A DNA stretch of 64,000 nucleotides from Amphiscolops sp. MND2022 (Eukaryota), in contig OZ076409.1 in the NCBI GenBank assembly GCA_964187785.1, forward strand, positions 39,372,001-39,436,000, read 5' to 3'. This document shows, one piece after another, positions 1-64,000 of the stretch. How positions within the stretch are numbered: position 1 is the stretch's first letter; every line of letters starts with the position of its first letter. A program made the position numbers and the translations under genes. Under the pieces are notes generated by a model that saw only the letters and a list, made by a program, of their open reading frames with translations, was not told where the DNA came from and did not search any database.

Positions 1-479
1 ATTTCTCGGTTGGTCTTTCCTGTGGATCCAGTCTTCACTGTTTTCGTGGTTGTTTGGCTTTGGTGGTTCTTTCCTTCTATAGACACAAGTTGTTTGTGGC
101 TCGGTTGATTTGGAGCAAGACCGTTGATCCGCAGTCGTTTGTCGAGTGGTTATCCGTTTCGTCGGTGTTGTATTGTTCTGAAATGGTAATGGGTTGGATA
201 TTAGTTTTCTGTGTATTACTTTATTTTTATCGGTGATAACTGTATTTTTAGTACCCGAAATAGCTGTTTGTAGTTTGTTACTGAATTTGCTGCCCAGTGA
301 ATTCGTTTTGTAGTTCTTTTCGTAAAAAGAGAAAGGATATTTATTCGTACTGACCGTATTTGGCGGTTTTTTCGTCTGGGAGAAAGTCATTCCCCGTCTG
401 TATTTTGGATCGGTCGTCTTCTTCTTGGACATTACCAAGTGGTCGATGATTTCGCCCGTAGAGCTTCGGGTTATGTACA

Positions 480-3400
480 CGGACAAATCTTTTGAATCGG
501 CTAAAATAGCATTTTTTAAATTGGTTAATTTCGTTCTGGGTTTTCGTCCAAAATGAATTTCAAAAGGTGTTTTTTGTAGTTCAGAATGGGTTGTAAATCT
601 AAGCACATGTAGTGCTTTGTCTAGGCTGTTTCTAAGATTGGTTCCGTCCTCTAAATTGGCGTTTAGTAGGTTCTTCATGGATTGGATGGTTCTCTCAGCC
701 AATCCCGTTCCAGTATGTAGATTTGCTGTACCGTATTTACGGATAATAGTGTTTTCATTACAATATTTGCTAAATTCTTTTGATATGAAAGGGCTTCCTT
801 TGTCTGTTTTAATTGATTCCAGAACACCGTAAATAATGGTATATTCTTTTAGGAATGTAATTACGGATTCATGGTTCGTATTTTTGCAAATTTTTGCTAC
901 CGGCCATCGGCTATTGCTATCGACGGCGATTAGTATAAAGGGGGAGTGTTCAAAATGTTTACTATTTAGATTTCCGGTGAAATCCATTTGGATTTCTTCG
1001 CCAGGGTTTTCCGGTGGTTCTATTTTTGTTTTTTCGGTACTTGGTATTTGACACCTCAAATTCTTACCGGCGTTCAGGCAGGCAGAGCAGGTTTTTGCTT
1101 TTTTCTCAATGTCAGCCCGCATGTTCAGCCACCAGAATATGGCTGCATCGCCACACATCTTGTTGATTTCGGGATGCCCGAAGTGGAGTGCGTTCAGTGC
1201 TGCGTATCTGAGGCTTTTTGGGACGATAATTCTGTCGTCGACCATGGTGATTCCCCAGCGGTGGGGTAATCTCTTTATGATTGGTTTGTAGGCTTCTGGG
1301 GCCTGGCTGAGATTGTTGTCTTCGATGCAGCATTATAGTTCAATCAAGTCCGGGTCTGCGGCGGTTTCTTTGATTAGGGTTTCAAGATCGAGCATGAAGT
1401 CTAATTCTGCCGCTCTAACATTATCTTCTTGCTTTTTGTTCCTTGTGGCTTTGTTTTCTATTACGCGGTTGATGCGTACGTAGCGTACCGCGATTTCCTC
1501 GATTGGCCCGTCTCTGAATTCTTGTACCGGGATAGCCGGGTATGCGCCGGGTTCTTGAGTTGTGACGGGTTCTTCGGGGGTGGAGGAAACCGTCGACTCG
1601 GTCTCTCCATTGGTTTCCATTGGTGTTTCTATCAATCGGCCTTGTTCTTGGTGTTCCTGTGTCGATTGGTCACCAAAACTTTTGAAATATCTTTCGCCGA
1701 TATGAGTTATTCGGTGTTCTTCTTTCCGCTTTAGTCGGTGATCAATTCGTTTTACTTCTTTTCGTTCTTCTTCGTCCGGTCTTCTCGGTACTAGAATTTG
1801 TCTTTCTAGTTTCTTGTTGTAGTGGTGGCGCATGTTCCCGGGTTTTGTTAGTGCGATCCGTTGTCTCACTTTGGTTTCTGGCGAATTGTCTCATCTCTTT
1901 ATGATCTTCATGATTGTATCATCCGCGCCCCAATGGTATTTTAGTCCCCCTCTTCGTCTCTGGGATATCTCTCCGGTTCTTGTGTATCTTTGTTGTTGTT
2001 GTTGTCCATTGTCTGGTTCTTTTCTAATTTCAAATGATAATTGTCTGTCACGGTGTGATTAATGTAATTAGCGGTCGTTTGAAAGTTTGAATGATTGTTT
2101 GTTTTAATGCAGCGCGTACCAGTCTGAGTGCGTCGCGTATCATGCATGACTGCCGTCTTGGAGTGATTTGATTGGTTGAAAATCCGGCCGATGCGGTAAT
2201 TTGCCGTTGCAAGCTGCGCGATGGCGTTGATCACGAATTCTTCTTCGTAATTTTCTTCCGGTTCCGCTATTTCGGTGGGATTTCTACTGATAAAATCCGT
2301 GAATTTGATTTCTTTTCCTGCGGTGTATTTTAATGTGATGTCGAAATGATTGAGTCTGTCAAGCCACTGGGTTAGTCGGGCGCTATATTGTTTCTTTGAT
2401 TTATTCTTTTTCAAAAGTGGTTCCAGGGCTTGGTGGTCGGAGAATAATTGAACTTGTTTTCCGTATAGGTGAACTCTGAACCGTTCTAATCCCCATACTA
2501 CCGCCAGTAGTTCTAGTTCTCCGACTGAATATTTTTTTCTGCGTCGTTAAGGTATCGGCTGGCGAATGCTATTGGTTTTAGGTCTCCATTGCTTTGTTTC
2601 TGCCATAATGCTATTCCAAGACCGGTACCGCAAGCGTCGGTGGTTACAAGTTTTCTTTGTTTCCGTTGTAGTGTGCAAGGCATGGTTGCGAAGTTAGTTC
2701 TTTCTTGATTTTGTTGAAATCGGTGTTTCGTTCTTCTGTCCATTCCCATTTCGTGTTTTTCTTGAGTAATTGTCTCATGTTGTCGGTTTTTTCGGATAAA
2801 TTTGGGATGAATTTTGCAAAATATTGGATCGCCCCCAAAAAGGATTTGAGTGTTTTTGTGTTGGTTGGTGGGTTTAGTTTGTTTATGGCTTCCGTCTTTT
2901 CTTTGTTCGGTCTTATTCCGTCCTGGGCAATAGTTTGTCCCAGCCAGACTGTCTCCTTTAGGTAGAATTTCGACTTTTTCTTGCTCGCCTTGTAGCCTTC
3001 GTTTTCGAGTTTTGTGAGTACTGATTCTAATTTTTTGGTGTGTTTTTCTTTTGTGCCCCGTGTGACCACTATGATGTCGTCTAGCCATACGGGTGTTTCG
3101 TGTCCGAGCGTACGGTCTATCTCCTCTTGGAATATTGTGGGTATGTCTGCTGGGCCGTAAAATCCTTTTCGGAAACGGTAATATCCATTGATTTTTTCTC
3201 CTGTGATTGCGAAGTTGCAATGTTTGCTTGTATCGGATGCTAGTTTCATTTGGCCGTATGCATAGTCCAGATCTATTACGGATATCCAAATTGGGTTGGT
3301 ATCGTTTTTTGATAGTTCCGCGGATATTTGGTTGAGTAATTCATCCATGTTCGGCATGTGTGGTCTTTTCTTTATGCAGCTATCGTTCAGTTTTCTGGCG

Positions 3401-4962
3401 TCTAGTGCAATTTTGACGGATTTGTCTTTCTTTACCGTAATTACTCCGGGTGATACGAAGCAATCTTCTTCGATTGTTTCTAGTCTTTCTAAGTGTCCGG
3501 ATTCTATTAGTCGGTTCAGTTCGTTTTTTACATCTTCTTGCAAATGGTAGGGTATCAGTCGTGCTTTTTGTTGTATTGGATAGCATCCCGGTTTTATTTG
3601 TATTTTGATCTCGGCGTCTTTTATCGTGTGGTTGGTGTTGAAGAGTTTGTTATATTTTTTGTATACACTTTCTGATTGGTTGGTTTCGTTGTTCAATGAG
3701 ATTTTGTTTATTGTTATTGGCAGTTGTTTTAGCCAATTTACTCCCAGTAGTGGTGTGATATCGTTTCTTTTGGTGATTAGCATCGGTAGTTTGGTTGATA
3801 CCCCGTTGTATTCCGCGGTTACCCATGTTTTTTCCATGAATTTGATTTCGTTTTTGTTTACGTCCTGGTATCTTTCTTTCATTGGTTTGATTTTTTTTGT
3901 TTTGTGTATTTTCTGGTCGTACGGCATGATGGTGACCGGAGATCCGGTGTCGATGATAAATTTTTGCTTTTCTCCGTTTATTATCATTTCGACGCGGTAG
4001 TGGTCAATATTGTCGGGTAGTATTTTGTTTATTTGTGTTATTTGGCGGATTTCTTTGGGTTCGCTTTCTTCTTCTTCTTCTGAACTTCTTTCTTCCAGGT
4101 AATTGATTCTTCTTTGGTCGTTTCTGTTTTGTTTACTGCGGCATACTCGTGCGAAGTGGCCCATTGTCTGGCAATTGTTGCATTTCGCGTTTTTTGCCGG
4201 GCATGTGTGTTGTGGGTTCCAATTTTGTTGTCCGCAAAATCCGCAGTTGTTTTTCTTTTGTGTTGTTCTATCACCGTATTTATCGGTTTTGAATTTTGGT
4301 TGTATTTTTTGGATTGGTTCTTCTTTGATTACTTTATCTTTTGCAAGTGCAGCTGGTATGGTAGATTGTTTGTGTCGGCGGTCGTAGCTGTTTTTTGTGA
4401 TAAGCTCTACGGTGGTTTTCAGGTTTAGGGTCTTCTCGCGGATAAGTTTCTCCCGAAGTTTTTTATCGGTTATACTCGTGATGAATTTCGATATTATTAT
4501 GTCTTCCTGTTTAATATCTTTGAATTCGCAGTTCTTTTCGAGTGTTATCAGCTTTTTCCAGTGTTCTTCTGGTGTCTCGTTTTCTTCTTGTTTAGCCCAG
4601 AAAAAATCTCCGCGGCTATGGTACGTATTTCTTTTCGGCATGTAATACTCTTTCAATAGCTGTATTAATTTGTCGGTTGTAATTGTATCTGGGTCCGTAT
4701 TGAATTCGCCTTTTGTGATAATTTCAATTGCTGACGGTCCGGCGCCCCAGATAAAATCTTGTCTGATATCTGGTTCTTTTGTATTCCACGGGTCTCCGGT
4801 CGGTACCGTATCATCCGTTAGTATCGGTTTGATGTCGATATTATAGATTCTTTTTATGTAATGCCGGAGTCTTTCGGTCCATTCTTTGGGTGTATATAAT
4901 TTCTTTCCGTCTAATCCGGTGTCTTCTAAACTTGGTAGTTGTATCTTGGTTGCTACGGCCAT
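480..4962 (-). pseudogene. Gag-Pol polyprotein, disrupted by frameshifts/stops after RT
   Basis: CGFC..H..C and CNNC..GH..C knuckles; protease IDTGS; RT DLDYAYGQ and WLDD; RNase H TDACGTG and DFISRNP; integrase HFGH..CSAC, MDFTG, TDKGSPF, LAERTIQ spread over several frames. Confidence 0.9.
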
Positions 4963-5028
4963 TCTAGTGTAGTTGTGTGTTGGTAGGGTAGAAAGGGTAA
5001 AAGAGGTGAACAAATTCAGTAAATGGAA

Positions 5029-5046
5029 ATCTTGCTTACTGCGCCA
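5029..5046 (-). promoter_or_regulatory. Primer-binding site (tRNA 3'-end complement, possibly Ser)
   Basis: Minus strand reads ...AACA|TGGCGCAGTAAGCAAGA directly after the LTR end. Confidence 0.65.
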
Positions 5047-5260
5047 TGTTAAGATCGCTAAATCTAAGTTTAAAACAGGTTAGGTACAGTAGTTTCTCTT
5101 CAGCTGTATTGTATCTATCTCAAATGTATAATGGTAAAGTATGTATCTTTTACACCATATCAACTAAACATAAATAGAGCAGTAGCTAAGTCAGTTGTTT
5201 ATGAGTTTGTTTGACAACAACACTGTTGCTCTTTTTGGGTTGTGACCTTCGTATGTCACA
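5047..5260 (-). repeat. Putative short 5' LTR
   Basis: Imperfect terminal inverted ends (tgttaagatcg / cgtatgtcaca), adjacent to the PBS. The partner LTR is not in the window, so the outer boundary is uncertain. Confidence 0.5.
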
Positions 5261-6072
5261 CACAGAAAATTATTCCGTATGGGCAAATTCATTAATAAAA
5301 AATTGGCATACTAGCAGTAGCTTGTTGACAAACAGTTCAATTTTGAAACGTTTTAGGAACAAATTATTGGTATTCCAAGAAACGGAACAATATAAAAGTT
5401 TTCAATCAAAAAATATCATCAACAATCCGGAAACCATACGGAATATATCTTTTATCTTTATTAAGTAAATAATACTCTTAAATTTGATGTTTCTTCCTAT
5501 CATGTCCATGTTGTATTCTAGACTTGTAAAATAAAGCAGCTTTCTAAAGTAGTTCTAAAAACTTTCTTTTCTATACCAATGGTACTATAGCATGTCAAAA
5601 CGTAAAGTGATATCTCAAAGTTTTATATCAAGTGTTTTTGTTTGCAAATAAAGCAGGTAATGTCTATGACCGAACTCGGTAGAGGTTAAATGTCTACTCC
5701 GGTAATTGACGGAAGAATCGTATAACAATCCAATTGTTTTTTGAGTCAAAAACCTGCCAGTTCGTTTTCATTTTCGATGAGTAAAGTCGATTCTATTGGA
5801 AGAAAAGTTTTTCATATTCAGTGATTCACCGATAGAAAAACGAGTTCTGAACTGTTTAGTTCAAAAATTGACAGATATTGCAACGTTTATAACCTCGAAA
5901 AACGTACTACGTTCCGTATTTTGCAAAATACGGAATTAAGGCGACCACGAACATTTCGTTTCCGAAACTGCGAAACGAAGCGTATTCATTCCAAAACCGT
6001 TAGAAGATTCTCGACCTGTTTAAAAACGCTGGTTTTGGTCTCTCGAATGAAACCCCTGCAACACGTCATTGG

Positions 6073-6272
6073 TCATCCCATCCCTGTTTTGAGCATGCGG
6101 CTAATTGCGTTGATACCACATGAACAACAAATACTACTGAGTGCCCAGTTACAGAAATTCAGAATGTTGACAGCTGCAACGAACACAAGCCAGATCCAGA
6201 TGAACAGAAATAGTACTTCGTAGATTCCAATCATGTTAATCTCACAAATGAAGCTCCAGGATTCTTTGTTTC
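6073..6272 (-). CDS. Innexin A, last exon (second extracellular loop end, TM4, very short C-tail)
   Basis: Acceptor gtgtttAG, phase 1. Reads GNKESWSFICEINMIGIYEVLFLFIWIWLVFV...ISRMLKTGMG*, matching the innexin C..N..EK.F.F.W.W pattern. Confidence 0.85.
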
Positions 6273-6840
6273 CTAAACACCAGCAACTTAGAAAAAGATG
6301 ATATTACTTGTCCCTTAGTGCGAAAAAAACGATATCACAGAATGCGTTGTTAGATTCTTCTTCTTCGTTATATTAGATGCGTTGTATATTAGAATGCATT
6401 ATATTGGATAATTTGTTCTCCGAAATTGCAATCAACGTAGTCCAAATCAGACATTATTTTTTGTTGGCATCTACCTAGATTCAAATTGCACTCGCGAGAT
6501 TCGGCTTGTTCGCTGGTAAGCAAACTTTCAAATCCCTGGACAAACTTTGCATGTATAATCTCACCTACTAAATTTATGAAAGTTTGATAAGTTCTGTCAC
6601 TTCGTGGATCTTAAAAGTCATTACAATAGTGTGCTCGTTCTTCGAAAATAGGTTAGCATGTATTTCTGATCGAGAGACAAACTGGCTGCTCGAAAGTGTC
6701 TTTCCACTTCAACTTTATTCGCAGGATGACCTCGAATTCTGATCTTAAAACTGTTGAAGCCATTGGCACTATTTCACAATCAGAAAAGATCTCAAGATAA
6801 CTGGCTTCCTTTGGTTTTAGGATCCACGAGTAACGCTTAC

Positions 6841-7096
6841 CTGAAAGCGTAAGATCTTTCCAGCAAAATACCATTTTTGGAAGCAATGTATCGTGCAGCA
6901 GAGGCCAGGTAAAGAAACTCTGCAACGTTTCCGAGTGGGTATAAGCCATATCTAACCCGTAGCTTGTGAAGTCCACGTTGAAAATCTTGTCGAAGTATAT
7001 TATAATAACGAATGCAACTGTAATATGCACCCATTTGATCACCAAATACAATAGTGTCAAGGCACAACGGCAGTTATTGAAACACGGAATAGGGGG
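6841..7096 (-). CDS. Innexin A exon (TM3 and second extracellular loop)
   Basis: Acceptor attttAG, donor GTaagc. Reads PPIPCFNNCRCALTLLYLVIKW...LLPKMVFCWKDLTLS; phases match both neighbours. Confidence 0.88.
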
Positions 7097-7274
7097 CTAA
7101 AATAATCAGGTAAAAAAAATTTATTCGAACTTTCTGTGGTTGAAAAACCTAACTTTTTTGAATAGCGAAAAGAGAGAAAAAACAATCATTGTAAACTTTT
7201 ACAACAACTTTGAATGTGTCGCAGTCTCGGCGATAATCAAGACAACCAAAAATGAAAACGAAAGTGAGACAAAC

Positions 7275-7459
7275 CGAATTCTTTTTCGGGTTGAGATAAA
7301 AATCGATTTGCCGAGCTGCTATTTTGGCTGTTTGCATGGAAACTTTTTCGTTCATCCCAGCCACTGCATTACCGAGTGTCTTTGTGAGAAGGTCAATGTT
7401 GAGACCCCAGAAATTGCTGAATGACTTGAACACCCACATCGGAAGAATAAACAAGACGG
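7275..7459 (-). CDS. Innexin A exon (TM2 end and cytoplasmic loop)
   Basis: Acceptor ttctAG, donor GTttgt. Reads AVLFILPMWVFKSFSNFWGLNIDLL...YLNPKKNS, with the conserved TM2 proline. Confidence 0.85.
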
Positions 7460-7778
7460 CTAGAACAAAAGTTTTTTGGAAGAGAGAATCTTACACTGCA
7501 CTGTAAGATATTTCTGCTTGACTTCATGCATTTTCCCTCCTTCAGAACGTGGGCCTCGTTGTTTTGCCCAGTTCATCGGAGTTCTCCGAACATAGATCAA
7601 AACTCTTTTCAGCTGGAAAATTTAATTCATTATAAGGAAGCCCCTTCACAGCCGCCCCTTCAAAATTAAAGTATGACAACACCCCTGAATTCCCTTTTCT
7701 TCCACCCCTGGACTAATGTTAGCTCGGTTTCATTTCCTTATCAATATCGAAATCATCACGAATCAAAGATTGGCTGAC

Positions 7779-7946
7779 CAGGTAGTAAAAGTATCGCAGG
7801 TATCCATTTATAAACATTCTGTATTTCAACACGCTTGTCCACGGGCACAATCGTATGGAATGAATCCGACTCCCAGCAGTGTCTCCCCGTGTTCTCGACC
7901 CACTTCTTACTGAAATTTGCAGGTGTCCAACATGATAAAGGCTCAC
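7779..7946 (-). CDS. Innexin A exon (first extracellular loop with two Cys, TM2 start)
   Basis: Reads GEPLSCWTPANFSKKWVENTGRHCWESDSF...VYKWIPAILLLP, i.e. the innexin G.PI.CW.P..F...W......CW motif and a YYQWVP-like motif. Not in the ORF track. Confidence 0.9.
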
Positions 7947-8263
7947 CTGAAATCAGTTGTGAGTTTAAAATGCGCTTTAGAATTTTCAGGCTTTTGAGAG
8001 TGAGTCGACTATTGAATTGACTTTCTTTGTTTCATTGTACTGCCAAAATCAACCTAACTCTGATCATATGTAAACTTCCACTTGGTAAATTCTAAAACCT
8101 TGAAGTATACAAGAGCTAATTGGTTACACCTGACAGCAATAAAGAAACGATATGACAGTTTAGGGAAAGCTTCTCAAGAAGTTGAGTGTTTGGTATGTCC
8201 TTCAAGTGTCATGTGTTCTTTTGCAACTCGAAGTTATTAAACTCCGTTTTATTAAAAACACAT

Positions 8264-9665
8264 AGGCGCGACGGCATGTCGCGTTTGGGCACGAACAGAA
8301 ACGTTCAATGGTCTGCAGAAGGTGTTAGTACTTCTTTGTGTTCCAGGGCCCACAACCTTGTGAACTTATCCAGTCTCAGATGCGGATATTTTGATGAAAG
8401 AACTAAAAAGATGAAGGAAATTTTTTTTTGAGAAAAATGAAAAAATGTATTTTTGGCAGAAACCCGAAGGCGTCATACTTCATGACGGAAACTTTGATAG
8501 TACAAAAAGTAGCCTACATACTTGCCTCACTTTGTGAGGGAGAATGGTTTTCATATCTATTTCCAGTTCGGAGAAAAATCAGCTACAAATTGGAAAAAAA
8601 TGGAAAAAATTCAGAAAAAAATTTTCATTACTTTATTTGCTAAAAAAATCCAGAGCGAAAAAATTTCGACATCACTTTTAGCCTAAAACGTAGCCTACAT
8701 AAGCCTCGTAAAATTAACGAAACCATGAACCCCATATTTGGTCTCGGTCATGAGATATACGAGCTCAAGTTAAAAAGAACCAAGTAATTTTTTTGAAAAA
8801 AGTAAGGTTTTTTGGCAAAAAAACGAAGGCGTCATACTTGATGACGGTAACTTTGTTGGTCCAACAATTAGCCTATATCTATGCTGTTCTTCTCGAAAGA
8901 GAACGGTTTCTGTATCTTTTATCAGTTTTGAGAAATATGAGCTTGGAATGTGAAAAAATTTTTCGAAAAATTTTTTGTCCTCTCATTCGCCCAAAAACAC
9001 CGAGTATGAAAAAAATTTTGACGTCATTTTTAGGCCAAAATGAAGCCTATAAAACGCTTGTACAATGTACGAAACCATGGACATTGTATTCGGCCTCAGT
9101 TCTGAGATATAGGAGATCAAAGATGAAAAATTGTTAAAAATAGCGTTTTTTCAAAACTTCTTTTGAAAAAAACCCATGAAGCCGAATTTTTTTCGAAAAC
9201 TTTTTTCGGCAAAAATGTAGCCTAGGATCTTGCGCAACTTTTAGCGAAAACATGATGTCCGTATCTGTTCTGGATTTTGAGAAATTTGCCTCACAAGTTC
9301 GAAAAATTGGCACATGTCACGAAATCTCGCGAAAAAAAAACATCACCATATGGGCATCTCGCAAAGCTCGTGCCCCAAAAATATGGAAAAAGTAAATCTT
9401 CCAGTATTTGTTGTTTTTCTTATTTCGAGGATGTGAAAAATCCAGATTCAACCGTTCCAGAACTCTGACAGAAAAAATATTGGAAAACGGGTAAATCAAT
9501 GTAAATTGGCTGGCTTAGAGAGTCTTTTCTCAAACATTTCTCAATCGAGCCTGCACCTTTTCAAAAAATTAATTCAAAAAGTACTATTTCTTTTTGAGAT
9601 CAACTTATTTGGTGTACTTCAAGTTAAAACAACTACAGTATGGTTCAGACATGTTGAGTGCGCCT
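8264..9665. mobile_element. Probable non-autonomous DNA element with degenerate ~355-bp internal repeats
   Basis: Imperfect inverted ends (aggcgcgacggcatgtc / gacatgttgagtgcgcct). cgaaggcgtcatactt recurs at ~8465 and ~8824, and aaaccatg at ~8720 and ~9072. Confidence 0.45.
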
Positions 9666-11272
9666 TTCATTGCAAAAAGAAATTTGTTTGATTACCAAAT
9701 CTCATGATCGTGAAATCATTTCACTCGTTTCGAAGTTTAAAGACCCGAAATCGAAAATTTCACCATCATTAACCTTTTTTCTTATCAAATTGTTACAGTC
9801 TCAAGCACTTTTTATCATTGTCACCGAAAAAAAATCAGCGGTCGCAGATGTATAGAAAGATCCCAAGCCAAGGCTTGAGAAAGTTCGGGTCAAATGCGAT
9901 TGTTATTCCACCAAAGATTAGAAATCTAGAACAACTGTGAAAACTTTGAAAAAAATAGTGTTTTCAGCAGATTTGGAGCCAAAAGGGTCACCATCGAAAA
10001 AACTCTGCAGTTTTTTGGAAAAAAGATCACAAATTTATGAAGAAAGCCGCCGACATTTGATATTGCGTGATTTTTGTTTTCCGAGGAAGGAGCACTCGGT
10101 ACCTCAACAATGTGTCAATTGAAGACCATATCTCATGTTTTTGAGGCGCAAGTTAATCAAAGACCAAAAACACGCTTCTAAAGTGTCCGAACACCGTAAA
10201 CACCACCAGTTATTTTGATATTAACAAAAGCTACGAGAAAAAATGACTTATCCAGGTTTGGAGTTCGAACAAGAAAACGCACCGGTTCGTACGACGGCAT
10301 TTTCGAACAGCACTTCGAAAAAGTGGCAAGTCTTCGATCGGCCACCCCACAGTCCCAATTTGAGAAAAATTGAATACCTTTTTCTATTGCTAGAAAAGCT
10401 TGCAAAACAGTTCCATTAGATGGATTGAAACAAAAAGTTCAAGAAATTTATTGCTCAAGATACCATTCGAGAACTGAAGACAGCACGGGTCGACTTGAAG
10501 CAGTTATAATTAGCAGAGGACTCATTTTTCGATTCTGATTTTTTTCAAAACTTTGCGATCTTTTTTTTGAGTTTATCTTGAACTATTGTTGTCTTAAACA
10601 AGAACATATTTTTGCCTTACTCTTTATTTTCGAAGTATAGTGAACTCACTGACAGGAATAACCCAAATAAATCTCGCTATTCGAAAAAGGAACATTTATT
10701 TATTAGCTAATCCCAGTGTAATTTTCTTCCAGGTTCACCTTGTGATGAAACACCTTGTGATTGTCAATTAGAATATTTTAATTTCCTAGTTACGGGTCGC
10801 GTTCGATCCGCAGTTTTGGATGTTTTTGAGGCAAAAATATTTCCCTGAGGTGAAAAATCCAATTGACAAAGTCTCGTTAAAATTTTCGGGTGGATTAGCG
10901 CTGTTTTCATTGTAAAATAGTTTCAGAAGTTCCTTCAGGGAGTGGACTATCTGTTACATCTTTCGCGGCAAATGCATTTATAGAGAGATTATTTTAATTG
11001 TTTGAAATTCAAAATGCTTTCAAAAGTCGTCAAAAAATTGACTTCCTAAACAAGTTTACACTACATATACTTACCTTCCTAGCATCATTTGTTCCCGTCA
11101 GCGTACCCTTAAAATCTCAAGAAACTAGTTTTTTCCGAGAAATAATTGAAATAAATTTCAATCATTTCAAACCGACCTCTTTATTTTGACACTTTTTAAC
11201 TTCGGAGATTCAGAACCTCGACCATTATCAACAAACACTTGAAATCATATCAGCGTCTTTTTATTTGTTTAT

Positions 11273-11435
11273 AATCAAAACAGCTCCAGAAGTTTAAAAT
11301 TACCTGATCGCTACGTCGGCAATTTACTAATAGAAATTAGTCTCATTGACGTCAAAGCTACGTCAATTAGATATCACGGCTTGAATTAAAAAATGGACTA
11401 TAGGTGAATTTTAAACTTCTGGGGCTGTTTTGATT
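11273..11435. repeat. Inverted repeat (~33-bp arms, ~96-bp spacer), MITE-like
   Basis: aatcaaaacagctccagaagtttaaaattacct versus aggtgaattttaaacttctggggctgttttgatt. Confidence 0.65.
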
Positions 11436-12008
11436 GGCTGACGCGTTGATGTAGATTAAGATACTTTCGAGTACCATTTTTGAAATTGTGACGTCACAAA
11501 GTCATAACTCACGGAGCAGTATTTTGTTAATTCCCCTGGATGAACTGGTCTTGAAAATATATTTACACCGTTTCCACGTTAAATGAAGCACATCAGATGT
11601 TAAATGAACAACCAATAGAAATTGATTAGCTTGCTACAGCAAATCTCAAATAATGTGAACGAAATCGCAGCTTGAATGAAAGTGTAAGCGAATGCCGCAT
11701 ACGATTTTGTGTACATGTACAGCACTCTTTGGTCAGCGTTTGTTAAATTTGAAAGCGTCGTTGGTGATTCTTATTCGCTAACTCACTTGGAAGCTGATAT
11801 AGTTCACTTGAATTCTGATTGTAAAGCACTTTTAGTTTGGTGGCCGGTGATTGGCTGAAAATTTGGAACGAAAGCCGAGACGATTCACTTAAAATCTGAT
11901 ATGCTTCACTCAACGCGGAAACGGTGTATTACAGACCGTATCGCTGCACAACTGTCACAGCTTACCTTTTAATTTCTAGTTTTAGGTTGTTTTCAGTTTA
12001 ATCCAGTC

Positions 12009-12913
12009 CAGGCCTGTTCGTTTTTCACGGAAAATTTCCTCGATTTTCACGCCACATTTCACGGCAATTTTAACGTAATTTCACGCTCTATTTCACGCGC
12101 AACAACTGAATACACGCTCATTTCACGCTATTTTTACGTTTTTTTTTAAAAAAAAAACAAAATTGATACATCCAAAGATGTAAATCAGAGTTACATTTCA
12201 TTGGTCGAGAGCGATTTCCAAAACATCAATTTTTAGTTTTTTGAAATTTTGACCCACTTACAATTTTTTGATTTCAAAATAATTTTGACAGGAAAATTCT
12301 CCCAACTATTTCGAATCTGACAATATAATTTGTTTTCAAAAATATTGTAAATTGTACTAGAACGAGCTTGTTTTAAGTGGCTATATTTCAAAATCGTATC
12401 TTAATACATGTATTTTTGAAAATCTTAATTTTACAGCGTATTTTCTTTGCGATTTTAGAATGATTTTTTAATCAAAACATATCAGGGGCTTCAGTTAAAT
12501 CAGGGGTGCCAATTGAACATAAAATTTTTCAAAAATTCTAAGTAAAAGTATATCAAAAGTGAGAAAAACCTCAATTTTGGCCTAAATTTGGCTAAAAATG
12601 GCCTATCGTAACTTCTACAGTTTTCATCGCATAATTTTCAAACAAACATATTTGTAAACTAGATAAAAATCTAAGAAACCTTCACTTTTATCATTTTTCA
12701 AAATTCGCTGCTCTTTCAGAGATATTCGATTTTGAGATTTGCCTTTTGTTGCTTTTAATAATATCACTACTGTAGATTTTCTGAGAGTTTACATTTCTCA
12801 CAAATATAAGGCCGATTTCACGCTCATTTATACGCCATTGCACGCAAAAATCCAATCGGCCAATTACACGCTATTTTACACGCGATTCACGCCGTGACAT
12901 ACGCACAAGCCTG
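12009..12913. mobile_element. Non-autonomous hAT-type element (MITE)
   Basis: CAGG...CCTG imperfect TIRs, perfect 8-bp TSD atccagtc (12001-12008 and 12914-12921), subterminal ttcacgc repeats. Confidence 0.88.
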
Positions 12914-13355
12914 ATCCAGTCGAGTGCGGACTGTGACATCCATATTCACCCAAAGTTAGTCGTGAGTCTGAGTTCTTTTTGACCATTCCTATAGTAATGC
13001 AGTATCTTTTGCAGTATCGACTCCACTGCAACACCCTAGATTGTAGAAAACGTAATTCTTGACACTATCTTGCAAGACGTCTTGCAAGATCTAGCAAGTC
13101 AATGCATAATTCTTGCGAACTGTCTTGCAAGATTTGTGCAAGAAATAAATTTACATTGTGTTAGACTTGGTAAGGAAAAGGCCGGACTTTCAAGATGTTT
13201 GCGTGTTTCGACTGAGAAATCGAGTTGCCTATAAAAAGCTTTCGTTCAATTAAACAACACTTAATAAACAATTCTGCTAGTCCCTATTCTCTTACTATCG
13301 AAAAAGCGGTTCCAGAAATTCTTATTTAGAATGATTTTAATTAAATAAGATTTTC

Positions 13356-13795
13356 GGTACTCCTGACTAAGTGTGGTCCCTACAAAGTTTATGCTGCCGG
13401 CCTGAACACTCCTGACTAAGTGTGGTCCCTAGCAAATTCAGAATAGCCAACGTAAAGCAAACATTACATGTAGTTCAAAACAGCAGAATTCAATTTACTA
13501 GCTTTTAGTGCTGTTACAGCCAATATGTATGGAACTTGATTTGAAGAAATTAGCATAATTGTTGTATGGCTTGGTCGCTTCGCTCCCTTCGCCAAGTAGC
13601 AACAATGAGGCATGGCCATATGGCACGTCGCTCCGCTTCGCTTCGCTCCTGCATTTAGGGCACTAGGCGTATATGAACATAGCTGACTACGTTATAATAA
13701 TTATTCTGACAAAATATGCAGGGACCACAATTACATCATAAAGACAACACTTCGTAAGCAGAAATTGCTTGGGACCACACTTAGTCAGGAGTACC
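13356..13795. mobile_element. TIR MITE with 8-bp TSD (Merlin-like GG termini)
   Basis: 25-bp TIR ggtactcctgactaagtgtggtccc; TSD agattttc on both sides; the TIR motif is repeated subterminally. Confidence 0.85.
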
Positions 13796-14059
13796 AGATT
13801 TTCTTAGACAAAATCTGGCTTCAGTCACCTCAGTTTTGTCAATTTAATATTGACTCAAGTGAGACAGCTAGATAGATCCGGGGTCTCATTTTTTAAACAG
13901 TTTTCGGGAGTGAATCTATGCAAACGATTATACAGATATAAGAATTGCTTATTGGTATACAAATATACCGAATTTTGACCTTCATTTTATTCTTTAAGGT
14001 TGTGTAAAGCTTCATGCAACCTTCGATGAATGTAATTAGTGCCAAACATCATTTAGTGC

Positions 14060-15891
14060 CAGGGCTGTTAAAAAATAATTAGTAATGCAATTGTATTGGT
14101 ACCTATTATTGTGGAAGACACAAAATCAACAAAAAATATTATTGTAAAATCTGTCAATGGCCAGCCAATCAGATATCAGATGACGCAATAGATGGCGGCG
14201 TTCTGATAGCTACATCACTGGTTGATTGTGTTGCAGATAGACATGCCGCTAAGCAGTAAGTCCTTGTACGATTTTTTTCCAACCCGTCGCCGAAACGGTT
14301 CATCATCATCAGTGTCGAAAGTGCAATAAAGTTCAAAAACAAAACCTGGCGCATGGCTACGCCAACTTGATCGGCAATTTACGCGACGAGCTTGCAAATT
14401 ACGGAGAACAGGCGAGAGTGGGTGCCTGAAACGAATTCCAGTGTACATTTACAGTCACGAAGAAAGCGTCCAACATATTTTCGTGGCTACGTTGGATTAC
14501 CCTAAAGAGACTGCCGTTTCCGTTGATTGAGAAAAATTTAACTGCTGAATACACAAATTTGAAACCTATTATTCGGCAGACATTCGTTACATACTTGGAG
14601 AAGTTAACACCGTTAGTTGAAAGACAGATAGCAGCTAATCTACCAGATAAGTTCGGTCTTGTTTTCGATGGTTGGACAGATTTTTGCACGTCAACACACT
14701 ATTTCGCCATCTTTGCGTGTTACGCGAAACTGCGTTGCTGGCATATTCTCCTCTTGGTGATGAGGAAAAATATGACGCCTCTACTCATGCACAATTTTTT
14801 GAAGATACTCTTGATTCGTATCAGAAATCCATGGCAAATGTTGCTTTTTTCGTGGCGGATAACGAAAATCTGAACAAGGCACTCGCCAACATTCACAGTA
14901 TGCCTCTATTTGGATGCCACTCGCTCAGACTGAACCTCGCATAAAAGAAATTTTCAGAACCAACTGAGCCAACTCTTCAAAATATTAACCAGCTTATTAA
15001 AAAAACTCGGTTTCTGCAAATACTCAGCAGCACTGCGGAAAAAGACTCATCTACGGCGCGAAAAGCGAAATGATACCAGGTGGTCATCTACATTTCAAAT
15101 GATTTCCAAATTTTTTGAGCTGAACTCTTATAACGATAGAGCTGATTTTGACCTGGTTTCTTTGGTACCAAATGCACCTGAAGAGCTAGATTTGACCGAC
15201 CAATGTGTTTGATGAACTTAAGAAATTTGAGTCTGTGTCCAAAGAGCTGCAGAAAGATACGTGAAATAAAATGATTTCACGCCTCTTGTTTGACGAACTT
15301 CTACAATTTCATCCAAATCTCCAACATTATTTAAGCAGAGACGGTGAAATTGTTCACTCTCCGGTATTCGAACTGCTATAAGCAAATACCAAGGCAAAGA
15401 ATGTGTTTCTCCAGCTGAGCGAAGCTTACTTCAGGAAAGATTCGCCCCAAATTCCCAAACATTCTCTGATTCCGAAGCAAGTACTTTTTTTGCAGAACGA
15501 ATTTTGGCTGCGAAAGTTCCAAAATTTACCGACTGAGAATTTGGAGTTTCGTCCTGGATTCCAACGACCTCAAATGTTGCCGAGCGTTTTTTCAGTCAGG
15601 CGAAAAACTATCTCAACTCATATCGGAAGTCAATTTTGCCTATGCATCTTGAGTGTCAGCTTTTTCTCATGGCAAATGAGAAGTTTTGGGATGTAAATTT
15701 GGTTAACAAAAATGTTTAATTTGATAGCTTTTGCGTATTTAGAAGGTTTATAGTTTAACAATTTTGTTTTACAGATTATTAGCAATATGTTGCAATTATT
15801 GCAATTATTGTGGAGGACCGCTTTTTCTCCAACAATATATTATTTCCGAAGAAATATTATATTGCAAAACAATAAATATTTAACAGCCCTG
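14060..15891 (+). mobile_element. hAT DNA transposon, decayed autonomous copy, in an innexin A intron
   Basis: TIR cagggctgttaa / ttaacagccctg; 8-bp TSD tttagtgc versus cttagtgc (7/8); transposase remnants inside. Confidence 0.9.
14350..15720 (+). pseudogene. hAT transposase pseudogene
   Basis: Motifs FDGWT, VADNEN, GCHSLRLNLA, DTRWSSTFQM and WIPTTSNVAERFFSQAK in correct order, across frameshifts. Confidence 0.88.
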
Positions 15892-16005
15892 CTTAGTGCT
15901 CTTATGCGAGAAAGTGAAATGAAGTGAGCGCTTGTGTGTACAAATCCTCTTTTAACTACACGGTCTGTTCTTATATTTGACTTCTTGAAAAAGAGTATTA
16001 CATAC

Positions 16006-16103
16006 CAAAACTTTGAAGGATTATCAACGTAACAGAACTAAGAATGAAAATAAATGGCGTGAAAACATAACTCAAGCGATCTACCCAGTCGCCAAAGTGA
16101 GAA
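16006..16103 (-). CDS. Innexin A exon (TM1); the upstream start exon was not located
   Basis: Acceptor cttacAG, donor GTatgt. Reads SHFGDWVDRLSYVFTPFIFILSSVTLIILQSF(G), the innexin D..DRL.Y..T motif; its phase-1 end joins the exon at 7946. Confidence 0.87.
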
Positions 16104-16803
16104 CTGTAAGAAAAGGTTACACAACTCGGAATCATGATTTTCAATTTGAACAGTTATTGAAAAACTGAGAATAGACTATAGCTCCGGTATCATAACATTT
16201 TCCGGCAGAAAAAGTATGTTATTAGCAGTTACTGACTGAACAACATTTCGTCGCCAAAAAAAGCAAAATCAGTGATCGCGAACGATTGCAACTCTCTGAG
16301 GGATTTTGGAAAATTGTGAAAATATCACTACATATGGCTCAGAATACCCCATTATTGAAAAAATATATGTGTCCTGCAAAACGTCGACTTGCCGATAATG
16401 GGATTGCTATTTTATTTTTCCCAATAGGTTCTTTATGCCAGATATTTTGTAAAATTGCGATTATTTCCAAAAAAGATATTGCCTCAACGTGTAGCGTCTT
16501 TTTACAGGTTCAACATTGTGGTATAGTCAGTCAAGACTAATTAGAAAGAAACTCTCATGACCTTAACCGGTAGCAGATGTTTATAGAGATGTCTATAGAT
16601 GTCTATTACAAAAGTTAGAAAAGGTAAATTTCGACAAAATTTCATCAAATTTGCATTTTGTATCGAGTTTCACAAAGTTGAAATAAATTCAGACAATCAT
16701 TTGCACCCAAATCGTTTGAGAATGCTGATATGATTTGATTAAGAAACTTTTTCGAACTCAAATAAAAAATATGAATTTTCTAATTGTTTTTCTAAGTTTT
16801 ATT

Positions 16804-17950
16804 GGTACTCCTGACTAAGTGTGGTCCCAAGCGATTTCTCCTTACTAAGTGTGGTCCCTATTGTAACGTCATCCTGTAATCAACGAATTTTTGACGATTT
16901 TGGAAAATTCGTTCGAAACTGACGTGGCACTCGAACATGATTTTGCAAAATACCTGTCAGCAGAAATCATAGAGAGACAGCAAGAGAAGTCCCCCGCGAA
17001 GGAGAGAACAAAAAAAGAACGCGTGTCAAACCACGAACTGGTGAAAAAACATACAGCAAATGTGCCAGTATCCACGGTGTTTGCCTGCTGAATCCCGATT
17101 TTGCAGGACTGACCTGGAAAGCAGCATGACGGCCTAATTGCAGTATCCGTGCCCAGGGGTTGTGCCCAGCTCGACCGCTGGTGCCATGCCGCCTGGAAGC
17201 CCACGCACTTCGCCAAACTGGACTTTATTATAGTAATTAACGTATTTGCTTGATGAATTATTAGCTCGAGGGCTATCCTTACAATGTGCTTTCACGCAGA
17301 TTCCCAATGGTGAAATTCAGTTTTACACTACCTTGTCATTTCTATGAACCATCTACACGGTAGTTGTGAGAGAAAAGCGCAATTCCTGTGATTTTTAGCA
17401 AATACAGACTGGTATCAGGTCAGAGAGCATCCATTAAGACGGTTCCACCTCCTCGGGACTGCCCATCCGTAGGAGGACAAATTGAACTGGTGTTACGGTG
17501 GTTTTTCCCGGACCATATCCATGGTACCAGTTCCTCCACTCTAATGTCTCGTCACAAACGCTCAGCGCTTGCCGTTACATATAATGTAAGTGTTGTTCCT
17601 GCATATTTTGTCGGAATAATTATTAAAACGTAGTCAGCTATGTTCAAATGCAGGAACGAAGCGAAGCGGAGCGACGTGCCATATGGCCATGCCTCAATAT
17701 TGCGACCTGGCGAAAGGAGCAAAGCGACCGAATCATACAACAAATATACTAACCTCTTCAAATAAATCAAGGTCCATGCATATTGGTTGCAACAGCACTA
17801 AAAGGTAGTAATTTGAATTCTGCTGTTTTGAACTACATGTAATGTTTGCTTTACGTTGGCTATTCTAGATTTGCTAGGCACCACACTTAGTCAGGAGTTT
17901 TCAGGCCGGCTGAATAAGATTTGTAGGGACCACACTTAGTCAGGAGTACC
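16804..17950. mobile_element. Second, inverted member of the ggtactcctgactaag TIR MITE family, interrupted by a solo LTR
   Basis: Same TIRs as 13356-13795; the internal sequence is homologous in reverse orientation. Confidence 0.82.
16862..17579 (+). repeat. Solo LTR (same family as LTR 34660-35360)
   Basis: TGTAACG...CGTTACA termini; colinear similarity to 34660-35360; no clean TSD seen. Confidence 0.82.
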
Positions 17951-18030
17951 GAAAATCTTATTTAATTAAAATCATTCTAAATAAGAATTTCTGGAACCGC
18001 TTTTTCGATAGTAAGAGAATAGGGACTAGC
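17951..18030 (-). repeat. 80-bp inverted duplicate of 13276-13355
   Basis: The reverse complement matches gctagtccctattctc...taagattttc, apparently exactly. Confidence 0.9.
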
Positions 18031-18240
18031 GGACTCAACAGTTTGTGGACGATGCAGGTTCTCTGCATGGCAAGAAGCAAGACCTCATGGTTGCCCAATC
18101 AGCAAGAGATGACAGTGCCACTGGACCGTTGCAACATCACCAGTTTGAGACCCCAGTGGATTGCACTCATGATGTGGCGATGTATTCAATGCCAGCCTCT
18201 CCGCATGACAGGGACGTCATGCAAAAAGCCTGGGGAGTGA

Positions 18241-19012
18241 TGTAACGGCAAGCTCTGGTACAGCAATATCAACCGATTTTGCAACTTTGACATGTTCAGA
18301 AATTTTGTCAAAAATTCTAATCCGATGTGTGACGTGGCACTGAACATGTGATTGCTCTTTTCGCTGTTTCCACGAAATTGGCAGGTACTTCGACAACAAA
18401 GAGCAAGAACGAGCAAAAACACGGGCGCGCCGCCATGACAGAAGCCAGAGACGGCAAGAACATCCAAAAATAGACTCTTTTTGAGGTGCTAACACCGGTT
18501 TTATCGATTTTCAGCATTATGCTACCCTATGTAGCGGAAACCGTAAAAATGAGTCTTTTCGCCTAAAGATCCTTGTTTGGTGCTTGGAGCCCCTGCGCCC
18601 CAGCTTTTTAGCTGTGTGGTTTGCCATATTCGTGCCTGTTTTCATGTATTTTCAGTGATTTTGGCTGTATTCAGTAGCGCTAGCGCTAGTTTAGATCTTA
18701 TTCCCCAATTTTAGATCTTATTCACATGTCACCCTGGAACTGGAAATTTACCTCATTCTTGGCATTGTTTTTATATGCTAGTTAAGCGGTGGTCTTTAGA
18801 GAGTCAGAAAGATGCCGTTACTATTAGCAATCAAAGACTGGGACCGGTTGGACAGTATTCGTCGAAGCACCCGCGGCCCCGGGACGTATTTCACCCCTGG
18901 AGGCAAAATGGATCTGTGGCGATGGGCGCCTGTCCCGAGCGATTCACCCATTCCTGCAGGTTCCTCCACCTCTGTTAACGCGTTAAGCGACCGATAATTG
19001 CTTGCCGTTACA
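18241..19012 (+). repeat. LTR (left copy), preceded by a ~205-bp copy of the element's 3' internal end
   Basis: TGTAACGG...CCGTTACA; 18035-19012 is a direct repeat of 25118-26086. Confidence 0.92.
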
Positions 19013-19027
19013 TGAGACCTCATTTTT

Positions 19028-19044
19028 TGGCGACCACAGAGGGA
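19028..19044 (+). promoter_or_regulatory. PBS, tRNA-Arg-like (TGGCGACCACAGAGGGA)
   Basis: An identical 17-mer occurs on the minus strand at 52960-52976 next to another LTR. Confidence 0.75.
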
Positions 19045-22000
19045 TTGCTTCCGATTACTGCCCTATTATATGGTTTTGAAATTTCTGACCCCCTGGTATT
19101 GGACGCCAAGAACGATTGGACTCTGGAAGGAGACGTTTACCCAGAGTTTTTCCAAGTTTTTTGGATGTTATGACGTTGTATTTTGGTGTTTTTCCAGTCT
19201 TTCGGGGGATTTTTCCGAATACCTATGGTATGTTTTTATAACAGGTATTTGTTGACAGGTATCGTCTAAAATTGCACGTTCCCATCAGCGGGTACCTTTG
19301 TAATGGCTTAGCGAACCGCTAGAAAGCCGTTACGCGTGTTGTAACAGGTGTTTTACAGCTCATTTCAGCGTTTTTGGCTATGTACGAGGTATTCAGTTGA
19401 TGGATGCGCCATGTTCCATCTGACCGATAGATGAGCTGAAACGAGTGTTCCCGACTCTCCTTTCCCATTTTTCGTGGAGACGTGCTAGAAGCATGGTTTT
19501 TGGTGGAAAACTAGACCAAACATTGACGTTGCCGACGGTTTAAACCGTTTCTCTCTGGCTGGTCTGGTTGTTGAGAAAAAAGACGGCGAAGGTACCACCC
19601 CTCATTCCGCAAGAATCGGTTTTTTGGAGTATGATATGAAAAAAATTTTAGATTGTGTATTTTTTGACGGGGAATCATTTGTGCACGCTAGTTTTACCCT
19701 GTTGCAACTAAGTGTGTGCTTTTGCACTAGTTTTCAGTGAAAAAAGTGCGATTTTTAGTGCAAAAGTCGCAAAAACGTGATTTTTGGCATTTTTGAGTAC
19801 TTTTCTTGGTACGAGCGCGAGCGCTCAAAGTATTAGCCACAGCAGTTGCAAAAATGAATAGAGAGCAGCCCAAAACCTTGAGGGTTATGCTACATATTGG
19901 AACGACAACCAGAGAGGCCGTTGGAGACCTTTTTGAGACACATTTTGCATGAAAAAACCCGGTTTTTGGCGAAATTGGCAAAAAGCACTACGATATACCG
20001 CTGGGAGAGTACTGGATTGTGATGTAATTGCCTCTTCCGTGCTGCCATTAGTTTGGGGCACATTCCACAATACCGAAAATAGGATTTAAGAGAGCTTGTA
20101 ACGTTTTCTTGGTGAGAAGAGGTCGAAAAACCTTGATTTTTGGCCAGTTTCAGGAGTGCCAGAGTGCATCATTAAAACCTCTGGGGCACTCAGTGTTTTC
20201 GAGACCTGGGAGCCCGCGCGCACTCATTTTCTGTTTTTGTAGTAAAAATAACGCATTGTGGTGAAAACTGCGTGCAAAAATTCCTTTTCAGTGCTGAGAA
20301 AAGTTGAAAAACCTTGATTTTTAGTCAGTTTCAGGAGTGTCTGAGTACACAATTAAAACCCCATGGGCACTCTGTCTTTTTGTTAGCTAGGAGCTTCCGC
20401 GCTCTAATTTTCTGTTTTTATAATAAAAATAACGCGTGGTGGTGAAATTCGCGTGTAAAAACTCCCATTCAGTGCTGAGAAAAGTGGAAAAACGCATTGA
20501 ATTTGATCAATTTTCCACTAAACCGGGACTGTCTCTGAGCTAGGGTCGGGTCATCGATTCCTGAACTCTAGCCAATAAGTGGTTGCATTTTCGTAACCAC
20601 AAAAATTAACGTTAGTGCTGAAAATTTGGTGAGCGTATCGGTCACCAAAGTCGAGAAAAGCTCTCTGACGTTTTGACTTCGGAGAAGGGAAAAAAGCCGA
20701 AAAAATCCAAAACTGCAGGACTGCCAGTGCCGTATACCCAACGGACACAACCAATTGAGGGTTTATCCCAGTGCTACGGATAGTGGGGCAACACGTTGGT
20801 CCCATTTTGCCCGCCGTATCACTTTCTGAGGTGATCCTCTTGGTCAATTTGTGAAAAAAGTTGTCAAAAACAGTGTTTTTTCGTGTACAACGTACATAGT
20901 AGGTCGAAACCCCAAATAAGCGCTCGCGCTTCAATTCGACTTTATCAGTGGCATTGTAGGTGCCCACTGGCACAAACTACTAAGTTTGGTGCCGATCTGT
21001 GTGGTACTTGTTGAGAAAATAGGAAAAACGCGGCGCCCAAAAAAGTGCGCAAAAAGGCAGTTTTTTCTTAATTTTTCCAAGTAACCCGGGTACCTCAGCC
21101 GAAGGGTGGGGCTATATTGCAGCCCACCATTGTAACTTGTGCTAGTTTCCACGTTGCTGCGGAGAATTTCAGCTTGCTAGCTCTTTCCAGTGGACCGCAA
21201 TCTTGAAAAAAACGTAAAAAACAGTGCATTTCGGTGCATAGTGATACCGCACGTCTGTACCTAAGTGAAACTATGTAGAAGGAGCGCAGCTGTGTTCATT
21301 TTCGTAAACCTACGTGTACCTAAGATCTGCTTGTCAATTTTGGGCTTGATATCGCGCTTCCAGCGCACACACGAGGCTCTTGAGTGTTGTTGTGCGATTT
21401 TTGGAAAATCCCAAAATTCTCTGAAATCCTTCCTGTGAGCAACTGGAGACTTTTTGTCCTAAACCAGGTTGATTTTCTGGCCCAGTGTGCTTGTGGAAAA
21501 GCGCTGTGCAAAATTCAACAGCCTACGAGCCTTCGAACGTGTTTTGAAAAATCTTGGACGTTGAAAAACATCAATTTTCTTAAGTCCTCACCGAGACGAG
21601 CAGAGGTCCAAATCCTTGAGAAGACCCCCTGCAAGCCTACCACCGTCTATTTCACTACTCTATCAGCGTGGTTGGAGCCTACTGACAGCGTCTGCCAAGT
21701 TTGGTGTCAATTGCTACTATATCTGTTGAGAAATTGACTAAAACAAACTGCACAAGAAGGTGCGCAAGAAGTCGAATTCTACGAAGTCTTGTGGGATTAC
21801 CTGAACACCTTATTCAAAGAGTGGGGCCAAATTGCTGCCCACCATCGTAACCAGTGCAAGTTTATCATATTGTTGCCGAAAAAACGAGCGTGAGCGCTCT
21901 TTGCAGTTCGCCAGAATCTGGGTTGACACGTGAAAAGCAGTACATCTTGGAACAGTGATACCGAACGCCTGTACTGTGTTGAATTTTCACCTAGTCACCT

Positions 22001-23198
22001 CAGCACAAATCAGCTATTACTCCCTTGTACCTCAACTTACGTGGAATTGTGTGGTTGATTTTGAAGTCGATCCTGCGTTTCTAGCGTTTGCGCTAGCCCC
22101 TGGAGTTTTTTTCAAGTGAAGCTAAAAAACCCAAAAAGTAACTGAAAAAACTCTGACCTGTGACTGGATCCTAATACCCCGATTCTGGACTCATTTTTTG
22201 GGTCAGTGCATCAATCCTGAAGTGGTGTATACCTTCCAGCACGCTACAACCCTCGGAACTAGTTTTGACTCTTCTTGGACGTGCATGGTCATTGTATCAG
22301 TTTAAGGTTTCACCGAGACGAAAACTGGAGAAGTGGGAAAAAAGCCAGTTCTACGTGTTGGAAAGCTGTTGAAACCCCTATTTTGAACTCCCAGCAGTTA
22401 GTTCATTGCTGTGCGTGTGATATTTGATCCGTATCGAGTGGGCTGCCCTACTGGATCATAGCATTTTGTTACTTGAAGTCGTGATATCCTGTGTATTGTA
22501 ACGAGTTGGATCATTTTTTCGGAATTGTCGGCGCACCTTATTGGGAAGTTGGGATTACATTGCCCTGGACTATTCTTATTAGTGTCAATTGGTGCACCGT
22601 TGCTGAAAAAGTGAGCTCGAGAACTCAGCACTGTGGACGAGAGTCTTTGATTGCATGTGAAAATTAGTGTCAATCGAAACACGGTGATACGGAACGTCCG
22701 TACCAGATCTAAATCTCGCCCAGTGGTCTGAATTCTCATTGGTTGTTACTGTAAAGTAGCTGGCTATACATGTGATCGCGTGACCAATTTTGAGCCCGAT
22801 ACCACGTTTCCAGCACTTGTAAAAGCCATCTGAGTGATTTTCGAAAAAAGTTGAAAAATCCTAAAATAGTTGAAAAAGGCTCTAGCTTGAAGCTGGAGGC
22901 AATCATCAGCTACGGAAGGTTACTTTTCTGACTTGTGTGGCTGACGAAACGTGCTGTGTCATTTTTTACCCAGTACGATTGGTAAAACTGAATTTGACTT
23001 TGTTCAGACACACGTTTTGAACGAAAATCCCAAGAAGCCATCAAAAAACTATCATTGTAAATCCTCAATACTTCCGCTGTACAGTAGGCGGACCCAAAAA
23101 GCCTTCATTTTCCAACAGAAGGGACCCAGTAGTTCTTCCTGGGTGCAAACGAGGCAAATCCCACGGTTCAAAAAAATTGCCGGCAGGGGTCATAAATT

Positions 23199-24179
23199 AT
23201 GGACTCCTCTAGGACTTCGAAATTAGGTCCCGAACAGTTCAAGTCAGCAGTGTTGCGTGTCTGGGACGCACTCTCGACTACGGGACTCTGGATGGATGAG
23301 ATATCAGACTTTTTGGAACAAAGCACGCTTTGCCAGGAGAAACTGCTAGCGCGAGCGCTAGCACAAATGCAGATCAATATTTCAGACGCCGTCGAATCAG
23401 AACCATTGACACCGCCAACAAAAGACATGGGGGTGGACCCAATATCTTTGGACACCACAACCATATGGATTGCTTTGTGTATTGCTGAGACTTTGGCTGA
23501 ATATCACGCCGATGATAATGGGTTGCGCGAGCGCAACCTCCACTCAACTGATACGAAGAATGAACGAATATCAATCTCACCCTCCACTTCCTTATCGCAA
23601 GATTCTGTAAGCAACTCTCACTTCCCTGGAACAAAGTCCCTAATATCAACTACGAAGTTGCTACCGAATTTGCGGAAAGACTCCTTTGAGCCACATTCTG
23701 CTAAACGTGGGCTACAGGATTTTATTCAGGTGGACCCGCCAGTCTTCATCAATTGGTTGCCTGGTGGTTCAGCTAAAACTCGACCAACTGGTCATAGACG
23801 TGGTCGACCACCCCGCACAGACTGTGAGCACTCATGGAAAAAAGTTCTGTTGTCCCTTTACGATGGACGTCGCCGTGGCCGTCCACCACGCCAAGTTCTA
23901 CCATGGTCGCTTCGACCGAAGGGACATAGGCGTGGCCGTCCTCCGAACAACTATTCCAGTCTTGAGACAGACCCAGTCTCCAAGATTTTCTTTATCGGAT
24001 TTCCTGATGCTTCATGCTTGTTGCATGTCCTGCTGCTATTGGATGGTGATGTCTATCCAGTCCAAACCACACTCCACTTCTTTTCAAAGGGGGAGGAGGT
24101 GTCGTCAACGCCTAATCTTTCCTGCTGCATTTTTATGTCAGGCATTCAATTTTGTCCATTCCTCACTATCCTCATGTGA
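23199..24179 (+). CDS. 326-aa ORF with three AT-hook-like RRGRPP motifs, inside the non-autonomous LTR element
   Basis: ATG-initiated ORF containing GHRRGRPPR, GRRRGRPPR and GHRRGRPPN. Confidence 0.55.
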   Translation: MDSSRTSKLGPEQFKSAVLRVWDALSTTGLWMDEISDFLEQSTLCQEKLLARALAQMQINISDAVESEPLTPPTKDMGVDPISLDTTTIWIALCIAETLAEYHADDNGLRERNLHSTDTKNERISISPSTSLSQDSVSNSHFPGTKSLISTTKLLPNLRKDSFEPHSAKRGLQDFIQVDPPVFINWLPGGSAKTRPTGHRRGRPPRTDCEHSWKKVLLSLYDGRRRGRPPRQVLPWSLRPKGHRRGRPPNNYSSLETDPVSKIFFIGFPDASCLLHVLLLLDGDVYPVQTTLHFFSKGEEVSSTPNLSCCIFMSGIQFCPFLTILM

Positions 24180-25323
24180 AAGAGGGTGCTCAACGACTAA
24201 GGCCCGGGGAGTCAACTAAGGCCCGGGGAGCCTCAGTTGAAGACAAACACCCCTACACTCATCAACTCAATTGGATAACGCCCGGAGGATATCACTACGT
24301 TTGGTAATGGATACCTTGCAGCGTGATGTTCTTGTTGGAGCAGTTTTTTGTGCAACTTTGTTTCGTAATTTTAGTAGTCATGTAAACGTACGTCGCGACA
24401 TTTTTGTTTTAGTTTTATTTAGAATGTTTGAATTCAAATACTTCTGTTAATTCAATAAGTAACACAGAAACTTTAAAAAAAACTCTACATGTATATCTTC
24501 ACCCGAAAGGTGCTATTTTTGTTTTTTTTTCAAGATTTCTAGAAGTTTCCTCCAGATTCCAACGTGATATCCGAAACAAATAAGGAGCGCGCGCGCTCCT
24601 GATCTGCAAATAGCAAGATTTGATCTACCTTTGTCTGCTTTACTCCAGCGCTTATGCTTATGAGCAGTTCGTAGGTTGCTTCTGATGCGCTCCTTGACAG
24701 ATGCTACTGAACTCTCTCCAGGTATGGAGCTGCACATCAGTGCGTGTTGCCCAAACTAAGCCGAACTGTAATAAAAAAGTATCGAAGAAACAGCTTGTCT
24801 TCCTTTCAAACAGTGGTTTTACTGCTGAAAAGAAGTTTTAGCGAAAAGAACTTTTAACTGTGCTGCAAACTGAAATTTTATTGCCGTGGAAAAGATGTTT
24901 TGCTGAGAACCACGTGCGCTTTGGAGCGTGAGCGCTCCGTAAAAGAAATTTTAGACGTCCAAAAACCAAAGTGCTAGCAGGATCCTATTCAGACTTTTGC
25001 AGAAAACTCGTGCTGAAAAAGTGGTGCTTTTTTGATTGATGTATGGAATCTTAGATTTGATCAATTTCAAGATGCATTTTTGAGTACTGGTTTTCTAGCT
25101 CTCGAGCTAGCTCTGTTTCAACAGTTTGTTGACGATGCAGGTTCTCTGGATGGCAAGAAGCAAGACCTCATGGTTGCCCAATCAGCAAGAGATGACAGTG
25201 CCACTGGACCGTTGCAACATCACCAGTTTGAGACCCCAGTGGATTGCACTCATGATGTGGCGATGTATTCAATGCCAGCCTCTCCGCATGACAGGGACGT
25301 CATGCATAAAGCCTGGGGAGTGA

Positions 25324-26086
25324 TGTAACGGCGAGCTCTGGTAAACCGATTTTGCAACTTTGACATGTTCAGAAATTTTGTCAAAAATTCTAATCCGATG
25401 TGTGACGTGGCACTGAGCATGTGATTGCTCTTTTCGCTGGTTCCACGAAATTGGCAGGTACTTCGACAACAAAGAGCAAGAACGAGCAAAAACACGGGCG
25501 CGCCGCCATGACAGAAGCCAGAAACGGCAAGAACATCCGAAAATAGACTCTTTTTGAGGTGCTAACACCGGTTTTATCGATTTTCAGCATTATGCTACCC
25601 TATGTAGCGGAAACCGTAAAAATGAGTCTTTTCGCCTAAAGATCCTTGTTTGGTGCTTGGAGCCCCTGCGCCCCAGCTTTTTAGCTGTGTGGTTTGCCAT
25701 ATTCGTGCCTGTTTTCATGTATTTTCAGTGATTTTGGCTGTATTCAGTAGCGCTAGCGCTAGTTTAGATCTTATTCCCCAATTTTAGATCTTATTCACAT
25801 GTCACGCTGGAACTGGAAATTTACCTTATTCTTGGCATTGTTTTTATATGCTAGTTAAGCGGTGGTCTTTAGAGAGTCAGAAAGATGCCCGTTACTATTA
25901 GCAATCAAAGACTGGGACCGGTTGGACAGTATTCGTCGAAGCACCCGCGGCCCCGGGACGTATTTCACCCCTGGAGGCAAAATGGATCTGTGGCGATGGG
26001 CGCCTGTCCCGAGCGATTCACCCATTCCTGCAGGTTCCTCCACCTCTGTTAACGCGTTAAGCGACCGATAACTGCTTGCCGTTACA
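25324..26086 (+). repeat. LTR (right copy)
   Basis: TG...CA termini, immediately preceded by the PPT; matches 18241-19012. Confidence 0.92.
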
Positions 26087-26413
26087 TTCTATTATCGAAA
26101 CCTAGTTACGGGAAAAGACTGGTTTTACCTCAATCGCCTGGGGTTGGCAAATGGTAGCGTTCATAAAGGAGAGTTTGTTTTAAAGCTCCTTAATCTTTTA
26201 GATGTAGGGACTGCTCGTAATGAAACCACACATTAGTTTTTATTCGGTGCATTTTCCTTTGAAGGGAAAATGCCGGCTCTTACAGTGACCATTTTTTTCT
26301 CCAGACCACATACCTCACACTAAAAGGTCCACTTTTTACAGAAACTACCAAAACTACTGAGGCCAAGTCCGGTCAGTGGAAACTACTGCAAAAGTTCCCC
26401 ATTTCATTTATTT

Positions 26414-26719
26414 TAACGTAACCTACAAAATCGGACGAGATTAAAGGGTCCCCCTTTCAATTTTTCGGCGCTTTTTTCGAAAAAGTCTTTGTCTTCAAAG
26501 GTTCCCCCTTCAAATTTATTGAATTCCCCCCTCGTAATATCTGAAGTGAAGCGCAATATCCGAACTTTTGACGTTATATCCGAAGTATGTTGCGTTTTAT
26601 TAAGGAGGAGGCGGAGGTTCGAAAACAGGAGTTTTTCACGAAAACGTCTTACGCATATTTTAAAACTGTACTTATTGAGCCGTAGATATAGCGCCGACTT
26701 GAGACGTTCCCGTCTAGTT
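26414..26719 (+). mobile_element. Non-autonomous dispersed repeat, possibly Helitron/Helentron-like
   Basis: Starts cgtaacc..aaatcggacgaga..aaagggtccccctttc and ends gagccgtagatatagcgccgacttg..cgttcccgtctagtt. Related copies lie near 54140-54790, 60880-61185 and 63820-64000. Confidence 0.5.
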
Positions 26720-27499
26720 AATACGAAAAACGAGTTTACATGCTTCAAATTTCACTATGTCAGTTTCAAGATCTCTCCAGAAGACAAATGCAAGATGAAT
26801 AAAAGATCAAATTTTTAGTAGGCGCATTTTATTAGGAAACGACTGTTACAATGACTGGTTTTTTTTTGTTTTTTTTTGAGAAACCACTGATTTTATGCAA
26901 AGGTTCCTTTTTTGAACAAAGTTATTCAACACCAGAATTTGAATCTCAAGAGCCATGAGCGCTTTCCTAGCAACAGGTCGTCGGTTCGATGTCTGCCTAG
27001 AACTAAATATCTTTGTTTTCAAACCCTTGAAACGTGTCCAGAGGCCCCTTTGTTTTTTTCGGCAATGTGCGACTTTTTTCCAAAAGTATTCATTTCACCA
27101 AAGGATCCCTCATGTTTTTCTCGCATTTCAAATTCCAAAAGCTTTATTTCAAGCCTAAATGGCCATTTTAAGTTTTCATCATTTTGTGGACGTTTTGGTT
27201 TCATTTGAAAAAGCGCTTTTTGAGGCCACAGGTTGCACTTGAAATATTGTTGCCATTCTGAAAGTTATAATGTTTTTAAAAAAGCCACACTGAGCACTTT
27301 AATGGGACTTTCAGTTTTAAGAAGTTTCAGAACCTCTCTTCTTGAAACTTTCTGTGTTTTGCGACAACATGGCTTTTCAATCTTTTTTGAAACAAAACAG
27401 AGAATTTGGGTATGATGATACAGTTTTTATTGTTAAATTCTTTTAAATATGCATATATATTCAATAACGACACAAATTGAGTAATACAACTATTCTGAA

Positions 27500-28430
27500 T
27501 TGCGCCCTTGGGAACCAAAATTAGTATTACTTTGATTTTTTTTAAATCAACGATAATGAGTCTCTGTTATCAAATAGGTATAACAATGCCAGAATCTGAA
27601 CAAAAAACTTTTGAATTCTCCTTAGAAAATCTCAGTTAAACTCGGATATAACAGTCCATTTTTTAGGTACATTGTACATTTTGCACAGTGTCTTTGTCAG
27701 TGATTTTCGTTTTACCCAAGTTCGACGAAAAGCTTGTGGAAGAAGGCCGTTTCTCTTTCAAACATCCCCAATGGGGATTCACCCCGTACTTGATTGATTA
27801 TTTCTTTTGTAAGCTCAACTAAACACGATTCGAAAACTGGTAGAATCTTTTGATCCATAAAGATGTCTCGGCAAGAGTTCCACATAGTTCAAAAGAACAG
27901 CCACTAAATTTTCTGAGTTTTCCCACTCCTAAATCTGTTTTTGTTGTACTGGCATAAATAAGTATTCCGTATAGTATTTTAGACTACGCAAACGAGATAT
28001 GAAACATCAACAGATGCTTGGAATAGATGGTTCGTACACGATGAACTAAACCACAGAAACTGTTTAATTTTTGTTCTATCCTCTATCCTTTGGGAAATCA
28101 GCAATGATGTCCTTTATTGTACTTCGGGACCAGCATAGTTCTGTTGCATGAAGCAAAAATTTATGATCTAAAGTGTCGAATGCTTTCTTGAAGTTGCTCA
28201 GCCATTGCAGTTTGAAACTTTTTGCTTAAACTGAACATTCGATATTATAGAACTTGCTCAAACATTTACGCCGCTAAGAGCTTCGAAAGGCTTACCGGAC
28301 TTTCGTATTCAAATGATTTAGCATCCCGCTTTGATACAATTGTATTTTTTTGCCAATTTTCCCCGCTGAATTGATTCATTGAGTGCAACAACAATATACG
28401 TTTCAATAATTGGTGAGCTCATTTTGAAAT
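27500..28430 (-). pseudogene. Degenerate LINE (CR1/L2-type) RT fragment
   Basis: Minus-strand remnants KKAFDTLDHKFL and KMSSPIIETYIVVALNESIQRG. Confidence 0.65.
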
Positions 28431-30749
28431 ATGGTTGCTTAGACCAGGTGAGCGACGGGGGGGGGGGGTCGAAATGGAGTGTTGCGCTTCGTTGCTTGCC
28501 GTTTCTCAAGGAGACGTCCGAGAGGGACAATTTTTGGTGGACAGCACTGACGGTGCTAATGATCCAAATCGCAAGTCTCTAGCTGGTATGGGTGTAGAGA
28601 AATAGCGGGGCGAAGGCACGTCCCCTTTGACAAGTGTCGCTCAGATGGGTGATGGTTCGCGAAAATTTTGAAGTTGCACCTATTTTCGTGAGGAATCGTT
28701 GGCGCAGGTCAGTGACATTTTTTTGCAAGGTAACGACGCCCTATGGAACGCTTTTGAGCGAAGAAAACAGATTTTTTGCAGAAATAGCGATTTTTTCGGG
28801 TTTTTTGTGTTTTCCTTGGTTGGAGCACGAGTTCTCCGTAAAAATGGGGAAAACGTAGCCTCGAGCCACAAGGGAGTCGGGAAAAACAAATGTTGACCGT
28901 TCCCACGGCTCTTTTAGTGATTTGTAGTGAAAAAGAGCGAACAGTGAAAAAAAGGGGAAAATCACCTAAAACTACAAGTGTAGACAGGTGTAAAAGCCTG
29001 AGGAACCGTTGTAAAGTAGTTCCACGAGCAAAACACAACACCAAGGCACTAGAATCAACTTTTGTAGCACGTTTAGTCGCTCCTGAAACCGCGGATAATC
29101 AAAAAATCTTGTAATTTTGCCGTTCTGGGACCTGTAGAGCACATTGTAGAAAACTCTGCAGAACCAACTCTAGAAAGCACGAGAGAGCTCGCGCGCTCTC
29201 ATTGTTTCTGTTTATAGTAAAAATAACGCATAGGTGGTGAAAACCGCATGTGGAAACTCCCATTCAGTGCTGCGAAAAGTGGAAAAACGCACTGAATTCT
29301 ACCAAATTTCCACAAAACCGGACTGTCCAATTGTTAGGGTCGGGTCATAGATTCCTGAACTCTAGCCAAAAACAAAAAAAGTCGTTGCATTTGCGCCACC
29401 ACCACCAAAATAAACGCTTGTGCCGAAAATTTGATGAGCCTAGCGCTAACCAAACTCGAGAAAAACTCTCTGACGTTTTGACTTCAGAAAAAGCTAGATT
29501 AGCCGAAAAAAGCCAAACCTGCAAGACTGATAGTGCTTCCTACTTATTAGGCATGACTGATTTAGGGCTAGTGGCAGTGCTGTGACCAGTGGGGCAACAC
29601 GTTGACACTTTTGTGCCTGCCGTAACATTTGTAGCGTTGACCCTCTCAGCCAATCTGTGAAAAAAGTGTCAAAAAGGACTGTTTTGCTATGATAGCGTCC
29701 CTACCAGGTCGATTCCTCAGGTAAGCTCGCGGGCTTCCTTCGGTCCACTGAACCATTATTGCGGGTGCCCACTGGCAGCGCCTACTAAATTTCGTGCCAA
29801 TCGGTGCAGTTTTTGTTGAGAAATTGACGAAAATGTACTGCACAAAAAGATGTGTGAAAAGGCATTTTTTCGAAAATTTTTGGAACTGCCTGAACACCTT
29901 TGCTGAACAACGGGGGCAAATTGCAGCCCAATAACGTAACTTGTACCGGTTGATGAACTGCTAGCGAGAAAACCGAACCGCTAACTGATACCAGTGTTGG
30001 GAAATTGTTCAAAAAGCGTGCATTTTGACTCGTACTGAGACATAGGTGTATCGCACGTCTGTACCGCGGCGAAATAGTGTACAAGCATCGGAGCCTAAAT
30101 CCGCGCCCTCCACTGTGTATCCACGTGTGTGTAGGATCATTTGACCAATGTTGAGCTTGTTCCGACTCTTGAGTGACGAGTACGAGCTACTTGTGCTTTT
30201 TTTGCACTGTCCGAGAAAATTCAAAATTGTTGTAAATGTCCTGCGCTCAATCCAACGAATGCGCAGCCCCTAACTGAGCTTATTTTCTGAGTTTGTGGGT
30301 TGAAAGCTACTGCTGGAGTGAATTTAAGCTCACTACGAGCACTAGAAGTGATTTCGAATCTTTTGAGACGTGTAGATTTTGGTTATATCCTCACCGAAAC
30401 GACCGGTGGTCGCGCACCCTCCAGAGACCCCTAGGTACGACTCCTGTGGCCCCTGGGGATACCTGACTGCCTGGTAATTCAAGCAGGGTTGCGTTGCATA
30501 CGGCCCCTCCCCCACCTGCGAGCGTGACGTTTTGAGCTTCGCTGCTAACCCAGTGGAGCACTTGCTGAAAGTTGCCACTTGCCTCTGTACACGTACTTAC
30601 GTCACAAGTGATCGCCACACCATGTTTTGGGCTGGTGCAGTGCCTATTGCCAAGGTGCTTACGCACCGTTCAACAGCCACACTCGAAACGAGCCGATCTT
30701 ACACGTCCAAAGCCACGGGAACGGGTTAGACTCAGGAAGTGAGCTCGGT

Positions 30750-33700
30750 TCAACGTGAGAGTTCCGGAGGTGATAGTAACTTGAGTCTACGGGAATGGCC
30801 CTCAGTGAAATCTTTAGTGACCAATTCCTTATTTTCAGAAGCAATGTCTGGTAGAGTAGCTATCGACCAACAGCGAAAGGAGGAGCAAAACGCCATGGCT
30901 CTTAATTCAGACAATTCACCGGTTTCGGAGGAACACCTCCGCAATGGGCAATGGATCCAGGATACCAGGGGTGGGTTGAAAACTTCACTTCAAACGGGAG
31001 GTTTCTGTCTGGAATCCAATAACACGGCCGTCAATGCAACTATCTCAACGAGAAGGGTGCTCGAGGGCACCCGACGAAGGTATCAGCTCTGGGAGCAAAG
31101 ATACCGATGCCATCCTTGAGAGCATGACGTACGTGGGTGGCATGAACTGTGCCAAATATCGTCTGGAGGCTGGTCGTACGAAGGCCTTTGGGACGCATTA
31201 AAAGGTGCGCGCTCCGACATTGCGTATGCCGGACGAACTGGACCGTGATATTGCACAGTGAAGGTGCGACAGCGCCACCTCTTCACGACGATCATCGACG
31301 TTTCATGCCGTGGAGGACGCAGTGGCCGCCAGAACCGCAATGTTACAAGCGGAGGCTTAGGCACATCGAGCTTTGGCACGCTCGGCGAATACCCGTGCCG
31401 AATGCAATGAGCAGCATAAGGTGATGACCGCAGAGCTTGAAGCCATGCAAAGCTCTGTAAAGGAGAGCCTGAGGGCTACCAACCAGCAGCACACTCTGCA
31501 AAAGTGCAATCTGCAAAAGTGGATGCTTTGGGATATTAGTTGGAAGAAATGAAAGATTGATTCCTCCAACGCAAAACTCGCATGGAAGTGCAGATGGCTG
31601 CGCTCAGTACAAAGATGCACTCACTGAGCAGTGCAACACATGGCAGCGACCAACTCGAAGCAGATAAGCCGACCACATCCAGCATAAAGGTGGTGCCTGC
31701 GCGCACCCCTGACCCGGCATTGATATTGAAGGCAAGCAATAAAACGGTAACCAAAGCACCCAAGCCTCCCGAGGCAACCAAGACGCCCACTAAGGTGCAG
31801 GTGTGTGCGTCAATTTCCCTGAGTACTGTTCAGCTACTGCCCACACTGTCACTCACTCGAACTGAAGACCGAGGAGTAGATCCTATGACCAACACCTCTG
31901 CGATCATAGACCTAACTGACACAAATGCCACAGCTGCATCCCACACCAGCAGTGTAGAAGACGACACTTACGCTACCGCTAGGGTAAGGACCACTGGAAC
32001 TGACTCGTTGTTCCTGACTGCTAGCGAGGGGGTGCTTGCGGGCAACACTAGTGCCAGTAGCACTCGTAAAAAGGAACACCTGAATGGAGATCTATCCACG
32101 CAAGCTAAGAAAAGTAGCCGGGATAATTCCCCTGTAGCCAGTGATGAATAGAAAGTAGTTTCCCCGGAACAGCTGCGTATCACAGCTGCATTATCCAAAG
32201 CTATGTCGAAGGAACTGGCTCCATTGTTAGCTGGCCGCAAACCCTCCCAACCCCGACCTAGTGTTTACAGAAGATCCAAAAAAGGCTCCATTGATGGCTG
32301 GATCCTAGTCATGCGCCGTTATCTACAACGCACGCAAACCAAAGCGACTCCAGATGATAAGGCTTGGGTCATCATCAGTCACGTGGAAGGCGAAGCTCGC
32401 AACTATATCATCAACAAGGCTGAGTCCGAACGGGACAAGCCTGAAAAAGTATTGGAATTGTTGGCCAGTCGATTCGGAACTGGAGGCAATCGGATGCAAG
32501 TGCGTCAAGCCTTTGCCATTCGACAAAAATCCGAAAAGGAAGACTGGATGCAGTAATTAGACGCTCTAGAAGGACTGCGCAGTCAGGGATTCCATTATGA
32601 GCCTATCACCACTAAGCGTTACGAAATACCGCAGCGCTTCATCGAGAGTGTCCTTGACGCTGCTTTGCGAAGGGAACTGTCCATCATTTACGCACCCGAA
32701 ACCACCGTCACTGCCCCACCCACTGTGGAATCTTTGAGGTTCACCACCAGGCAGTTGGAACGCAACCGACCCAAGTCTTCACAACCATATGATTCCCGGT
32801 ACGCTATGAGGTCGAGGCCTCATCCCTTCGCACCGTTACTCCCAAACAAGATTGTATTGCCGCGAGGAGTTTTGCCCCCACCTCCTCCAAGCAATGCACC
32901 AGTTAACCCGGCAGCTGCGCCACCAACTGCACGCTTGCCGCTCGTAAGCGGCGTCTGTTTCGCCGTGGGCAGACGGGTCACTTTGCCCGAGATTGTCCTA
33001 CCCGAGATCAGGCTTGCCAATGCGCCATAGTGCTAGAGCCAAAAGCCGTGAAAACCACTGCTGAGGACGTTCTAGAGTGCATCGCAGAGAACTGCTCCGG
33101 AGTCCGCTTTTGCGCCAATTGCGGCGTGGTAGATCACATCGCCTAACAATGTGTGGAAGCTCTTGTGGTGACTTCGCTTACAGTCGATGGGCGGAAGTCG
33201 AGGTGGCTGATGCAGCTGCCCACACTGTGCCACTAGAGGTTGATTGAGTGTTGGTGCTTCACCCCGCGGAACCTCCAGACTTCTACACAACCCTAACTAT
33301 AACGTGTGGTGCCAAGCAAGTGCAAACGTGCTTGGAACCAATTACCTTTGACCCCCAAGGGCGTACGCTCACATCTATTCATTTGATGTTGGCTGCAGAA
33401 CAGCTTTGTCGCCCGAGATTAACTGTGGCCAAAATCTGGGCTCAACTATCCATCCTGTACAAGCGAGTGGAACTCCCTCGCCCAAAAGAATGGTAAGTTC
33501 CCGGAGATTCGGACACTTTGACCACGAATTCTCCTGTGCTTATTTGCGCCACAAAAGACGGCGTGGTTGTGAAGTTTGAATCCTGCGTCGTATTTGACGT
33601 GTTCCCTCCCGGCAAACGCCTGGGATCCCAAGAGCTTAAATGCTACAACGTCAGTTACCAGGAACACACCGGCGAAGATCGAATAGACGAGCGTGGGTCG

Positions 33701-34130
33701 CTCGTCGTGTCCTTCATAGTGCGGCACCAATTCCAGGGACAGGCCACGTCTTTATCAGCGTGATGAACCTCACGAGCAACCCACAACGTATCCGTGGTAA
33801 CACCCTCTTGGGAACCGTGATATCCGTATACCTGGTATACAAAGTTGTGCCCCAACATGTGGATGGTCCAAAACCAAAAACTGAAGTCGATAAAGACCAT
33901 ATTGATTTTGTTACTTAATTTTATACGAAAACTAATCTCAGTACCAACTCGCAATTAACTGTTTCCTAGGAATTTGAGTTTTTTTCGTCAACAGATCCTT
34001 CCGAGGAAGGCATTTCAGACCGTGAAAAACGGAAACGCACAGATCCCGAGCTGATCGCTCCTATACCGGGACCAGAGTCACAGCTACAGGAGCTAAAGGA
34101 CCTGTGGAGCTCTGCAGCGAGCACCTCTCT
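30750..34130 (+). pseudogene. Decayed gag / protease-region coding sequence
   Basis: SIDGWILVMRRYLQ...HVEGEARNYI...LASRFG capsid-like block, CCHC remnants at ~32955-33150, LGSQELKCYNV and RIDERGSLVV; many stops and frameshifts. Confidence 0.78.
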
Positions 34131-34659
34131 AGAGAACACCTCGTTCCTAACACCTCGAGCGGTGTCGACAAAAGAAGTTCCAGGTCCAAAGGCGAAAAGA
34201 GACATGAAAAAGATCTTTATTGCTGAATTGCCATTCTCACGTTGAGTCATGTGCATTCTGTCTACTGTCTTTCCTGTAGCGGAGCTTGCGCCCTCCCAGC
34301 AAAAGAAATTTTAAACAAAAAACTGGAAAATCTGAATTGTAAAAATTGGAGAAAAAATTTTTAGCTGGCACTAGCCGCAAAAAACGTTTTAACCTCCAAA
34401 TGTGTTTCAAAATGGCAAAACCCACCAAAAAAATCCCAGCTCTCGAGCTGGTGCTAGAACGGTCAAAATTTTTTTGTAAAAATATGAAGTTTTGAGGTAG
34501 TATTTCATAGGATCCCAGACGGCACTATTCCTTCAACAGCTGTCAGACAAAGATTCGTCCTTGTTTCAAGACGTATTCACAGGTTGGGAGACAACCCTGT
34601 TCCTATACGAGGTCCTGCAGTGCTTGCGGCGGAGGACAAGCCAGAAGCCCGGGGAGTGG

Positions 34660-35360
34660 TGTAACGGCAATCTGTGATCACCGAAAAATTTTGAAAAACT
34701 CGTTCGAAACTGACGTGGCACTCGAGCATAATTTTGGTAAAGTACCTATCAGCAGAAATCATAAAGAGGCAGACAGAAAAGCGCCCCGGGAAGAGAGAGC
34801 GAGAAAAAAAAGCGTGACAAGGACGAAAAAAGTCAAAAACAGCGAATTGGCTGTATCCACGGTGTTTGTCTGGTGAAAATATGGTTTTGAATGACTGACC
34901 CGCAAATCAGCGTGACAGCTTGAAGATCGCAGTGCCCGTGCCCGGGGGTTGTGCCCAGCTCGAGCGCTGGTGCCATGCCTCCCGAAAGCCCACTAGTTTC
35001 GCCGAACTGGACTTAATTGTCGTAATTGATGTATTTGTTTGATTAGTTATTAGCTCGAGGGCTACTCCTACATTGTGCATTTACCCAGATTCCCGATGGT
35101 AAAAGTCACTACCTTGTTGTTTTTATGAGGTATCTACACGGTGGTTGTGAGAGGAAAGCACAATTCCTTTGATTCTTAGCAGTTACAGACTGGTATCAGG
35201 CCAGAGAGCATCTCTAGAGACGGTTCCCCCTCCTCGGGACCGGCTAGCCTTAGGAGGACAAAGTGAGCTGATATCATGGTAGTTTGTCCCGGACCAAAGC
35301 CATGGTCCCAGTTCCTCCACTCCAATGTCACGATACAAACGCTCAGCGCTTGCCGTTACA
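34660..35360 (+). repeat. 3' LTR
   Basis: TGTAACGG...CCGTTACA after the PPT; homologous to solo LTR 16862-17579. Confidence 0.88.
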
Positions 35361-36119
35361 TTTGTTTGAGATAAAAACGTAGTTTTCGTTATCCTCTTAG
35401 CTGGATGTTGCGATTTTTTGCTTTCGAAGACAGTTTTGTCCAATTGGTGTGAAATGTTCGATGATTGTTCTTAATCTGGAGTACCTGAAATTTGACACAT
35501 TGTCTTTTGTGTTCTTCCGAGGTAATATATCTTTCCGTAGTTGGATTCGGTCCAAGCCTTTCATTATCCGCTTCCCTTTTTGCTCCACGTATTTCAGACT
35601 TAACGTCGTTCCGTAATTTCTCATATATTGCTCTATTAGTTTCATTTGGAAATTCAATCAGGTTCAAAGAAATTTGGGAAATGATTGAATTCTATCTTCT
35701 TAAAGTTGATCGTCATTTATTGGACTGAGTTTGGGCTTCGGCAAGTTTTTAAAAATGACTGCTTTTTTACCCTTAAAGTTGTTCAAATATTTGTATTCGA
35801 GGGTGTTTTATCAAAAAAAAAGCAACTGTTTGTCGGGTGCCAGTAAAATTTTTATGGTCACTGTGTAGTGATCACTAAACTCTGTCAGCAGTGTTTTGGT
35901 ATTCTAGTAGTTTTTTATCATATGATCAAGACCTCGTAGATGTAACTCTCGTAGCCAAATGGTTTTTCTACCTTTCTCTGTTTTCCTGATTTCTGCCTGA
36001 ATGAATAAATATCACACGGATAACGTTATCTATAAAAATGTGTTCTTCAAACAGACATTTTTGTTAGTTCCTAATGACAACTCTGTAGTTGACGCCTAAC
36101 TCTGTAGGGAGTTTCGGAT
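35361..36119 (-). pseudogene. Degenerate LINE middle fragment (endonuclease end and linker)
   Basis: Remnants SDHYTV and YEKLRNDVKSEIRGAK; colinear with the RT fragment at 27500-28430. Confidence 0.6.
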
Positions 36120-36838
36120 TGTAACGTCCGGCTAGCGGCGCACATCTAGGAAGAGGGAAAATGCCTAGGGTGCTTAAACAGGAGACCGTTGTCTTACTAC
36201 ATCCCTAGACACTAGTTTTTCTTCCCAAAATGGTCTCCTAGGGGGACTTTTCTATCGTCTAAGGAGGCTTCTCTAGTTAGAGCCCCGAAGCGACGCGCCG
36301 GCACTCTCAAAGTCCGGACACGCCCCACAAGCCTGTAGAAACGTATCCTAGGTTCCTAATGCCTTCCTACGAGTTCCTACATGCCTCCGAGGTCAAAACA
36401 GTGATTAGCTGGAAAACATCTTATTTTGCAAATGAGATATAAAAAGACCTAGAAGGTCAAACATCTTTCAAATACCAAAGGGGAAATATGGGGATTACAA
36501 AGAAAAGCGGGGATAAACCCCAGTTACTTTACAGTTTTTAAGCCATCGTTAGAAATACGTCTCTGGTAATCTTCATCGGATGTTGCTGACTTCCACAGGA
36601 GATGGCACAACCCTCCGATAGTCGCTGTTTTGATATTTCTCGATCTTCTTGCATTCTTTCATCATTCTCTGCATTTTTTCTAGCACGTGCTCCATTTCTT
36701 GCTCGCTCTCCGCGTGTTCTCTCTTTTCTTTCACGCCTTTTGTACCTGCTAGGTCGGCCATCTTTTTTCTTCTATTTTGACATCGCACATTTCGAATTTT
36801 TCATCGAAATTTTGGTCATGCCGGTGGCAGACGTTACA
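36120..36838 (-). repeat. 3' LTR
   Basis: TGTAACGTC...GACGTTACA, with adjacent PPT ggcccggggagga on the minus strand. Confidence 0.95.
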
Positions 36839-37388
36839 TCCTCCCCGGGCCGTAGTTTGTCGTCCTCGGCAAACGAGAGGATGGTAATACCCAGGGGGTG
36901 ATAGCAATGCTGAGAGTTTTCCGAACACCTTGGGAAGGTTTCATTTTTTTAACTTGTTTTCTTTTAATCTCCAAATTTCCCTTTTATTTCCTCGCATTAA
37001 TGTCAGTCAGTCTTACGATAACTTAAGAATTTACTTGACAAAACTAAAAGCGTGGCAGACGATTTCAAAAATTACATGTAATTCCACGAACTTAAGTTAA
37101 ATTCTTTTTCTCTAGAAGGTGCTCTGGCACTTCTCTGAGTAACAAAATTCGCGTCATGGTAACAATGGTCATGTGTTGGGTTAGGGAGTGTGGGAACTGG
37201 CTCAGGGTCCACACGCACAGCATAGTTCAACTAAAATTCTAAGCATGTAACAAGTATTGTTCAGGAACTCAGTGTTTTAGCACCAACAAAAATGAAATGA
37301 TTTAGGACCATTAGGATGAAGTTGTGTTCATTTAAGGGCAAGTCCTGGTGTTCACTTAATGGACGAGTCGGCATCAGTAGCTACTCTT

Positions 37389-40300
37389 TCACTCATCGTT
37401 TTGGCTTTGTTGCGAGTCCGAAACGGATGAAGTCACTGTGGACTGCTGATTTGTTGACGATTCCGCCACCAAGGGAGGATATTGCATTGACTCGTCGATG
37501 GTGAGCAAATTATTCAACTCTGATCCAATATCGGCAGCGTCCATTTGCGATATTCCCGTCTCGGGTTCATCTTGGGTAGGGGTCGCGCTGTCGGACAGAA
37601 TGAAGTTATCGTCCATCATGGGTTCATCATGGGTTTCCGCGGCGATGGATGAATTCTCCTGGTCTTCTTCCATTCGAGTTTCATTTCCTTCCGAGGATAA
37701 CCTACGGGGTATTGTTTGCTGTCAGCTGCCGGGGGCAGCCGCATTTGTTGCATTATTTTCTTCGGTGATATTTCCCTGTGGGAAGTCAGGCAGCTTGTCG
37801 GCCAATTCTGGGTGGCCGTATTGTATGAATAAATTTTTGAAGGTCTGGATTCCACGTGCATAGTCTTCGACAACAGAATGCCCTCGTTCTTTTTGTTTGC
37901 TGTGTAGATTCAGGAACATTTCCAGCGCGGCGCGCGGATTGCTTGGGACATCTGTACTGATTGGCAAGGTTTTTCTATTTGGTTCTTTTGCCACTGAGGG
38001 CGTCTTGGCCTTTATGCGCTGGGATGTCTGGTGAACTGCTAAGTCCACCAAGTCTGGTTTCGACCAGCATGTTGTTGCTTGTAATATGTTGGATGGGTGT
38101 GCGCGGGGATTGGTTCGATTACAATACATCCTTGAAGCGTCACATACGTAAGGATACCGCAACCCGGTGGGGCTTTCGCCTCGCCTTCTGCCGCCTAATC
38201 TCTGGATCACAGTGGCTAAGATCCTTAAGATCACTTCTGTGCTCCAGTCTGCAAGGGAATGCGCTGCTCCTGTCGCTGGGTTCAGAGGGATATGTAGCCA
38301 TGCAATTGGGTGGAATTCCATTGGCATCGGGAGGGCGCATCGCGCACGTGCTCTTATAATAGACGTGAAGTTGTGTTCCACCTGCTTTTTGTCTTTGATG
38401 ATCGTGTAGGCCATGGGCGGTCGCAGGGAACTGAAGTTGGCTACTACTCTGCGGTAGGTGGGCTCCTGTTGGATTCCATCTGTTGTTACAAAGTGTAGTA
38501 TGGAGTAGGTGGGAGTATTCGCTGCCATACGTAAGACTTGGGTCGGGTATCTTAGTGCCATGACCGCGCCAAAGATTGGCCAGACTATGGGAGCTATTAG
38601 AGGTATTAAGTCCTCTGTTTCCTTGAAAAGAGCTAGGAGCTCTTCATGGAATTTCGGATCGTGAGTCTTCTCATCGAGGGTGGATTCGTCCCTTCTTTCA
38701 AACCAGAGGTTATCTATCAGGTGTTTTCGCTCACTCTCGTTTGGGTCAAATACTTTGCGAACACCGTTTTCGTCTATGGATCTGATGGACATTTGCATCC
38801 CATAGTCGTATGCAGTGGCTTCGTCAACAAGAAGTTGTGAGTTGCCTTCATATCCCGTATATCCTTGGACAGCCTTGGATATGTCGGCCAAGAATGCTGG
38901 GTACGATGCCTCACAGGGACGCCATGTGGTCACGTTGATCCCTAAGTTTGGGGCAACGATGTAGAAGTGCAAATCTCTTGCATAGGATGCTTCCATCACC
39001 AAAACAAGAATTGTTGCAACGCTCTTGGGAGATAGATGTACCCAGGAGGTGACACGAAGACAGTTCCTGTGTTTGGTTTCTTATTCCTCATCATTGTGGC
39101 AATGCGGGACATTGTTTCTATGTACGCGGTTACTTCGTCGGTGACAAATCCTTCAGTGAATCGAGTGCTCAGCGCATCGAAATGTCGCAGTGATCCTCGC
39201 AGTGCAAGGTGGTCGATCACGTTTGAGTATATCAGGATTGGTGGGAGAGGTATTGTTTCTGCCGCCGCTGGCGTGAACATTTTATCGGTTACCTCTGCCA
39301 TTTCATTGAGTGTGGTGCAGGGCATGTTCATTAGTCTGACATCCATCAGAGTATTGTTGGCAGTATACAATGATTTGATGGTTGAGTCGACAAAGAGAGC
39401 AATTCTGGTTTTTTGCAATAGGTCTTTCCCCATTGGTAGCAGGGTGATGGGGTTCCTGGCGTAATTTGTTGATTGCAAATGATTCTCTCCGAGTCTGCCG
39501 GGTCTCTGGCGAGCGAGTCGCTCGTTGGTTGCTTGGAGCGGTTGTAAGTACGTGGAGTTGCTGTTCTGCAATTCTCTCGTGAGACGCTCGAACCATGGTG
39601 GGACTCCTCCATCATTGGCGAATATTGGTGGCTTAACTGGTCGGTTGTAAACTACTCCAATGTTGGCCTTCTCTATAGTTCGCTGAGTGGTTTGGTCCCC
39701 TCTGCTGTTAGCGCTCGCAAACTTCTGTCTTGGGGGATTTTCTTCGTCAGGCATATTTGGTATTTCGCGTTGAAGACGCAGTGCGTCTCTCGCTGTAATA
39801 TCCAACTGTTTCATTTCTGCCGCAGTCAGCAGCTCTCTTGCGACTTTTTGCCTCCTGGCCTCTGGTTGGCTAGGGGAAGGGGCCGGAGTTCCCCTGTTTG
39901 ACCTTGAGCTAGTTTGTCCGTCTTGTTCCCTAGCTCTCTTGGTTGCGTTCAATTTGTCGCGAAGGTCCACTGGGGCATTGTTGGTCTTTCTTTCCTCTCG
40001 CTGTTCTTCTTTTTGCCGCTCATCCAGTTTTGGATCTTTTTGAAATCCTACTAGTCTGCTGGGTTCGTTTTGAGCAGGTTGGGTGTTGGAGGTGGAGGGA
40101 ATTAGTTCTTCGTATGAGTCTTGGAACGTGACTTTTCTCGTCTGGAGTGTTTCGTTGGCCTGTTCTTGTGTTGTTACTTGGTTGCATTCGATGGGGTTTG
40201 TTTGCATCGCTTGCACCCCTCCCCCCTGAAAGGTGGAAGGAAGCATGAAGCCAGAAGTAGATGGAGTAAGCGGTCTGATACCCACAGATGCCAGAGGCAT

Positions 40301-40831
40301 AGGTGGTGTAAGGATTGGAGGTGGCATCAAGGGTAGGGTGCAGCGGAAAGCTGGAGCCTCGGTGGGCTGAAGCTGAGGTATGGCTTGGGATGGGGTTGGC
40401 TGCGGTGTTTGGAACATGGGTTGAATCGTTGGTGGAGAGATTCTGAACGATCGTTCTTGATCCATTGAAGGCCTTTCAGGTTCTCCATAAAGCATGTGAG
40501 AGCGAGGGTCAATGAGATTGTGAGTTAGGTCATACCCATGCCAAATGCCATCGCGGAAGGTAGCGGAACGCTCAAGCGGTCCGATGCTACTCGTGATAGT
40601 TAAGAGGACTTCTGGATGCGCAGCTTGCGCTTGCATCTGTGCGACAATCTTGGCGAAGCCAGCGATCATGGTGGGGTTGGCCCCGTCTTGTAAAGCTTGT
40701 TGGACTAAGGCTAGTTGGTCGACGCGACCATTAACCTCGCCCACTGGTGGAAGAGTGTTAGGAGGTACTCGAGGTTGGGGATTCTGTTGGCTGTTGGGTG
40801 CAGGCATGCGGTTGCGTGATGAAGGGTCCAT
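37389..40831 (-). pseudogene. Accessory ORF (~1150 codons, two frameshifts): Pro/Gln-rich N-terminus, SGNH-hydrolase-like central domain, acidic tail
   Basis: ORFs 38996..40975, 37722..39002 and 37389..37673 abut or overlap. Motifs RIALFVDS, MPCTT, ILIYSNVIDHL and VFVSPP occur at SGNH-like spacing. Confidence 0.65.
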
Positions 40832-41244
40832 TGATAGCACTGATAGGGGATAGGGTGATATTGATGAAACTGAGTGATGGTGCACTTTAGGAAAGCTGCG
40901 CAAGGGCGAAGCAACAGGATTAAACTGAAAAGCAAGTTGCATATGAACAGAGAGAAGTTTCATAGGATATATCAAAAGGGTTAAGAAGGGAATACAAGTG
41001 ATTACAACTTAAAAATACAGTGTAAGCGTTAAAAAGACTTGTAGCTGAATAGAGTACCGTCATTAGAAGTTCTACGGACTAATCCGCGCGTATTGAGGAA
41101 GTCAACAGAGAAAATGGGATGGTTTTTCAGAAAATTAAGGAGGGTGGGCCTTTGGCCCTGCAGTAATGAGGATTCAACGAGCGGTGATGTCAATAGAAGA
41201 AATTGATGCGATTGAGACGTAGACTCTATCATGGAGTATTATTG

Positions 41245-42334
41245 CTAGATCCGATCCGAAAAAATGGTCCGGGAGGGTGGTGTATCAGATTGGTAAGAGG
41301 TTGATCGATCGTTCGGGATCATAGATGGGCATGTGAATGTGGGAAATTCCGTGTTGGTGGAGCAGGTGTCGGAGGTGGTTGAGGCATGTATGTAGGGTTT
41401 CATGCAGGAGGGGGTGTTTGCTGGAGGCTCTGGTGCATAGGAGGACAATTTGATTGTTCCAGGGTGCCATGTGGGAATGTTGTGAGCGAATGGCCATTCC
41501 AACTGAAGGTTTTAAACGGAAGATGGCTTCTTGTCCATATTCGCGAATGACATAGCGAATAGTCGCCGATTGGGATTGGAGGTCTGCGGGACAACACAAC
41601 ACTAGTGTGCCAGAGGCTTGTAGAATGTCCGTGTCGGAGTAAGTAATCCAGGGCACGTGGTTTGGACGAATCTTCGGTTGTGTTATGAGCCATTTCCCAG
41701 TTTCCACTGCATGATTTTTCAGGGGGTTCGAGATCAAGTGTCCAAAAATTGCTTTGCGATCTTCCCATATTGTGCGATGCAGGGGGCGGTCACCCATGTG
41801 TATGCATGACCAGCTGTGCATTATGGAAAGCGCTTCTAAGGGAGAGATGGGAGTCTCAGGTGTGTATGTCAATCGGTCGAGAATACAGATCTTCGTTTGT
41901 CTGCAAAATATAATGGCTATCAGTTGCAGCCAGTGTTGGCTCAAGAATTTGCCGCGGTAAATGTCGGCGAGATGAAAACACAGGGTGTCGTTTGTCTTGA
42001 CGAGGGTGCGTAGATTCTCTAGACACAATAATAATGTAGTTGGTGAGACCAACGAAGAGTCATCGGAGGAAGTGACTAGGAGCCACCATCCAGCGGATGG
42101 TTGATATACGTCACCTGGAGGGGAAGTGATGTGATATTTTCTCCATAGTTGGTTGGCGGTAATGCAGCGAATCATTTGGGGGTTGTTGCAGGTATCGTCT
42201 AGCTCACCGAACGAGAATGAGGGTGGTAAAGGGGGAATGATTGCTGCCAATGTGACCTCGAGTCCACCCTTTTCGTGGGTTGTCCATTCTTTGAAGCGAT
42301 ATGTTGGACAATGGGAAGGAGAGAATGTGTGCAT
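41245..42334 (-). CDS. Tandem TARG1/OARD1-like macrodomain region, probably a C-terminal extension of Pol
   Basis: ITYSDTDIL..LVLCCPADL..IREYG..PSVG..IVLLCTR..ETLHTCLNHLR..GISHIHMP, preceded by a more diverged copy (PGDV..WLLVT..CLENLR..WLQLIAIIF). In frame with ORF 42335..42727 across a single TAA. Confidence 0.68.
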
Positions 42335-45300
42335 TTATTTCAGAGTGGACTCCAGAGGTGGTATGGATTCGGACTCGATACTTGTAAAGGTCTTCTCGAT
42401 TGTTAGGATGATGTGTCGGATAGTTGGCGGGGATTCGGGTGCTTGTGAATTCGCTCGGATATTCACGACTTCGTGTTGTGGATGGTTTGCTGATTGCGCT
42501 AAGAAAATTTCGCAAGCCGGAATCGCCTCTCCCCGGGCCAGTCGTTGATTCGGGGGTCCCGTAGTGATTAGCTGGATGCAACTACAGTCACGGGAACCAC
42601 AGGTTCCGCATTTATACCTCGGCGCTCTGTTGGCTCGGAGTTGATAGCGTGGCGCTTGTCTGGAGGTATCGTCTGGTTGGTTTGATTGAGTAGTGGTTGA
42701 GCTTTTAGGAATCTGAGGGAGGGTCATGGCTCTGTCAAGCGTCCTGGGTGTGGTCCTGGAGGAAAATCTTGTTCTTGGGCCTTCTCTGGGCTGTGTGGTT
42801 GGTTGCCGGGAAGACGTGGTTGTTCCGCTTGATGACGAGGGTAGTTGGTTTCGGCGACCGGGGGGTCTGCCTCGAGGTCGACCTCTCCTGCTGGTAGTTG
42901 TGGGAGGTGGGTTTCGATTCGTGATCTGGTTGTCAGGATCGGCGTTGCATTCTTGTTGTTTGGATCGTTTGTTCGTTGATTGAATAGGGGGAAGTTGCTT
43001 AAGGTGTCTGTGAGCGAGGGATTAGATAATAATGGGGCTGAAATCCCGGAGGGTGATGGTATTAAGCTGTCGGTGAGGGCTGGTGGTAGTATTTCCTCTT
43101 GATCAGAAAATACTGGTTCTAGATCATCGATTTCGAGGGATACTACTTGGGAGGGAGATATTATGGGAGGGGGTCCAGGCTCTTCAGGCTCAGAGTCTGA
43201 TTCGGATGGGTATCCGAATTGGCTGAATCTCCTGCGCGGGATCCCTCGTTCTAAGGCGGTCTGGGTACGTGTCTGGATGGTACGAGGAGGGACTGGTCTC
43301 GTGGGTTCCAGTTCGAACGATGCCTCTGGGAGTTGTTCGGGTAGGAAGGAGTCCCTAGAGACATCGGAGGTAATTTCTTCGTTAGTGTCCTCCACGTATG
43401 GATCGGCGATGATGGCTATATTTGGATCCGGTCTGAAAGGTTGGTGAGTGGTCCAATCCCAAGGGGCTGGTACGTGTTTCTTTAGTCTCTCGTAGTGGAC
43501 CTTTTGACCTGTGTCGAGCACGTAGAGGCGTCCATCTTGTAGTACGTCGGTTATTTTGTGGGGTCCACGCCATGCGCGAATAAGCTTACGAGTGCCACCT
43601 TTGGGGATTATGTGACAGAATACCCAGACAGCGTCGCCAATGGCGTGTGCTTTTGCTTTTAGATGGCGGTCGAATTTTAGCTTTGTCGAAGCTGAGCTTG
43701 ATCCTTCGTACCAATTCATGGATTTCTTGTTGCCTGGCCAATAGGTGTTCCACGAATTCTTCTTTGGAATCAAAACCTCGCGCTGCGAATTCTGGGTAAA
43801 TAAATGATAGTGGGATGGATTTCTCTGCGCCATGGTGGAGCATGTAGGGTGAAAATCCTGTTGTTGCGTGTCGGATGGAGTTGTACGCGCCCAGAACTCC
43901 ATCAATGTATTCGTCCCAGTCTTGCATTTTACGTGATGTGTAGACCCTGAGCAGGGTGAGCAAAGTTCGATTCTGCCGTTCCACGAGACCGTTCCCTCTG
44001 GGGTGTGCTGGGGTGGACGTAACTTTGGTAACTTGAGAGGCTTTCATAAGTTCCTGAGCGATCTCAGCGGTGAAATTGGTCGCATTGTCTGATTGCATCC
44101 TGGCCGGAGTGCCGTGCCTGGCAAACCATTTGTTTAGGATAATTTTCGCCGTGGTTTGCGCGCGGTATTCGTCATGGGCGCATGGGACTGCTTCCGCAAA
44201 TTTGGTAAAGTGATCGATTCTTACCAAAAGGCCGGTGTTGCCTGAGTCGGTTTTGCAGAGTTTCAAATGATCGAATTGAACCAGGTCGTTGAAAATGCTA
44301 CTGTTGATATTCTGCAGGGGGTAGCAAGGATTTCCCGCTGGATGTTTTGCTTGTTGACAAGTTAAGCATTGCTTGATGTGATTTACTACGTCCCTTTTGA
44401 TTCCCGGCCAGGTATGCCGTTCTTGTATCCTGGCGAGCACTTTTCCCACGCCTCGATGTCCTGATTCATCGTGCGCTCGGTATAGGATTTCGTGTTGGAA
44501 AAGTTGCGGCATAACTATCATGCAAGGGCGTACGTGCAGAGCACGTTGTTGAGGGACGTAATTGACGCAGAGTATGTCGTCAGGGTTTAAGAAGAGCAGA
44601 TCCTTCTTTTGATGGTAATACCTCTTGGCGAAGTCTTGTTTTTCATCTGGGAACATTGGATCTTCTAGGGGTTCATTCTTCATGAGCTTCTTCAATGACA
44701 AGAGATGTACGTCTCTATTTTGAGCTATGTGTAGGTCTCGTAGGCCATATTTGATTAGATGACGTTCGTGCAATCCTGTTTCGATGGTTCTCAAAATCTC
44801 TGCTTGTTTTTGGCATTCGATGGGCAGTGCCCCCAGTGTTGGATCGGGTTTAGTGGTGTCTATTCGTACCGGAGGCATTCTCGTGGTCATGCTCAAGATT
44901 CGGTTAGGTCGTTCGTCTTCCTCAAGAGTCGGTGTGGTTTCCCATTGTATTTCGGGATTCCAAGGGGTATCTCCTATTGGCTCTTCGGATTGTTTGCTCT
45001 TTCGTCTCTTCTGAAGAATGTATAGTAGCTAAATGAGCTCGAGCTTGTGGAGGAAGTTCTGGATGGTTTGGAATGAGGTGACCGCGTTTGTCAATGTATG
45101 GGACTGTGGGGAGTTCGTCGTAGTCCTTTTGTGACATGAAGTTGAATCCTTCGCTTACTTCTGGTAGCTTTTCGAGGATTTGTTCGCGGTTAATATAGTC
45201 GTTGGTTCGCTTGCTGAGTCCATCGACATTTCGGTGTTGTGTACGCGGTCTGTGGATTGTTTTAAAATGGTATTGGTCTAGGCGTGCGATCCAACGGCCA

Positions 45301-47890
45301 ATCATAGCTTGGTCCATGGAGTAGGTTTTGAGCCATGACAGGGCTTGGTTGTCCACGCGAAGCGTAAACTCTCTACCTGCAAGATATGAGTGGAATTTCT
45401 CCACGAAGTAAAACACTGCATACATTTCCAACTTGGGGGCACCATAATTGAGTTGGGTTTTGGTCAGTGATTTGCTGCCGTATACTATTGGTCTCAGGAT
45501 GGTTTTGCCATTGTATTCTTGTTCTTGATGTAGAATACCTGCGATCGCCACCTTGCTGACGTCTGTATCTAGCACGAATCGTCCTTGTTCGTTCGGTGCA
45601 GCTACGGTGGTGGCGTCGGATAGGGCTCGTTTCACTGAATCGAAGGCTTCTTGGTGTCTTCTTTCCCAACTGAAGTGTTGATTCTTCTTTAGCAATTCCT
45701 GCATGGGTTGTACTTTAGCGGCGTGGAATGGGACGAAATCGCGATAGTAGTTGGCGAATCCTAGGAAGCTTTGGAGTTCTTCTTTGTTCCTTGGTGGTAA
45801 CCACTCTCGGATTTTAGTCACTGCTTCTGGGTCGGGATTGATTCCGTCGGCTGATACTATTCGTCCCAGATATTTGGTTTCCGTGCGCATGAAGTCGCAC
45901 TTTTCTGCTCGCACTTTGAAGCCTGCTTCTCTGAGACATTCGAATACCTCTTTAATTCTCATTATGTGGTCTTCGATTGTTTCAGTTGCAATTACTATGT
46001 CGTCAATGTAAGCCATGACGACACTCCCGTGTCTTTAATGGATTTTTTGTAGTGCTCTGGTGATGGATCGTTGGAAGGTGGCGGATGCATTGCATTGCCC
46101 GAAGGGCTTGCGTCGCCATTCAAAGAATCCCAACTCACAGACAAATGCAGTTTTTCTTCTGTCGCGCTTCTTCAGTGGTATTTGCCAAAAGGCCCACGCT
46201 AGGTCGATGCTTGTGAAGATTTATGCGTTACCTATCCTGGGCAGACTTTCGACTATTCTGGGAAGGGAAAAGGCGTCTTTTACTGTCACGTCGTTTAACG
46301 GTCGGAAATCGCAACAGAAGCGAAGTTCGCCTGTCTTTTTCTTTACCATTACTAATCCACTAGCCCAAGGCGAGTAGGAAGGTTGGATTAAGCCTAAGGC
46401 CAAGAGGTTCCTTACTTCTTGATTGGTTTTGGCAGCCTTGTCAGGAGACATTCGTCTTGCTCCCTCCCGGTGGGAGATAGCTTCTGGTTCTAATTCGATA
46501 CGATGCTTTGCTATTGCACATTTTCCTATGTCGGCTTTATGTTTCATGAAGAGATCGTCGTACTCGTTTAAGACTTCTGCTAATTTATCTCTCGCTCCCT
46601 CCCCCCAGAACGAAAGGACAGAGGATAGGTCAGGGCCTGGTATTGGTTTCAATAGGGTGGGGTCAGTTTGCGCACGTTTTTCGCTTTCCGACATTTCCTC
46701 TTCTGACAACTCAGTAGACGATAAAAAGTTTTGTGCGAAAGAACTGAATTCACTGCTTGTGTCGTCAAGATCAACAATATTAATATTATTAACTTGTTCG
46801 ATTAAGGGCATGTAGGTTCCATCGGCTTGGTCAACCGGAATCGGTGTAAACTTAAAAACGGTAGGTTCTGCCTTGCCAAGGACAGTTTTGCTTGGGATTT
46901 GCAACTTTTCGGTAGCGGTTTTGTTTCTTATGGCTAGGTATACCGTGCCGTCGTCTCCCACTGAAGTTAGGGTGTCTTCTGAAACAAAGGAATTTCGGTT
47001 GTACATCCCGCTGGGATGTATCATCATATTACGGAAACGGTATTTGTTGGAGTCCTGTGTGATGACCTGCGCTCTAACCAACTTGCGCTCGAAAGGTCCT
47101 AGTACAACTTTGTCGGTGGATATTACCAAAGAAGGTTCATGGTCACTAACCTCATGGACGGGTTTGAAATTGCGTGGAGTTTTTGGGTCCCGGATGGTGA
47201 CCCTCATGGCGGTTACGTCCACGAGGACATTATAGGTGCGCAAGAAGTTGCGTCCCAACAGGAAGTCTTCAGCTCCTAGGTGGTCAGCGATGACAATAAA
47301 GTTGGTCTTCAGTGTGTGGCCACCCGAATGGAAGCTCACATTTTCAGCCATGCCGATAGTGGTTATCGTTTTGCCGTTGGCTGCGTATAGTTGAACGTCA
47401 TACGGCATGAGGCTCATCGAATGGGCGGAGGCAATCTTCTGGTATGCGGCGAGGGAGAGGATAGAGACACCTGAACCCGTGTCGATCATACCATATAAGG
47501 GAATGGGTTCCTGGAGGTTGTTGCCGAAGGCAACTACAAGCGATGCTCGTTCGTCTATGCGCGCTTCCCCTTGAGTGTCTTGCACTCCAATGTTATAACA
47601 CCTCAACTCCTGGCGACCCAGGTATAATCCCTGTGGGAAATTACCTTCTACGACTACGATGGCGTCAAATTTCATGTCGACCCCGTCTACGTTGATGGCT
47701 ACCGGTACTGGAGAAATTGTTTTCACTTTTTGGATTGGTGCTAATTTGGTTTCGTCCTCCCGGGTGAAGTGCGGTAGCGGTCGAGCCGCAACTGTATATT
47801 TGGTATTTCTGCACAGCTCTTCTTTTAATTGCGTCAATGTTAACTCGGGACGCGATTTTTGTTCCGCCGAGAGGAGTAAGTGTATAGAGA
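42335..47890 (-). pseudogene. Gypsy Pol (protease, RT, RNase H, integrase, long C-tail), frameshifted
   Basis: MIDTGS; SPWAS..DFRPLN; YIDD; LDTDVSK; VDNQAL; DGLSKR; integrase HDESGH..CLTC, QFDHL, QSDNA, GLVERQNR; WRGPH; RRGRPRGRPP. Confidence 0.93.
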
Positions 47891-47892
47891 TG

Positions 47893-50800
47893 AGCCACCT
47901 TGCATTTGGAGGAGATGAGGGTTGAAGATCTAACGTCATCTTTGATTGACACCAGATAAACACAAGCACCGTAGGCTTTTTCGGAAGCATCACAGAAGAC
48001 TTGCAAAGAGGCTTCATCGTACAAGTGGGTTGGTAGCACCTTCCTGGGTATCTTGAGTTGTGAGAGCGAGCCCATGCCATCTTTCCAGTTTGTGTATGCT
48101 CGTGACACATCGTCTGGGACTGTATCGTTCCACTCAAGATCCAGCTTCCAACACGACTGAATGATGATCTTGGCTACTATGAGAACTGGAGTTATGAGGC
48201 CAAATGGATCAAAATGTTTTGAAACATCACTGAGTAAAGTTCGTTTGGTAATGATTGAAACATACTCACTACTACATGCGTACACAAAGTGATCCTCTAG
48301 AGGATGCCACGTCAGTCCCAGTGTTTTGATTTGATGGGTTTTATCGTTGATTTCATAGGCCTTACAAGCTTCTTGAAGGTCTTCGGGAAGACGAGTGACC
48401 AGTTGGGGTTCGTTGCTGCTCCACTTGCGTAGTGGGAGACAGTTCTTAATGAGGGTTTCAATCAGATTGTCTTGAAGCACGCATGCTTCCTCTAGTGTAT
48501 CAGCACCACTAAGTAGATCATCAACCCAGAAGTCATTGAGAATCACATTCACTGTGTTGGGGTTGGATCCGTTTGTTTTACCACTCTCTTGAAGTGCTCG
48601 GGTTGAATGGTAGGAGGAACTGGCAACACCGTACGTCACACGGGTCATGCGCAGTTCTCGGATTTCGTCCGTCAAGAAATCACGCCACAGAATTCGGTGG
48701 ACGTCACGATCTGATTCGTCTAAGGCCACTTGTCGATACATCTTTGCCACATCTGCCGACAAGGCATATTGGTGTAGGCGAAAGCGAATGAGGATGTCGA
48801 GCACATCGTCTTGTAAGCGAGGTCCAAGCAGTAAGCAATCGTTGAGAGAGTAGCCATTTGGGGACTTGCTGCTAGCATCGAACACGACACGAAGCTTTGT
48901 TGTTGTACTATCTTTGAACACACAGTGATGGGGTAAGTAGTAACACAACCCTGAAGTGTGACGAGCTTCTTCCAAGTGACCCATGTCTAGAAATTCCTTG
49001 ATGAAGTCACGATACTGCTGCTTCACATCACCGTGATCCTTGAGCTTTCGTTCCAAAGCGAACAATCTCTGCTTGGCTGTTTGAAAGTTGGTCGAGGGAC
49101 GTGCCTCAGACTTGAAAGGAAGATGAACTGTGATGCGGCCGTCATCTGGCACATAGGTCGTCGTATCGTAATGTTCCACACATTGACGATTTTCTTTGGA
49201 CATCGGCTTCACTCGAGGAATCTCTTCAACTTCCCAGAACTGAGTAAGATCCAGTTCCACTGCAACTTGGAATGATTGACATTGGTAGGCACGCACTTGG
49301 GACAACACTCCAGTGACCACCCAGCCGAAGATAGACTTGCGATAGTGAAGCCCATGAGCCTTCCTCCTTTCGTCCAGAAAGAGATCCTCGTACACATCCG
49401 CGCCCAACAATAATTGAACGGGGCCAGGTTGATGGAAGTTTTCGTCAGCTAATGCTACACTTTTCATTGATTTCAATTGCTTCAAATTAATGGATTGAGA
49501 GGGTATATTACCTGCAATTGAGTTCAGCACTAGTGCTGTTACCGGCAATTTTTGAGGACCAATCACGAGATTGACTGACTCCTTTGCTGCTTGTTGCCGT
49601 CCACCAATCCCTGAGATCTTCACATCTACTGTTGACCGTGCAAGGTTGAGGTTTGATGCACCTTCTGCTGTGATGAAGGATGTTTGAGAACCTGAGTCCA
49701 GCAAGGCTCGAAACATCATCGTCTTTCCCGCTGCATCATCTATGCCAACCATTGCTGTTAACAGAAGCACAGATGGACCACTGAATGTGGCACCACTCGT
49801 CACACCACCTTGCTGCTCGACTGGACGATCAAAGTGCAGTGATGTATGATGCCTCCCGTTGCAAGTGCGGCAGCTGAATTTCGATGGACAATCAGCCACG
49901 AAATGCCGCCCCAGACAATTCATGCACAGTTTGAGCTTCCTCACCACTGCCTTTCTCTCACGTGTGCCCAACTGCTTGTAGCGATCACACTGAGAAATTG
50001 AGTGAGACCCATTGCATTCTTTCATCTGACAGTTTGCTGAGTGCTCAACAGTTGAGGGGTATGCTTCTTGAAGCACCTTCTTGGGCGTCGTCTTGGGGAC
50101 GGAAGCCTCATGCTGGTCGCCGCTTGATTCCAATGCACGGCTTCGTCTATCCATGAATGTAGTTAACTCCTTGAATGTTAACACATCTGTGCCAGGATGA
50201 GCCAATTCAAATTGCTTCCTCGACTCAGCATCAAGTTTTTCAAGCAGCCAGTACACAAGTATTGCATCCCATTGATCGACAGGAAGCCCTAAGGCTTCTA
50301 GTGCTTGCACATGTTCATTGGTCGACTCCAGTAACTTGCGCAGCTCGACACTTGACTCCTTCTTGATGGCTGGTAGGGCATGAATTGCCGCCAAGTGCGC
50401 CTTCACGATTGATCGCTTGTTGTTGTAGCGCTCCTCTAACTTACGCTTGGTGATGTCGTAATTGGTAATTGGTAATGTCACGTTTGCTGTCAACCAAGGT
50501 TGTAAATTGATCCCAGAAGGAGACCCACTGCGTATATTCGCCACTGAATGAGGGAAGAGTCAGCTTGGGGAGCTTTGTAGTCAGGCTGCCACTTGATGGT
50601 GTTGCTGCAGCGCTTGGGCCTGGAGGCTGCAACTCCTTGATTCTGCCCTGACACCACTTCACAGCCCTTTCTGCTGCCAGGAACACATCTGCAGCTTCAT
50701 CCACATCAGCGTCTAGCTCATCGTCTTCTTCAATGAGTTGTTGAATCTGTGAATCCAACTCTGTCAGCATCTTTCGACGGTCGATCAGAAACTCCAATGT

Positions 50801-50956
50801 GGCTTGCACATCCTCGAGTGCTCCACCGGCTTGCCGGATTGCTGTAGCCCGTCTTGTGAGGACACCACGATGAGCCCCTCTTGATCGCTTCAATTGAGCC
50901 AACTTCTGCACACCACCAGAGCCGTCTGAACCTCCTGGAGCATCTGCTGTTGACAT
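47893..50956 (-). pseudogene. BEL/Pao Gag-Pol, truncated before integrase
   Basis: ORFs 50441..50959 and 47665..50544, with a frameshifting deletion near 50470. Confidence 0.9.
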
Positions 50957-50972
50957 CACGTCGAGGTCACCA
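50955..50972 (-). promoter_or_regulatory. PBS, tRNA-Trp-like
   Basis: TGGTGACCTCGACGTGAT on the minus strand, 1 nt after the putative LTR end. Confidence 0.8.
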
Positions 50973-50973
50973 A

Positions 50974-51515
50974 TGCTTTAGGGGTAGCTCTCAAGCTAAT
51001 ACGGAGAAACTCAAAGATAGAGTTCGAACTAGATGGATTGAGGGAACTCAAAGATAGAGTTCAAGCTAAAGGTTGAGGTCTTGTTCTCAAACAAGAAGAC
51101 TAAGATTGAAAACGTTTATTGACGATTTCTTATCACGGTAACGGTATGAATATAAATGAGTGAGTTTAGAGACAATAGTGGGGAACTGGTTGTTAGCAGG
51201 TTGTTAACCAGCAAATTAGGCAATTAAAGCCAAAAGGGCAACAAAAAGGTCTCAACTGGTTGTTTATATGTATGTAAAAACAACGTTTACAATAGTGAGC
51301 AATGGGTGGTAAATTGTACATCAAATGAGCAATGTAATTGCTGTCAAGCAAAGTGATTAATCAAAATTAAAGGTGAAAGAATAAATAGGCAAAGAAGCTA
51401 AAAAGCACTGTCGCAGATTCGAACTCGCGCAGACCGGTTCGAAGGCAAAGACTGATCCACTGTGCTAAGTGGATTAATAATTACTGCGCGATCATTGTGA
51501 TGTCATGCGCCAACA
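50974..51515 (-). repeat. Putative BEL/Pao 5' LTR
   Basis: TGTTGG...AAGCA bounded, adjacent to the PBS. Single copy, so the outer end is inferred. Confidence 0.6.
51400..51472 (-). ncRNA. tRNA-like Pol III unit (A box, B box, T-run) within the BEL LTR
   Basis: TAGCACAGTGG ... GAGTTCGAATC ... TTTTT at tRNA spacing; the cloverleaf stems are imperfect. Confidence 0.55.
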
Positions 51516-52959
51516 TGCGGCTAAGATTTCTCAATCACTAGTAATGCTAGCGCTACGAAAATTACACCACTAACGTAACTTTTTATGGTCTACGCGATGG
51601 TGCAATTCGTTTGAGGCTGCTTTTACTAGGAGGGATTTCGACCTGTGCTGGAAGCACTACTACATGGTTCCCAAAATGTCGCAAAAATAACGCGTTTTCG
51701 GCTATTTCTCAGCAACCACTGGTTGGAATCACTCGCGGTTTTCTGCGTTTGTAACGTTGCACTCTATAATAACAGAAAATGGGCAAGCAAAACCTGGTAG
51801 GATCCAAATGAGGTCTCAAAAATTTTTCAAATTGCACTTTTTACACTCTCGGAACAACACTGAAATAACGTGTTTTCGCCAAGAAATTCTTGTCTGTCAT
51901 TTCTTGGATGTTTGAGATCGTTTCAAAAGTATTGTAAGGAAGTGTGATAACTTATTTTGAGGGGTTGGGGTTCGTTCAGTTATTATTTTTGATGTTGTAT
52001 CTCTCAGGTCTATGGGGTCCTTTACTCAGGTCTATGTATATCAAAAGAAACAGGTCGTTAAAGTTTCAATTTCTATTGGGGAGCCGTAAAAAGCAACTTG
52101 GCAATAGTATTTTGTACTACCAAGCTAGGAAAAAGGGTTTTTGGGCTGATTTAGAAGCTTGGAAGCTAATCTCCAATGCTTTGCCCTCGTCAAATTGGGT
52201 CAAAATGGCCAAATTTGACGATTTTTCAACAAAAATCGCTGTATTTTTCGCTAATTTTGGGAAAGTGGCCCTGCGAATTTTTTTGTTCCTGACCCAGGGG
52301 GTCTATTGGAACGTTTTTCTAGTATTCCCACTGGCCTTACTCTATTTGACAAAATAGTGGCTTTCAAAATTCAAAATTTCGGTATTTGAGCTATAAATGA
52401 CGTTATTTTCGATGTTTTCGAGCTCAAAATTTTTTTACAACTGATCGGAATACCCTTTGGGTATTCTTCTCAGTTAGTTGTAGTGGGAATAGGCCTGGAA
52501 ATACTCTTTTTGGGCCTATAAATTAAGAAAATGGACGATTTCACCCGTATGACGTGGAGTATTGCAAATGCAGGGGCGTGGGAGGAGTAGTCGTGTAGGA
52601 CGTCGTCACGTCATCACAGCTGGTGGAAACCTTCAGCATTCGTCCTCTCTGTCCCCATACATTGCAAATTAGCTGAAATTAAGCTAAAAAACCCTTTAAA
52701 ACACGTCCCGGATAGGCCTGAACTGTTTTTTTTAGGTTTTAGTAAGGTAGAAGGGGGTACACTGTTATAAACTGTTAATTTCTCTAAGTAGACCTCAGAA
52801 ACATGCGGAAAACGCAGGAACAACACTAGAAGAAAGCCCAAAGGGCCAAAAAAAGGGCAATAAAAATAATCTAGGACTCTCCCATTAGTTTTCCTAGATC
52901 TGGACCCTCCGGGGCCGGAAAGCAGAAGTTGCTCCTACTTGTACGCAAAATGAAAAATA

Positions 52960-52976
52960 TCCCTCTGTGGTCGCCA
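52960..52976 (-). promoter_or_regulatory. PBS, tRNA-Arg-like
   Basis: TGGCGACCACAGAGGGA, 16 nt from the LTR end. Confidence 0.75.
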
Positions 52977-52992
52977 TAAAAACTATTCCAGA

Positions 52993-53713
52993 TGTAACGT
53001 CCGGCTAGCGGCGCACATCTAGGAAGAGGGAAAATGCCTAGGGGGTTCTTAAACAGGAGAACGTTGTCTTACTACATCCCTAGACACTAGTTTTTCTTCC
53101 CAAAATGGTCTCCTAGGGGGACTTTTCTATCGTCTAAGGAGGCTTCTCTAGTTAGAGCCCCGAAGCGACGCGCCGGCACTCTCAAAGTCCGGACACGCCC
53201 CACAAGCCTGTAAAAACGTATCCTAGGTTCCTAATGCGTTCCTACGAGTTCCTACATGCCTCCGAGGTCAAAACAGTGATTAGCTGGAAAACATCTTATT
53301 TTGCAAATGAGATATAAAAGGACCTAGAAGGTCAAACATCTTTCAAATACCAAAGGGGAAATATGGGGATTACAAAGAAAAACGGGGATAAACCCCAGTT
53401 ACTTTACAGTTTTCAAGCCATCGTTCGAAATACGTCTCTGGCAATCTTCATCGGATGTTGCTGACTTCCACAGGAGATGGCACAACACTCCGATAGTCGC
53501 TGTTTTGATATTTCTCGATCTTCTTGCATTCTTTCATCATTCTCTGCATTTTTTCTAGCACGTGCTCCATTTCTTGCTCGCTCTCCGCGTGTTCTCTCTT
53601 TTCTTTCACGCCTTTTGTACCTGCTAGGTCGGCCATCTTTTTTCTTCTATTTTGACATCGCACATTTCGAACTTTTCACCGAAATTTTGGTCATGCCGGT
53701 GGCAGACGTTACA
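52993..53713 (-). repeat. 5' LTR
   Basis: Direct repeat of 36120-36838. Confidence 0.95.
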
Positions 53714-54090
53714 GATATGTGTAACTATTTTCTAGCAAATCCGGCTGATAGAGTTTATATAGTCTATTAAAGATTACTCGATATTTCCGAGCGCAAGGCT
53801 AAGGGTCGTGGGTACTGCAATTGCCTTATTGCAATTGCAATTTGGTCTGAAAAGTAGCTTAAATCTTTCATTAGGGACTTTTTGGTACAATGAGTATTTA
53901 TGGAGTTTAAGATTAGGCAACGTAGCTACACTTGGACACCATCGCACAAGGAGAGCGTTCGTTCCTGGTCTGTTTTTAGCGGGCGTTTTCGAGGAAAATG
54001 CACGACTCTTACAGTGGCTACTTTTTATCGTCAGCTCAATGCGATCTGTTCACTTTTTGTGCACTGTGCACTTTTACCATAAGTAATTAG
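53714..54090 (-). pseudogene. Possible 5' (endonuclease) part of the interrupted LINE
   Basis: Weak remnants resembling GGV..Y and YRP motifs; position is colinear with 35361-36119. Confidence 0.35.
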
Positions 54091-55752
54091 TACTTCATTT
54101 TGAACTCGTCCAAAGCCTCTAACATGAAATACAAAGCCATTCCAAAGCAGAAGGGACTCCCATTCCCAATTTTTTGGCACTATGAGACTCCCATTGTTTC
54201 CGGCTTTGAGACTTTTTCGGAAACGTTTTAATGTCTCAAAAGGGTCCCATTCATTTTTCGATGTTTTGCAGCAGAATGGATGTTAAGAAATCCCAAAGGG
54301 ACCCCAAAGGCAGCAGATTTTCCGGTGCTATAAGATTGTTCAATGTTTTCATTTTTCGTCTGAATCAAGTTTTCTCAAAACAAATCCACCAATAATTTTT
54401 TTCAGTACCATCCGAATTTTTTAAGACCAGCATTTTTTCAATACTATGAGACGTTTTTCTAATTTGTTTTTATTGAAGGCCCCGCTCGATTTTTACTAAG
54501 ACCAAAGGTTTTGCGAACAGAGAGGACTTAGGGTTTTCGGTACTATGCGACTTACCAAAGAAAATTCTCAATTTTTTAATCATTTTTTAGAAGATTTCGG
54601 TTGAGCAAGATGGGTTTTTTGCTGTTTCCAATTGGGGAAATTGGTTTTCGAGTCTTATGCGTATCCCTTGGATTATTTTTTGGCAGTATTTTGATGAAAT
54701 TTTAACAATAGTGTCCTTTCACAAATTTAAAAATCTTTACATTTTTGAACTTTGAGCGGGGCGCCGACTAGGTCTGTTCCCGGCTTGTTGTTACTTGTTC
54801 AGAAATATCATGGAATCTTCTATATTAAAACAACCTTTATGTGATTCCGCAGTTATTAAGATGATTTTGTTGAAATTGTTAGTAGGGATGCTGTAGTTAC
54901 ATCATTGATCGGGGGGCTAGTTTATTCAGGGGTATGTTTCTTGGCATTGCGAAAGAATTCGGTGTTCAAATTTTTTTCTTGAACAAAAAAGTTAGGCAAT
55001 AAAAACAAGATGTGACTAATTCTGAATTTCAATTTAAAAATCAAATTAAAACAATCGACGTATCAAGGTTCAGGTGAGTTTGCCCTGGCAATATTTCTGA
55101 TGACTTTTGGATCGTCGAGAACGAATGGCAAATTAATCTTCACATCCATCTCAATTGTACAATATATCAAGTCAAAACGCATCAATAAGAGTCGACAGAC
55201 CAGCAAGCTATACTTCTGAGGGCACGGAGCAGTAACATCCAAATTTCCACATCGATTAACGTCTGAATTAACAACGTCTAAATTTGCACGATGACCCTTC
55301 CCACCAAAAAGGCATGTTCCCACTCAGTCGCTACGCGATGTTCGCTCTCGAAATGTTTTTTTCTTGCTCGACGACACTTAGCGCAAAACTTCTCCCGGAA
55401 ATGTACACCTTATACAATTGAAAAGCGGACGAGTAGATTTTTGTGATCAAACGAACTTCACGCTAGTATGTTGCAATGCTCGGAATATAGCGTGCTGATT
55501 TGAAATCATCCATTTGAAAATTGAAAAGCATTGTCCATTAATCAATCACACCTCTGTCAAAAACACACCCACTGCTCTCAACAATTTCGAAATCGAACTA
55601 CAGTCACTTCATCGATAAATAATTTTTCAAGTTTTAACTTTTAAAGTTCCAGTTAAGTTTCTAAAATGAAGTTTAAATACTTCAGTCTTATTGACAGTGT
55701 TAACTTCGTTGAATAAACATTGAGGCGGCTGTTATGTGTCAGCGCCTGGCCC

Positions 55753-56003
55753 TCAATCGTATCTATAAGACGGCGGATGTCCAGCCATGTCAAAAGCCGG
55801 CTCCTGTTGGGCGAAAGAAGGCCTGGAAGCAGAAGCCAGCGGTCTCCTGGGGTATGTCTCAGCAGTCGCAGAAACACCACCGCTGGCATTCTCAGCCGAT
55901 GATTTTTTCTGGGAAGTGGCCAGTCCAATTTCTGCTGCAAATGCTGTTGTCTGCAGCAATAGATTCTCGCTGGGTTCGTTGAACATTCGGAACAGTTCTG
56001 CAA
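55753..56003 (-). CDS. Innexin B terminal exon
   Basis: Acceptor gttttAG, phase 1. Reads VAELFRMFNEPSE...GHPPSYRYD*. Confidence 0.78.
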
Positions 56004-56771
56004 CTAAAACAAACGTCGACAACTTCTTAGACGTACCCACAAAACGGAGTTGTTGCCAAATTTTTAAAAATAAAATCAGAATGTAGATAAAGCTGATACT
56101 TGAAGGGAATCCCATCGATGGGTTGGTTCAAAGATGCATTAACAGTGCCTTTTTGAGAGTTTTTTAAAATTTGGTATTCCTTGGTGTGCCATCTCTGGCC
56201 ATTTGTAATAGTTTTGATTGCCTATAGTGCACCCAGCTTTACCCAGTGATAGAAATGCCATTGTCAATTCATGGAAATGTATTCTAACACCAATGTCTTT
56301 CGGAAGTCAGTAACTTGTCTTATTACTGGTTGTAACCGTTTACGAATTTATCGGATACCAGATATTTCAAAGATTTTTCAACCGGATACCGGATATTTCT
56401 AAATACGTTTTTCAATCTTTATTTTCGTTTGTTTTGAGTTCTTGAAATATGAATATTTTCTCTCAAAAAAGATTTTTTTTATTACAATGGACGTTCTGGC
56501 AAAATTTGAAATTTTTTCACCGCTGTAAGTAATCACAAAACACAATGCAATCAAAGACGTCGTTGATTTATCTACTCTGAACCTTTTTGAGTAAAATATT
56601 TTTTCTTAACCGGATACCAACCTTTGATAATTTACAGGATACTGGAATCCGGTACAATTCTAGTCATCAGCTTAACAAAATTTTTATCTTTACTATTGCT
56701 AATGCATGATTGATAGCATTAGAAATTGTCATTTCAGAAATTGAAATTGAAATCGTTCAATTTGTTCTTAC

Positions 56772-57119
56772 CGACTTGGTATACCAGAAGTGGGTTACAC
56801 GAATCAAGGAGAAGAACCAAAAGAAGTCTTCCGTCACACTTCAAGTAGTTGCGTGAGAATGACGCCACCCTCTGTCGATTGTGATCGGCCGCTTGAGGGC
56901 GTCCATTCTTAGACATTCTGTTCTCTTCGGCTGCTTCCAACACTCGACTAATGAAGCTTACACTCCGTGAACAACAAGCACTGCGCATAATCCACGCCCA
57001 GAAGTTGAAAAAATTTAGAAGTGTGAGAAGAGTGAGCCAAACCCAGAAAATGATGAACACTTTTTCGTAAAAATTCACGATTGTCACTGCGCATTCCACA
57101 GTGTATCTCTGGTTGTTTG
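56772..57119 (-). CDS. Innexin B exon (TM4 and conserved C-terminal region)
   Basis: ANNQRYTVECAVTIVNFYEKVFIIFWVW...FSRNYLKCDGRLLL; canonical AG and GTaag sites. Confidence 0.92.
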
Positions 57120-57596
57120 CTGAAAAGATTACACTTTTATGTAATACAAACAAAGTCGTGAATGTTTACTGTAAAACCTGATACGATCAGCCAATTGTCA
57201 ACTTATACAGAGGCATTATGTTTCTCACAAATGGCAACAATCAGAGACCAATTGACTCCAGCACTATTTTTCTCAGCTTGTTCATGTTTCTTTATTATTT
57301 TTCTCAGTAGTTTATGGCTGGTGTAAATAGTCAGCTAGTGAATACATTAGGGACAACAGACCAAAACCTTTTTACTAAAGTGATCAATGTCTTACTCAAC
57401 GCAGACGAACAATAAAATGGTACAACAAGAGCATAATGCACAAACATGTTTTATTTTACAAAATTCTCCACGTCATGTTCAATAAAATGTAGCTGGTGCT
57501 GTCTAACAACCAATAATCAAGCAACATCTAGTTTTTCCCAGCAGATGCTAACAGCATCAACGTGATGCATGAAGTTATCAGAAGATCTTCATAGAC

Positions 57597-57956
57597 ATTT
57601 TTGCAAAGTCAGAGTTAATGACTCCAATGATTTGGCAAACCTGAGCTATTCCGTGTTGTTGCTTCGAAGCAACAACACGGAATAGCTCAGGTTTGCCAAA
57701 TCATTGGAGTCATTAACTCTGACTTTGCAAAAATTACTTCGAAGCAACAACACGGAATAGCTCAGGTTTGCCAAATCATTGGAGTCATTAACTCTGACTT
57801 TGCAAAAATTACTTCGAAGCAACAACACGGAATAGCTCAGGTTTGCCAAATCATTGGAGTCATTAACTCTGACTTTGCAAAAATTACTTCGAAGCAACAA
57901 CACGGAATAGCTCAGGTTTGCCAAATCATTGGAGTCATTAACTCTGACTTTGCAAA
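57597..57956. repeat. Perfect 138-bp palindrome plus four tandem 75-bp units
   Basis: Palindrome 57597-57734 centred on gcttc|gaagc; units start at 57662, 57737, 57812 and 57887. Confidence 0.95.
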
Positions 57957-58049
57957 GTTACGGATCCGTAACTGAAGAATGAAATTCGTATGAAGAATCA
58001 ATTGAATGCAGCCTTATTAACGAACATACCATTTTTTAATTGGCCATAA

Positions 58050-60000
58050 ACTAGATCATTGTGACGTCATCATGACGACTTGCTCATACAGCTAGAAAAC
58101 TTATGAAGAAGCCTACCCAGTGTAAAAACTTTTGCAATTCTTGATAAGAATCTTGGATATTTTTGGATTTCTTGGTAAGAATCTTGCCAAGATTCTCGCC
58201 AAGAAATCCAAGAATTTGTAAGATCTTGCAATATCGTGCCAAAAAATTCAAGAGATGAACTGACAAAAGTGAATGAAAACAAACAAAAACCCGACGCCCA
58301 CTGCACCTTGATCAGCGTACCTATTATGCCGCAGCTTTCCGCGCTACCAACCAAGCTATCACGTTCTGAATTTCACTACTTTGTGCAGTCCTATATTCAA
58401 TACTTCAAAGAATGATAGTGTAGCTGGTAGTGCGAACAACAGCAAAGTACTTGTAAACAAAATCGCTGTTTGTTTTACAACTTATTCATTCTCTTGACAC
58501 TCGTGATAAGACTCTTATCAAGATTCCTTTCAAGAATATCAAGAGGTTTGTGTGAAGCAAGAATGAACAAGATCTTATCAAGAGTTTCAAGAGTAAACAG
58601 GAATATGTAAGAATATGCAAGATCTTGGCAAGAGTTTCAAGAGTTTTTACACTAGGTAGAGTCATAGCATCAACTGAAACATGGCTCACTCGAAATCATT
58701 CCGTTAACAACCTAATTCTTCCAAGAAATCATCTCTTCCATTGCCTTTTTCAGCAAACGTTGCCACAGCGTGAAGAATGATTGTCATTTTTGAAGAGCCT
58801 AAATCATGATACTGTCTTATTTGGAGACTTCATTATCGAAACAATTGTAGACAAAAACACAATTGTAGTGATTGTGAAGAGTTACTGTATGCCTTTGACT
58901 TTGAAGGGCAAACCACAGTCGGCAGAGGGTACCACAACAATATCCATTTTAATAGATTCGCTGAGCACAAGCTTCCAAACGCAAACACAAATTACCACAA
59001 CAAATATTGATCGTATCAACGTTTCAGTTGCGATATCTCTACTCCAAAATTATATAAAACATAAGCGTTACTGCTTTAGGTGCAATATCTCTATTCCCAT
59101 TTAAATAAAACATAAGCATTCCCTATAAAAACACGAAACTTGTAAAAGTGGAAAAGGTGGAAAAATTATTGAGTTCTCTTTTCTCTCAACTCAAACGGAA
59201 AAATTGGCGCAACGGATAGTTGAATATGTTGATTGCTTCGCAACGAGAAGAGTTATTAATCACCAAACAAAACAGTTTTTTATTTGTCTTTTTGCTCCAG
59301 TATATCTCGAATTTCGTTCCAATCCCTCATATAGTCATGCAATCAGCGAATTCATAGAAGATTTAATCTACAATTAGTTCACGGGAAAAGCATGTTTTTT
59401 ATTCTCAAAAAACGGTTCAGTCATTAAACCATTCTCAATAGTTGCACAAATACACAATTACGGGGTCAGAGGACCTACATTGCTTATCATGATCGACTGT
59501 TAACAAACAGATGGCAAAATGTATTTTATAAAAGAAAAACTATCAAAAAACTTCCTGGTATCACCGGCGTACCTCCAGGATCTATTTGAGTGCCATAATT
59601 TTTTCGTTTTAAAATCAACGAGTTGACAGCTAATGTTCAGCGAAAAATAAAAGAGCAATTTTTGCTAGGGATTCTTCTTTATTCAAATCCAGAACAGGTA
59701 ACCAAGTAGCAAACCAAAAGGATGCGAATGAAATGACAACATCTTTTCCTCCCGAAAAACAGTCCATCAATTCTTCAAGTGTGGAACGTTTCCTGTGGTA
59801 ATGATCACCCTCCAGTTTCGAAAATTGTTGACATCAACATCCCTGAGAAGTCTCGATAGGAATATTTCGGAAAATTCTGAACCTCATCTAATTTTTTGCC
59901 AATAAATGAGATATGAAGCAAAAACACTCAAGTAATTGTTTGCAGAGTAATTTAGAGTAAGGTATTTGTATACAATGAAAGGTTTCTCATCATTTTATAT
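58050..60000 (+). pseudogene. Degenerate LINE (APE endonuclease + RT remnants)
   Basis: VIASTETWL, LFGDF, NYGVRGP and GVPPGS remnants in correct order. Confidence 0.7.
58116..58656. mobile_element. TIR MITE inserted at TA within the LINE
   Basis: TIR cccagtgtaaaaact / agtttttacactagg, TA on both sides, tcttg/caaga-rich subterminal repeats. Confidence 0.78.
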
Positions 60001-60879
60001 CTCATGCCAAAACTACCATTTTTAGTCGGCGCATTTTAACAAAATGAACCCAACTTTTACAGTGGCAAGTTTTTTTTGTTTCGACAGATAAAAGAATGTA
60101 TCCGTATTGGACACTTATTGGACAGAACTAGTAAGCTACTACACCAACAACTGGAAACGCATCTGAGTTAGAGCAAAGGGTCCCCCTTTCATTCACTACC
60201 TTTTAACGAAAGATTCAAAACCGTACAAGACTATAGGATCTCCCTTTGGGATTTTGGCACTGTGTGTTTTTTCGAGTATTTTTCGAAATTTTTAAATTCT
60301 ATGGGAATGCCCACAAAGGCAGTTTAGGAACTGTTGGCCAAGCTCAACGCTGTTTTCGAGGAATGTGATTTTCACAAAAAGGTGAAAGATGTTCACAAAC
60401 AAACAGAACCTGTGACCTTATACGAGATATTTGTTTATGAAAACTTTTGCGAAATCTCAAACCAAAATGTCTGCTCGATATTAACTAGATGGTCAATCGG
60501 GACTTGTTCGATACTCGATGTTCTTTGAAGAGACAACTATACGTAACTTATAGTTGGAAAACCACCAACCAAAAATCATTGAAAAACTGCTTCCCTCTAA
60601 ACCCTACCATTTTAAGTCATTATCAATAAACTGCTATTTCAAAACTATCTAGAACTAATACATACATCCAAGACACGCAGGACTTGAAATCGTGTTTTTA
60701 GTCGGTGCTTTTCTAGAGAAAAGTGTCGACTGTGGTCATGGCTTTTCGCCATGTTTTTCAATGTTTTTTCGCGATACACTTGAAGTGACAAAAATAGTTC
60801 TACCCTAAAAGTTCTAAAAATATTTAAGAAGACGCTAAATTGTACTCCTTGACCCAAGGAACTGAATCAAAAAGGTTTC

Positions 60880-61185
60880 CTGCGTAACATAGAATACCGG
60901 ACGAGGCCAAACGGTCCCCTCTTTCAGTTTTTTCGGCCTTGGGAGGCTATTTTTGGGGAAAATGGTTTTTCTCAAAGTGTCCCCCTTCCATTTTTTTGGA
61001 GTTTTGCGACAGAATGGATAATGAAAATCCCAAAAGGTCCCCCCTTTCAGTTTCTTCCGGCATTTTGATCCTTTTTTCCAATTTTTTTTATAAAAGCATC
61101 CCCGATTCACCAATACTTTTTGAAGTCCTTTTGCTATTTTTGAGCCTTAGATATGACGCCGATTTGGGCCGGTCCCGGCTTGTTT
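60880..61185 (+). mobile_element. Copy of the Helitron-like dispersed repeat
   Basis: Same 5' (cgtaac..ccggacgag..ggtcccc) and 3' (gagccttagatatgacgccga..cccggcttgtt) signatures as 26414-26719. Confidence 0.5.
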
Positions 61186-62510
61186 AAGTTGAGCAGTTTG
61201 TTGGCACCTATCGTCTATTGTCGTCTATTACAAAAGTAGAGGGAAGACTTTTGATTTTTCTCGGCAGTATGCTACTTTTTTTGGACCTTTTTCATTCAAT
61301 GTGCCCCGCGCTCAATATTCAGCAGAAACTATTTGTTTCGCTTGTACAGAAGGTCACCTTGGTTTTTTTCGGCAAAATGAGGTTTCTTAAAGTTTTACAA
61401 AAGTTTCGCAGAAAAACGTTTTGTAAAATTTATTAAAAAAAAATCTAATCCATTGTCCCAGAGATGATTAGGGAATGAAATGTTTTTTTTTGGTCCTTTG
61501 AAACTGGTGACAGTTTTTTCATTACCTGTGGAAAAACAAGATTTTCCTGTGGAGAAACTGAGCTTTTTGGCACTTTGCGGCTTTTCTTCGAAAAAAAATC
61601 AAAAGTTCAAATGGTAACTTCCTTCACTTTTCAAAAGTTTTTGGCTTGGAACAAGCGTTGTCTGAACAAAGAGGGTCTCCTTTTGAGTTTTTCGACGCCG
61701 CTAAGAAACTTTTTCCGGATCGAAAAATTTCCGACAATTCGGTTTTTTCCAGCACTGGGCGACTTTTCTTTGAAAATTTTTCATTTGGTCAAAGGTTGTA
61801 CCGTCTTAACTCACATGAAGTTTTCAGGCGTTAAAACGCGTTTCGCGAGGGCAATGCTCTTTTCTCGGCACCATAAGACTTTTTTCCAAGAAAAAACGGT
61901 TCAAAAAATCTATTCTCAAAAATATGTTCTCTGATGTTTCCAGTTGGGAGAAATTTGTTCTGAAGCTTATGGGTATCTTTCTTTTCCGGTACTGTAAGTT
62001 TGATGAATTTTTGCATATTCAATATGAAATAAAATATTATGCTTTAGGGAACGCGGGAGAGCCATTTTGTTGCAAAGAACAGAAAAAAGCGTCTCATGGG
62101 AACTCATTCAAATTCAAATCTGGACCTGTTCCCTGCTTTAGGAGCCAGCACTCGAACCACTAGACCAACTACCAACTTCATCGGCTGCCCGATTTGTGTC
62201 TGTCTTCAATCTGTCTACAAAAAATGACTTCAATATTAGAGTGTTATCAGTTTCGACAGAGATCACCGAATAAAAAAGGTGTCCAACCTGCAAGTGCACC
62301 ATACTAATTTGAGAAAAAACTGCTAAAAATAGGGACTTCCAAAATTCAATCATCAATAATGTTTTTCTAAGGTCATTTCAGTGACTTTTTCTGTTGATTA
62401 ATGTATTCATTTTGCAACCTAATCTAAATACTACATCTTTCTTTGTATTTTGAAGGAAACGAAGATATTGCAGTACCCCTGCGCCTCTCGTTTCATGGCA
62501 GTTAACTTAC

Positions 62511-62745
62511 CAATGCTTCGAACTGTCATGTCACAAAGGATAAGTTTATCCGGAAACAAGAGGGTCTGGAGGCGTTGGAGGGTCAAGTTGTTGATGAAGT
62601 GAAGTGGTGACGTCATGAGTTCGAAACTGGACACGAAAACAAGCCCGATGAAAACAGAGAGCGAGACGAAGATGTAGTCCAATTTGTGGCCGATGTACAT
62701 TATCGCCATCACTACTCGACACTTGATTGGGCAAGGGAAAGAGCG
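62511..62745 (-). CDS. Innexin B exon (TM3 and second extracellular loop); the 5' exons lie beyond the window
   Basis: RSFPCPIKCRVVMAIMYIGHK...LLFPDKLILCDMTVRSI; AG and GTaagt sites; same intron positions and phases as innexin A. Confidence 0.85.
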
Positions 62746-64000
62746 CTAAAAATATGACTATTGTGTTTGTTACGACTTATTGAGCTTGCCTGGGCTCTTA
62801 CCAACTGAGAAAGTAAGTACCAGTGGGCTGTTACCATCTGAGAAAGAGTTTGGTTCTCATTGCTTTTGTATTATTCATACTAGAAGTCAGAAAAGTTGTT
62901 CACACAAACTGATGTGAAGAAATTCGAGTTGGATCGATTTAAGAAAATTGTTAAAAATCGAGTTTAAAAAACTGTTCACACCAACTTTTCTTTCAAGCAA
63001 AAGTTCCAGTTGGATCAACTGGTTTCCTGGAAAAATTGAAGCGACTGTTATGTTTGCAACATAGTGTGTCTCTTTTTTAGTCGGTATTTTCTTTTTTAAT
63101 TAAAAATCTATTAGTAGATAGAAATTAAATTAATGATTTTTTAAAAGCCACTCGAGCTCGCTGATTTTATATTGTGGAGGTTTCTTTACTACGTTGTCAG
63201 ACCATTGTGTGTTGGGTTTAGCATAAGGAACTGGTAAACAGGAGTATGTGGATTGAACCCGCACAGGGCTAAAAAAATTGTTTATAAAGCTAGACTAGAT
63301 CATTTGGGTTTTTCGGTACTGTGCAATATTTTCAGTAAAATCTTTTTTGAAAAAATAAAGTTCCAAAATTTTGAGCTGGTTGATGTTTCCATTTAAGAAA
63401 AACGTTCGTCGAATCTCGAGGGTGACCACTTCGTGTTTTTTTATTGTGCAGCTGATGCGAATTTTCTCAATGCTTGTGCTTGAGCATAATTCAAAGATTT
63501 TGGTCTTTTTGAACCGTAACCGGAGCGCTGACTTGGCCGTTGCGACTTGTTCTTCTATAGGTTTTTTGGTTTTGTCGCAACCTTTGTTCTTAAGATGGAT
63601 ACCGACTCCAACAATCCAATGATGGGCAAAATCATGCTTCTGTATTTTTTAGTCGGCGCTTCATGAAGTGAAACGCGAATATTATTGTGACTCTTTCATT
63701 TTTTTTCAATCCACACGAACTGACCAAAATAGTTCTCAAAAGTTCTACAAAATTTTACGGTCCGAAATTGAATCATTTAGCCTAGCGAACTGAACCAAAA
63801 AGGTTTTTCTTCTTTTTCTGCGTAACATACAATACCGGGAGAGACTAAAGGGTCCCCTTTTTTCGGCATTGTGAGACTTTTTTCATTTTTTTTCTGCCAA
63901 AGGGTCCCCTTCAATTTTTTGATGTTTTGCGACAGCATAGATTTTTAAAAATCCGAATTGTCCCGGCGTGCCAATTCGGCCAACTTTCGTACTGTAAAAG

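Follow-up and report, generated by a model that had tools for sequence, protein, structure and literature searches.

A Ty3/Gypsy lineage with 3-bp target duplications, a displaced primer-binding site and divergent macrodomain and SGNH folds in Amphiscolops sp.

Vesta LTR retrotransposons of bdelloid rotifers carry, in only some families, a separate SGNH-fold ORF3 after pol, and in the excerpted text their GDSL/SGNH ORFs keep the invariant catalytic residues (PMC5408684). The planarian giant Gypsy element Burro/GYPSM1 is very abundant, exceeds 30 kb and encodes a long single polyprotein of 4,873 aa with MATH, BIR, BCL2 and env-like regions; the domains listed in the part of that account used here do not include a macrodomain (PMC6431247). 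Macrodomain cargo occurs in epsilon-like fish endogenous retroviruses, which have an env and separate ORFs, as their description in extract has it (PMC4977317). In LTR elements target-site duplications (TSDs) measure 3-6 bp, and in many IS3 members 3 bp, while solved retroviral integrases cut the target 4-6 nt apart, again according to an excerpt (PMC10045372). Macrodomains, SGNH ORFs and 3-bp duplications thus each have a precedent alone.

We analyzed a 64,000-nt stretch of the Amphiscolops sp. MND2022 genome (contig OZ076409.1, positions 39,372,001 to 39,436,000; hereafter the window). The lineage found there resembles Ty3/Gypsy elements (Metaviridae) in its TG...CA LTRs, its tRNA primer-binding site (PBS), a polypurine tract (PPT), gag with CCHC knuckles and the order protease (PR), reverse transcriptase (RT), RNase H (RH), integrase (IN). 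It differs in its size of 19 kb, a single ORF of 3,200-3,300 aa, an extra pseudo-protease, a 3-bp TSD and a PBS lying 14-18 nt off the LTR. Unlike in Vesta, macrodomains are fused to the integrase and the SGNH His is apparently replaced by Arg, in a 1,400-aa protein; unlike in Burro, macrodomains are present and none of the four listed regions was detected. The macrodomain follows the integrase of a Gypsy element, in contrast to the fish retroviruses. New relative to the preliminary description of this DNA are the 3-bp duplications, the displacement of the primer site and the replaced catalytic motifs of the macro and SGNH folds.

Element A and related families in the window

Element A is a decayed Ty3/Gypsy copy on the minus strand at 36120-53713, which spans 17,594 bp including a BEL piece and has LTRs (36120-36838 and 52993-53713) of 98.06% identity. 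The features of the window are as follows.

53714-53716 and 36117-36119: 3-bp target duplication of element A
52993..53713 (-): 5′ LTR of element A, TG...CA, 721 bp (LTR comparison)
52977..52992 (-): 16-nt spacer from the 5′ LTR to the PBS
52959..52976 (-): PBS, an 18-nt complement of the host tRNA-Arg(TCG) 3′ end
51516..52958 (-): surviving part of the 5′ leader (96-97% alignment to sibling copies)
47895..51515 (-): BEL/Pao fragment (Pfam DUF1759, Peptidase_A17) with 5′ LTR at ~50974-51515, PBS and gag-PR-RT-RH, without IN and 3′ LTR
47560..47894 (-): 3′ part of the pseudo-protease, a protease fold without DTG (hhalign)
47238..47489 (-): aspartic protease, DTG at ~47480 (Pfam)
45270..46350 (-): RT (YIDD 45999-46010) and RH (Pfam), interrupted by two stops in the window copy
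43550..44510 (-): integrase, HHCC and D-D-E core (Pfam)
42863..42886 (-): RGRPRGRP AT-hook-like motif
42578..42610 (-): cysteine motif C-x2-C-x4-C-x-C, possibly zinc-binding
41797..42230 (-): macrodomain-like fold 1, divergent (structure model)
41227..41665 (-): macrodomain fold 2, TARG1/DarG class (structure model), glycine loops and presumed catalytic positions replaced
37389..40831 (-): ORF2, frameshifted in the window copy, with ~700 bp missing at 38613-38622; N-terminus of low complexity, SGNH fold (~38830-39450), helical region and one hydrophobic stretch (38562-38597)
36839..36849 (-): PPT
36120..36838 (-): 3′ LTR of element A, 719 bp
18241..26086 (+): non-autonomous copy of family B with LTRs at 18241-19012 and 25324-26086 and a PBS at 19028 after a 15-nt spacer
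23196-24179: ORF of 327 aa in the family B copy, with a Gag N-terminal piece and three RGRP motifs
28460..35360 (+): deleted copy of family C with the leader, remains of a decayed gag and pseudo-protease, and the 3′ LTR at 34660-35360
16862..17579 (+): solo LTR of family C, flanked by a 3-bp target duplication

Without the 3,621-bp BEL piece, 13,973 bp of element A are left, which agrees with the ~14 kb given earlier for the largest member minus its gag and BEL insert. A BEL sequence is indeed present, but it is not a clean insert, as it replaces ~4.2 kb comprising the leader end, gag and the start of the pseudo-protease; element A thus lost its gag through the insertion of BEL together with a deletion. 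The ~700 bp missing from ORF2 were lost at a 10-bp direct repeat. The BEL piece is absent from all nine full-length siblings and is a member of its own multi-copy family, and we reject it as a part of the Gypsy lineage. Sibling copies total 18.7-21.8 kb with LTRs counted. At 19 kb the element is large, as the word giant had implied, but it falls below both Burro and the internal length of >20 kb that defines giant elements in the excerpted source (PMC6431247).

In ORF1 (~3,200-3,300 aa), Gag and the pseudo-protease come first, followed by the protease, RT, RNase H and integrase and then by the AT-hook, the Cys motif and two macrodomain folds. PR, RT, RH and IN were identified by Pfam in the Ty3/Gypsy order, and paired TG...CA LTRs with a target duplication, the 18-nt match to host tRNA-Arg(TCG) and the PPT conform to this class, the PBS offset being atypical. 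The pseudo-protease aligned to the active protease with a probability of 94.2% (hhalign, E 1.1e-7; control, 0.2%). The cysteine motif is found in all seven related polyproteins and RGRP in six, the seventh stopping before the motif position; we take RGRPRGRP to be AT-hook-like. A region between PR and RT, without a match in Pfam, may resemble dUTPase. Every module previously listed (protease and pseudo-protease, RT/RH/IN, AT-hook, Cys cluster, double macrodomain and SGNH-like ORF) was supported.

Family A, family B (18241-19012 and 25324-26086) and family C (34660-35360, with the solo LTR 16862-17579), the three LTR families of the window, share TGTAACG...CGTTACA ends. Each 3′ LTR is preceded at 2-3 nt by the PPT c(c/t)GGGGAG, which bears out the shared termini and tracts noted before. 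These families and two more in the genome, S and D, follow one common plan. The PBSs of A and B in the window are identical over 17 nt, and since C copies elsewhere in the genome carry the same PBS, the identity first seen in two families extends to all three. RGRP motifs are likewise common to A and the family B ORF. As to the multi-kb leaders, that of a sister-family copy measures 2,969 nt, and those of B and C are 75% alike; the element A leader matched neither. The family C deleted copy lacks pol and the 5′ LTR. Upstream of the family B 5′ LTR lie ~200 bp of 3′ internal sequence, a remnant of a tandem unit. Two further copies have the same internal structure as this non-autonomous family B copy, each with its own TSDs, in line with the proposed non-autonomous derivatives; these short copies, which retain LTRs, PBS, PPT and leader, would likely be mobilized in trans.

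Target duplications and the displaced primer-binding site

Target duplications of 3 bp flank 34 of 39 scorable insertions (17/21 scorable elements and 17/18 true solo LTRs), and the remainder have 4 bp (n = 4) or none (n = 1). Shuffled pairing of flanks yielded 1.9%, and control BEL elements have 5 bp in 8/8 copies with both ends found, of 12. Based on these two controls, chance or an assembly artefact was rejected as the source. The 3-bp footprint likely reflects an atypical integration enzyme, and the integrase would cut its target with a 3-nt stagger. This length is at the rare low end for DDE integration, compared with 4-6 bp for retroviral integrases in the excerpted source (PMC10045372).

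The PBS is offset from the LTR by 14-18 nt at 25/25 distinct sites and by 15 nt in 2/2 copies of family D; the BEL offset is 1 nt in 20/20. All 25 sites have 4-5 consecutive T no more than one base away from the PBS, and the rest of the spacer varies by family. In the standard Gypsy cycle, the element would be transcribed from the 5′ LTR and translated into one Gag-Pol polyprotein cleaved by its own protease, and tRNA-Arg(TCG) would prime reverse transcription. Standard reverse transcription copies everything from PBS to LTR, and the right end of the cDNA would then include the spacer. Neither solo nor 3′ LTRs were ever seen with the spacer beside them, which means that its loss has to precede or accompany integration. 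No LTR-LTR junction with a retained spacer was found, so the presence of the spacer at the cDNA end is inferred. Its removal would most likely be due to the integrase. Solved retroviral integrases shorten cDNA ends by about two bases.

It is possible, if somewhat doubtful, that the spacer is removed before a cDNA end exists, either by RNase H or by a premature plus-strand stop at the conserved T run, and that the integrase is ordinary except for its 3-nt stagger. The fixed place of the T run beside otherwise family-specific spacers is consistent with this, as are the ordinary HHCC and D-D-E motifs of the integrase and the missing spacer-bearing junction; copying of the whole PBS-LTR interval during standard reverse transcription speaks against it.

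Abundance and placement of the lineage

The exact LTR-spacer-PBS junction of element A occurs 683 times in the genome. Of 3,499 LTR candidates, 40 were scored and yielded 42 matches, and the macro region gave 116 scored matches, 24 of them in open frames >3,200 aa. The accessory modules are conserved in families B, C and D, which together with these matches rejects the idea that they are unique to the window copy. In a tree whose rows include no named reference clades (GyDB/Repbase), A, its sister family S, B and C cluster at 100/99 within a 29-row group at 100/100, as expected from the single lineage of several families inferred earlier. The architecture is not uniform across the lineage, because ORF2 is absent from 3/3 long copies of the young family B (LTRs 99% alike); the full order pol-macro-ORF2 is found in only 3/6 family C regions.

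The lineage might be a Gypsy family already catalogued in Repbase, Dfam or GyDB. We regard this as rather unlikely, as its pol is at most ~41% identical to named database matches and the combination of features was not found in the published papers searched; these families may be described in Repbase Reports or in supplements of genome papers.

Accessory folds and their predicted roles

In structure models, macro fold 2 is closest to the TARG1/OARD1, DarG and Poa1p class (to TARG1: Z 14.5, rmsd 4.3, 144 aligned; Foldseek E 1e-7), which identifies it as a macrodomain fold. Fold 1 (model residues ~113-230) reaches a Z of only 6-7 to macro-like domains, and the two folds in tandem align with PARP14 macro 1-2 and with SARS SUD. 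In contrast to TARG1, DarG and Poa1p, the macrodomain is doubled, and both glycine-rich loops and the TARG1-class Lys position of fold 2 are replaced (alignment chain TARG1-P0320-A1; column counts). Catalytic positions in the macro and SGNH folds, which we assume from known residue roles, were placed via alignment or motif position rather than structural superposition. The relatives P0320 and P0360 retain the TARG1-like TK and PRIGCG motifs, and the clade of element A has TR (R 47/50) and PIYDPERS. P0320 and P0324, unnamed Gypsy polyproteins of the same wider clade, have one C-terminal macrodomain each, and P0360, a Gypsy polyprotein outside it, has two canonical ones. D312 and D327 are conserved in fold 2, and thus some nucleotide binding may remain.

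ORF2 lies downstream of ORF1; where it is uninterrupted it spans ~1,400 aa. Among the top 50 structural matches of its model residues 8-199, most are SGNH proteins (best Z 7.9, rmsd 3.9, 154 aligned); with Z below 8, the assignment rests on this uniform match list. The model of ORF2 is a weak one (mean pLDDT 47, Foldseek E 0.03); most of the C-terminal part was folded at low confidence, and past the SGNH part the residues received no fold assignment. The Ser is kept in 21/22 rows, and the expected His position, judged by motif position, is occupied by Arg in 46/49 and by His in only 2/49, with Arg also in the distant family D. The ORF2 profile (A2) did not match the canonical SGNH domain of P0311, nor was the P0304/P0311 family, which has this domain, found at high identity in the genome (best 60% among 150 scored).

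Pfam had no match for the macro region or ORF2; it is blind to the doubled macrodomain because the glycine loops and presumed catalytic positions are replaced. A PDB sequence search with alignments of both regions returned nothing useful, and a protein atlas gave a weak macro lead (0.87-0.89) and no match for the SGNH part. A profile search of cluster representatives produced 346 matches without names, the best 150 being mostly short pieces. The accessory modules are under purifying selection: where dN/dS could be measured, the two macro folds gave 0.06 and 0.15, synonymous sites being saturated at 60-73% amino-acid identity.

These data predict that the macro and SGNH folds are catalytically dead and likely serve in binding. 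The same strong selection, the Asp kept in fold 2 and Ser in the SGNH fold, and the canonical motifs of wider-clade relatives would also fit enzymes that stay active through rearranged active sites, with macrodomains that erase the ADP-ribosylation of host defence and an ORF2 lipase that aids membrane passage; ADP-ribosylation is involved in L1 silencing according to the excerpted source (PMC4695847). We consider this unlikely, given the replaced glycine loops and Lys position and the Arg at the SGNH His position, even in family D.

The label retrovirus-like is unsupported because no env was found by Pfam or a furin-like site scan, the ORF2 C-terminal part being of low confidence. An infectious element with ORF2 as envelope substitute is very improbable: ORF2 sits in the env position after a long leader, with one hydrophobic 19-residue stretch in A, S and D (hydropathy 2.1-2.3) and low-confidence residues past the SGNH fold, but it lacks a Pfam match, sister ORF2 has no R-x-K/R-R site and no hydrophobic N-terminus among its top-scoring stretches, and the young family B does without ORF2.

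Taken together, the window probably samples a large, abundant Ty3/Gypsy clade with 3-bp TSDs, a primer site for tRNA-Arg that is displaced from the LTR by 14-18 nt, and macro and SGNH folds predicted to be dead and likely binding. More tentatively, and with less than even confidence, this may be a branch with new integration chemistry within an unnamed Gypsy clade marked by the pseudo-protease/protease pair, whose integrase trims the 14-18-nt extension and cuts 3 nt apart, steered by a tail of AT-hook, zinc motif and tandem pseudo-macrodomains and helped by a pseudo-esterase ORF. In other Gypsy elements chromodomains occupy this integrase C-terminal position; by analogy, the tail would anchor the complex on DNA or on chromatin. 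ORF2 would putatively be a dispensable accessory protein, likely binding RNA or membrane.

LTR finders assume by default 4-6-bp duplications and a primer site next to the LTR, and would be prone to overlook such elements or misplace their ends. Being young, present in hundreds of copies and marked by 3-bp TSDs and a 14-18-nt extension that must be lost, the family is a natural test of the limits of integration geometry. In the wider clade, the macrodomains on integrase grade from canonical to degenerate and doubled, which offers a model of how captured enzymes become binding modules in mobile elements.

Element A and related families in the Amphiscolops genome

Self-comparison of the window (G000:C1:39372001-39436000 of the 1.07-Gb host genome) bore out the three LTR families of the preliminary description, every LTR of the three pairs starting with TGTAACG and ending with CGTTACA. 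In element A, Pfam hits to protease, RT, RNase H and integrase follow one another as in Gypsy elements.

Features of the window
36120-36838 and 52993-53713 (-): LTR pair of element A, 98.06% identity by self-comparison
47895-51515: BEL/Pao fragment inside element A, found by Pfam
18241-19012 and 25324-26086: LTR pair of family B, by self-comparison
16862-17579 and 34660-35360: more distant LTR pair (family C), 81% by self-comparison
23196-24179 (+): ORF of a non-autonomous B subfamily, 323-344 aa, open in 3/3 copies
14059-15889: decayed DNA transposon, which we take to be hAT-like, bounded by short inverted ends and flanked by an 8-bp repeat that is near-perfect
13276-18030: long inverted repeats, 88% alike across 469 bp, around this hAT-like element and the solo C LTR, truncating the tandem B element in its upstream unit
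1-5079 (-): another, ordinary Gypsy element (CCHC, PR, RT, RH and IN), its RT only 27% identical to that of the clade
57597-57956: near-perfect tandem repeat of 75 bp, next to an inverted copy

Without the BEL fragment element A measures 13,973 bp, in agreement with the ~14 kb first estimated. Eleven family A copies were fetched from the genome. Nine are full length (18.7-21.8 kb in the six measured), and all nine have a ~4.2-kb segment including gag at the site of the BEL piece; the others are a 6-kb derivative and a copy with a different internal rearrangement. All 10 copies spanning the site of the ORF2 loss, which lies at a 10-bp direct repeat, retain ~700 bp more ORF2 than the window copy. 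Given the losses of the gag segment and of part of ORF2, and the stops and frameshifts in pol and ORF2, the window copy is dead. Its gag was lost when a BEL element inserted into the leader and a deletion took the BEL 3′ half plus gag. One family A copy (loci L018 and L020, G000:C10:25885800-25908500) lies within a B-like LTR, where the insertion region is locally repeated.

In the sister family S, ORF1 is a single frame of ~3,300 aa (3/3 fetched copies) comprising a long N-terminus, Gag, two CCHC knuckles, pseudo-protease, protease, RT, RH and IN, followed by a tail with an RGRP-containing low-complexity linker, a Cys motif and a C-terminal domain. The S element is 19,043 bp long, with a 2,969-nt leader and an ORF2 of 1,403 aa. 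Family D, found elsewhere in the genome (2 copies fetched), encodes an ORF1 of 3,190 aa plus ORF2. Pol, C-terminal domain and ORF2 occur in order in 3/6 family C regions; two of the others end after the protease, and one has no C-terminal domain seen. The modules originally listed are not confined to the window copy. ORF2 is absent from the three long B copies, all of which have the C-terminal domain (42-43% identity). Two short B copies match the internal structure of the window B copy, including the 323-344-aa ORF. This ORF joins a Gag N-terminal piece to three RGRP motifs, which were not found in the long B copies, and its product may act in trans.

A genome search with the macro region scored 116 matches among 4,348 candidates, 24 of them, those of sister family S, within open frames >3,200 aa, and the LTR-spacer-PBS junction of A and S occurs exactly 683 times. 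In a midpoint-rooted RT/RNase H tree of 46 rows, built without named reference clades or family D and with one A row of insufficient length omitted, A, S, B and C grouped with four database proteins at 100/99, consistent with the earlier proposal of several families of one lineage, and were nested in a 29-row group at 100/100. A profile of the 145 residues N-terminal to the active protease, aligned from 20/21 clade proteins, matched the protease profile with 94.2% probability (E 1.1e-7), versus 0.2% for a downstream control region. This pseudo-protease lacks DTG and marks the entire 29-row group, as far as sampled. The elements form a real, abundant and internally varied Gypsy clade.

Domains downstream of the integrase

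The ORFs 3′ of the integrase in element A had no Pfam match. Two alpha/beta domains were seen in a structural model of the C-terminal 462 aa (mean pLDDT 61). Structural matches of the second are TARG1 (Foldseek E 1e-7; Z 14.5, rmsd 4.3, 144 aligned), DarG and Poa1p; those of the first are macro-like domains, at Z 6-7, and the tandem aligns with PARP14 macro 1-2 and SARS SUD. A single C-terminal macrodomain is present in each of the related unnamed Gypsy polyproteins P0320 and P0324; that of P0320 matches TARG1 at E 2e-26 and retains TK and PRIGCG. The catalytic residues of TARG1 are K84 and D125. When the clade was aligned to P0320, TR stood at the TK position (R in 47/50), PIYDPERS and a Ser-rich loop replaced the glycine loops, and two Asp residues were conserved in macro fold 2. 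For the macro folds, comparison of two A subfamilies gave dN/dS of 0.06 and 0.15; the S-A comparison has saturated synonymous sites, with the modules still 60-73% identical. Fish endogenous retroviruses have been described with macro ORFs (PMC4977317).

As a whole the model of ORF2 is poor (pLDDT 47), but its residues 8-199 returned a near-uniform list of SGNH matches (best Z 7.9; Foldseek E 0.03), with Oskar OSK and the ZfL2-1 esterase among them. The Ser is conserved, and the expected His position holds Arg in 46/49 rows, His in two, and Arg in family D as well. Rotifer Vesta elements are described as carrying SGNH ORF3s with intact catalytic residues (PMC5408684). ORF2 has one hydrophobic stretch and no Pfam match, and a furin-like site was not found in the S ORF2; an env is not supported, nor is the retrovirus-like character initially suggested. 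ORF2 is accessory, since family B, with LTRs 99% alike, thrives without it.

Elsewhere in the wider double-protease group, the integrase is followed by a canonical SGNH domain (P0311) or a helicase (P0334, P0341), which makes this region a cargo slot. P0334 (3,697 aa) and P0341 (3,930 aa) are unnamed Gypsy polyproteins ending in an AAA_11/AAA_12 helicase. Burro is larger than the elements of this clade and carries different cargo, in an account that counts giant elements from 20 kb internal (PMC6431247).

Primer site, target-site duplication and spacer

The 18-nt PBS is complementary to host tRNA-Arg(TCG) and is offset downstream from the LTR by 16 nt in A and S, 15 nt in B and D, and 14-18 nt in C. 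With a pattern detecting offsets of up to 25 nt, the displaced PBS was present at 25/25 distinct sites of the main scan (27 rows, two of them duplicates) and at 2/2 in family D; the host's BEL family had an offset of 1 nt in 20/20. The PBS and a T run are constant across families, and the spacer varies by family. The primer tRNA-Arg(TCG) is that of a tandem gene array with a period of ~173 bp (G000:C9:57537789-57576392, loci L069-L073). The tRNA 3′ end has 255 genome matches, 99 of the first 100 listed falling within this array, some genes of which read as TCA anticodons.

Target-site duplications (TSDs) of LTR elements are given as 3-6 bp, and those of retroviral integrases as 4-6 bp (PMC10045372). 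Our first set comprised 31 rows, from which two duplicates, one row with an internal flank and seven without an end were dropped; counted by eye, 17/21 scorable rows had 3 bp, three had 4 bp and one had none. From a second set of 40 LTRs, five without an end and 17 with an internal flank (15 flagged, two recognized by a decayed PBS) were excluded; among the 18 solo LTRs left, the TSD was 3 bp in 17 and 4 bp in one. Shuffled flank pairing gave 1.9%. The BEL control had 5 bp in all eight copies with both ends, among 12 fetched.

In the standard LTR-element cycle, a spacer between PBS and LTR is copied to the right end of the cDNA. Here, one polyprotein would be made, tRNA-Arg would prime, and the spacer would be copied onto that end. 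As both 3′ LTRs and solo LTRs have the TSD immediately after the CA, the spacer must be removed. The favoured agent would be the integrase; alternatively, removal might occur earlier, at the T run. We searched for an LTR-LTR junction retaining the spacer and found none. The tail that follows the integrase would most likely anchor the enzyme on DNA or chromatin. A literature search, which took in papers and not Repbase, Dfam or GyDB, found no paper with this trait combination. The clade's most distinctive, testable traits are its 3-bp TSDs and a PBS set apart from the LTR.

Follow-up and report, generated by a model that had tools for sequence, protein, structure and literature searches.

A tandem macrodomain-like module with a rewritten TARG1 pocket closes the Gag-Pol of a Ty3/Gypsy-like retroelement in Amphiscolops

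What could a retrotransposon use a pair of domains for that resemble ADP-ribose-binding enzymes and stand directly behind its integrase? The question arises from a 64,000-nucleotide stretch of the Amphiscolops sp. MND2022 genome (contig OZ076409.1; hereafter the window), for which an earlier note, made from the sequence alone, had proposed two TARG1-like macrodomains appended to a Gypsy Pol, possibly non-catalytic and serving in counter-defence or as a chromatin or poly(ADP-ribose) (PAR) tether for integration. Among RNA viruses, macrodomains are well known as a means of counter-defence.

A 349-aa open reading frame (ORF) was present at 41285-42334 on the minus strand, with an in-frame stop at either end (42335-42337 and 41285-41287). 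The TARG1-type motifs quoted for its second block could be read back from this frame (ITYSDTDIL, LCCPAD, LCTR, LHTCLNHL and GISHIHMP, with the G....G element only loosely recognizable), as could the two reported changes, LITK to LCTR and the IGCGLD loop to YDPERS. Its position behind the integrase tail was described correctly; its status as a separate ORF was not, the reading frame being continuous with the integrase tail (42335-43021). What the stops delimit is a C-terminal fragment of a Ty3/Gypsy-like Gag-Pol, in which the module makes up the final ~385 aa of unbroken copies, and coding similarity of domain 2 runs beyond the stop at 41285-41287, to about 41216. In the window, the fragment belongs to a minus-strand LTR element of 17.6 kb with TG..CA ends, whose LTRs are 98.3% identical over 719 columns (Table 1). 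This copy is damaged: Gag is absent, with other sequence in its place, and Pol carries stops and frameshifts. The fragment occupying the place of gag (47976-50977, minus strand) is presumably a BEL/Pao-like gag-pol, judging from its motifs. The element's neighbour at 31540-34906 (plus strand) is a degraded gag-protease from a sister subfamily within this clade, and its unbroken relatives (3,128 aa) bear the macro pair too.

Table 1. Features of the window element and of related loci (positions refer to the window unless a locus is named)
Feature	Position	Strand	Remarks
3-bp target-site duplication	36117..36119 + 53714-53716	.	exact pair flanking the element
3' LTR	36120..36838	-	TG...CA termini
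ORF2 remnants	37389..41008	-	1403-1439 aa in unbroken copies; no Pfam match
ORF2 SGNH-like region	window 37389-41008; L035:8413-9156; L128:120-872	- (window)	by-eye pattern
Macro domain 2 (residues 225-373)	41216..41662	-	predicted TARG1/DarG-class fold, pocket rewritten; stop 41285-41287 inside
Domain 2, G121-C122-G123-L124 to DPER	41309-41320	-	profile alignment; D125 to S
Domain 2, K84 to R codon	41429-41431	-	profile alignment
Macro domain 1 core (residues 52-152)	41879..42181	-	predicted eroded macro-like fold, two-helix tail to about 41732
Domain 1 DxxR loop	41954-41965	-	G43 loop/helix shortened; S/A at K84 position
Cys4 motif CxxC-x3-CxC, upstream of macro pair	42578..42628	-	pattern; putative zinc binding
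AT-hook-like RGRP motifs, low-complexity integrase tail	42854..42889	-	GRP core pattern
Integrase (H2C2 zinc finger, rve core, GPH-type C-terminal motif) and linker start	42961..45010	-	frameshift near 43683
Protease, reverse transcriptase, RNase H	45018..47975	-	broken in window copy
5' LTR	52993..53713	-	TG...CA termini
Three lineages with intact TARG1-like domains	L070-L086; G000:C12:44816438-44822212, C8:61679038-61684419, C1:2913921-2917997		K84/G123/D125 kept
ORFs of the after-IN lineage	L143:2719-5067 and 913-2058; L144:3-938		Pfam: no match over cut-off

Protein searches of the 1.07-Gb genome (1,929 contigs) returned 4,347 candidates, of which 116 were scored at 70-100% identity; in 24 of these, open frames of 3,237-3,326 aa surrounded the module. 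Two full-length copies that were read encode a single Gag-PR-RT-RH-IN polyprotein with the module at its end, followed by a 1,403-aa ORF2, and the best PDB match of Pol was Ty3 Gag-Pol (E 7e-107), so that the proposed fusion to a Gypsy Pol is borne out by unbroken copies. Further subfamilies carry the module in frames of 3,049-3,220 aa, down to ~40% identity, and each of the eight long natural frames from the clade included in alignments or scans contained it. The clade combines PR-RT-RH-IN order, YxDD, a CX2CX4HX4C knuckle (4 of 6 frames), a GPF/Y-like motif (WRGPH, 6 of 6) and TG..CA LTRs. Database relatives numbered 136 in one search and 217 in another, and those in the listed rows and in ten clusters looked up were all ENA proteins. 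One relative, P0171, had no own-genome match above about 36%, which suggests that genomes beyond this one carry the module. No RNA record containing the module was listed, a result that does not bear on expression. ORF2 contains SGNH-hydrolase-like blocks recognizable by eye (VDS, N-x-I-D-H, SPPG), with Arg at the would-be catalytic His; searches of Pfam, NCBIfam, PHROGs and PDB did not confirm this pattern, and PPR matches of ORF2 were rejected as summed repeat noise. In three copies with unbroken Pol, ORF2 was shortened or absent. GDSL/SGNH ORFs are documented in LTR elements (PMC5408684, in part).

Selection on the module was estimated as dN/dS (Nei-Gojobori) between natural copies of different subfamilies. 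The one unsaturated pair gave 0.045 for domain 1 and 0.10 for domain 2, compared with 0.012 for RT, 0.010 for IN and 0.19 for the linker. In the other, mostly saturated subfamily pairs (pS 0.71-0.94) the domains still hold 37-76% amino-acid identity; between the more distant subfamilies, RT and IN retain 82-98% and 68-96%, respectively. Both domains are under purifying selection and, judging from these substitution patterns, the module is functional but less constrained than the Pol enzymes. Conservation as coding sequence in other genomic copies, on which the original proposal depended, was thus found both in the long natural frames and in dN/dS.

Structure prediction was run with AlphaFold2 on a 136-row alignment headed by a stop-free natural copy that shares 97% identity with the one in the window. 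The resulting model contained two domains (mean pLDDT 78) at a pTM of 0.46, so the relative orientation of the two is not fixed; prediction from the single sequence was uninformative (pLDDT 35.6). Domain 2 (residues 225-371 in the model, pLDDT 76-94) matched TARG1 with Z 17.4 and an rmsd of 2.1 Å over 137 aligned residues (Foldseek E 3.9e-7), as had been anticipated for a macro fold, and matched DarG with Z 14.8. Profile comparison with hhalign aligned domain 2 to a canonical TARG1-like set at P 95.6% (E 1e-8), with a score of 55 against at most 18 for 20 column shuffles, and all five matches of the family profile at E≤10 among PDB sequences were TARG1, although weak (E 0.36-0.5). A TARG1-class macrodomain fold is strongly predicted for domain 2.

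The leads for domain 1 all point to a macro fold, none being decisive alone. Modelled as part of the pair, this domain (residues 39-154) matched SARS Mac2 in complex with Paip1 (rmsd 2.9 Å, 102 residues aligned) at Z 7.6, a value within the range of common arrangements, and the PepB N-domain at Z 6.4. The domain pair aligned across PARP14 macro 1+2 and across the SARS-unique domain, the latter with Z 7.6-7.7. Against the canonical set, hhalign gave P 66% in one run and P 27% in another, the lower run still scoring 26.8 against at most 20.4 in 20 shuffles. The two domains resembled each other as profiles (P 80%, E 1.3e-5, 71 columns; P 25%, E 8e-4 with smaller alignments) but not by pairwise BLASTP (E 17); the two similar blocks of the earlier note are therefore similar at the profile level only. 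An eroded macro-like fold is moderately predicted for domain 1, and the proposed double macrodomain would consist of a TARG1-like second block preceded by a putative degenerate macro-like one. Pfam, NCBIfam and PHROGs gave no macro match on either domain; a canonical control domain did match DarG. Pfam had nothing on the ORF, and Macro was absent from the families shown (25/30) for the 136 relatives. The profile of each half alone missed TARG1 among PDB sequences, its matches to HDAC4 and a ribose transporter being discarded as chance level, and atlas searches yielded weak Macro leads only (0.76, 0.87).

Pocket residues carry human TARG1 numbers, which exceed PDB chain positions by 6 (agreement was checked on the published G43, I44, K84 and G123), and were equated through profile alignments rather than superposed coordinates, in counted rows that include broken copies. 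The Asp equivalent to D20 serves adenine binding in macrodomains. Domain 2 keeps it (88 of 99 rows; invariant in a 16-row alignment) together with the D37 equivalent (85 of 104). Elsewhere it has A at G43 (89 of 103), R at K84 (84 of 90), D at G121 (67 of 76), E at G123 (64 of 75), R at L124 (65 of 73) and, at D125, S in 45, P in 17 and G in 3 of 73 rows; the distant relative P0177 has Lys at the K84 position. In domain 1 the adenine-binding Asp is not evident, the G43 loop is shortened, K84 corresponds to S/A in 85 of 92 rows, and D and R of its D-x-Y-R loop occur in 92 of 102 and 89 of 101 rows. The glycine diphosphate loop (G121-x-G123) is absent from both domains, D-P-E-R standing in its place in domain 2, and the DxxR loop common to the two suggests that the loop change preceded the duplication. 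Conservation is among the highest at the polar pocket-lining residues D236, D251, S256, R302, D339, E341 and R342, as would fit equally a sealed pocket or a ligand site put to new use.

These substitutions fall on residues with known effects in TARG1. The consulted part of PMC5928194 reports that TARG1-G123E neither binds ADP-ribose nor acts as a hydrolase, that it keeps its RNA binding and that PAR competes poorly on this mutant. TARG1 K84A is inactive (PMC8501950, in part), and K84 works as a dyad with residue 125, which is Asp in the TARG1 chain and Glu125 as written in PMC7050489, an excerpt of which describes the TARG1/DarG class as mechanistically diverse. The suggestion of a possibly non-catalytic module agrees with the replacement of the K84/D125 pair in domain 2, as read from profile alignment. 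Its PAR-tether and ADP-ribose-removal readings lose ground to the Glu at G123: because G123E abolishes ADP-ribose binding, hydrolase and PAR-tether roles appear unlikely for domain 2, and by these alignments for the module. That the module would not be a canonical TARG1 hydrolase can be said with far more confidence than which of the other readings applies.

Between the WRGPH motif of the integrase and the macro pair, a linker of low complexity contains AT-hook-like GRP cores in 6 of 6 natural copies, and a CxxC-x3-CxC pattern follows it in 5 of 6. The RGRP motifs at 42854-42889 are putative AT-hooks. Chromoviruses bear a chromodomain at the C-terminal end of Pol (PMC12440569, in part), and the macro pair sits in the same place; the AT-hook and chromodomain parallels are arguments from position. 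In four copies for which charge was computed, the macro domains were near neutral. Insertion distribution was assessed on the copies located on chromosomes of known length (115 of 150 and 36 of 40 rows), and no regional bias along chromosomes was detected for the 115 copies of one subfamily (KS p 0.19) or the 36 of another (p 0.78). The flanks of 18 copies shared no common repeat (3 short BLAST matches). Three bases outside the duplication, A/T occupied 34 of 36 positions (p 2e-5 against 64% A/T), and 44 of 54 duplicated target bases were A/T; insertion preference is local and mild only.

Typical Gypsy target duplications are 4-6 bp long. The clade departs from this Ty3/Gypsy criterion with a duplication of 3 bp: of 27 copies read at both ends, 25 have an exact pair and two match at two of three bases. 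It is present in all 18 located copies of one subfamily, two of the 20 sampled having been dropped with a 5' end outside the sequence analysed. TG..CA termini were found in all copies read, and a TG..CA clade with 3-bp duplications would escape annotation tools set to 4-6 bp. Troyka elements likewise have 3-bp duplications and a single Gag-Pol, and are characterized in the consulted part of PMC12440569 by CG..CG ends, a CX2CX8-10HX4C knuckle and no GPF/Y motif. Membership in Troyka was rejected: the tandem-module clade consists of 15-19 kb elements with 700-bp LTRs, TG..CA rather than CG..CG ends, a CX2CX4HX4C knuckle and the GPF/Y-like WRGPH.

Intact TARG1-like domains occur in other retroelements of the same genome. 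Of 150 candidates scored in a Pfam Macro search, 24 matched, and the 20 that were retrieved comprised 3 host-gene-like sequences and 17 TARG1-like domains in Pol-type frames or fragments. A profile of the intact Pol domains matched TARG1 with E 4e-42, compared with 0.36 for the tandem-module family. In a canonical set of genome domains and 120 database relatives, partly circular as it was picked by likeness to canonical seeds, K84 was kept in 125 of 130 rows, G121 in 126 of 128, G123 in 124 of 130 and D125 in 126 of 130. Among 30 proteins longer than 700 aa, 21 have the domain in the RNase H-IN interval, 6 have it ahead of RT and 3 behind IN. In a midpoint-rooted RT tree of 25 rows, drawn from elements of this analysis only with no named references, each domain position, and likewise the tandem-module clade, formed its own lineage (support 100/99 for three and 90/94 for one), and the joining of the tandem-module clade with the RH-macro-IN lineage was unsupported (89/79). 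Independent captures and one module moving between lineages both fit the tree and are not distinguished by it. A single genome holds TARG1-class domains in four RT lineages and at as many positions in Pol; they are intact in three lineages, duplicated and rewritten in one. Where an intact macrodomain follows IN, the lineage also has a 783-aa ORF in env position further downstream and, between pol and that ORF, an antisense ORF of 382 aa. Two proteins, P0445 and P0449, combine a TARG1-like macrodomain with DNA ligase III BRCT Pfam domains, P0445 also with a ligase.

Compared with known systems, domain 2 is closest to TARG1/OARD1/C6orf130 and DarG (ALC1-like class), sharing the minimal macro fold (Z 14-17) and the D20/D37 equivalents; unlike these, the module has K84/D125 and the glycine loop replaced, is tandem and Pol-fused, and lies below Pfam detection. 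The intact domains of other Gypsy-type Pols and ENA proteins belong to the same class within Pol, in one lineage also after the integrase, but are single copies with intact residues in other RT lineages, whereas the module is tandem with a rewritten pocket. Like the SARS-unique domain (nsp3 Mac2/Mac3), whose macro folds are not known to bind ADP-ribose, the module would place tandem degenerate macro folds in a viral-type polyprotein; that domain belongs to an RNA virus, the structural match is weak, domain 2 is far closer to TARG1, and the similarity may be convergent. Chromoviruses share a binding-type domain behind the integrase, but theirs is chromo and not macro, and no regional targeting was detected here; next to chromodomains, the module may be a third type of domain appended to an integrase. 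Database annotations of canonical TARG1-like domains probably exist in Gypsy Pol, and an earlier description of such domains there is possible. Fish epsilon-like endogenous retroviruses are LTR retroelements that also captured macrodomains, described as additional ORFs (Basta 2009, cited in PMC4977317, in part). A literature search, with Repbase reports, subscription journals and supplements outside its scope, found no description of macrodomains in Gypsy Pol, and the consulted passages of PMC11673190, PMC13524379, PMC6431247, PMC5408684 and PMC4299795 held nothing on macrodomains.

The reading we favor, tentatively and at somewhat less than even odds, is that the tandem module serves, independently of ADP-ribose, to bind chromatin or nucleic acid from its place on the integrase tail. 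An element would have captured a TARG1-like domain, gained the DxxR loop and afterwards duplicated the domain; the pocket would have lost canonical ADP-ribose binding, as we infer from the loop substitutions, and the pair would now bind via other surfaces or a re-purposed pocket. Together with the AT-hook and Cys4 motifs, it might hold the integrase on host chromatin or nucleic acid. A chromatin tether independent of ADP-ribose is possible and would be non-specific, because insertions are dispersed; the lack of regional insertion bias and of a common flank repeat and the near-neutral domain charge speak against a tether. A canonical TARG1-type hydrolase or PAR reader, protecting cDNA ends or the integrase or docking on PARylated chromatin, could draw on the TARG1 fold and adenine Asp of domain 2, but is highly unlikely with K84, G121, G123 and D125 all replaced, when G123E alone suffices to abolish binding in human TARG1 (PMC5928194, in part). 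That the module is a functionless relic carried by the element is barely credible: the window copy is broken, but retention in 8/8 long natural frames and purifying selection between subfamilies with saturated synonymous sites contradict it.

Other binding roles share some of this evidence. The pair could be a counter-defence decoy that blocks a host PARP or macrodomain reader by protein contact, without ADP-ribose. Three other lineages with intact TARG1-like domains suggest a recurrent need to counter ADP-ribosylation, and divergence is quicker in the macro pair than in RT and IN; yet outpacing the enzymes is normal for accessory domains, and positive selection was not seen at the domain level. 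We rate this as unlikely. We also consider it improbable that domain 2 has a re-wired pocket of new specificity, for a nucleotide, a modified nucleic-acid end or a basic peptide, with Arg replacing the glycine loop. The adenine Asp, the D37 equivalents, R302, D339, E341 and R342 are conserved to ~30%-identity relatives, P0177 has its Lys, and the TARG1/DarG class is mechanistically diverse (PMC7050489, in part); on the other side, two acidic residues take the place of the diphosphate-cradling glycines, the D125 partner is gone, domain 1 is without the adenine Asp and Lys, and the conserved residues could instead form an internal salt-bridge plug. Quite improbable, too, is an RNA-side role like that of the SARS-unique domain, in which the partner of the pair would be either RNA of the element itself or a translation factor, at the stage of packaging, of trafficking or of translating the 3,200-aa polyprotein. 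RNA binding outside the pocket by TARG1, including G123E (PMC5928194, in part), the best match of domain 1 to SARS Mac2-Paip1 and the alignment of the pair with the tandem SUD would favor it, but these Z values are weak, the domains are near neutral in contrast to the basic patches invoked for TARG1 RNA binding, and a place behind an integrase with an AT-hook points more to DNA.

Taken more broadly, host ADP-ribosylation might restrict LTR retrotransposons, four Gypsy-type lineages having captured TARG1, three as an eraser and the fourth, hugely amplified and with 3-bp duplications, as a duplicated pseudo-enzyme turned new integrase tether or PARP decoy; we regard this combined scenario as rather unlikely. 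Whether host ADP-ribosylation acts against retrotransposons becomes testable with small soluble domains, and the module offers a natural G123E-type pseudo-macrodomain under selection.

Outside the element, the window also contains 75-bp tandem units repeated four times at 57584-57956, each near-palindromic, and long inverted repeats about 4 kb apart (13273-13812 and 16787-18033). Direct repeats of ~1 kb at 18035-19013 and 25118-26087, 7.1 kb apart, likely mark another LTR element.
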